34,319 nucleotides of DNA from an uncultured Nitrososphaeria archaeon (GCA_964465105.1 CAYXHS010000001.1:4850-39168); one strand, 5' to 3'; positions 1 through 34,319 are shown, counted from the stretch's first letter. Notes: generated by a model not told the origin, from the sequence alone. Numbers and translations are program-made.

Positions 1-440
1 CTTTCGAGGAGGAGGTGGAAGACGCCTTGGAGGAGGGAGTCGAGCTGAGCTATCTGACCCAGCCGATCGAATTCGCAGGCGAGAACGGCAGGTTAAAGCG
101 AATAAAATGCATCAGGATGAAGCTTGGCGAGATCGGCCCCGATGGGAGGAGGATTCCAGTACCAATAAGAGGATCCGAGTTCTGGGTCGAAGCAGATCAC
201 GTGATTTACGCGACTGGTGAGCAGCCTCTAGTTGACTGGGTCAGAAAGGAGCTCGAAGTGGAACTAACGGACCGCGGGACGATTAGGGTTGACGAGAGGT
301 TGGCGACCGAGGTTGATGGGATTTTCGCGGGAGGTGACGTGGTTAGAGGAGCCTCGGACTACGCCTTCGCAACGGCGGATGGGATAAAGGCCGCCAGAGA
401 GATAGATAGGTTTCTCAGGAAGAGGTCTCTCAGCAGATGA
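1..440 (+). CDS. 3' end of a GltD/SudA-type FAD/NAD(P)-dependent oxidoreductase (glutamate synthase small-chain-like); 5' end outside window
   Basis: The frame is open from base 3 (FEEE precedes the listed GTG). C-terminal motifs IYATGEQP, GIFAGGDVVRG and ADGIKAAREIDRFL are typical of the second FAD-binding region of GltD/SudA/NfnB-like proteins. Confidence 0.75.
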   Translation, partial: FEEEVEDALEEGVELSYLTQPIEFAGENGRLKRIKCIRMKLGEIGPDGRRIPVPIRGSEFWVEADHVIYATGEQPLVDWVRKELEVELTDRGTIRVDERLATEVDGIFAGGDVVRGASDYAFATADGIKAAREIDRFLRKRSLSR

Positions 441-470
441 AGAGGTGGTTTGGAGGTTTCTGGAGGTTCT

Positions 471-1175
471 CTAGCGATACTCCATGACCACCATAACGTG
501 ATCTCTTTCATAGGGCTCGAGTGATAGCACCTCTATGGGCTTCAACCCGTTTCTCTCGAGTATTTCTACTTCCCTCTTGTAGATCACCTCAGGTTCTTGG
601 ACGCTGTCTATGCTTCTGGCCTTGACCGCTAGGAAGCCGTGGCCCCCTCTTTTCAGCATGAGCCTCGCGTTGTCGGCGAAAAGCTTCGCCTGCTCGGGCT
701 GAGCGACATCGCAGTAAATCACGTCAACCATGCCCACTATGGATGCGTATGCTCCAGGCTTTCTTGCATCAGCGAAGATGGGGATTATGTTCGGCCGCTT
801 ATCCGAGACGTTCTGCTTGAACTGTATCATCACCCTCGCAGCGAACTCAACGCCATACAAGACCCCACTCTCTCCTATTATGTCTGAGACATGGCTTGAA
901 GTGGTTCCAGTCGCGGTTCCCAGATACAGGATCTTCGAGCCTGGCTCGATGAAGAGATTTTTTAGTCCCTTCAAGATCGCTGCAGCGAGCTTACTCCGAT
1001 AAGGTATCCAGCTTCGATACTCCTCTCCCTTGATTCGGTAAAGCTTCTCGCCGTAAACCTGAGATCCTGGTACCAGGTTCCTCGTCGCTAGAACCTTCTC
1101 ACCCTCATCCCTTATCCAGTAGACTCCTTCAAACCTCTCATGAGGCGCTAATTCGACCATCTCCTCAGCCAACAC
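471..1175 (-). CDS. flpA: fibrillarin-like rRNA/tRNA 2'-O-methyltransferase
   Basis: The 234-aa ORF is colinear with archaeal fibrillarin as I recall it. Motifs: YRSWIPYRSKLAAAILKGL, ILYLGTATGTTSSHVSDI (SAM motif), IPIFADARKP, DVIYCDVAQPEQA, KARSID, EPYERDHVMVV. GTG start at 1175; alternative ATG at 1160. Confidence 0.95.
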   Translation of the reverse strand: MLAEEMVELAPHERFEGVYWIRDEGEKVLATRNLVPGSQVYGEKLYRIKGEEYRSWIPYRSKLAAAILKGLKNLFIEPGSKILYLGTATGTTSSHVSDIIGESGVLYGVEFAARVMIQFKQNVSDKRPNIIPIFADARKPGAYASIVGMVDVIYCDVAQPEQAKLFADNARLMLKRGGHGFLAVKARSIDSVQEPEVIYKREVEILERNGLKPIEVLSLEPYERDHVMVVMEYR

Positions 1176-1196
1176 CTACAAGGCTACGCGCCTTAA

Positions 1197-1871
1197 TTAT
1201 CTTTCCCGCTTCTCGAGAGCTTCTCGGATTATCTCAGCTCCAGAGCTCGTTCCAAGCCTATCGGCCCCAGCCTCAAGAAAGCTGATAGCCTGCTTCAAGG
1301 TCCTTATGCCTCCCGCAGCCTTCACCTTAACGCGTGGAGAGAGCGTTTTTCTTAGAAGCCTCACGTCCTCGAGCTTGGCTCCAGAAGGCCCGAAGCCCGT
1401 TGAGGTTTTAACGAAGTCTGCTCCAGCTTTCTCCACGATCTTCGCAGCCTGAATCTTTTCCTCGTCCGAGAGATAGCAGCATTCAAGAATCACCTTTAAG
1501 ATCCTTTCCCCGACGACGCTCTTGACCTGCCTTATCTCCTCCTCGACGTAATCATATTTCCCAGACTTGAACATGGCTAAGTTCATGACCATATCTATCT
1601 CCGACGCACCCTCCCTGATCGCCAGCTCCGCCTCCCTTACCTTCACCTCCATCAGGTTTGATCCTAGAGGAAACCCGACGACCGTGCAAACCTTCACCCC
1701 TGAGCCCTCTAAGAGCCTAGAGGCGAGCGAAACGTAAACAGGAGTTACGCATAAGGCGGCGAACCTAAATCTTCTGGCCTCCTCGCAAACTCTCCTAATG
1801 TCGCTCTCAGATGCATGCGGCTTCAGAAGCGTGTGGTCTATCCTCCTCGCGAGGCTCTTCCAGTCTATCAC
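1197..1871 (-). CDS. deoC: deoxyribose-phosphate aldolase
   Basis: 224-aa ORF with IDHTLLKP, the Schiff-base lysine context FVKTSTGF and KAAGGIRT, typical of class I DeoC aldolases. GTG start. Confidence 0.85.
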   Translation of the reverse strand: MIDWKSLARRIDHTLLKPHASESDIRRVCEEARRFRFAALCVTPVYVSLASRLLEGSGVKVCTVVGFPLGSNLMEVKVREAELAIREGASEIDMVMNLAMFKSGKYDYVEEEIRQVKSVVGERILKVILECCYLSDEEKIQAAKIVEKAGADFVKTSTGFGPSGAKLEDVRLLRKTLSPRVKVKAAGGIRTLKQAISFLEAGADRLGTSSGAEIIREALEKRER

Positions 1872-1919
1872 GTAGTTGAAGTGATTTTAAGAGCTAATTT
1901 CTTTTTCGCGGCATGAGGT

Positions 1920-3740
1920 CTAGAGGACGGTTACGCTCTTCGCCAGGTTTCTAGGCTTATCGGGGTCGTAGCCTCTCTCGAGCGCCAGATAGTATGCTAG
2001 GAACTGGAACGGGATGACGTAGATTATCGGGCTTAAGATCTCGTTCACCTTAGGCAGCCCAAGCCACCAGTCGGAGTTTTCTTTAAGCTCTTCATCACCC
2101 TCGGTTCCGACGCAGTAGATCTCAGCCCCCCTGGCCTTCATCTCCATGATATTTCCTATCACGTGCTTCCTGGTCGAGTCTTGTGGAGCTATGAAGAAGA
2201 CGGGATAGCCTTTCTCGACGACGCTTATCGGCCCATGCTTACTCTCTCCAGCGGGATAGGCTATGCAGGGTATGTAGCTTAGCTCCATCACCTTCAGCCT
2301 AGCCTCGAGGGCGGTCGCGTAGCTGATCCCCCTTCCTAGGAAGAAGATGCTTTGAGCTCCTGCGAGCTTCTGGGCGAGCTTCTTGATAGGATTATCGGAG
2401 ATATCTAGGGTCTTCTTGACGAGCTTGGGAAGGTTCTTCAGCTCATCCCTGAGCTCATCTATCTCATATTGAGCGAGCTTACCTCTCTTTCTAGCTAAAC
2501 GCAAGGCGAGCTGAGCCAAGACAGTCAGCTGAGCGGTGAAAGTCTTCGTCGCCGCAACCCCTATCTCAGGCCCAGAGTTCTGCAGAATATATGCCCTTGA
2601 GATCCTCGTAAGCGTAGATCCGACGACATTCGTTATCCCGAGTATCGTGGCCGCGGTCATCCTAGCATGATCTATCGCCGCGAGAACGTCTGCCGTTTCT
2701 CCAGACTGGCTCACCGCCAGGATCACCGTGTCAACCCCGATGGATCTGCCGTAGTTCTCGATGAACTCTGAGGCTATGATCGGTGTGGTCGCAAGCCTAG
2801 CGACCTTTGAGAACATGTAGGAGGCGGCGACGCATGCGTTGTAAGAGGTTCCAGCTGCTAGCAGGAAAATGTCCTTGCCTCGATCAAGAAACTCCGTGAT
2901 GAGATCAAGATATTTTTCCTGAGCTCTCAAGGCTTCTCCGATCGCGAAAGGCTGCTCATAGATCTCCTTAAGCATGAAGTGCGGGTAGCCGGATCTCTCA
3001 GCCATCTCCACCGTCCAGCTCAGCTCAGTAACCTTCTTCTCCACCTCAACTCCCGACTCAAGCTTATACACCTTAATCTCTGATGGAGTTATGTATCCAG
3101 CCTCTCCATCGCCTACGAAGATCACCTTTCTGGTATGCTCGATGAACGCTGCGACGTCGCTAGCCATGAAGTTCATTCCATCGCCTATTCCTAGGACGAG
3201 AGGAGACTCCTTTCTCGCGAACACTATCTTATCCGGTTCATCGGCGGAGATCACGGCCAGAGCATAGCTTCCTCTAAGCCTTCTCACAGCTGTCATAACT
3301 GCTTCAAGCAGATCCTTCCCCCCTTTCATGTTCTCCTCTATTAGGTGAGCTATGACCTCCGTATCAGTCCTGGAATTGAAGACATGCTTCCTGTCGAGAA
3401 GCTCCTCTTTGAGCTCTAGGAAGTTTTCTATGATCCCGTTATGGACTATCGCGATTCTCTTGTCGCAGTCGAGATGAGGATGCGCATTAGCTTGGCTCGG
3501 AGCTCCATGCGTCGCCCACCTTGTATGAGCTATCCCGATGAATCCTGGTAGGTCGTCGAGGTTCAGCCTCTCATGAATTTCATCTATTTTCCCAGAATCC
3601 TTCTTAACGTGAACGGAATTTCCATCGACGGTTGCTATTCCGGCTGAATCGTAACCTCTGTATTCGAGTCTCTTCAGGCCCAGATGAAGGATAGGAGCAA
3701 CCCTTACCCCCCTAGAGGCGCAACCTATGATTCCGCACAT
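1920..3740 (-). CDS. glmS: glutamine--fructose-6-phosphate aminotransferase (isomerizing)
   Basis: 606 aa. N-terminal MCGIIG nucleophile, HTRWATHG, two SIS domains (GTSYNA, SQSGETADV) and C-terminal LAKSVTVL. GGAGGT Shine-Dalgarno directly upstream of the ATG. Confidence 0.95.
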   Translation of the reverse strand: MCGIIGCASRGVRVAPILHLGLKRLEYRGYDSAGIATVDGNSVHVKKDSGKIDEIHERLNLDDLPGFIGIAHTRWATHGAPSQANAHPHLDCDKRIAIVHNGIIENFLELKEELLDRKHVFNSRTDTEVIAHLIEENMKGGKDLLEAVMTAVRRLRGSYALAVISADEPDKIVFARKESPLVLGIGDGMNFMASDVAAFIEHTRKVIFVGDGEAGYITPSEIKVYKLESGVEVEKKVTELSWTVEMAERSGYPHFMLKEIYEQPFAIGEALRAQEKYLDLITEFLDRGKDIFLLAAGTSYNACVAASYMFSKVARLATTPIIASEFIENYGRSIGVDTVILAVSQSGETADVLAAIDHARMTAATILGITNVVGSTLTRISRAYILQNSGPEIGVAATKTFTAQLTVLAQLALRLARKRGKLAQYEIDELRDELKNLPKLVKKTLDISDNPIKKLAQKLAGAQSIFFLGRGISYATALEARLKVMELSYIPCIAYPAGESKHGPISVVEKGYPVFFIAPQDSTRKHVIGNIMEMKARGAEIYCVGTEGDEELKENSDWWLGLPKVNEILSPIIYVIPFQFLAYYLALERGYDPDKPRNLAKSVTVL

Positions 3741-3824
3741 TTACCTCCAGCTTTCTAGGAACTCTCGCCCTTAAGGATTTAACTGTTCTAGAGCACTCTC
3801 AGATCGAGGTTCTAGAAGATAGAA

Positions 3825-6131
3825 CTAGCTTTCCTCAAGCCTTCCAGCGACATAGACCTGGCCAACGGCGGTGCCTCCATCTCCAGGCGGAATCAGCCTG
3901 TTCACGTAAACCTTGAGCTCAGATGATTCTTCTATTGCTTTCAAGATCACATGATTGACTGCTGCTCCTCCAGACACGTAGACCGCCTTAACTCCGACTT
4001 CTACCGCTTTCTCAGCCGCGATTCTTCCTAAGCACGCGCCCAAAAGATATTGAGCAGTATACGCTAAATCCTTCCTAGAGTTTTCCATGTTTTCCAAGAG
4101 TTGTTTCATCAGCTCTCCAGTCATGACCACCTCAAAGCCGTCGCGGTTCGCCAGAAACTCGTCAACGGATCTTATCAAGAGGGAGCCATTATAGGACGCG
4201 TTCTCCAGCATTATCGCAGGCTCCCCCTCATAGGTTCTCTCAAGGCATAGGTTTAGGAGCGCTGAAACGCTATCTAGAAACCTCCCCGCGCTCGATGTCA
4301 AAGGACCTGACCTCTTCCTGATCACGTTCATTACCGCCTTCAGCTCCCTCTCGCCATGCCTGAGCCCCTTCAGGAGCCCATGCGTTCGCAGGAAGCGCTC
4401 AACCTCCTCAAGGTTCATGAACTTTGACAGGATTGAGGCCAGCATCCTCACGGGTCTCAGGGTTGCTAAGTCCCCTCCAGGCATGAGAGAATACTCGAGG
4501 AATCCTTCCCGCCTAAACTTCCCTCCATCCCACAGGATCACCTCTCCGCCCCAGATGGCTTTATCCAAACCATAGCCAGCTCCATCAATCATTATCCCGA
4601 CAGCAGGCTCTTCAGGATCATGACCTATCTCGGCCATGACTGATGCGAAGTGCGCGAAGTGATGTTGAACTAGCTTCAGATCGAGCCCGCTTCTCAGAGC
4701 GTATTTCTCGGCCGCGGCTCTCGAGTGATAGGCTGGATGAAGGTCAGCCGCGATTATCGGGTCTCTATCCTTCAAGCCATAGCATCCCGCTAGGAACTCG
4801 AGAACATCCTCATGCTCCCTTAGGGTCCTCGGGTTATCCATATCTCCAGAATAGGGAGCTAAAATTATCTTGTCATCAAATCCTATGGCCCCGTTGGTCT
4901 CTAGGTCTCCTCCGAAAGCTATGACGCATCTTCTCAGCCTATGCTTGAGCTTTATTATCCTAGGAGCGTATCCTCTCCCATATCTGAGAATCACGGGACC
5001 TCCATGCGTCGGCCTGATAACCGAGTCATCAACCCTGTGAATGATCTTCCTGTTGTGAGCCAGAATGTAGTCCACGATCTTCGTTAATTCCTTCAGCCTG
5101 GAGTCGTCGCTGATCATGGGATCTCCGCGAACGTTTCCACTCGTCATGATCAAGAACCTATCCTTAGTCTCCCTCAATAATAGATAGTGGAGGGGAGTGT
5201 ACGCAAGCATGACTCCAAGGCTTCTAAGCGATGGGGCAACGTAATCCGAGACCGGGCTTCCAAGCTTTTTCGGAAGCACGATTATCGGCTTTATGAACCC
5301 CGTGAAGACCTCAAGCAAGTCTGAAGGGATCTCAACGATCCTTCTAGCGACCTCAAGGTCTAGGGCCATTAACGCGAAAGGCTTCCTCGGTCTCTTCTTC
5401 CGCTTCCTAAGCTCCAGGACGACTTCATCATCGCTTGCGAGGCAGGCCACATGATATCCGCCTATGCCCTTGACCGCGACTATCTTCCCGTTCTCGATCT
5501 TCTCAGCTGCCTCCGATATCGGATCTTCGACGTCTAGCTTCTTCAAATCCCTGTTGAGTAGGAAGACTTTCGGCCCGCATTCAGGGCAACTTATCCCTTG
5601 AGCATGATATCTCCTTTCGTTCCAGAGATCTTCATACTCTTCAATGCATTTCTCGCATAGGGGGAAATCTCGCATGGCCGTATTCTCCCTATCATAGGGA
5701 GGATTATACATCATGGAGTATCTCGGCCCGCACCAAGCGCAACTATTGAATGGATAGCGATACCATCTCGTCCTATGATCTAGTATCTCCCTGAGGCAGT
5801 GGTCGCACATAGCCAAGTCTTGTGGGATCTCGGAGGCGAGAACCCTTTCTCTACTGCTCTCCAAGATGATGAAGTCTTTGAGGTTAAGGGGCTCAACGTT
5901 CTCCACCTTAAGAATCTCTATCCTAGCAGGTGGAGGGCTCCTCTCGCGCAGCTGCTTCAGAAACTTGGAGATTTCGCCCTCGTTCTCCGCCTCAACTCTT
6001 ATCTCCACCTCTCCTCCTCCAAGATTCCTTACATATCCGCGTACTCCTGAGAGCTTTGCCGCTCTCCTTACAAAAGGCCTGAAGCCAACGCCTTGAACCA
6101 TCCCTACGACATAGATCCTAACAGCTTTCAT
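3825..6131 (-). CDS. hypF: [NiFe]-hydrogenase maturation carbamoyltransferase HypF
   Basis: 768 aa. N-terminal acylphosphatase domain (VQGVGFRPFV). Two CxxC...CxxCGPR zinc fingers (CDHCLREI...CAWCGPRYS; CEKCIEEY...CPECGPK). YrdC-like segment (KGIGGYHVAC) and Kae1-like C-terminal domain. Confidence 0.95.
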   Translation of the reverse strand: MKAVRIYVVGMVQGVGFRPFVRRAAKLSGVRGYVRNLGGGEVEIRVEAENEGEISKFLKQLRERSPPPARIEILKVENVEPLNLKDFIILESSRERVLASEIPQDLAMCDHCLREILDHRTRWYRYPFNSCAWCGPRYSMMYNPPYDRENTAMRDFPLCEKCIEEYEDLWNERRYHAQGISCPECGPKVFLLNRDLKKLDVEDPISEAAEKIENGKIVAVKGIGGYHVACLASDDEVVLELRKRKKRPRKPFALMALDLEVARRIVEIPSDLLEVFTGFIKPIIVLPKKLGSPVSDYVAPSLRSLGVMLAYTPLHYLLLRETKDRFLIMTSGNVRGDPMISDDSRLKELTKIVDYILAHNRKIIHRVDDSVIRPTHGGPVILRYGRGYAPRIIKLKHRLRRCVIAFGGDLETNGAIGFDDKIILAPYSGDMDNPRTLREHEDVLEFLAGCYGLKDRDPIIAADLHPAYHSRAAAEKYALRSGLDLKLVQHHFAHFASVMAEIGHDPEEPAVGIMIDGAGYGLDKAIWGGEVILWDGGKFRREGFLEYSLMPGGDLATLRPVRMLASILSKFMNLEEVERFLRTHGLLKGLRHGERELKAVMNVIRKRSGPLTSSAGRFLDSVSALLNLCLERTYEGEPAIMLENASYNGSLLIRSVDEFLANRDGFEVVMTGELMKQLLENMENSRKDLAYTAQYLLGACLGRIAAEKAVEVGVKAVYVSGGAAVNHVILKAIEESSELKVYVNRLIPPGDGGTAVGQVYVAGRLEES

Positions 6132-6195
6132 GAAGCTGAGCCAGATGAGAATTGGGTCGATGAAATATTAGGTTGTTTGCGGAGGGCAGTAGTCA

Positions 6196-7494
6196 CTATT
6201 CTCTGATGACTTTCAGCCGGATTGCGTGGACCGAGCACGAGATGCATGGATCGTAATTCCTTATCGTGGTCTCAACAATCTGCTGAGCTTTCTCCTGAGG
6301 CTCCTTTAAGATGAGGTCTCCGACCTTCAGGATGTCCTCCTCCATGGCCGCGTAATTTTGGGCCGTCGGCGGAATTATATCGGCGTAAACGATCTTACCC
6401 GCTTCATCTATCCGATAATGGTGATAAAGCATCCCCCTGGGAGCTTCAACTATAGCCGCTGCCTCGCCAGCCTTTACAGGCGCCTCGATGTATGGCTGAG
6501 CGGGCTCAGAGTATTCTTCAACAAGTCTTCCTATCTCGAGTATCGAGTGAAGCGTTTCGGCAGCTCTAGCAATAATGCTTTGATAGGTGTTCTTGAGAGG
6601 CGGCTTACATCCCGCGTCTTTCAGGATGTCCTTGACCTCGGGCGAGATGAGGTCATAGTTTAGGTTGAACCTAGCGATCGGCCCAGTTATGTATGCTCTC
6701 CCGTTCCTGAGCCTGTAATGTAGGGCGTTGGAGTAGATCTTCTGCTCCATCTCGACGTTCTCCTTTAATTCGTCTTCTGGGAACTTCCAGCCTAGATTGT
6801 TCGCAACAGCTCCTTCCAAGATCGGATACTCCTTATCTCCTTTCAGCGACATGACCACCATGTCGTATTCTATCTCGGGTATCGGCAGGTCGAGGACGAA
6901 TTCGAGAAGCTTCTCTCCCTTCCTCTTTATCTCATCGAAGCTTCGGGAAAGCGGTTCAAGCTCTTCCTTCCTGATCTTTCGATGAAGCCCTCCGACCCTG
7001 AATCCTACTGGGTGCACGGGGCGGCCGCCGAGTATCTCTATCGCCATGTTGCCCCAGCTTCTAACGGCCATCGCATCTTTAACGAAGTCTGGATGGTCTC
7101 TCGCCATGTCGAGGGCTGAGGGATATCCTAGGAAGTCTGGGGCGTGGAGAAAGGCGAAATGCAGGACGTGGCTCTCGATCCACTCTCCGTGAAAGGCTAT
7201 CTTCCTGAGCATATTTATCTCGTCTGGAACCTGAATCCCTAGGATCTTCTCCATCGCCCTGCTCGCCGCCATCACGTAGGCCAGCGGACATATGCCGCAG
7301 ATTCTAGCCGTTAGGTCAGGTGCCTCGAGATAGGATCTTCCTCGGAGGAATGCTTCAAAGAACCTAGGAGGTTCGAAGATGTTGACCTCGACGTAGTCGA
7401 TCTTTCCGTCCTTGACCTTAACCCATACGCCTCCCTCTCCCTCGACTCTCGCCAGCTGATGAACTCTTATCTCGAAGCTCTTATTCCCGCTCAT
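6196..7494 (-). CDS. hydA: cytoplasmic group-3b-type [NiFe]-hydrogenase large (alpha) subunit
   Basis: 432 aa. N-terminal Ni-Fe motif RICGICPLAY. C-terminal DPCISCSVH followed by a 9-aa tail (AIRLKVIRE). Strongly resembles the Pyrococcus sulfhydrogenase alpha subunit as recalled (EAPRG..YH, ADIIPPTAQN, IRNYDPCISCSVH). Last gene of a beta-gamma-delta-alpha cluster. Confidence 0.9.
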   Translation of the reverse strand: MSGNKSFEIRVHQLARVEGEGGVWVKVKDGKIDYVEVNIFEPPRFFEAFLRGRSYLEAPDLTARICGICPLAYVMAASRAMEKILGIQVPDEINMLRKIAFHGEWIESHVLHFAFLHAPDFLGYPSALDMARDHPDFVKDAMAVRSWGNMAIEILGGRPVHPVGFRVGGLHRKIRKEELEPLSRSFDEIKRKGEKLLEFVLDLPIPEIEYDMVVMSLKGDKEYPILEGAVANNLGWKFPEDELKENVEMEQKIYSNALHYRLRNGRAYITGPIARFNLNYDLISPEVKDILKDAGCKPPLKNTYQSIIARAAETLHSILEIGRLVEEYSEPAQPYIEAPVKAGEAAAIVEAPRGMLYHHYRIDEAGKIVYADIIPPTAQNYAAMEEDILKVGDLILKEPQEKAQQIVETTIRNYDPCISCSVHAIRLKVIRE

Positions 7495-8266
7495 ATCTCA
7501 TCAGGAACCTCCTTACAGGCTCAGCCCACCCACTAACGCTTCTCAACCTTAAAGCTATTTCATCCTTGGTGAGCCCTAGCTCCTCAAACCTGCTGGCAAG
7601 AGCCTCTGGCTTGGGATCGATCATGGGGCCGAAGCATCCATAGCATCCTCGATTATAGCTTGGGCAGAGAGCTCCGCATCCCTCAGTCATTATCGGGCCC
7701 AGGCATGGAACTCCTTGGGTGACCATCACGCAGACGTTTCCTTTCCGCTTGCACTCCTGGCACAGGCTTTCTCGGCGATGATAAGGTCTTCTTCCAGTTA
7801 GGGTCTGCTTTAAGACGCTTAGGAGCTGAAGCTTGTTCACGGGGCATCCGCTCACCGCATAATCCACCTGGATGTAATCGGATACTGGGCTGGATTTCTC
7901 CAAGCTCTTTATCCACTCGGTCTTGGGATAAACTTGGGCTAAGACCTCGTCGAAGTTTCTCCAGTTTCTTAAAGCCTGTATCCCGCCGTAAGTCGCGCAT
8001 GTTCCGACGGCGACGACGATCCTTGAATCTTCTCTTATCTTCTTGACGAGTTCAGCCTCATGTGGGGTTGAGACGGATCCCTCGATCAAGGCCACGTCGT
8101 ATGGTCCTGGGGAGGTCTTGCTGCTGGCCTCCAAGAAGTATGCTATCTCGACCTTATCTGCTACCGATAGGAGATCTTCCCCGAGGTCGAGGATCTGCTG
8201 CTGGCATCCGCTGCATGAAGAGAGCTTGAAGACCGCCAACCTAACCTTTCCATCTTCCCCGCTCAT
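7481..8266 (-). CDS. hydD: group-3b-type [NiFe]-hydrogenase small (delta) subunit
   Basis: 261 aa. N-terminal FKLSSCSGCQ and GTCATYGGI (proximal cluster ligands). C-terminal Cys-rich region for further Fe-S clusters (CQECKRKGNVC, CLGPIMTEGCGALCPSYNRGCYGCFGP). Overlaps both neighbouring genes. Confidence 0.85.
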   Translation of the reverse strand: MSGEDGKVRLAVFKLSSCSGCQQQILDLGEDLLSVADKVEIAYFLEASSKTSPGPYDVALIEGSVSTPHEAELVKKIREDSRIVVAVGTCATYGGIQALRNWRNFDEVLAQVYPKTEWIKSLEKSSPVSDYIQVDYAVSGCPVNKLQLLSVLKQTLTGRRPYHRRESLCQECKRKGNVCVMVTQGVPCLGPIMTEGCGALCPSYNRGCYGCFGPMIDPKPEALASRFEELGLTKDEIALRLRSVSGWAEPVRRFLMRYERE

Positions 8267-9096
8267 ATCTCATCCACCCAGAAGTATTTCTTAATGAGCC
8301 AGTAAGGGAATACGGGTCCATGCTTGCAGACGAAGTAGGGGCCGAGCTGGCAGTGGCCGCATAATCCCACTCCACACTTCATCCTCCTCTCGAGGGAGAG
8401 GTAGATCTGATTGTCCTTGAATCCTATCTCGCTGAGGGCCTTGATCGTGAACCTCATCATGATCTCAGGGCCGCAGATCAGGGCTATCGTCTTCTCGACA
8501 TCTATCCTAGCCTTGGGGATGAGCTGAGTAACTACTCCCACGTTGCCCTTCCAGGTTTCATCCGCGTGGTCGACCGTCAGAAGGAACTCCGAGTTCGGTA
8601 TAGCCCTATAGCGGTCATATTCATACCTGTATAGGAGCAGGCTGGGAGTTCTCGCCCCATACAGGAGCGTGAGCTTACCATACTTCTCCCTATTCTTCTC
8701 TAGCTCCCTTATCACCCCTCGAAGCGGAGCTAATCCTATTCCACCAGCGACTATCAGGACATCTTTTCCCTCGAGCCTATCTAGAGGCCATCCCTTGCCA
8801 TATGGGCCTCTTATCCCGATCCTATCTCCCTCTTTCAGCTTGAATAGGTAGTCTGTGAGAACTCCGACGGACCTAACCGTTTGAGCTATCCTACCATCGC
8901 CCAAGCACTCGCAGATCGAGACTGGAGCCTCCCCAACCCCTGGAATGTATATCTCGGTGAACTGGCCTGGCTTAGGAGCTTCCGCCAGCCTTCCCTCAAC
9001 CTCGAAGACGAAGGTCTTCGTGTCAGGGGTCTCTGGGGTGATCTCGACTATCTTGGCTGGGATGGGGGCTAGGGGCGTCTTAACTATCTCTTGCAT
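8263..9096 (-). CDS. hydG: hydrogenase gamma subunit, PyrK-like FAD/NAD(P)-binding oxidoreductase with C-terminal [2Fe-2S]
   Basis: 277 aa. Ferredoxin-reductase-type fold motifs (GQFTEIYIPG, LIVAGGIGLAPL). C-terminal CGVGLCGHCQLGPYFVCKHGPVF cluster motif. ATGA overlap with the delta gene. Confidence 0.85.
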   Translation of the reverse strand: MQEIVKTPLAPIPAKIVEITPETPDTKTFVFEVEGRLAEAPKPGQFTEIYIPGVGEAPVSICECLGDGRIAQTVRSVGVLTDYLFKLKEGDRIGIRGPYGKGWPLDRLEGKDVLIVAGGIGLAPLRGVIRELEKNREKYGKLTLLYGARTPSLLLYRYEYDRYRAIPNSEFLLTVDHADETWKGNVGVVTQLIPKARIDVEKTIALICGPEIMMRFTIKALSEIGFKDNQIYLSLERRMKCGVGLCGHCQLGPYFVCKHGPVFPYWLIKKYFWVDEI

Positions 9097-10178
9097 TTCA
9101 TCTCCACCTCCCTAAGAACATCTTTGATTACCTGCCTGATGTCTATACCCGCGGGGCACCAGGTGATGCATCTTCCGCATCCCACGCATCCGAATGCCCC
9201 GAACTGCCTGATCCAGTAAACGAACTTGTGGAGAACCCAGTGCCTATACCTGGCGTGGAGGCTTTTCCTGAAGTGGCCTCCAGCGACCTGAGCATAGCTG
9301 TAGCTGTGGCATCCATCCCAAACTCGTATCCTTTTAGCGGATCCATCAAGCTCGGGTTCATCAACTATGTCGAAGCAGAAGCATGTCGGACAAACCATGT
9401 TGCAGTTCGCACATCCAAAGCACTTTTCAGCGATCTTCTTGTATGCTTCAGCGTCGACGCCCGCTTCTAAAACCTCTGGGAGGTTCTCAAGCGAGAATTC
9501 AGCCCTAGCCTTGCTTGAAGCCTCCTCCGCCGCAGCCCTAAACCTGTCGATCACCTCGTCGCTCGCAGGCTCCAGCCTCAGCTCGCTCAGCAGATCAACC
9601 CCAAGATCGCTTCCAGGCTGGAAGAGGACCAGATCATCCTCAAGCCTCGTGTATGCTATGTCGAAGCCCTTGGCCGCAATGGGCCCAGTTCCCATCGTCG
9701 AGCAGAAGCAGGTGTCTCCAGGCTCGATGCAGTTCTCAACGATGAGCAAGAGGTTTTTTCTCATCTGAAGGTAATATTGGTCTCCGAGAGCTCCTTGGAC
9801 GTCGTCCATGATTCTTATGGCCGCTAGGTCGCATGGCTTTATCCCGAACAACGCAGTCTTCCTAAACTCGTAGCTTGGATACTCTATGCTCAGGTCAGGT
9901 TTAGCCGTGAAGAGGAGAAGCTCAGGAGGGTAAAGAAGCCTCTTAGGGGAGTCGGGGCCATTCCTGAAACGCCCTCCATTCTCAACCACCCTATAGCGTC
10001 CAGGCGCCTGCTCATCCCCAAAGCCATAAGGTATCTCAGCGAAGTCGGATAGATGCTTTAACCTTATGGCTGAGCCCTCAAGCTTCGGCCCGATGATCTC
10101 ATAACCTCTGGATTTAATGTGGTCGAAGAGCGACTTCAGCTCCTTAAATGCTCCAACGTAAATCGAGCCGCGGAACAA
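9084..10178 (-). CDS. hydB: hydrogenase beta subunit, 4Fe-4S dicluster protein
   Basis: 364 aa. CFGCANCNMVCPTCFCF and CVGCGRCITWCPAGI ferredoxin-type motifs. First gene of the four-gene cluster. The only usable start is TTG at 10176-10178, immediately after an in-frame stop. Confidence 0.8.
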   Translation of the reverse strand: MFRGSIYVGAFKELKSLFDHIKSRGYEIIGPKLEGSAIRLKHLSDFAEIPYGFGDEQAPGRYRVVENGGRFRNGPDSPKRLLYPPELLLFTAKPDLSIEYPSYEFRKTALFGIKPCDLAAIRIMDDVQGALGDQYYLQMRKNLLLIVENCIEPGDTCFCSTMGTGPIAAKGFDIAYTRLEDDLVLFQPGSDLGVDLLSELRLEPASDEVIDRFRAAAEEASSKARAEFSLENLPEVLEAGVDAEAYKKIAEKCFGCANCNMVCPTCFCFDIVDEPELDGSAKRIRVWDGCHSYSYAQVAGGHFRKSLHARYRHWVLHKFVYWIRQFGAFGCVGCGRCITWCPAGIDIRQVIKDVLREVEMKCKR

Positions 10179-10255
10179 CTAGAATCGTGAAGACTGTGAA
10201 ATTTTCAGAATTTTAGTTTTTCCTAATACATTTTTCCATCATGTATTGGGTAGGC

Positions 10256-11326
10256 TCAGCAGATCCTCGGAACAGGATCTCCTAGGGGCATCGGGAGATA
10301 CCTCACGCCGCCTATCCTAGTCTCAACGACCACTCCCTCATACTCATCCGTGAACCTCCCGATGATCTCAGCGTCTTTTCCTAATGGGTGCGAGCGAAGA
10401 GCCTCCAATACATCATCGGTATACCTCTCGGAGACGGCTAAGACGGCTTTCCCCTCGTTCGCCAGCTCCAAAGGCTCTATGCCGAGGATCTCGCAAGCCG
10501 CCTGAACCTCCTCGTGTATCGGTATCTTCTCCTCCTCCAAGATTAGCCCCAATCCAGCCATCTCGCTCCACTCGTTTAGAAGTGCTGCAAGCCCACCTCT
10601 CGTCGGATCCTTTGCGGCTACTACGCCTCCAACCTCTAGGGCGCTTGAGATAAGCTTGTTTAATGGGGCGACGTCGGATCTCAATTCTCCAATCTCGAAG
10701 CCGAGCTCTCCTCTCGCAGCTATCACCGCCATGGCGTGATCGCCGACTGTTCCAGAAATGATTATCCTATCTCCAGGTCTTATGTTCCGTGGGTCTAGCC
10801 ACCTCGATCTCAGGGCTCTGCCGTCAGAAGAGGCTTTTCTCAGGTTCTCGTCGAGGTGAGGGCTTCTCCCACCTATTCCCGCCGTGTTCACGATTATCTC
10901 CTCCAGCTTCCCCTTCTCAACGACCTTCGTGTCCCCCGTAACCACCTCCACGCCCGCCTCGCTCGCGGTGTTCTCGATGCTGCTCAGGATCTTATCCAGC
11001 TTAGAGAGCTCGAATCCCTCCTCAATCACCAGGGCGCATGAGATCGCTATGGGCTCTGCTCCGATGACCGAGAGATCGTTGATCGTTCCCGAGACGCTTA
11101 GCCTCCCTATATCTCCTCCTGGGAAGAAGATGGGCTTAACCGTGTAGGAGTCGGTTGTGAAGGCTATTCCGTTTATGACCGCCGAATCGGCTAAAAGGGT
11201 CAGCGGGATCTCGGCATCTCTCCTAGGCTTAAACCTTGGAAGAATATGTTCCTTCAGTAGCTTATGCATGTAAAGCCCTCCTCCGCCATGCATCATGCTT
11301 ATCCGCTCTTCATCTCGACTTGCCAT
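10256..11326 (-). CDS. hypE: hydrogenase maturation protein HypE
   Basis: 356 aa. PurM/AIR-synthase-like fold, and the diagnostic C-terminal PRIC motif ends the protein. Confidence 0.93.
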   Translation of the reverse strand: MASRDEERISMMHGGGGLYMHKLLKEHILPRFKPRRDAEIPLTLLADSAVINGIAFTTDSYTVKPIFFPGGDIGRLSVSGTINDLSVIGAEPIAISCALVIEEGFELSKLDKILSSIENTASEAGVEVVTGDTKVVEKGKLEEIIVNTAGIGGRSPHLDENLRKASSDGRALRSRWLDPRNIRPGDRIIISGTVGDHAMAVIAARGELGFEIGELRSDVAPLNKLISSALEVGGVVAAKDPTRGGLAALLNEWSEMAGLGLILEEEKIPIHEEVQAACEILGIEPLELANEGKAVLAVSERYTDDVLEALRSHPLGKDAEIIGRFTDEYEGVVVETRIGGVRYLPMPLGDPVPRIC

Positions 11327-11330
11327 CCTT

Positions 11331-12500
11331 TCACCTCCCTTCGACCTGATCCTCAGCCTTCATCCCGCATACGCCGCTCATGCATCTAGGATTCCTAATC
11401 AACCTATTTTGCGCCCATATCCTGCATGTTCCCTCAACGCCGACCATCGCTGGGCCTATTGGCGTAGACGGCGTGCAACTTCTCATATAGAGCGGGCATT
11501 CAGGCGGATCTATCAGGCCCTTTATCACCTCAGCGCATCTAGCCTTGGAGGGGAAGTAGTCTCCTCCTTTCCGCCCGATCCCATAGACTTTTCTCGCATC
11601 GATTCTCGAGAACTTCTCCTTGACATCCATGAAGCTTTCAGGGATCACCGCAACCCCTCTCCAATAGCCTTCTTTCAGGTCAAACGCTTCCCGCAAAGCT
11701 CGCTGAGCCCTAAGATTCCCCTCCCAGGTAACCGACCTCCTATACTCGTTCTCGATCTTAGGCGTCCCATCCCTCAGCTGTCTCAAGACCATGTATATCG
11801 CCATGAGAACGTCTATGGGCTCAAACCCCGCGAAGACCATGGGCTTCCCGCACCTATCGAAGTAGGGCTTGTAGGCTTTCATCCCACTTATCGTGGACGC
11901 ATGCCCAGGATTAATGAAAGCATCTATCGCCAGGTCCTCAGACTCCGCGAGAAGCCCCACCGCGGGCGGAACATACCTGTGAGCCGAAAGTATCTTCAGA
12001 TTTTCAGGAAGCCCTCTCAAGATCCAGTAAGCGACTATCGGAGCGGTTGTCTCAAATCCCGCGCCGAGAAAAACGTATTCCTCGCTTGGGTTTGATTTCG
12101 CCAGCTTAACCGCATCCATGAAGCTGTATACGATTCCAACCTTCCCGCCTTCGGCTTCACAATCCTCAAGGGAAATCATTCTCGATCCCTTAGCCCTAGA
12201 CATGTCCCCGTATGTGAGAACGTGGATTCCGTCTAGCGCCAGCTTTATCGCGGCATCTATATCGGAGGCGGGTGTAATGCAGACAGGGCAGCCTGGACCC
12301 GCTCTCACCTCAACGTTTTCAGGTAAAAGGGTCCTTATCCCCCAGTGGGTTATCGTCCACTCATGGGTCCCGCATACATGCATTATCTTAACTCTTGGAA
12401 GGTCTTTGGAGATCTCCCAGATCTTCTGAATTATACTCTTGGCCAGCCCAGGGTCCCTGTATCTCGATATGATTTGCCTCATCGGATCCTTCAGCTTCAA
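11331..12500 (-). CDS. hypD: hydrogenase maturation protein HypD
   Basis: 389 aa. CGTHEWTITH, GPGCPVCI, GFETTAP and PGHASTISG motifs. C-terminal Cx12Cx6Cx16C Fe-S motif. Confidence 0.93.
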   Translation of the reverse strand: MKLKDPMRQIISRYRDPGLAKSIIQKIWEISKDLPRVKIMHVCGTHEWTITHWGIRTLLPENVEVRAGPGCPVCITPASDIDAAIKLALDGIHVLTYGDMSRAKGSRMISLEDCEAEGGKVGIVYSFMDAVKLAKSNPSEEYVFLGAGFETTAPIVAYWILRGLPENLKILSAHRYVPPAVGLLAESEDLAIDAFINPGHASTISGMKAYKPYFDRCGKPMVFAGFEPIDVLMAIYMVLRQLRDGTPKIENEYRRSVTWEGNLRAQRALREAFDLKEGYWRGVAVIPESFMDVKEKFSRIDARKVYGIGRKGGDYFPSKARCAEVIKGLIDPPECPLYMRSCTPSTPIGPAMVGVEGTCRIWAQNRLIRNPRCMSGVCGMKAEDQVEGR

Positions 12501-12604
12501 GCCTTTCTCGAATGCCTTACCCCCTCGCTCTCAATAAAAGCTTAACTATCAAGCTTTCTCCAAGAAACTTATTAGCACACTGCTGCGCTCTTGTCGCTGA
12601 TGAG

Positions 12605-13105
12605 ATGAGCTGGAAAAATGTCCTTAGAGACGTTCTTGAAAGATCTCTTAAGAGAAATGGAGACCTAGTCTTTGTGGGCTTGGGAAACCCTCTCAGAGGC
12701 GATGATGGCATAGGTGTAAAAATTGCTGCGAAGCTCAGCGAGACCTTAAGGCATGAAAGAGTTAAGATTCTAGTGGTCGAAGAGCGAGTTGATCTGCTCC
12801 CGAGGGAGTTGGAGCGCTTGAAGCCGGCGATGATTTTATTTTTCGACGCAGTAGATTTCGGAGGAAACCCTGGTGAGATAAGGCTTATGAGCTTACGAGA
12901 ATCCGCGGGGAAAGCGATCTCAACCCATGAGATTCCTCTGGAGCTTATCGTTAAGATTTCGGGTATAAGCTCGCCAACATATCTTCTGGGCGTTCAGGTG
13001 AAGAGCCTAGAGTTCGGAGAACAGGTAAGCCCGCCCGTTAAAGCCGCTGGAGAAGAGGTCATAAGATTTCTTCAAGAGACTCTAAGTAAGTATCTATTAC
13101 TATAG
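12605..13105 (+). CDS. hydrogenase maturation endopeptidase (HycI/HybD family)
   Basis: The ORF track starts at 12512, but ATG at 12605 gives a 166-aa protein of normal family length. Motifs: VFVGLGNPLRGDDGIGVKIA, ILFFDAVDFGGNPGEIRL, STHEIPL (metal ligands of the endopeptidase family). Sits 64 bp upstream of the membrane hydrogenase operon. Confidence 0.85.
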   Translation: MSWKNVLRDVLERSLKRNGDLVFVGLGNPLRGDDGIGVKIAAKLSETLRHERVKILVVEERVDLLPRELERLKPAMILFFDAVDFGGNPGEIRLMSLRESAGKAISTHEIPLELIVKISGISSPTYLLGVQVKSLEFGEQVSPPVKAAGEEVIRFLQETLSKYLLL

Positions 13106-13112
13106 GCTTCCA

Positions 13113-13118
13113 TTTTTT
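13113..13118 (+). terminator. oligo-T tract after the endopeptidase gene
   Basis: T6 run 8 nt after the TAG stop. Archaeal intrinsic termination uses oligo-T. Confidence 0.3.
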
Positions 13119-13128
13119 GAGCGGAGGC

Positions 13129-13142
13129 TAAATTTAAATTTA
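13129..13142 (+). promoter_or_regulatory. TATA-like element (TAAATTTAAATTTA) for the membrane hydrogenase operon
   Basis: AT-only palindromic 14-mer centred about 34 nt upstream of the first ATG (13170). The only AT-rich block in the 64-bp spacer. Confidence 0.45.
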
Positions 13143-13169
13143 CGCAGTAGAGTGTAGTAGCGAGCTATC

Positions 13170-13493
13170 ATGGAAGCAGTTATCGCTCTGATGATAGCCT
13201 TCATTGTCATTCTACTGATCTACCTTCTCGGAGGAGCCATCTCCGCAAAGGCTCCGAAGACTGGAGGAAAGCTTGAACCTTATGCGTGTGGGGAGAATTT
13301 TCCTCCAGCTAGAAGCCCCATAAGATTACTTCTCTTCAATTTCGCAGCTCTTTTCATGATCTTTGATGTCATAGCTCTTTTCATAGCCTTCACGATAAAC
13401 GTTCCTGCAGCTTACAAGCCCAGCATACTAACCTTAATCGTAATTTACGGCATGGTTTTGGGATTGTCAATTCGCTTGCTTGGAAGGAGATGA
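13170..13493 (+). CDS. nuoA: NuoA/ND3-like membrane subunit of the complex-I-like hydrogenase operon
   Basis: 107 aa, three predicted TM helices. Loop motif EPYACGE and TM2 motif ALFMIFDVIALF resemble NuoA (PYECG ... FLIFDVE). ATGA overlap with the next gene. Confidence 0.7.
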   Translation: MEAVIALMIAFIVILLIYLLGGAISAKAPKTGGKLEPYACGENFPPARSPIRLLLFNFAALFMIFDVIALFIAFTINVPAAYKPSILTLIVIYGMVLGLSIRLLGRR

Positions 13494-13939
13494 TTGGAAT
13501 GGGGTTAATGGAGAAGCTGATCAGGAAGTGTAGAGCGAGAAGTCCTTGGATCCTCCTGTTCGATACTGGAGCATGTAACGCATGTGATATAGAGGTGGCG
13601 GCATGCCTGACCCCCCGCTATGATGTCGAGAGATTTGGAACCCTGCTGAGGGGAAGCCCCAGGCACGCAGACATACTCGTCGTGACAGGCCCCGTCACCA
13701 GGCAGGCCAGAGATAGGCTCATCCGAATTTATGAGCAGATGCCTGAGCCCAAGTTCGTTGTCGCTGCTGGAACCTGCGCAACCAGCGGGGGAGCATATTG
13801 GGGGTGTTATAACACCTATCCTGGACTGGACTCCGTGATACCTGTTCACGCCTATGTCTCGGGATGCCCCGTCAAGCCTGAAGCGGTCTTGAAGGCCTTG
13901 AGCATTCTGGTGGAGAAAATAGAGAAGGGGGAGGTTTAG
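13490..13939 (+). CDS. NuoB-position subunit, sequence of a group 4 [NiFe]-hydrogenase small subunit
   Basis: 149 aa. DTGACNACDIE (CxxC, not the tandem CC of complex I NuoB), GTCATSGG and SGCPVKPE give four Cys for one [4Fe-4S] cluster. Confidence 0.9.
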   Translation: MIGMGLMEKLIRKCRARSPWILLFDTGACNACDIEVAACLTPRYDVERFGTLLRGSPRHADILVVTGPVTRQARDRLIRIYEQMPEPKFVVAAGTCATSGGAYWGCYNTYPGLDSVIPVHAYVSGCPVKPEAVLKALSILVEKIEKGEV

Positions 13940-13945
13940 CAGAAG

Positions 13946-14416
13946 ATGGATGAGAAGGAGATCCTGCAGAAGATCGTCGAGCGATTCGGCGAGAAGATCC
14001 TTGACGCCAAGGTCATCGGAGCGAGGAGGATCACGGTAAGGGTTCCGCCAGAAGCTTACAAGGAGGTGGTAAGCTATGTCGCCCACGATCTCGGACTGAG
14101 CTTCCTGAGCTGCCTAAGCGGAATCGATCAAGGAGAAAACCTCGAAGTGGTGGCGCATATAGGCTACTCGATATGCGTCCTAGTTAGGACCCTGATACCC
14201 AAGGATAAACCTGAGATCGAATCGATAACCGACGTCCTTCCCGCCGCGAGCCTCTATGAACGTGAGGCCCATGACCTGCTTGGAATAGTTTTCAAAGGTC
14301 ACCCGAATCTCAAGAGGATTTTCCTCCCAGAAGATTGGCCTAAAGGAGTTTACCCGCTTAGGAAGGATTACGCTCCAAGTCATCCTAAGCCCTTGAGAGG
14401 AGGTGAAGGCGAGTGA
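13946..14416 (+). CDS. NuoC/HycE-N-terminal/MbhK-like 30-kDa-family subunit
   Basis: 156 aa. LYEREAHDLLGIVFKGHP...RIFLPEDWP is the conserved NuoC-family core. GTGA overlap with the next gene. Confidence 0.85.
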   Translation: MDEKEILQKIVERFGEKILDAKVIGARRITVRVPPEAYKEVVSYVAHDLGLSFLSCLSGIDQGENLEVVAHIGYSICVLVRTLIPKDKPEIESITDVLPAASLYEREAHDLLGIVFKGHPNLKRIFLPEDWPKGVYPLRKDYAPSHPKPLRGGEGE

Positions 14417-15597
14417 GCTTCGAGGTCCCAATAGGGCCGCAGCACCCCATTCACGTCGAGCCTTTGATGCTTAGGTTGAAGGTTGACGGAGAGCTTATCG
14501 TGGACGTCGATGTCGATGTGAGCTACCTGCACAGGGGAATAGAGAAGGGACTCGAGGTTAGGACCTACCTGCAGGGCCTTTACCTCGCTGAGAGGATCTG
14601 CGGGATATGCAATTGCGCTCACTCTCTCTGCTACTGCTTGAACGTCGAGCAGCTTCTCGGAAAGGAGGCTCCTCCGAGAGCGAAGTATCTCAGGGTGATA
14701 GTCGAGGAGCTCAGCAGGATGCACAGCCACCTTCTATGGCTCGGCCACTACTTCCACACCCTCGGCTTCGAGACGCTCTTCATGTACTTCTGGAGGGATA
14801 GGGAGAGGGTCATGGACATGCTCGAGCTGATCACTGGAAACAGGGTCACGACGGCATACAATACGATAGGAGGGGTTAGGAGGGATATAACGCCTGAGGC
14901 GGAGTCGAAGCTGAGGAAAGCTCTCGACTATCTCGAGGAGCGTTTGCGATACTACGATAAGGTGATAGACTCTGAGCCAACGATATTAGCTAGGACGCAG
15001 GGTGTTGGCTTGCTGAAGCCTGAGGATGCTATCAAGCTTGGAACGGTTGGCCCGCATCTGAGAGCTTCTGGGGTTAAGCATGACGTTAGGCTTGATGATC
15101 CTTACAGCGGCCATGATGAGATACCGTTTAACGTTGTGACTTGGGACACGTGCGACTGCTATGGGAGAATCAAGGTCAGGATGGGCGAGGTGTATGAGTG
15201 CATAAACATGATACGCTACGCCCTCGATCACCTGCCATCAGGAGACTACAGGCTGAAGATCCCGCCTTTCTTCAAGGCCCCTGAGGGAGAATCGCTTAGC
15301 AGGGTTGAGGCCCCAAGAGGAGAGCTCGTCCACTACTCCATATCCAACGGAGGAACCAATCCATATCGATACAAGGTGAGGACCCCGACGCTCGCGAACC
15401 TCTTGTCGGTCACCCACATGCTGAAAAGCAGGGGAGATTACGAAGTCTACATTGCCGATGTTCCGCCGATCTTAGGAGGGATAGATCCATGTATATGCTG
15501 CACGGCTAGGGTGGTGATAACCGATGAAGCGAGGAAGAAGCGTAAGATCTTGACGCTAAGCGATCTGGAGAGATATTCTCGGGAGAAGGGGGGCTAG
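14413..15597 (+). CDS. NuoD-position subunit, sequence of a group 4 [NiFe]-hydrogenase large subunit with cleavable C-terminal tail
   Basis: 394 aa. IGPQHP start region. L1 motif ERICGICNCAH (nt 14590-14622). L2 motif DPCICCTAR (nt 15484-15510), followed by a 28-aa tail VVITDEARKKRKILTLSDLERYSREKGG that resembles the E. coli HycE tail as recalled. Confidence 0.9.
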   Translation: MSFEVPIGPQHPIHVEPLMLRLKVDGELIVDVDVDVSYLHRGIEKGLEVRTYLQGLYLAERICGICNCAHSLCYCLNVEQLLGKEAPPRAKYLRVIVEELSRMHSHLLWLGHYFHTLGFETLFMYFWRDRERVMDMLELITGNRVTTAYNTIGGVRRDITPEAESKLRKALDYLEERLRYYDKVIDSEPTILARTQGVGLLKPEDAIKLGTVGPHLRASGVKHDVRLDDPYSGHDEIPFNVVTWDTCDCYGRIKVRMGEVYECINMIRYALDHLPSGDYRLKIPPFFKAPEGESLSRVEAPRGELVHYSISNGGTNPYRYKVRTPTLANLLSVTHMLKSRGDYEVYIADVPPILGGIDPCICCTARVVITDEARKKRKILTLSDLERYSREKGG

Positions 15598-15603
15598 AAG
15601 AAG

Positions 15604-16569
15604 ATGATCGAGAAGATACTCGAAGCGGTAATCTTTCCTGGGGCGATCTTCATTCTGGCGATCTCGCTGTTCTACGAGTGGTTCGACCGAAAGCTTTACG
15701 CCAGGCTCCAGAATAGGGTCGGCCCGCACCTCGCAGGACCTTTCGGCCTATTCCAGCCCTTCGCCGACCTAGTTAAGCTCCTCTCGAAGGAAGATATAGT
15801 TCCGAGGGCGGCGGATGGCTTCCTCTTCACCTTGACCCCAATCCTCGCGCCAACGATCATCTTGTTCGCGTGCATGTTTCTCCCGATAAGCGGGCTGAGC
15901 GGAGTAATCTCCTTCAGGGGAGACCTGATAGCTGTGATGGCGATCCTATCAATCTACACGATAATGGTTTACCTCGCTGGGGAGGGATCGAACAACAGGT
16001 TCGCATCGATCGGAGCGACTAGAGCTGCTCTCCAGCTGATAGGCTATGAGATACCCTTAACCCTGGCTCTCCTGAGCGTGGCCGTCGCGGCGGGATCTCT
16101 AAGCCTTCACGGTATAGTTGAGGCTCAGCTAAGGAGAGGGTTCTGGTTCATCGCGGGGCTTCAGCTGATAGGCTTCGCGATATTCGTGGTGGCTTCTCAG
16201 GCGGAGATGGAGCGGATACCCTTTGACATCCCCGAAGCAGAACAGGAGATCGTGGCTGGATGGGAGGTCGAGTATGGCGGGAGAAGGCTCGCGCTCTTCA
16301 GGCTCTCAAAAGACTTGGAGCTAGTCCTACTATCGGGATTGGGGGCGACGGTGTTCCTCGGAGGTCCCCTCGGCCCCGTGATTCCAGGGCTTGAACCCCT
16401 TCTCTACACGATCTACTTCTTGGTGAAGTCCATAATAGTTCTAGCAGTCTTCACTATCGTTAGAACAATTTTCGCTAGGCTTAGGATAGATCAGATGGTC
16501 TCATTCTCCTGGAGGTGGCTAATGCCTCCAGCCATGATCCTGATAATCTTGACGGAGGTGATCGCCTAG
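15604..16569 (+). CDS. nuoH: NuoH/HycD/MbhM-like membrane subunit
   Basis: 321 aa, polytopic. ERKLxARxQxRxGP-type N-terminus ([16 protein letters not shown]), FADLVKL, and the [16 protein letters not shown] loop typical of the NuoH family. Confidence 0.9.
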
Positions 16570-16570
16570 G

Positions 16571-16921
16571 ATGAGGCTTCCAGGATACTTCATAGCGGAA
16601 GCCCTGAGAAACTTGTTCAAGAAAAGGGCAACCATCTTGTATCCCTATCGGGAGGCTGAGAAAGTGCATCTCCCAGAAGGCTTCAGGGGGAGAATAGAGT
16701 TCAATCGAGAAAAGTGCATCGGATGTCAGCTCTGCTCTAGGGTCTGCCCAGCGAAGGCGATAGAGGTCATAGAAGATGAGAAGGGGAAGAGGCCCGTGTT
16801 CCTGATCTATAGGTGTATTTATTGCGGTCAGTGTGCTGAGGTATGTCCAACCAAAGCGATCACCTTGAGCAAGGTGTTCGAGAATATCGCGCTTAGGAAG
16901 GAGGATCTGGTGGTGAGATGA
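16571..16921 (+). CDS. nuoI: NuoI/HycF/MbhN-like 2x[4Fe-4S] ferredoxin subunit
   Basis: 116 aa with [12 protein letters not shown] and [12 protein letters not shown]. Confidence 0.9.
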
Positions 16922-17163
16922 TGGAGGCCGCAATACACCTCATCCTGATAATAGTAACCCTCGTCTTCTCGATCCTAGCCGTTGAGATCAAAGACTTACT
17001 GAAAGCGATCCTAGCATTCATGGCGGCGAACATCGCCATGTCGGCGATCTTCTATATCCTCGGCGCACCATATCTAAGCGTCTTCCAGCTTCTGATATAT
17101 GCAGGAGCCATAACGATACTGCTCCTAGCGACCATGCACGCAGGAGAGGAGAGAGGTGATTAG
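16918..17163 (+). CDS. nuoJ: NuoJ-like membrane subunit, N-terminal part (TM1-3)
   Basis: 81 aa. [21 protein letters not shown] matches the conserved NuoJ TM3 segment (VYAGAI). ATGA overlap with nuoI. Confidence 0.75.
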
Positions 17164-17422
17164 AATGGAGGCGACCAGAGCTCTCGCAGCCATATTATCG
17201 GTTTTGCTCGCCCTCGCCCTCCTAGCCTATTCCCCCAAGATAACTGAAAGCCTGAAGGCGCCTAGTCTCAAGTTAACAAGCATAGATGAGAACCCTCAGT
17301 TCCTTTGGGCTAATAGAGGGCTTGATCTCCTAATTCAGGCTTTCATGATCCTCGCGGCGGCGATGGCGATCTCGGCTCAGCTTAGAAAAGAGGAGCGGGT
17401 CAGGGAGGTGGAGGAGAAATGA
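17156..17422 (+). CDS. small membrane subunit, probable C-terminal part of a split NuoJ (MbhE-like)
   Basis: 88 aa, two hydrophobic helices separated by a polar loop. Position between the NuoJ N-part and NuoK, overlapping both. Start is GTG at 17156 or ATG at 17165. Confidence 0.55.
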   Translation: MIRMEATRALAAILSVLLALALLAYSPKITESLKAPSLKLTSIDENPQFLWANRGLDLLIQAFMILAAAMAISAQLRKEERVREVEEK

Positions 17423-17739
17423 ACCTATATGAGCTGTATTTCGCTGGATCCCTCCTGCTAATAGTCGTCGGCGTCTACACGCTGGCCTCTAAGAGGAACC
17501 TAGTAAGGATAGTCATAGGCTTGGAGCTCATCACCCTCGGAGTTAACCTTACGATAGCGACCATGGGGATCAGAATGGTAAATGGCGCTGTCTCGATCGA
17601 TGCTCTCGCTCAAAGCATGGTGGCGATCTCCATAGCCATCGCCGCCGCAATCGCCGCTCTGGCCCTATCCCTAGCGATAAACATCTACCGCCATTATGGG
17701 ACTTTTGATGTTAGGAAGCTTAGGAGGTTGAGGTGGTGA
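17419..17739 (+). CDS. nuoK: NuoK/HyfE/MbhG-like membrane subunit
   Basis: 106 aa, three TM helices. IGLELITLGVNL carries the conserved TM2 glutamate. Confidence 0.85.
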   Translation: MNLYELYFAGSLLLIVVGVYTLASKRNLVRIVIGLELITLGVNLTIATMGIRMVNGAVSIDALAQSMVAISIAIAAAIAALALSLAINIYRHYGTFDVRKLRRLRW

Positions 17740-17743
17740 GCCG

Positions 17744-19258
17744 ATGAATCCGCTTCTACCAGTCTTGGTTCTCTTGGGCGCCGCCGTGATAATAGTCTTA
17801 GTTGATCCTCTGATGAGGAAGGCGGGAGCAAGGGAAGGCGGAGGAGCCATCGCCAGCATAGCCTTCTTCCTCAGCCTGATACTCCTAGCCGCTCAAGCCT
17901 CAGCAGGCCATCAAGTCTCAATCTATACGATCTTCGGGCCAGAGTCTCCTCTAACCGCGTCCATGAAGCTCGACCTCCTAAGCCTTTACCTCTCGATGAT
18001 ATTCTGCGGAGTCGGGCTGGCGGCGGCGATCTACTCGATCAGATACATGATCTTGGAGAGGGAGACAGGTTTAGACAGATATTATCCGCTTCTGCTGACC
18101 CTGATCGCTGGAATGGTCGGGGTGACTGTGGCGAACGACTTCTTCACCCTATACGTTTTCTGGGAGCTCATGGCCATCTCCTCATACTCCCTCGTATCCT
18201 TCAGGAAGTGGTCTTGGGAGGCTGTGGAAGCCGGCTTCAAATATCTAGTCATGAGCACCCTAGGATCTCTTTCAGCTCTCTTCGGGATAGCGCTGCTCTA
18301 CGGCTTAACGGGATCTCTCAGGTTCGACATGATCCGAGCAAGCGTCTTCTCGGGCGGGAATCCCGCGGCCACCCTATCCCTTGCGATGATAATCATAGGC
18401 TTCGGAGTAACCGCCGCCGTAGTCCCCTTCCACTCCTGGCTTCCAGACGCTCACCCCGCAGCCCCAACCCCGATCAGCGCGGTCCTCTCAGGAGTCGTCA
18501 TAAAGACTGGGGTCTACGCCATGCTGTGGAGCCTATTCAAGGTCTTCACTCCGCTCCACTACGGCTTCGGAGCGATCCTAATGGGCTTAGGAGCCCTCAC
18601 CATGACCTTCGCCAACGTGGTCGCCGTCATGCAAAGCGATGTCAAGAGGTTCCTAGCCTACTCAAGCATAGCGAACATAGGCTACATAGTGACTGGAATG
18701 GGGCTCGCAGCATATGTGCTGAACAGGTATCCGGATCAGCTGAGCGTGGCGGCGTTGGCGCTCACGGGCGCTCTCTTCCATGTGTTGAATCATGCTCTGG
18801 GCAAGGGTCTCTCCTTCCTCTCGGTCGGTTGCTATATCGTGAGAGCAGAGTCTAGGGAGATAAGTGAACTCGAGGGGATAGGGGCGAAGATGCCTATAAC
18901 AACCGCCTCCTTGGGGATAGGGCTGCTAAACCTCGCTGGAGTTCCTCCTCTGAGCGGCTTCTGGAGCAAGCTCTTCATAATCTCGGCTGGCCTCGGCATA
19001 CCATCAGACGCTCTAATGCTCACGATAACCCTGATATTCATTCTGAACAGCGTTCTCGCCGCAGGATATTATCTATGGTTCCTCCAGAGAATAGCTTTCA
19101 GAAAAGGCTCAGGTGAAAAGCATTCGCGGATCAAGGAGGCTCCACCGCTCATGCTCGCCCCGCTGATCGCCCTCGCCTCCGCATGCATCCTCATCACGAT
19201 CATGTTAGCCCCAGTTCTTCAGTTCATCCAATCCGCCTTGGAGGTGGTTATCGGATGA
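17744..19258 (+). CDS. Mrp-antiporter-like subunit (NuoN / HyfB / MbhH-like)
   Basis: 504 aa, about 14 TM helices. FWELMAISSYSLV (TM5 Glu) and SWLPDAHPAAPTPISAVLSGVVIKTGVYA, typical of the proton-translocating NuoL/M/N family. Confidence 0.88.
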   Translation: MNPLLPVLVLLGAAVIIVLVDPLMRKAGAREGGGAIASIAFFLSLILLAAQASAGHQVSIYTIFGPESPLTASMKLDLLSLYLSMIFCGVGLAAAIYSIRYMILERETGLDRYYPLLLTLIAGMVGVTVANDFFTLYVFWELMAISSYSLVSFRKWSWEAVEAGFKYLVMSTLGSLSALFGIALLYGLTGSLRFDMIRASVFSGGNPAATLSLAMIIIGFGVTAAVVPFHSWLPDAHPAAPTPISAVLSGVVIKTGVYAMLWSLFKVFTPLHYGFGAILMGLGALTMTFANVVAVMQSDVKRFLAYSSIANIGYIVTGMGLAAYVLNRYPDQLSVAALALTGALFHVLNHALGKGLSFLSVGCYIVRAESREISELEGIGAKMPITTASLGIGLLNLAGVPPLSGFWSKLFIISAGLGIPSDALMLTITLIFILNSVLAAGYYLWFLQRIAFRKGSGEKHSRIKEAPPLMLAPLIALASACILITIMLAPVLQFIQSALEVVIG

Positions 19259-21264
19259 CCCTGGAGCCTTGGGCGATCTATGCTTGGGCCAGCTGGCTGA
19301 TCCCCCTAATAGGAGCCCTGCTTACGCCGCTTCTGGCAAGGCTCGGGGAGAAGATCAGAGACTATGGGGCTGTCGCATTCTCCTTCCTGGGAATGCTCAT
19401 GGCGCTCAACCTGCTGCCCCTGCTCTTCGAGGAGGTCAGGTGGCCTCTCACGAGCCAGGTCTCATGGCTTCTCATACCAGGCGCCCCGATCCTAAGCGAG
19501 GTGAAGGCTGGAATCCTCCTAGATCCCCTCAGCATAATAATGGCAAGCATCGTCGCGGTCGTGAGCTTCCTGATAATGGTCTACTCGATAGGCTATATGC
19601 GCGGAGACCCTGGGCTTACAAGATACTGGTTCTTCATGAACTTCTTCATAGCCAACATGCTCCTCCTAGTCTTATCGGATAACCTAATCCTGATGCTCGT
19701 CGGATGGGAGGGAGTCGGCCTCTGCAGCTACGCTCTCATCGGATACTGGTATCAAGACTCGAGGGAAGGGTGGCTGCACTACTGGGTGGGAGAGCCTCCA
19801 GAGGCATATCCTCCATCCCACTGCGGGATGAAGGCATTCCTGGTAACGAGGTTCGGAGACCTCCTCATGATCGCTGGAATACTGATCGTCGCAAGCCTGA
19901 CCAAAACCGTAAGCTTCGCGGATTTGATGAGCGTCGGAGCCTCAGCTCCAGCAAACCTCAGCTGGCTTCTACCGATCGCGCTTATCCTGATCCTAGCAGG
20001 GGCAGTAGGAAAGTCTGCCCAGCTCCCGCTGATGGAATGGCTTCCAGATGCTATGGCAGGCCCCTCCTCGGTTAGCGCCCTGATCCATGCTGCCACCATG
20101 GTTAAGGCTGGAGTCTACCTGGTCGCTAGGATCTTCCCGATCGCGCTCAGCTGGAGCGCGGTCATCCCATCGACGCTGAGCTTCTTCTACGTTGTAATGT
20201 GGATCGGGGCCTTGACGGCGTTCATAGCCGCGAGCCAGGCGGTCGCCTCAACCGAGCTTAAGAAGGTTCTCGCGTACTCGACGGTGAGCCAGATAGGCTA
20301 CATGATGATGGCTCTCGGAGCAGCGGGGCTGACCGCGAACATAATCGAGGGATATGTCGGATCCCTATTCCACCTCCTAAACCACGCGGTCTTCAAGGCA
20401 GCTCTCTTCCTGGCAGCCGGATCGATAATCCACGCATGCGGGTCGAGATTCCTGAGGGATATGGGCGGGCTGAGAAGATACATGCCCATAACGTTTTACA
20501 GCATGCTCTTCGCCGCTCTCGCCCTCATGGGTCTGCCGCCCTTCGGGGGATTCTGGAGCAAGGATCTGGTCCTCTCAGCGGCCCTTTCCTCAGGAGAGTA
20601 TCTCGCCTTCACCCTAGGTCTCATAACAGCGATCCTAACCGCATTCTACAGCATAAGGATCATCGGCCTGGTATTCTATGGATCATCTCAAGCCGAGGAG
20701 AAACATGAAGCGCACGAAGCTCCGAAAGTCATGTGGGCGCCCTACCTCATCCTAGCCCTCCTCAGCCTCCTCATAGGTCTAGCTGCGCCAGCTCTAGAAC
20801 ATAACCTCAAAGAACTCTTTGCAGGCTACCTTCTCTCCCACAAGCTTCCAGCCCATGAAGCCGCTGGCCTTCAGCTGCTAGTTCCCATAGCCTCAATCAT
20901 AGCTCTGGCAGCCGGAGCCTTTCCAGCATACCTGCTCTACGTCAGGAGAACTAGAAATCCGGAGGAGATCGTCTCGAGACATGATTACCTCAAGTCTTTG
21001 AGAAACCTTCTCCTGAGGAGATACTACATCAACGCATTCTACTACAAGGCTTTAGCTTATCCCTCCATAAAGCTTGGGCAGCTTCTCTTCAGCGGATTCG
21101 AGGTCAAGATCATAGATGGGCTCAACTACGCTTTATCGCTTGGAGCTCGAAAGCTTTCAAGCTGGGTGAGGAGAATCCATACCGGGATTCTAAACCATTA
21201 CGTAATCGGGATAATCTTGGGAGCCTTGATCTTGATAATCTTGTTCTTGGCGGGAGGCGTGTAG
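19255..21264 (+). CDS. nuoL: NuoL-like antiporter subunit with long C-terminal (lateral helix) extension
   Basis: The ORF track starts at 19183. ATG at 19255 forms an ATGA overlap with the previous stop and is preceded by GGAGGTGG. 669 aa. VGWEGVGLCSYALIGYWY and LMEWLPDAMAGPSSVSALIHAATMVKAGVY. The C-terminal approx 130 aa (YYINAFYY...IIDGLNY...final TM) looks like the NuoL HL helix plus TM16. Confidence 0.9.
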   Translation: MTLEPWAIYAWASWLIPLIGALLTPLLARLGEKIRDYGAVAFSFLGMLMALNLLPLLFEEVRWPLTSQVSWLLIPGAPILSEVKAGILLDPLSIIMASIVAVVSFLIMVYSIGYMRGDPGLTRYWFFMNFFIANMLLLVLSDNLILMLVGWEGVGLCSYALIGYWYQDSREGWLHYWVGEPPEAYPPSHCGMKAFLVTRFGDLLMIAGILIVASLTKTVSFADLMSVGASAPANLSWLLPIALILILAGAVGKSAQLPLMEWLPDAMAGPSSVSALIHAATMVKAGVYLVARIFPIALSWSAVIPSTLSFFYVVMWIGALTAFIAASQAVASTELKKVLAYSTVSQIGYMMMALGAAGLTANIIEGYVGSLFHLLNHAVFKAALFLAAGSIIHACGSRFLRDMGGLRRYMPITFYSMLFAALALMGLPPFGGFWSKDLVLSAALSSGEYLAFTLGLITAILTAFYSIRIIGLVFYGSSQAEEKHEAHEAPKVMWAPYLILALLSLLIGLAAPALEHNLKELFAGYLLSHKLPAHEAAGLQLLVPIASIIALAAGAFPAYLLYVRRTRNPEEIVSRHDYLKSLRNLLLRRYYINAFYYKALAYPSIKLGQLLFSGFEVKIIDGLNYALSLGARKLSSWVRRIHTGILNHYVIGIILGALILIILFLAGGV

Positions 21265-21266
21265 AA

Positions 21267-22739
21267 ATGATGGACGTAAATCATCTTCTCATGCAATCCG
21301 TGGTCGCCCCGATCATAGCTTCGCCGATAGTCCTGCTTCTCGGAAAGAGGCTTAAACGAGATGTGGGCTGGATAACCTTAGCTCCGCTAGCATACTCGCT
21401 AATCTGCTTAGCTGCCTCAAGCTACGCCATATATAGGATCGGAGATCCTCTCACAGCATCTTACCTATGGGCTCAGCCCCTCGGGGCCCTGATCCTGCTT
21501 CTGGATGGACTAAGCGCTCCAGTAGCCCTCACGATAGCTGTTCTCGGGCTTCTCACCTGCATATATTCGGTCTCCTACATGGAGGCTGAAGAAAAGCATG
21601 GAGGATACTTCGCCCTCTATCTCCTCTTCACCTCTGGGATGCTTGGGACCGTGCTCTCGGTGAACCTCGCAGCCTTCTTCATCTTCTTCGAGTTTATGCT
21701 GATAACCTCATGGCTTCTGATAGCGTTCTGGGGGGAGGAGAGGAGGGAGCAGGCTGCCCTCAAATACTTCATCTACACCGAGGCCGGAGCGCTTCTACTT
21801 CTCGCTGGGATAGGCGTCGCCTATGCGGCAACTGGAACCCTTAACTTGCTGGAGATCAAGGTGAGGGCCGCTGGCCTAAGCTCAAGTCTCATAAGTCTCA
21901 TGGTCTCGTTGATGTTCATAGGGTTCTTGGTGAAGATGGCGATATTCCCGCTCCACTCCTGGCTTCCAGACGCATACACTCAGTCGCCGACCCCGATAAC
22001 CGCGATATTCTCGGCCATGACGGGCATAGGGGGCTATGCGGCGATCAGGATACTCTATACGGGCTTTCCGTCGATGCTCCGATCATGGGGCTTCATGATG
22101 ACCTTGGCTATCCTAGCTCTCGTAACGATACTATATGGAGGCTACATGGCTCTCGCTCAAGACAGGCTGAAAACGCTTCTAGCATACTCCAGCATAAGCC
22201 AGATGGGATACCTCCTATTCGGAATAGCATCTCAGTCGATCGTGGGGCTTCTCGGAGCCATCTTGATCTACGTAGCCCATGGATTCGCGAAGGCCATACT
22301 CTTCATGGCCTCGGGCCTCCTCTCCAGATCCGCTGGATCAGATAGGATTAGGGATCTCAGCGGCTTAGCAAGCAAGATGCGGCTGATGAGCATAGCTTTC
22401 ATGATAGGGTTCCTGAGCTTGATGGGCTTTCCGCCTCTTCTAGGATTCTGGGGAGAGCTGCTGATCTTCGCAGGCTCCATCTACTCAGCTCTTTCAAGCT
22501 CCCTCGACGCGGTTAGGTTAACGATAACCCTGATCGCGATAATCGCTGCGATAATAACCGCAGGCTATGGCCTCTGGACCATACGAAGGATCCTATTCGG
22601 AGAGCAGTCAGACCTGGTCAAGAGATCTAAGCCTGAGCCCCTCCTCCTACTGGCTCCCATGTTCGCCTCGGCTCTGCTCCTTATAGTCTTCGGAATTCAG
22701 CCGACGATCCTCACCAAGCTCGCCGAAGCCTTAGCTTAA
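21267..22739 (+). CDS. nuoM: NuoM-like antiporter subunit
   Basis: 490 aa. FFIFFEFMLITSWLLIAFWG (NuoM-type TM5 Glu) and HSWLPDAYTQSPTPITAIFSAM. Confidence 0.88.
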   Translation: MMDVNHLLMQSVVAPIIASPIVLLLGKRLKRDVGWITLAPLAYSLICLAASSYAIYRIGDPLTASYLWAQPLGALILLLDGLSAPVALTIAVLGLLTCIYSVSYMEAEEKHGGYFALYLLFTSGMLGTVLSVNLAAFFIFFEFMLITSWLLIAFWGEERREQAALKYFIYTEAGALLLLAGIGVAYAATGTLNLLEIKVRAAGLSSSLISLMVSLMFIGFLVKMAIFPLHSWLPDAYTQSPTPITAIFSAMTGIGGYAAIRILYTGFPSMLRSWGFMMTLAILALVTILYGGYMALAQDRLKTLLAYSSISQMGYLLFGIASQSIVGLLGAILIYVAHGFAKAILFMASGLLSRSAGSDRIRDLSGLASKMRLMSIAFMIGFLSLMGFPPLLGFWGELLIFAGSIYSALSSSLDAVRLTITLIAIIAAIITAGYGLWTIRRILFGEQSDLVKRSKPEPLLLLAPMFASALLLIVFGIQPTILTKLAEALA

Positions 22740-22966
22740 GCTCCTTCCCTGCTCAGCCTCAAGACTTCTTCAAATTCTTTTAGGATTTCTAGGGCGCTCT
22801 TCTCATCCAAGACCTTTATGGCGTATCCCGCGTGGACTAGAACGTAATCTCCGACGTTGGCGTCAACCATCGCAAGCATGACCTCTCTCCTAACCCCGTT
22901 TCCGAAATCCACTACCCCTATGTCGCCCTTGACTTCAACGACCTTTCCTGGAACGGCGTAGCACAT
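22736..22966 (-). CDS. hypC: hydrogenase assembly chaperone HypC/HupF
   Basis: The ORF track starts at 23005. The family requires N-terminal Met-Cys, and the internal MCYAVPGKVVEV (start 22966) gives a canonical 76-aa HypC with the DYVLVHAGYAI core. Confidence 0.9.
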   Translation of the reverse strand: MCYAVPGKVVEVKGDIGVVDFGNGVRREVMLAMVDANVGDYVLVHAGYAIKVLDEKSALEILKEFEEVLRLSREGA

Positions 22967-23008
22967 TCCGCTAATCGGAGATTCGAGCCCCCGCCTAATA
23001 AACAAATC

Positions 23009-23416
23009 TCAGTAAGCTGGCAGGATGAGACAGGTCACCTGCTTCAGCCTCCCAACCCTCCTCAACTTCATCAGAAGCTCCTTAACCTTCAGCGACTTAC
23101 CCCTCACGGCGATTATCAAGAGGCAGTCTTTCTCGGATAGGTGGAGGTGAAGAGTTGATGGTATCAGGTCGAGAAATTCATGTTGGACGTCGGTGAGCTT
23201 CTCGTCCAAGCCATGCTCCTCATGCGAGTAATGAACTAAGATCGCTCCAGCGACATCCTCCTCTGAAAGCCTCCAGGAGTTCAAGGAGATGAAAGCCCTT
23301 ATGGCCTCCTGAATCGCTTGAGACCGCGATCTTATCCCAAGCTCCTCGATTATCCTATCGAAAGCCCTCAGGAGCTCCTCTGGAAACGATACGCCCGTCC
23401 TAACAATCTTACTCAT
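23009..23416 (-). CDS. nikR: nickel-responsive transcriptional regulator NikR
   Basis: Start taken at MSKIVRTGVSFPEELL (23416; the ORF track extends to 23509). Ribbon-helix-helix N-domain. The C-domain aligns with Pyrococcus NikR as recalled, with Ni ligands conserved (QHEF, LHLHL, DC). A TATA-like GATATAAGC lies 24-32 nt upstream. Confidence 0.9.
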   Translation of the reverse strand: MSKIVRTGVSFPEELLRAFDRIIEELGIRSRSQAIQEAIRAFISLNSWRLSEEDVAGAILVHYSHEEHGLDEKLTDVQHEFLDLIPSTLHLHLSEKDCLLIIAVRGKSLKVKELLMKLRRVGRLKQVTCLILPAY

Positions 23417-23439
23417 GATCCGAAAATAAGTGAAGCGAG

Positions 23440-23448
23440 GCTTATATC
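23440..23448 (-). promoter_or_regulatory. TATA-like GATATAAGC upstream of nikR
   Basis: Located 24-32 nt upstream of the nikR ATG. The identical 9-mer occurs at the same distance upstream of the ABC binding-protein gene. Confidence 0.45.
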
Positions 23449-23497
23449 TCCTTTTTGGAGCCGCGCCGTAGGACCCATCCTTCTCTCTTCGAAGTCG

Positions 23498-23530
23498 GTG
23501 AGATCTCAATACTATTTCTTGTGAGATCTC
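23498..23530. repeat. two copies of GTGAGATCTC (palindromic core GAGATCTC) 23 bp apart
   Basis: Exact 10-mers at 23498-23507 and 23521-23530, flanking the stop of the small ORF, 82-114 nt upstream of the nikR ATG. Confidence 0.5.
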
Positions 23531-23784
23531 TTTTGAGCGATCCAGACGATAGCCTCCTTCTTCACGTGCTCGATAAATTCTTGATCCTTCTCCAGCTCGA
23601 GGAACTCTTGCTTATCTGCTCCCTCGGGGATCGGGATCTGTATGGTGATATATGGGTTCACCGTCTTCTCGATCTTCGATTTAAGCTCCTCATACTTCTT
23701 GCGAACCTCTTCGCTCAAGCCTTCAACAGGAATAGGATGTAAAAGCTTGCTAATAAGAGTTGTATCGACACCAAGGGAAGACAC
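23512..23784 (-). CDS. small acidic/basic hypothetical protein (69-90 aa)
   Basis: Open frame between the permease and nikR on the same strand. Its 5' 70 nt overlap the permease 3' end; an alternative TTG start at 23721 reduces the overlap to 7 nt. I recognise no motif. Confidence 0.45.
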   Translation of the reverse strand: MSSLGVDTTLISKLLHPIPVEGLSEEVRKKYEELKSKIEKTVNPYITIQIPIPEGADKQEFLELEKDQEFIEHVKKEAIVWIAQKRSHKK

Positions 23785-24995
23785 TTCCTAAACCATTCTC
23801 CCCAGCTTATCGGCTTCCCCTCCCTTCTCAGGATCCCGACAGCGATTATGCATGAGGGGGCGCCGATGGGGGTGAGGCTTCCGCCTAGGTTTGCTCCGAA
23901 GACCATGCTCCAGCCTAAGATCTTGAGAGGGATGTGGGCGAACTGGGAGACGTATCTCATTATCGGTATTAGGATCATGGTTATCGGTATATTGTCTATT
24001 ATCGATGAGGCTGCGGCGCAAACCCACATGTTAACCGCGGGGAAGACTATGGGCTCGATCCCAGAGATCCATGAGATCCCGTTGGCGAGAAGCTCCAGGA
24101 CCCCGCTCTTCTCAAGACCTCCCACGATCACGTAAAATGACGTGAGGAAGAATATGGTCCCCCAATCTATGCTCGAGAATACCGACTCAGGCTCCTTGCT
24201 TCCCAGAGCGAGCACGGCGACCGCGCAGCCTAAAGCTATCAGCCCTAAAGGAGCCCCTATGAAGTCTCTGAAGACGAATAGCACTATGGCCGAGACGAAG
24301 ATTATCATCGCCCTGTAAAAGGTGCTCTTATCCTCTATCACGGTCCATGGATTCGCCTCTATCTCCCTAAGGCTCATCGGCTGTCTCCCTAAAGCTATTG
24401 CGATGTATAGGGCTGAGGCAAGGGTGATAAGAAGGGCGAGCGGGAGGCTCACCTCCACGAACTCTAGGAATTCCAAGTTGAGGTGCGAGGCCACGATCAG
24501 GTTCGGTATGGAGCTTATCATGAGCATCAAGCCGCCGACGTTCGTCATTATGGCCTCATAGATTATGGTCCTCGAGGGATCCGCCTTAAACCGCCGCGCC
24601 AGAGAGATCGTGAGGGCGCCCATGATGACCATGGCCGTTATGGTCGTAACGAAAGCGGTTATGAAGACCGTCAAGATTATCAGGATGATCGAGACCCTCC
24701 GAAAGCTGCTTCCAACGAGCTTCGCCAAGCCGAGCCCTATGAACTCAAAGAACCCCGTCCTCGCGACCGCCTCCGCAAGTATCATGACTCCTATAGCGAG
24801 CAAGATCGTGTTGACATCTATCAAGCTTACGAGCTCATCCAGTATAGAGGGAAGGTGGAAGAGCCCATACTCGATGCCAAAAAGTATCGTTAGGAGAGCT
24901 CCTATGAGGGCGGCGACGCTTCTATGATACCTCTCGGTGACGAGAAGGACTAGAATGAGCGCGAAAATGAGGATGAAAATGCTCGTGACGGTCAC
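23715..24995 (-). CDS. ArsB/NhaD-superfamily (citrate-transporter-like) permease
   Basis: 426 aa, highly hydrophobic, more than 10 TM helices. N-terminus and internal repeat layout are typical of ArsB/NhaD/YbiR-type anion or metalloid permeases. ATGA overlap with the upstream ORF. Confidence 0.7.
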   Translation of the reverse strand: MTVTSIFILIFALILVLLVTERYHRSVAALIGALLTILFGIEYGLFHLPSILDELVSLIDVNTILLAIGVMILAEAVARTGFFEFIGLGLAKLVGSSFRRVSIILIILTVFITAFVTTITAMVIMGALTISLARRFKADPSRTIIYEAIMTNVGGLMLMISSIPNLIVASHLNLEFLEFVEVSLPLALLITLASALYIAIALGRQPMSLREIEANPWTVIEDKSTFYRAMIIFVSAIVLFVFRDFIGAPLGLIALGCAVAVLALGSKEPESVFSSIDWGTIFFLTSFYVIVGGLEKSGVLELLANGISWISGIEPIVFPAVNMWVCAAASSIIDNIPITMILIPIMRYVSQFAHIPLKILGWSMVFGANLGGSLTPIGAPSCIIAVGILRREGKPISWGEWFRKCLPLVSIQLLLASFYILFLLKA

Positions 24996-25564
24996 TTTCC
25001 ATCCACCTCATCTTCAGAATTCTTTCTGGAGAACCTTTCAGTCAGATTTCTCACAAGCCTCTCGACCCTACTTCTCGTCAGATAGTAGGCTTGACCTGCC
25101 AGGTGATACAGTATCAGCAGACCTATAGCGAGTATCCCTATCTGGATCGCCGTTGCAAGGGGCTCTCCTATCGTTTGAACTCCTCTCGCTAAGGGGATTA
25201 AGAGCTCGTGAAGCAGGATGAGAGCTATTATCACCGCGGCGTCGTAGGCTATGAGCCTGACTCTGCTCTTCTCCTCTCCAACCAGCCACGCCGAAACGAT
25301 CTTGCTCGCTAGATTCAGAAAAAACCTCACATCAATTAGGATGAAGTATCCGAAATAGATTAGGAGAAGCAGGGAGATGAAGGTGAAGATGAGCTCGCTA
25401 TCTGCCACCAGCGTCCCGACCTTCACTCGGAGGAATGGCTGGAGATAGGGCTCGATGGATCTGCATAGGAATAGCGCGAAGTAGAGTATGAGTATGTTCT
25501 TAAGCAATCGAAGGGCCCTTCTTCCCGCGTCCTCAGAACTTCCACTCATTCCACTCTTCCCCAA
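24992..25564 (-). CDS. hypothetical membrane protein (about 4 TM)
   Basis: 190-aa ORF, translationally coupled to the permease. Hydrophobic segments and a charged C-terminus. No recognisable motif. Confidence 0.6.
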   Translation of the reverse strand: MGKSGMSGSSEDAGRRALRLLKNILILYFALFLCRSIEPYLQPFLRVKVGTLVADSELIFTFISLLLLIYFGYFILIDVRFFLNLASKIVSAWLVGEEKSRVRLIAYDAAVIIALILLHELLIPLARGVQTIGEPLATAIQIGILAIGLLILYHLAGQAYYLTRSRVERLVRNLTERFSRKNSEDEVDGK

Positions 25565-25644
25565 TAGCCCTAGCTCCGCTAAGAGCTCGGCAGCACTAGC
25601 TTAACTTCCTCATAAGACTTAATAAATCTTCGAGCATGGCGAGG

Positions 25645-26064
25645 TCATTCGAGAAGAAGTTTCTCCTCGAAGAATTCATACAAGCTAGCTTTCATGATCT
25701 TCCTAGCCTCAGCTTCTAACTCGTTCTTGCAGTTCTCCAGCTCATTCAAGACCTCGCTCTTGATCTTAAGCTCGAGGACCTTCGGCTTGAGGATGAAGAC
25801 CGCCTTGAAGTCGTTTCCCTCCACGATCTCTATGTTGCCTTTTCCAAGCGTGCACCCCGTGATGAACTGCACCCCATCCGCGAAGCATGTATACGGCACA
25901 CGCTTCTCCACCAAGATCAGCTTCGCCCTCATCTTGAACGGCTCGTATCCGAGAACCTCTATCGCTCTCAAGCCAGCCTTGACGCCAAGCGCCAGGAAGG
26001 GGCCTACATGGCTATGAAGGATGGAGGCTTCCTCCAGGATCCTATCTAAGGCGCTCTCATACAA
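25645..26064 (-). CDS. FmdE-domain protein (formylmethanofuran dehydrogenase subunit E-like family)
   Basis: 139 aa. HSHVGPFLALGVKAG and CFADGVQFITGCTLGKGNIE match the conserved FmdE-family core as I recall it. 8-nt overlap with the ABC permease gene. Confidence 0.7.
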   Translation of the reverse strand: MYESALDRILEEASILHSHVGPFLALGVKAGLRAIEVLGYEPFKMRAKLILVEKRVPYTCFADGVQFITGCTLGKGNIEIVEGNDFKAVFILKPKVLELKIKSEVLNELENCKNELEAEARKIMKASLYEFFEEKLLLE

Positions 26065-26908
26065 GGCTCACGGCCTCCCTCAAGCTCAGCCTGAACCTTA
26101 ATCTCGAGTAGGTGATGGACCCGAGGAACAAGATTATCGCCGCTATCACTATGCATGAGCCGACGGGTAGGTCGGATAGTAGGCTTATCCAGAGACCTAT
26201 CGAGGAGGAGATTGAGCCGAAGATCCAGGAGAACGCGATAAGCTTCTTCATCGTGCTGAAGAGCTGAAGGGATGCTGCCGCTGGAAGATATAGGAGGGAG
26301 AAGACTAGGAATCCTCCAGTTATCCTAAGGGACAAGGCGATGGTCGCTCCGATTAGGGTGAGGAGAATGCACTTGTATAGCTTGACGTTGACTCCCTCCG
26401 CCTCCGCGAGCCTTAGGTCGAAGAGCATTGAGCTGAGCCTCCTCCAGAAGACCGCGATGAAGCTGAGATAGGCTATGAGGAGGATTGTTAGGATCAGGAT
26501 ATAGCTGGGTCGAATCGCTAGGATGCTCCCCCATAGAAGCTGACCTATCCTCTCCGTCATCAAGGCTTGGCCTGGGCTCATGAGTATGAAAATGAAGGTT
26601 AAGGCATTATATGCTGAGAAGAGGATCATCGAGATCAGGTCGAGGGAGATTCTCAAGGAGTCCGCGAGAGGGCCGAGCAGGATCGCGGTGACGATGGCCA
26701 TGCTCATGGCCGCTGAGAGCACATCCAAGTTCAAGGCTAATGCTAGAGCTGCTCCCGCCAAGGCCCCATGAGCCATCGCGAAGGCTATGGTCGTAAGGTT
26801 GAGCTTGTTGCATATCGCTCCAGAGGCTCCGCACAATCCTCCAGCCAAGCTTCCAGCGATGAGCGAGCTAACCAGGAGCATGGACATCAGCGTATAGCAC
26901 CTCCTCAA
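26057..26908 (-). CDS. ABC-3 family (ZnuB/TroCD-like) metal ABC transporter permease
   Basis: 283 aa, about 8 TM helices. Position and size are typical of ZnuB-type permeases. Alternative starts at 26887 or 26881 shorten the overlap with the ATPase gene. Confidence 0.8.
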   Translation of the reverse strand: MRRCYTLMSMLLVSSLIAGSLAGGLCGASGAICNKLNLTTIAFAMAHGALAGAALALALNLDVLSAAMSMAIVTAILLGPLADSLRISLDLISMILFSAYNALTFIFILMSPGQALMTERIGQLLWGSILAIRPSYILILTILLIAYLSFIAVFWRRLSSMLFDLRLAEAEGVNVKLYKCILLTLIGATIALSLRITGGFLVFSLLYLPAAASLQLFSTMKKLIAFSWIFGSISSSIGLWISLLSDLPVGSCIVIAAIILFLGSITYSRLRFRLSLREAVSLV

Positions 26909-27572
26909 CCCTTCCCTCCCTCATCTCGACGATCAGGTTCGGTGCGATCGACTCGAGCTCGAAAACATGGCTCACAAGGATCACGGTGCATCCGCCGTCC
27001 AGAAGTCTCGGGAAAATGGTCTTAGTTATGAAGGATCTCGACTCCCGATCCATCGCGCTGAAAGGCTCGTCGAGGAGAAGCAGCTTGGGATTCCTAACGA
27101 GAGCTCTTGCAAGCATCACCTTCTGCTGCTGGCCTCCGCTAAGCTTTCCAAAAGGCTTGTCGGCGTATTCGAGCATTCCCAGAAGGCTTAGCATCCGATC
27201 GACCTGCATCCAATCCTCCTCAGACAGCCATCCCATAGACTTCCTAGAGGATAAGCCCATAGCCACCACTTCTCTCGCGGTAAACGGCTCGCTTGCGGGC
27301 TTCATGAAGTCTTGAGGGAGATAGGAGCAAAATCTCCTCGCCTTGGAAGCTTCTCTCGGAATCTCATAGCCAAGCATCTTAACGACTCCCGTGCTCGGCT
27401 TGAGCAGCCCAAGAATCGTCTCAAGAAGAGTTGTTTTTCCAGAACCATTGGGCCCAGCTATGAGGGTGAACGTGCCGCTGGGAATTCTGAGGGTTACGTT
27501 TCTTATCGCTGGCCTTCTCTCGCCATAATAATGGGTGGAGACGTTCAATAACTCTACGACATAATCAGCCAA
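26868..27572 (-). CDS. metal ABC transporter ATP-binding protein (ZnuC-like)
   Basis: 234 aa. Walker A GPNGSGKTT, signature LSGGQQQ, Walker B LLLLDEP, H-loop SH. TTG start overlapping the binding-protein stop. Confidence 0.9.
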   Translation of the reverse strand: MADYVVELLNVSTHYYGERRPAIRNVTLRIPSGTFTLIAGPNGSGKTTLLETILGLLKPSTGVVKMLGYEIPREASKARRFCSYLPQDFMKPASEPFTAREVVAMGLSSRKSMGWLSEEDWMQVDRMLSLLGMLEYADKPFGKLSGGQQQKVMLARALVRNPKLLLLDEPFSAMDRESRSFITKTIFPRLLDGGCTVILVSHVFELESIAPNLIVEMREGRVEEVLYADVHAPG

Positions 27573-28518
27573 CAGCTTTCAACCTCCTCGCCAGATAAGC
27601 TATCCCAGCCGCCTCGACGACCGCTACCACCAGCAGAGCATAAAAGCCGACCCTATAGAATTCCACTTCATCCCGCATTTCCATGACCGTTCTCTTGAGC
27701 TGATAGAGGCTTATCGCCTTGAAGACCTTTTCGGCGTTTCCCTCTATCAGGTCTGCCAGGCTCTTTGCTTCGGGACTGCTTCCTGGAAAGTTGGATAAGA
27801 CGACGTGAACGGCCCCTATCTCTCTAGCGATGGCTTCCCCCACATCCGTGCCGCTTTGAAGGTTGCTGATGACGATGGCTACGTTCTTTTCCTTTCCCAG
27901 GGAGATGAGCTTCTCGATGTCCGATGATGAAAGCCTCTCAGGAGGCCCGAAGTCTCCGACGACGTTGAAGCCGAGCCACTCGACGAAGGATCTCTGCCAC
28001 TTCATCGCTATGACGTTGATGGATGAGGTCGACTCCTTCTCAGCCTCGCCTAAAACCTCTTCCGCAACCCGATCCAGCTCACTAAGCCTTTCCCCAAGCT
28101 TCTCGGAGACGTCTAGCCCGAGCTCTGATTCAAGAGCCTCAGCCACCTGCTGATAATATGATTTCGCCTCATCGATCGTCGACCATCCTCCAGAAACCTT
28201 CACCAACCTAGCCTTCGACCCCGAAGCATTATAAAGCTGCATAAGCCACTCCTCAATCCCATGATAGAAGATGAGCTTGGCCTTGGAGACGGCGTAGAGG
28301 TCGCTGGGCTTGACATCGTAGTGCGCTGGGCAGATAGAAGGATTAACCAACACGATCACCTGAACCTGATCTCCAGCAAGATCTTCGACAACGCTTCCCA
28401 GCACACTCGTCGTCGCGACTACGAGAGGCTTTTCTTCTGCTGCCGCAGCCGCCGCTAAGCCATTAGCCAGCAGCAAGATTATGAGCAAGATGGGTAGGGC
28501 CCATCTCGGTAACAACAT
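27565..28518 (-). CDS. cluster A-I (ZnuA/TroA/PsaA-like) substrate-binding protein, divergent ligand set, C-terminal TM anchor
   Basis: 317 aa. N-terminal signal-like segment. Overall colinearity with PsaA/TroA as recalled (VVATTSVLGSVVEDLAGD, KLIFYHGIE, long linker helix). C-terminal hydrophobic helix FYALLVVAVVEAAGIAYLA. Confidence 0.8.
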   Translation of the reverse strand: MLLPRWALPILLIILLLANGLAAAAAAEEKPLVVATTSVLGSVVEDLAGDQVQVIVLVNPSICPAHYDVKPSDLYAVSKAKLIFYHGIEEWLMQLYNASGSKARLVKVSGGWSTIDEAKSYYQQVAEALESELGLDVSEKLGERLSELDRVAEEVLGEAEKESTSSINVIAMKWQRSFVEWLGFNVVGDFGPPERLSSSDIEKLISLGKEKNVAIVISNLQSGTDVGEAIAREIGAVHVVLSNFPGSSPEAKSLADLIEGNAEKVFKAISLYQLKRTVMEMRDEVEFYRVGFYALLVVAVVEAAGIAYLARRLKAVG

Positions 28519-28536
28519 TCCAGCGAATTGGTAACA
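28508..28536 (-). promoter_or_regulatory. direct repeat TGTTACC-N15-TGTTACC between TATA and start codon of the ABC operon (candidate operator)
   Basis: GGTAACA on the + strand at 28508-28514 and 28530-28536, with 22-bp periodicity. The repeat spans the predicted transcription start and the ATG. Confidence 0.35.
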
Positions 28537-28540
28537 CGGC

Positions 28541-28549
28541 GCTTATATC
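28541..28549 (-). promoter_or_regulatory. TATA-like GATATAAGC upstream of the ABC transporter operon
   Basis: Located 23-31 nt upstream of the binding-protein ATG (28518). Identical to the nikR element. Confidence 0.45.
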
Positions 28550-28559
28550 AACCTTTCCC

Positions 28560-29039
28560 TCAGCTTATCTCGTAGAGGTAGATCTTGTGAAGCTTTCCAG
28601 TCTCAAGGGATTTGAGTTTGAGGATTTCGGAGGGCTGAAGACCTGGAATCGGGAAGTCGTGGCATACTATTCTAGCTCCTCTCTTGAGGGAAAGCAGTTT
28701 GGGCTTTAGGGCTTTGAGGGTTGATGGCAGGAGGTAGAGGGTGATCACATCCGCGTTCGAGAAGTCGAACCTGTACAGGTCGCCATGAATTATCCTGACC
28801 CTATCATCGAGGGATTTTCTGAGGACTTTTCTAAGAGATTCTTCGACTAGCTTCGCGTTCAGCTCGACGCCGAGGGCCCTGCAGCGGTAGCTTTCAGCCC
28901 CCCTAAGAACTATCCTCCCATCGCCTGATCCCAAGTCTATCAGAAGCTCATCAGGTCTCGGATCGGCTAGGGAGAGCATCTTCTCGACCACATCCCTGGG
29001 TGAGGGCACGAACGGAATCTTTCCCCCACCCTTCCTCAT
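28560..29039 (-). CDS. small class I SAM-dependent methyltransferase, aKMT-like (crenarchaeal protein lysine methyltransferase family)
   Basis: 159 aa. Colinear with Sulfolobus aKMT as I recall it: FVPSP..VVEKML, LIDLGSGDGRIVL, ALGVELN, ADVITLYLLPS..LKPKL, GARIVCHDF, IYLYEI. Confidence 0.7.
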   Translation of the reverse strand: MRKGGGKIPFVPSPRDVVEKMLSLADPRPDELLIDLGSGDGRIVLRGAESYRCRALGVELNAKLVEESLRKVLRKSLDDRVRIIHGDLYRFDFSNADVITLYLLPSTLKALKPKLLSLKRGARIVCHDFPIPGLQPSEILKLKSLETGKLHKIYLYEIS

Positions 29040-29086
29040 GGCCTAGATGTTAAAAATGGGCTTTCACTCATAAACCTTATTCGAGG

Positions 29087-29092
29087 AAAAAA
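29087..29092 (-). terminator. oligo-T tract after the 350-aa hypothetical gene
   Basis: A6 on the + strand (T6 on the coding strand), 14-19 nt downstream of the stop at 29106. Confidence 0.3.
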
Positions 29093-29105
29093 GGGAAGTT
29101 GGTGT

Positions 29106-30158
29106 TTAGTAGAGCTTTGGCTTCGCGATCCCTAGGGTTCTCCTAATCCCCCTCAAAACGTCGTTGCGGGCTCCTATCATCGCGATGAAATCATACTCGA
29201 CCGAGGCGAAGATCTTTCCTGAGATGTTTTCGGTAGGAGTTAGCTGAAGCTCTATCTCTCCGAACTTTATTTCCTTGAAGGCCTCAGGTCCAGAATTATA
29301 CGATTGCAGGGCTGCCCTTGGAAGGCTTGGATCCTGCTTCGGGACGTCTAGGCAGTCTTCCTGCGTGAGAGGGATGTTCGACGTTCTCAGGATGAGGGCT
29401 GACCAAAGCCTCTTTCCAATCCTGTAAACGTATCCTATCGATCCGAAGCCAGGCTCCCTGAGATCCTCAGGCTTTATCCCAAGCTTCGCGACGAAGTTCC
29501 CATCGATCTTAAAGGAGACATGGTTCGCTGAGACTTTGAGCCTATCTCTCGGAATCTCACCGAAGTAATGTATCGGCTCAGCTCCCCTCCTCACGGGAGC
29601 CAGAACAGTTCCAACGCCAGCATATCCCATCGGAACCTGCGCTAAAACCCAGGGATTAACCCTCGAATGATATTCGCCTAGTATCCTGTCCCTGATCCTA
29701 AGCCTCAGCTGCCTTGCTCCACCTTCGAGAAGCCATATCTCCCTCCTAACCGATCCCTTAAGCTCCTCGTTTGCGAGCTGATCGAAAGCTGCTATCTCTC
29801 CCTCTAACATGGCTCTATCTGAGCTCGCCTCGACAATCCGATAGCTTCCTGGATCAAGCCCTTGAGGGCAGAACCAATCCTCGAATCTCTCAGGATTTTT
29901 GTAGAAGAAGTTTTGCTCGGGAGAGACCCAGAGCCTCAATCCTCCAACATTCCATCCACCCTCCCTCAGCTCCTCCTCGATCTTGGGATTCACCCATAGA
30001 AGGTTCGGCGAGTCTCCTAGAAACGCTCCCAGAACTCTCGCACCTCTCTCCAGAACTATGATCCTAGAGCCATCCTTTTCAAGAACAGCACATCTCGAAT
30101 AATTGTTCAGAACCTCGACAAGGCTTTCCAGATCGCCCATATGAGATAGAAAACGCAA
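29106..30158 (-). CDS. conserved hypothetical protein (350 aa), possibly beta-sandwich/mutarotase-like
   Basis: Long ORF with normal amino-acid composition. The GGLRLWVSPE motif is reminiscent of DUF4380-like proteins, but I cannot confirm that. An oligo-T run follows the stop on its own strand. Confidence 0.7.
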   Translation of the reverse strand: MRFLSHMGDLESLVEVLNNYSRCAVLEKDGSRIIVLERGARVLGAFLGDSPNLLWVNPKIEEELREGGWNVGGLRLWVSPEQNFFYKNPERFEDWFCPQGLDPGSYRIVEASSDRAMLEGEIAAFDQLANEELKGSVRREIWLLEGGARQLRLRIRDRILGEYHSRVNPWVLAQVPMGYAGVGTVLAPVRRGAEPIHYFGEIPRDRLKVSANHVSFKIDGNFVAKLGIKPEDLREPGFGSIGYVYRIGKRLWSALILRTSNIPLTQEDCLDVPKQDPSLPRAALQSYNSGPEAFKEIKFGEIELQLTPTENISGKIFASVEYDFIAMIGARNDVLRGIRRTLGIAKPKLY

Positions 30159-30178
30159 GTAACGTAAAAATCTTCCAG

Positions 30179-31147
30179 CTAGGTCGAGAGGAGAGCCGCC
30201 CCAACCGTTATCAGAGCTATCCCAAGAATCGTCTCAAGGTTAGGTCTCTCCCTAAGCTTGACCGCGGCGATAATCCCAGCGAAGACCGGAGTCGTCGCCG
30301 TCAGAGGGCCGACTATGTTCGCCTTAGTCAGATCTAAGCCCACAAGGTAGATCATGTCTCCGAAGCCGACCGCGATCACTCCCCCTATCGCCGCGAGGAG
30401 AAGCTCCTTCTTCCTCATCCCAAGAATAGATCTTTTGGTGCTTGATGAGAGCATGCTGTAAAGCCCGAGAAGAGGCAAGAGCACAAGCATCCTGAAGAAG
30501 GAGAGGAAGATCGGGTCGATGAAGCTCATCAGATACTTGAATGAAGCAACTCCAACCGCCCAGCATAAAGCCGCCAGGATCGAAGCCGCCAGCCCAATTC
30601 TTCCTCTCTTCTCAGGTTCTCCCGAGCCGAGGGATCTCGATATGAGCCATATCGCCGATATTATCATCAACGTTCCGATTAGGATCTCGTAGCCGAACGG
30701 CTCTCGCAAAAACCACATGCTTATCGGCAGGAGGAAGAGGGGATAGGAATAGGTTATCGGAACGGTTCTGGAGACGCCTATGCTCTTCAGCCCAAGGAAG
30801 TAAAGGGTATCACCTATGAGCCAAGAGACTATGGATGCTCCGACCACGTATAGAGTCAACATCGGATCGAGCTTGCCGAAGGAATCCAGTCTCCCGAAAA
30901 CCAAGGTCATCAGAAAGAGGAAAGCGATCGCAGGGATGCTGCGGACGAAGTTCAGCCCAATAGGGTTAACGCTTCTCATGCTGCTCTTGTAAAATCCCGC
31001 TCCAATCGCCCAGCATAGAGCAGCCAGAAGCGCCAGCGCCTCTCCCAACATCCTCCCAAACCTGAAACCAGCCAGAATATTAACCAACGCCATGAGGACA
31101 AATCGAAACATGGAGACCCCAATCAGATCTAAAAATGACGTCACCAT
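30179..31147 (-). CDS. EamA/DMT-family transporter
   Basis: 322 aa, about 10 TM helices arranged as two similar halves (ALCWAIGAGFYK / ALCWAVGVASFK), the EamA duplication signature. Confidence 0.85.
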   Translation of the reverse strand: MVTSFLDLIGVSMFRFVLMALVNILAGFRFGRMLGEALALLAALCWAIGAGFYKSSMRSVNPIGLNFVRSIPAIAFLFLMTLVFGRLDSFGKLDPMLTLYVVGASIVSWLIGDTLYFLGLKSIGVSRTVPITYSYPLFLLPISMWFLREPFGYEILIGTLMIISAIWLISRSLGSGEPEKRGRIGLAASILAALCWAVGVASFKYLMSFIDPIFLSFFRMLVLLPLLGLYSMLSSSTKRSILGMRKKELLLAAIGGVIAVGFGDMIYLVGLDLTKANIVGPLTATTPVFAGIIAAVKLRERPNLETILGIALITVGAALLST

Positions 31148-31201
31148 CTTGAGTTCAGAAATCGTTCAGTCGAATGATAAGCTCGCTTAATTGAGGACAT
31201 G

Positions 31202-31209
31202 TATAAATA
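31202..31209 (+). promoter_or_regulatory. TATA box TATAAATA for the retropepsin-like gene
   Basis: Consensus-like archaeal TATA centred about 28 nt upstream of GTG 31233. Confidence 0.45.
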
Positions 31210-31232
31210 TCTGGAAGAACAGGTCTTCAACT

Positions 31233-31589
31233 GTGGGCTACGTTTACATCGACATTATAATTAGAGGGAAGAGGGAGAAGAAGATTAGAGCCTTAGTGGA
31301 TGCTGGTGCATCATACGTGGTTTTAAACTCTCAGACAATTAAGGAGCTTGAATTATCTCCTACGCCGTATGAGGTGATGTTAACGCTAGCCGATAAGCGG
31401 CGGGTCAAAGCGAGGTTATATGTGGCTGAAGCCGAAGCTGAAGGTAGGAGAGGACCCATACTTGTCGCTGAGCTAGATACTCCGACACCTTTAGTAGGGG
31501 TCTTCGCGCTGGAAACGCTCGGTTTGAAACCTAATCCATTAACAGGCAAACTGGAGGTTATCGGGCCTGAAGGAGGCTATTTGTTGTAG
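31233..31589 (+). CDS. retropepsin-like (clan AA) aspartic protease, single domain
   Basis: Catalytic-type motif ALVDAGASYVVLN. About 118 aa if started at GTG 31233. The TATAAATA box at 31202-31209 sits inside the longer track ORF, so the shorter leaderless form is preferred. Confidence 0.7.
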   Translation: MGYVYIDIIIRGKREKKIRALVDAGASYVVLNSQTIKELELSPTPYEVMLTLADKRRVKARLYVAEAEAEGRRGPILVAELDTPTPLVGVFALETLGLKPNPLTGKLEVIGPEGGYLL

Positions 31590-31657
31590 CTTAGCCTTCT
31601 AGGTTGAGGTCCAAGATATACGAAAGCCTTTAATCCCCTGAATCAGATAACCTATTG

Positions 31658-32380
31658 ATGGTGGAATTTTTCGTCGGGACCTCGGGGTGGATGTATGACT
31701 GGAACCTCGGGGGCTCTCTAGATTGGTATGTTCGGAACTCTGGGTTAAACGCGGTCGAGCTTAACGCGTCGTTCTACAGGTTTCCATTCCCATCTCAGGT
31801 GGCGGCATGGGCTAGGAAAGGTAGGCGGCTGAGGTGGGCCGTGAAGGTTCACAGATCCATAACTCATGTGAGGAGGCTCTCAGAAAAAGCTCTAGAAACC
31901 TGGAGAAGGTTTAACAAGCTCTTCGACCCCCTCGACAGCCAAATCGACTTCTACCTCTTCCAAATGCCCCCGAACTTCGCCGCCACGAACCTCAACCTAG
32001 CGAGGGTCCGCCGCTTCATAAGGGAGGCTCAGATCGGAGAAAGATTCGCGATAGAGTTCAGGCATGATAGCTGGTTCAGAAAAGATCTAGCCGAGATGAT
32101 AGCTGGGCTCGAGGCAACCTACGTATCGATCGACTCTCCCATGGCGTCGCTCATAATCCCAAGCAACAAGATAATCTACCTGAGAATGCATGGAAGAACG
32201 AGCTGGTACTCTCACAACTACTCGGAAGATGAGCTCAGGGAGATAGCGGAGAGCGTGAAGTCTCACGACCCAGAAAGAGCCTACATATTCTTCAACAATG
32301 ATCATTGGATGCTGAAAAACGCCAGGTTTATGCTGGGTCTCCTGAAGAGGATATCTAAGCAGGTAGAGTTTAGTCCTTAA
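31658..32380 (+). CDS. DUF72 (UPF0759/YecE) family protein
   Basis: 240 aa. FVGTSGW, ELNASFYRFP, KVHRSITH, FQMPPNF and YLRMHG are the conserved DUF72 blocks. ATG at 31658 is preferred over TTG at 31655. Confidence 0.85.
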   Translation: MVEFFVGTSGWMYDWNLGGSLDWYVRNSGLNAVELNASFYRFPFPSQVAAWARKGRRLRWAVKVHRSITHVRRLSEKALETWRRFNKLFDPLDSQIDFYLFQMPPNFAATNLNLARVRRFIREAQIGERFAIEFRHDSWFRKDLAEMIAGLEATYVSIDSPMASLIIPSNKIIYLRMHGRTSWYSHNYSEDELREIAESVKSHDPERAYIFFNNDHWMLKNARFMLGLLKRISKQVEFSP

Positions 32381-32442
32381 ACAATTTTCACCTAGCACTT
32401 ATTCGATCACATAAATCTAAGATCTTCAAAGGGCTCTTCACC

Positions 32443-33723
32443 TCATAGCTTTCTGTTTGGGGAGCCGTGAAGTGCTTTTAGCCTCGCGAGCTCGTCCGCC
32501 AGTATCGGGAGGAATGCTCCCACGTCTGATACCACTCCGATTGATTGAGCGGTTCCCCTATCGACGAGCTTAAGCGGCACAGCTGGGTTTATGTCGACGC
32601 AGATCACCTTGGCGGTTGATGGAAGCATGTTTCCAGCGGCGATCGAGTGGAGCATGGATGCCAGCATCAAGACTATGTCCGCGTCTCTGAGATGCATCCT
32701 GTAAGCCTTCTGAGCTTCAACGACATCCGTTATGACATCCGGTATTGGGCCGTCATCCCTAATTGATCCTGCCAGCACGTAGGGCACGCCGTTAACTATG
32801 CACTCATAGAATATCCCCCTTCTCAGGATGCCCTTCTCGACAGCCTCCCTTAAGCCCCCGCATTTCATGATCTCGTTTATCGCTGCTAAATGATTCCTGC
32901 TTCCTCCAGGCATCTTCACCCCCTCATCGATCACAACTCCCAGCGACGTCCCGAACAACGCATATTCCACATCATGGACTGCCAGGGCGTTGCCAGATAG
33001 GAGGGCGTCAACGAATCCCATCCTAATTATACGGGCTAAATGGTCGCAGGCGCCCGTATGAACTACGGCCGGCCCCGCGACGACGACAACCTTTCCCCCA
33101 GACTCCTTGACTCGAAATATCTCTTCAGCTATCTTCTTCACGATCGTCGGGGTCGGCTTCTCCGAAGACGTTTTGCTGCTCATGAACTCGAAGATCCCAG
33201 CCCCACCTCTAGGATACTCAGGAGGCTTAACCCTGACGCCCTCCTCGCCGACGACAACCAGATCCCCCTTCCTCACCTCCCTCATCGACTTGCACCATGC
33301 TCTCTCTGAAGTCGGGTCAACGACGATGACCTTGTCCATGCATATATCCTCGACCTTGATCCACCTGCCTCGAAACCTTATCCAAGTGGGGTGATTCGTC
33401 GTCACGTAGAAGCCGTCGGGGAGAACCATGTCTGCTGGAGCTTCCTCAAGCCTCACATCGGATATGGAGATCGTTACGGCTCCCAGGCTCCTCAGCTCCC
33501 TGATCATGAACTCCAGATGACCTCTATCCCTGCCCCTCACCAAAATCCTGGCATAGCTCGGCTCATCCTTCCTCCTCCCGATCCTAAACTCCAATACCTC
33601 GAATTCTCCTCCGAGATCCATGATCCGATCAAAAACCTTCGGGAGAATATAGGAGTCTATCAGATGGCCCTCAAGCTCGATAACCTCAGAATATTCATCT
33701 CCTGAATCCTGGAAGTCGACCAC
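32443..33723 (-). CDS. LOR/SDH conserved-region protein (TIGR00300 family; archaeal ornithine-cyclodeaminase-like)
   Basis: 426 aa. N-terminal GHLIDSYILPKVFDRIMDLGGEFEVLEFRIG block, and a C-terminal Rossmann-like region (VVVVAGPAVVHTG) as in TIGR00300 proteins. GTG start preceded by GAGGTGA. Confidence 0.7.
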   Translation of the reverse strand: MVDFQDSGDEYSEVIELEGHLIDSYILPKVFDRIMDLGGEFEVLEFRIGRRKDEPSYARILVRGRDRGHLEFMIRELRSLGAVTISISDVRLEEAPADMVLPDGFYVTTNHPTWIRFRGRWIKVEDICMDKVIVVDPTSERAWCKSMREVRKGDLVVVGEEGVRVKPPEYPRGGAGIFEFMSSKTSSEKPTPTIVKKIAEEIFRVKESGGKVVVVAGPAVVHTGACDHLARIIRMGFVDALLSGNALAVHDVEYALFGTSLGVVIDEGVKMPGGSRNHLAAINEIMKCGGLREAVEKGILRRGIFYECIVNGVPYVLAGSIRDDGPIPDVITDVVEAQKAYRMHLRDADIVLMLASMLHSIAAGNMLPSTAKVICVDINPAVPLKLVDRGTAQSIGVVSDVGAFLPILADELARLKALHGSPNRKL

Positions 33724-33988
33724 CTCTCACCTCAAAACCCTCCAAAAACCGAGTAAACCTACATCAAACAAGACATATTTAACAATTTCCAAAGAATCGC
33801 CACCAACACGAGAGAAATAACATAACTATATCACATCATCTTAAGGTCTTAAGGTATGGAGTATGCAAAAGGAAACTTCAAGATGGCGCAAAAAGCCTCT
33901 CTCCTTAGACGACATTCCATCACCCCTCTTCAGAATTTCAAAAAGAGAGTTGAAAGAGGTTCTTGAGAAGAAGTGTCTTGCATCGTGT

Positions 33989-34244
33989 TTACTGTTTTGT
34001 GATGTATGTGATTAAGTTGTTTTCTTCGAGGATTTTCTTGAGCTTGTAGACTGCTTCGTAGACTTCTTTCTCGGTTTTCGCTCCCGTGCATACGAGCTTT
34101 CCATTAGCAAACATCAATATGACTACCTTTGACTCAGTCATTCGATAGATTAAGCCTGGGAACTGCTTTTGATATAAGATCCGGAACTAAATGGAAAGAG
34201 GTATTAAATGAGCTTCGGAGGATAAAGCTAAAATATGGGTTTAT
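33989..34244 (-). pseudogene. decayed single-repeat fragment of a TATA-binding protein (TBP) gene
   Basis: My own translation of the minus strand gives YQKQFPGLIYRMTESKVVILMFANGKLVCTGAKTEKEVYEAVYKLKKILEENN, a close match to the C-terminal half of a TBP repeat (EPEQFPGxIYR...xLLFSSGKxVCTGAKS). An in-frame TAG lies 15 codons upstream of the Met. One frame over, INPYFSFILRSSFN keeps the N-x3-S-x2-L-x4-N spacing of the repeat start. This implies a frameshift plus a stop. Confidence 0.6.
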
Positions 34245-34270
34245 TCATGTTCCATAGTGGGTCAATTGAA

Positions 34271-34319
34271 ATGGGCAAAATTACCGTAGAGAAGAGGGGG
34301 AGGATAGTCATTCCAGCTG
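34271..34319 (+). CDS. 5' end of an AbrB/SpoVT-type (VapB-like antitoxin or regulator) gene, continues beyond window
   Basis: MGKITVEKRGRIVIPA matches the N-terminal swapped-hairpin motif (GxxxIP) of AbrB/SpoVT domains. Only 16 codons are visible. Confidence 0.45.
   Translation, partial: MGKITVEKRGRIVIPA

What the first reader, a model, noticed from the sequence alone, without database searches (positions are those of the whole stretch)
13170..22739. Operon with full complex I architecture that still carries a [NiFe]-hydrogenase catalytic core
Twelve co-directional, mostly overlapping ORFs reproduce the 11-subunit complex I core in nuo-like order. The order is A, B, C, D, H, I, J (split in two) and K, followed by three antiporter-like subunits: an N/HyfB-like one of 504 aa, an L-like one of 669 aa with the long C-terminal lateral-helix extension, and an M-like one of 490 aa. 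Homology-based annotation would call this NADH-quinone oxidoreductase.

The sequence argues against that label:
- The NuoD-position protein keeps both Ni-Fe ligand motifs (ERICGICNCAH at nt 14590-14622; DPCICCTAR at nt 15484-15510) plus a cleavable tail.
- The NuoB-position protein has the hydrogenase-type DTGACNACDIE (nt 13562-13594) rather than the tandem-Cys N2 motif of complex I.
- There is no NuoEFG or FpoF-type electron-input module.
- The operon is flanked by a HycI-like endopeptidase, hypC/D/E/F and nikR.

The group 4 hydrogenases I can recall (Ech, FHL/Hyf, Mbh, Coo, Eha/Ehb) lack a NuoA/ND3 homologue and/or the complete N-M-L arm with lateral helix. This therefore looks like an energy-converting, probably ferredoxin-dependent, hydrogenase with the complete complex I subunit architecture. 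It would be a candidate evolutionary intermediate, and a likely systematic misannotation.
Basis: partly seen in the sequence, partly recalled or inferred. Interest (0 to 1): 0.85.

Follow-up and report, generated by a model that had tools for sequence, protein, structure and literature searches.

The report
Complex I-shaped [NiFe] hydrogenase (Hfo type)

Summary
Twelve tightly packed co-directional genes (13170-22739, +) encode homologues of NuoA, B, C, D, H, I, a split J, K and three antiporter-like subunits. One of these is a full-length NuoL with a lateral helix.

The D subunit keeps all four Ni-Fe cysteines, which align with those of HycE and MbhL, plus a HycE-like cleavable tail. The B subunit has the hydrogenase CxxC motif, not the tandem CC of complex I. 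No NuoEFG or FpoF gene lies anywhere in the window. A HycI-type protease, hypC/D/E/F and nikR flank the operon.

Loh et al. 2021 named exactly this architecture Hfo (HydDB subgroup 4g) in Bathyarchaeia and called it the link between hydrogenases and complex I. Hua et al. 2018 and Buessecker et al. 2022 had already noted the cysteines in this lineage (Wolframiiraptoraceae, Caldarchaeales). The latter called it "Mbh-Mrp", a label the gene content does not fit.

The same 12-gene cluster recurs in Thermoprotei, Thermofilaceae, Nezhaarchaeota and metagenomes. No Hfo enzyme has been characterised biochemically.

One by-product may be new. Some cysteine-less complex I-type clusters carry a membrane arm 62-67% identical to an Hfo arm, but a head closest to other complex I heads. 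That points to module exchange.

The parts
12512..13105 (+). HycI-type hydrogenase maturation endopeptidase (197 aa), 64 nt upstream and co-directional
   Evidence: Pfam HycI. NCBIfam TIGR00072 scores 94 bits against a cut-off of 47; TIGR00142 hycI scores 80.6 bits, below its cut-off. It is conserved upstream of the operon in the Wolframiiraptor loci examined where the contig reaches that far (L002-L008, L014) and is also encoded upstream in L037.
13170..13493 (+). Subunit A (107 aa), NuoA/ND3 homologue with three predicted helices and a PYACGE loop motif
   Evidence: Pfam Oxidored_q4, 25.4 bits against 23.3. The orthologue profile A1 hits only ND3/Nqo7/NuoA chains in the PDB, best E = 1.6e-7.
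13490..13939 (+). Subunit B (149 aa), hydrogenase small-subunit / NuoB homologue; [4Fe-4S] motif C29-x-x-C32 within DTGACNACDIE
   Evidence: Pfam Oxidored_q6. The best PDB match is MbhJ at 159 bits, ahead of MbsJ (123), HycG (118) and complex I PSST (about 114); CNAC aligns with CNGC of MbhJ and HycG. CxxC is found in all 16 NiFe-type clusters and CC in all 8 cysteine-less ones.
13946..14416 (+). Subunit C (156 aa), NuoC/FpoC homologue
   Evidence: Pfam Complex1_30kDa, 115.6 bits. NCBIfam FpoC and NuoC models score about 110 bits.
14413..15597 (+). Subunit D (394 aa), [NiFe] large subunit. L1 ligands are Cys63 and Cys66 (nt 14599-14610). L2 ligands are Cys360 and Cys363 (nt 15490-15501). A 28-residue tail follows Arg366.
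   Evidence: Pfam Complex1_49kDa plus NiFeSe_Hases. PDB matches: HycE 300 bits, MbhL 256, Nqo4 250. The cysteines align with those of HycE and MbhL, and the tail aligns with the HycE tail. The cysteines are conserved in all related hydrogenase-type loci.
15604..16569 (+). Subunit H (321 aa), NuoH/MbhM-type membrane anchor of the peripheral arm
   Evidence: Pfam NADHdh, 312.8 bits. NCBIfam NuoH, 270.9 bits against a cut-off of 305.
16571..16921 (+). Subunit I (116 aa), 2x[4Fe-4S] ferredoxin-like subunit and the presumed ferredoxin docking site
   Evidence: Pfam Fer4 with two stretches. NCBIfam NuoI and HyfH families. Two CxxCxxCxxxCP motifs are visible in the translation.
16918..17163 (+). Subunit Ja (81 aa), N-terminal part of a split NuoJ (MbhD-like)
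   Evidence: Pfam Oxidored_q3, 35.1 bits, and MbhD, 27.9 bits. NCBIfam PRK06433, the short archaeal NuoJ.
17156..17422 (+). Subunit Jb (88 aa), a two-helix membrane protein taken to be the C-terminal part of split NuoJ; this is an inference
   Evidence: No Pfam, NCBIfam or PDB match. It is conserved at this position in every cluster examined. That includes the cysteine-less complex I-type cluster L040, at 30% identity and E = 5e-6.
17419..17739 (+). Subunit K (106 aa), NuoK/MrpC/MbhG homologue
   Evidence: Pfam Oxidored_q2, 75.1 bits.
17744..19258 (+). Antiporter-like subunit 1 (504 aa), MbhH/HyfB-like, presumably in the NuoN position. The canonical TM7 Lys is replaced by Thr.
   Evidence: Pfam Proton_antipo_M. 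NCBIfam best match is HyfB at 309 bits. PDB best match is MbhH at 240 bits. Motif table.
19255..21264 (+). Antiporter-like subunit 2 (669 aa), NuoL-type, with TM15, a lateral helix (residues 589-642) and TM16. All canonical NuoL charged residues are present.
   Evidence: TIGR01974 scores 524.9 against a cut-off of 407.5, full length. Aligns with Nqo12 residues 53-601. AlphaFold2 model with pLDDT 84.9. Foldseek top 39 hits are NuoL/ND5/NdhF. Motifs.
21267..22739 (+). Antiporter-like subunit 3 (490 aa), NuoM-type with Glu in TM12. The central TM8 Lys appears to be missing.
   Evidence: TIGR01972 scores 302.5 against a cut-off of 263.8. PDB best match is NdhD4 at 192 bits. Motifs.
22736..23005 (-). 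hypC (89 aa), convergent with the operon end
   Evidence: Pfam HupF_HypC, 88 bits. Conserved at this position in Wolframiiraptor loci.
23009..23509 (-). nikR (166 aa), nickel-responsive regulator
   Evidence: Pfam NikR_C plus RHH_1.
10256..12500 (-). hypE (10256-11326) and hypD (11331-12500), divergent from the operon and shared with the neighbouring group 3 hydrogenase
   Evidence: Pfam AIRS/AIRS_C and HypD, 416 bits.

Best explanation
The operon encodes an Hfo-type ('Fpo/Nuo-like') energy-converting [NiFe] hydrogenase of an anaerobic thermophilic archaeon of the Wolframiiraptoraceae (Caldarchaeales). The family falls in the loosely defined HydDB subgroup 4g.

Proposed mechanism, with the status of each step:
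- Reduced ferredoxin docks on the 2x[4Fe-4S] subunit I. This is inferred from complex I-like enzymes that lack an N-module.
- Electrons pass through the single [4Fe-4S] cluster of subunit B to the Ni-Fe site in subunit D. The ligand sets are shown by sequence.
- There, two protons are reduced to H2 in place of quinone reduction. The D precursor is matured by HypC/D/E/F and trimmed after Arg366 by the HycI-type protease encoded upstream. This is inferred from the HycE-like tail and the gene neighbourhood.
- The redox reaction is coupled, through H, A, Ja/Jb and K, to a complex I-type membrane arm. That arm has three antiporter-like subunits tied together by the lateral helix of the NuoL-type subunit, and it translocates H+ (or Na+). 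The architecture is shown; the coupling is inferred.

The enzyme should be reversible.
- In this fermentative lineage the likely direction is ferredoxin to H2 with generation of an ion gradient, as Buessecker et al. 2022 propose.
- In acetogenic Bathyarchaeia, Loh et al. 2021 propose the reverse, gradient-driven direction.

Ferredoxin-to-H+ electron transfer releases far less energy than NADH-to-quinone transfer. I therefore expect fewer than four ions per H2. The loss of one canonical lysine in each of two antiporter-like subunits may reflect this, but that link is speculative.
For: Subunit set, order and operon packing.

Ni-Fe site and head:
- Ligands Cys63/66 and Cys360/363 align with the HycE and MbhL ligands, whereas Nqo4 has none. 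In that alignment, the position of the quinone-binding Tyr87 of Nqo4 is Gly, and the position of His38 is Val. The Glu of the hydrogenase 'EP' motif is kept.
- The C-terminal 28 residues align with the cleaved HycE tail, and a HycI-type protease lies 64 nt upstream.
- B has CxxC like MbhJ and HycG. CxxC against CC separates 16 NiFe-type from 8 cysteine-less clusters perfectly.

Membrane arm:
- The A profile hits only ND3/NuoA.
- L is a full-length NuoL with the lateral helix.
- M passes the NuoM model.

Other points:
- No NuoEFG, FpoF or MbhABCF-type gene occurs in 34 kb.
- The same 12-gene cluster with intact cysteines occurs in five Wolframiiraptor-type loci that span it (L003-L006, L008; also L007, L014, L042 and L044). 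It also occurs in Thermoprotei (L037), Thermofilaceae (L038) and Nezhaarchaeota (L041), and in metagenome loci L045, L051, L053, L055, L057 and L067; L061 is cut off upstream of D.
- Literature naming this architecture and function: PMC7886697, PMC9246946, PMC6053391.
Against: - No Hfo or 4g enzyme has been purified or assayed (PMC7886697; PMC7374477; nothing later found). Activity, electron partner, direction, ion and stoichiometry are all inferred.
- HydDB itself could not be run, so '4g' is an inference. It rests on 57-59% identity of D to Bathyarchaeota and Methanomethylicus proteins and on shared architecture.
- The hyp genes are shared with an adjacent group 3 hydrogenase.
- The position of each antiporter-like subunit in the arm, and the identity of Jb, are not shown.
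- Two antiporter-like subunits lack a canonical lysine, so not all may pump.
Confidence: 0.85

Rival explanations
1. It is an ordinary 11-subunit complex I-type enzyme (a ferredoxin:quinone or Fpo-like oxidoreductase), as much of the automatic annotation says. On this reading the cysteines are relics.
For: The best NCBIfam model for D is NuoD, at 345 bits against a cut-off of 360. L and M pass the NuoL and NuoM models. Public names include 'NADH dehydrogenase subunit' and 'NADH-quinone oxidoreductase subunit L'.
Against: - All four ligands, the cleavable tail and the CxxC motif of B are conserved across distant lineages whose D is only 52-65% identical.
- The quinone-site Tyr and His positions are not conserved.
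- A dedicated HycI-type protease is encoded upstream.
- True cysteine-less relatives exist for comparison (L040, L046, L048, L052). They have CC in B and D ending in DVDR.
Confidence: 0.03
2. It is an Mbh-Mrp type hydrogenase (HydDB 4d, as in Pyrococcus furiosus). This is how it was labelled for W. gerlachensis.
For: Buessecker et al. 2022 call it a 10-subunit 'Mbh-Mrp'. The closest PDB chains for B and for antiporter-like subunit 1 are MbhJ (159 bits) and MbhH (240 bits). Ja also matches Pfam MbhD.
Against: - No MbhA/B/C/F (MrpE/F/G/B-like) Na+ module genes and no MbhI are present.
- The cluster has a NuoA/ND3 subunit, a full NuoL with lateral helix and a NuoM, none of which MBH has.
- The PDB holds no archaeal complex I. 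'Closest to Mbh' therefore partly reflects sampling: the cysteine-less cluster L040 has an N-type subunit 47% identical to this one.
Confidence: 0.04
3. The enzyme is the same, but its physiological direction is reversed. It consumes the membrane potential to reduce ferredoxin with H2, an Eha/Ehb/Ech-like anaplerotic role. This is what Loh et al. propose for the Hfo of acetogenic Bathyarchaeia.
For: Loh et al. 2021. A full complex I-type arm moving several ions per turnover would suit an uphill reaction better than the weakly exergonic ferredoxin-to-H+ reaction; this is an inference from standard potentials. A second, soluble group 3 hydrogenase next door could supply or remove H2.
Against: Wolframiiraptor is described as a sugar- and peptide-fermenting organism. 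It has many ferredoxin-reducing tungsten oxidoreductases and no Rnf, so it needs a ferredoxin sink (PMC9246946). Nothing in the window points to a ferredoxin-consuming autotrophic pathway.
Confidence: 0.2

Closest known systems
Hfo, the 'Fpo-like 11-subunit [NiFe] hydrogenase' of Bathyarchaeia (Loh et al. 2021, PMC7886697). Hfo-like clusters were also reported in Ca. Methanomethylicus mesodigestum and Pyrodictium delaneyi (HydDB subgroup 4g-6 and sister groups).
   Same: - The same 11 subunit types (A, B, C, D, H, I, J, K and three antiporter-like).
- Conserved L1 and L2 motifs.
- No FpoFO or NuoEFG module and no MbhABCF Na+ module.
- D is 57-59% identical to Bathyarchaeota and Methanomethylicus proteins.
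- A Bathyarchaeota locus (L010) holds the same genes.
   Different: - The host lineage is different (Wolframiiraptoraceae, Caldarchaeales).
- Here J is split into two ORFs.
- The antiporter genes run N-type, L-type, M-type after K rather than L, M, N.
- The operon sits inside a maturation island next to a group 3 hydrogenase.
- The likely physiological direction is H2 evolution rather than H2-driven ferredoxin reduction.
- Identity with the published Hfo sequences themselves could not be tested, because they were not at hand.
Respiratory complex I and Fpo-like 11-subunit complexes (Nuo/Nqo, Fpo, NDH-1)
   Same: - Full subunit architecture, including ND3/NuoA, NuoH, J, K, a NuoL with lateral helix and NuoM.
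- L and M pass the curated NuoL and NuoM models.
- The membrane arm is 47-53% identical to that of a bona fide cysteine-less archaeal cluster, L040.
   Different: - A Ni-Fe site replaces the quinone site, and the Tyr87 and His38 positions are not conserved.
- B has CxxC instead of the tandem CC of cluster N2.
- D has a cleavable C-terminal tail.
- In a crude tree, D groups with hydrogenases and not with the single clade of 46 cysteine-less NuoD-type proteins.
MBH of Pyrococcus furiosus (PDB 6CFW; HydDB 4d)
   Same: Ferredoxin-dependent, H2-evolving, ion-translocating group 4 hydrogenase. B, D and antiporter-like subunit 1 find MbhJ, MbhL and MbhH among their best PDB matches. J is split, as in MbhD/MbhE.
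   Different: MBH has one antiporter-like subunit plus an Mrp-type Na+ module (MbhA-C, F) and MbhI, and it has no ND3 homologue. This cluster has three antiporter-like subunits, NuoL with a lateral helix, NuoA, and no Na+ module.
Formate hydrogenlyase and hydrogenase-4 (Hyc/Hyf) of E. coli (PDB 7Z0S; HydDB 4a)
   Same: HycE is the best PDB match for D, at 300 bits, including the C-terminal tail removed by HycI. Hyf also has three antiporter-like subunits, and HyfB is the best NCBIfam model for antiporter-like subunit 1.
   Different: There is no formate dehydrogenase partner and no C-D fusion. NuoA, NuoJ and a true NuoL/NuoM pair are present. HycC is a much weaker match to the L subunit than NuoL chains are.
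Complex I-like [NiFe] hydrogenases of Heimdallarchaeia (groups 4j/4m/4p/4q; Appler et al. 2024 preprint)
   Same: Nuo-type clusters without NuoEFG, with a NuoD predicted to be an active hydrogenase; the architecture resembles complex I.
   Different: [quoted passage not shown] The phylum is also different.

Membership tests
Group 4 (energy-converting) [NiFe] hydrogenase | Large subunit with an L1 motif (C-G-[ILV]-C-x-x-x-H) and an L2 motif (D-P-C-x-x-C-x-x-R), whose four Cys ligate Ni-Fe | tested here: met
   ERICGICNCAH and DPCICCTAR align column for column with the HycE and MbhL motifs. They are conserved in all hydrogenase-type relatives.
Group 4 (energy-converting) [NiFe] hydrogenase | Small subunit with a single proximal [4Fe-4S] cluster bound by C-x-x-C (not CC) | tested here: met
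   CNAC aligns with CNGC of MbhJ and HycG. CxxC is found in 16 of 16 NiFe-type clusters and CC in 8 of 8 cysteine-less clusters.
Group 4 (energy-converting) [NiFe] hydrogenase | C-terminal extension of the large subunit removed by a specific endopeptidase, plus Hyp maturation genes | tested here: met
   A 28-residue tail aligns with the HycE tail. A HycI-type protease lies upstream, and hypC/D/E/F and nikR are adjacent. Cleavage itself is not testable here.
Group 4 (energy-converting) [NiFe] hydrogenase | Nickel content and H2-evolving or H2-consuming activity | not testable with these tools
   This needs biochemistry. No 4g or Hfo enzyme has been assayed, according to PMC7886697 and PMC7374477.
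Hfo (Fpo/Nuo-like 11-subunit hydrogenase; Loh et al. 2021) | The same 11 subunit types as Fpo/Nuo (A, B, C, D, H, I, J, K, L, M, N) in one cluster | tested here: met
   J is split into two ORFs, and the second half is assigned by position only.
Hfo (Fpo/Nuo-like 11-subunit hydrogenase; Loh et al. 2021) | No FpoFO or NuoEFG input module and no MbhABCF Na+ module | tested here: met
   I scanned the ORFs of 100 aa or more that were not nested in a longer annotated ORF, plus hypC. None of these families appeared.
Hfo (Fpo/Nuo-like 11-subunit hydrogenase; Loh et al. 2021) | Large subunit classified by HydDB in subgroup 4g and placed phylogenetically with the Bathy-6, Methanomethylicus and Pyrodictium clade | not testable with these tools
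Indirect evidence: 57-59% identity to Bathyarchaeota and Ca. Methanomethylicus proteins, and the window groups with Bathyarchaeota L010 and Nezhaarchaeota L041 in NJ trees.
Respiratory complex I / Fpo (quinone- or phenazine-reducing) | NuoD without Ni-Fe ligands and with the quinone-binding Tyr and His; NuoB with tandem-Cys cluster N2 | tested here: not met
   The cysteines are present. The Tyr87 position is Gly and the His38 position is Val in the alignment with Nqo4. B has CxxC.
Respiratory complex I / Fpo (quinone- or phenazine-reducing) | Membrane arm with NuoA, H, J and K, and with L (lateral helix), M and N | tested here: met
   The N-position subunit scores below the NuoN cut-off and is MbhH/HyfB-like.
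MBH / Mbh-Mrp (HydDB 4d) | Mrp-type Na+ module (MbhA, B, C, F), MbhI, and a single antiporter-like subunit | tested here: not met
   No such genes are present. There are three antiporter-like subunits plus NuoA.

The most novel reading that the evidence does not exclude
The membrane arm of Hfo-type hydrogenases may be an exchangeable module, moved between a hydrogenase head and a complex I-type head within Thermoproteota.

The evidence comes from four cysteine-less clusters: L040 (from a MAG labelled Nitrososphaerales) and metagenome loci L046, L048 and L052.
- They carry N, L and M subunits 62-67% identical to those of an Hfo cluster (L051). These subunits nest inside Hfo membrane-arm diversity with 100% bootstrap support.
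- Their B and D subunits are closest to other cysteine-less complexes, with CC in B and D ending in DVDR.
- The two modules are encoded as two divergent operons split exactly at the head/arm boundary.

If this is real, at least one complex I-like enzyme was assembled recently by putting a quinone-type head on a hydrogenase's pump. The Hfo arm of this window would then be a working example of the interchangeable 'P-module' that modular-evolution models of complex I postulate.

A weaker variant of the same reading: the lost lysines in two antiporter-like subunits mark a pump tuned to fewer ions per turnover.
Probability: 0.45. Interest if true: 0.65.

Novelty: new member of a known kind. Interest (0 to 1): 0.4.

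Why it matters
Moparthi and Hagerhall (2011) proposed that the common ancestor of complex I and the membrane hydrogenases was an 11-subunit complex with a Ni-Fe site on NuoD. In their survey they found no living example. Hfo-type clusters such as this one are such examples, and Loh et al. (2021) already said so.

What this window adds is modest but useful.
- It shows the type in Wolframiiraptoraceae, a lineage with a cultivated member whose published energy model depends on this enzyme. There the enzyme was labelled Mbh-Mrp, a label the gene content does not fit.
- It documents the NuoL lateral helix and the ND3 homologue explicitly.
- It shows the cluster is widespread in Thermoproteota.

Much automatic annotation still calls these genes NADH-quinone oxidoreductase. 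That misleads metabolic reconstructions about respiration versus fermentation. The enzyme remains uncharacterised, so the ion stoichiometry of a full complex I-type arm driven by the small ferredoxin/H2 potential gap is an open and testable question.

Tried and rejected
- Jb (17156-17422). A profile of 8 orthologues found nothing in the PDB, and Pfam and NCBIfam found nothing either. Its assignment as the second half of NuoJ stays an inference.
- 'Intermediate' position of D. In a crude NJ tree of 156 D-type proteins, all 46 cysteine-less proteins form one clade, and the window family lies among the hydrogenases rather than next to that clade. By bit score, the first cysteine-less representative appears only at rank 46 of 150. 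I therefore do not claim a special sister relationship to NuoD.
- 'Mosaic of an Mbh-like head and N subunit with complex I-like L and M'. I considered this from the PDB best hits and rejected it as an artefact of PDB sampling. The cysteine-less archaeal cluster L040 has the same N-type subunit, at 47% identity.
- 'Fast evolution after Ni-Fe loss' as the explanation for the head/arm incongruence. This is disfavoured, because L040's B and D are more similar to another cysteine-less cluster (54% and 47.5%) than to the Hfo cluster whose arm it shares (45% and 39%).
- HydDB classification could not be run.
- Look-up of P0239 (Ca. Hecatella) found no record.
- P0091, 55% identical to D, turned out to sit in a B-D-I-only cluster without membrane genes. 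It says nothing about the architecture.
- Bacterial-type promoter and terminator scans were not used, because the host is an archaeon.

Full report
**1. What is in the sequence**

Between 13170 and 22739 the + strand carries twelve ORFs. They are separated by -8 to +6 nt, and most have a purine-rich stretch just upstream of the start.

Pfam and NCBIfam assign them as follows:
- NuoA/ND3, which is weak: 25.4 bits against a cut-off of 23.3.
- NuoB.
- NuoC.
- A protein with both Complex1_49kDa and NiFeSe_Hases matches.
- NuoH.
- A 2x[4Fe-4S] NuoI-like protein.
- A short NuoJ/MbhD-like protein.
- An 88-aa protein with no family.
- NuoK.
- Three Proton_antipo_M proteins of 504, 669 and 490 aa.

A HycI-type endopeptidase gene lies 64 nt upstream on the same strand. 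hypD and hypE are divergent upstream, and hypC and nikR are convergent downstream.

**2. The weak points of the observation, tested**

The NuoA call rested on a marginal Pfam score. I aligned 11 orthologues from related loci and searched the profile against all PDB sequences.
- Every one of the 26 matches is an ND3/Nqo7/NuoA chain, best E = 1.6e-7.
- The invariant PYACGE aligns with the ND3 hallmark PYECG.

The lateral helix of the 669-aa subunit holds up on three tests.
- It passes the curated NuoL model over its full length (524.9 bits against a cut-off of 407.5).
- It aligns with T. thermophilus Nqo12 residues 53-601 of 606, with the TM5 Glu, TM7 Lys, TM8 His, TM11 Lys and TM12 Lys-Asp all in place.
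- An AlphaFold2 model from a 48-sequence alignment (pLDDT 84.9, pTM 0.85) ends with TM15 (542-563), a single 54-residue helix (589-642) and TM16 (646-668). Its top 39 Foldseek hits in the PDB are all NuoL/ND5/NdhF chains, with TM-scores of 0.74-0.86.

- The 490-aa subunit passes the NuoM model and has the NuoM-type Glu in TM12.
- The 504-aa subunit is HyfB/MbhH-like and falls below the NuoN cut-off.

The 88-aa ORF could not be identified by sequence. It is conserved at this position in every related cluster, including cysteine-less ones. Its two hydrophobic segments fit the C-terminal half of NuoJ. That assignment remains an inference.

**3. It is a hydrogenase, not complex I**

In HMMER alignments with solved structures:
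- Cys63 and Cys66 of the D protein align with the L1 cysteines of E. coli HycE and P. furiosus MbhL.
- Cys360 and Cys363 align with the L2 cysteines of the same two proteins.
- Nqo4 of T. thermophilus has no cysteine at any of these positions.
- The quinone-binding Tyr87 and His38 of Nqo4 correspond here to Gly and Val.
- The 28 residues after Arg366 align with the C-terminal peptide of HycE. From the literature on E. coli hydrogenase 3, that peptide is removed by HycI.

The B protein's CNAC aligns with CNGC of MbhJ and HycG. Across 24 related clusters, CxxC goes with intact Ni-Fe cysteines 16 times out of 16. CC goes with cysteine-less D proteins 8 times out of 8.

I scanned the window's ORFs of 100 aa or more, leaving out those nested in a longer annotated ORF. 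No NuoE/F/G, FpoF/O or Mrp-type MbhA/B/C/F gene is present.

The hyp genes sit between this operon and a second [NiFe] hydrogenase operon on the minus strand. That operon comprises a large subunit (6196-7494), a small subunit (7481-8266), an FAD/NAD subunit (8263-9096) and an Fe-S subunit (9084-10178), with hypF at 3825-6131. The hyp genes therefore probably serve both enzymes.

**4. Whose genome, and how widespread**

The closest D proteins (83-98% identity) come from MAGs labelled Ca. Wolframiiraptor, Aigarchaeota, Thaumarchaeota or Nitrososphaeria. An identical L subunit lies on an 84-kb ENA contig.

The full A-B-C-D-H-I-Ja-Jb-K-N-L-M cluster with intact cysteines recurs in several places:
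- Loci L003-L008, L014, L042 and L044, several of them from MAGs named Ca. Wolframiiraptor.
- A Thermoprotei contig (L037).
- A Thermofilaceae genome (L038).
- A Nezhaarchaeota genome (L041, with two extra genes inserted).
- Metagenome loci L045, L051, L053, L055, L057 and L067; L061 is cut off upstream of D.

Two variants exist. A Bathyarchaeota locus (L010) has the same genes in two blocks. Some Euryarchaeota MAGs have a shorter K-L-N-A-B-C-D-H-I version.

Public names alternate between 'nickel-dependent hydrogenase large subunit' and 'NADH dehydrogenase subunit' for D. For L they are uniformly 'NADH-quinone oxidoreductase subunit L'.

**5. What is already known**

- Moparthi and Hagerhall 2011 found that all 11-subunit complexes they surveyed lacked the C-terminal cysteine pair. 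They postulated an 11-subunit, Ni-Fe-bearing common ancestor (PMC3144371).
- Hua et al. 2018 noted a CXXC motif in NuoD of two Aigarchaeota bins and suggested a group 4 hydrogenase (PMC6053391).
- Loh et al. 2021 described exactly this architecture in Bathyarchaeia and named it Hfo.
  - HydDB classified it in subgroup 4g.
  - They listed Hfo-like clusters in Ca. Methanomethylicus and Pyrodictium.
  - They noted that no 4g enzyme has been characterised (PMC7886697).
- Buessecker et al. 2022 built the energy metabolism of the cultivated W. gerlachensis on this enzyme, labelled as a 10-subunit Mbh-Mrp (PMC9246946).
- Appler et al. 2024 reported complex I-like hydrogenases with shorter arms in Heimdallarchaeia.
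- I found no later biochemical or structural work on Hfo.
- Subgroup 4g is polyphyletic (PMC13582414). Thermofilales hydrogenases are commonly assigned to it (PMC11094006).

The finding is therefore a correct re-discovery: a new member, in another lineage, of a known kind.

**6. Mechanism**

The evidence supports a ferredoxin:H+ oxidoreductase.
- Electrons enter at subunit I. They pass through the B cluster and reduce protons at the Ni-Fe site in D.
- The reaction is coupled, through H/A/J/K, to a complex I-type arm of three antiporter-like subunits.
- The ligand sets, the subunit set and the NuoL fold are shown. The electron partner, the coupling, the ion and the direction are inferred.

From standard potentials, ferredoxin to H+ yields only a fraction of the energy of NADH to quinone. 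Four ions per H2 is therefore unlikely; Loh et al. assumed two.

In this context one detail of the antiporter-like subunits is notable.
- The N-position subunit has Thr in place of the TM7 Lys. Thr or Ser is conserved there in nearly all orthologues.
- The M-type subunit lacks the central TM8 Lys.
- The L-type subunit keeps every canonical residue.

Whether this reduces the stoichiometry is speculation.

**7. Evolutionary position**

Among the best 150 representatives of a 1.84-billion-protein library, 75 have both cysteine pairs and 51 have none. The first cysteine-less one ranks 46th.

In a crude NJ tree, all cysteine-less D proteins form one clade, and the window's family lies among the hydrogenases. 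The D subunit alone gives no special affinity to NuoD.

The membrane arm tells a different story. Cysteine-less clusters L040, L046, L048 and L052 have CC in B and D ending in DVDR. Each is encoded as two divergent operons, I-H-D-C-B-A and Ja-Jb-K-N-L-M.
- In an NJ tree of N+L+M (1641 columns, 300 bootstraps), they nest inside the Ni-Fe-type clusters. They group with L051, L053 and L057 at 100% support.
- In the B+D+H tree, all 16 Ni-Fe-type clusters are monophyletic at 100% support, and these four fall outside.
- Pairwise identities agree. L040's N, L and M are 62%, 67% and 66.5% identical to those of the Hfo cluster L051. Its B and D are closer to another cysteine-less cluster (54% and 47.5%) than to L051 (45% and 39%).

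This looks like exchange of the whole membrane arm between a hydrogenase and a complex I-type enzyme. It rests on distance methods and few taxa, and it needs proper phylogenetics.

**8. Verdict**

Interest is moderate. The enzyme class is evolutionarily important and still uncharacterised, and a cultivated host exists. As a discovery, however, it is a new member of a known kind.

Noticed in passing
window 6196-10178 (minus strand), with hypF at 3825-6131: A second [NiFe] hydrogenase operon of the soluble four-subunit group 3 (sulfhydrogenase-like) type. It comprises a large subunit (432 aa, NiFeSe_Hases), a small subunit (261 aa, Oxidored_q6), an FAD/NAD-binding subunit (277 aa) and a Fer4_22 subunit (364 aa). 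Together with hypF/E/D/C, HycI and nikR, the region forms a 'hydrogen island' serving two enzymes.
   Followed up: partly
L040:3539-13658; L046, L048, L052 (metagenome loci): These are cysteine-less, complex I-type 11-subunit clusters: tandem CC in B, and D ending in DVDR. Each is split into two divergent operons exactly at the head/arm boundary. Their N, L and M subunits are 62-67% identical to those of an Hfo-type hydrogenase cluster (L051) and nest within Hfo arms at 100% bootstrap. Their B and D subunits are closest to other cysteine-less complexes. This suggests exchange of the membrane arm between hydrogenase and complex I-type enzymes.
   Followed up: partly
window 17744-19258 and 21267-22739: The N-position antiporter-like subunit has Thr where the canonical TM7 Lys sits (GVTAAVVPFHSWLPDAH). 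Thr or Ser is conserved there in nearly all orthologues. The M-type subunit lacks the central TM8 Lys (…AMTGIGGY…). The L-type subunit keeps all canonical residues. In Bathyarchaeota locus L010 the pattern is reversed: L is degenerate and M keeps the Lys.
   Followed up: partly
L039:9548-11538: A D homologue 55% identical to the window's (P0091, both cysteine motifs by Pfam) sits in a three-gene B-D-I cluster. That cluster has no membrane subunits at all and lies next to an FrhB/FdhB-like gene. It may be a soluble offshoot of this hydrogenase family.
   Followed up: no
window 19660-19790 (residues about 168-190 of the 669-aa subunit): The NuoL-type subunit and its archaeal relatives carry a conserved insertion of about 20 residues after TM5/6 (…DSREGWLHYWVGEPPEAYPPSHCG…), with invariant W177, Y185, P187, S188 and H189. 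It is absent from T. thermophilus Nqo12, and the model's confidence is lower there.
   Followed up: no
window 25645-28518 (minus strand): A ZnuA / ABC-3 permease / ABC ATPase metal-uptake system and an FmdE-like protein lie just beyond nikR and a CitMHS/ArsB-type transporter (23715-24995). This could be a nickel or other metal supply linked to the hydrogenase island.
   Followed up: no
L012, L013, L015 (Euryarchaeota / Methanomicrobia MAGs): A shorter relative of the cluster with gene order K-L-N-A-B-C-D-H-I. It has intact Ni-Fe cysteines, only two antiporter-like subunits, and an L-type subunit matched only to about residue 584.
   Followed up: no
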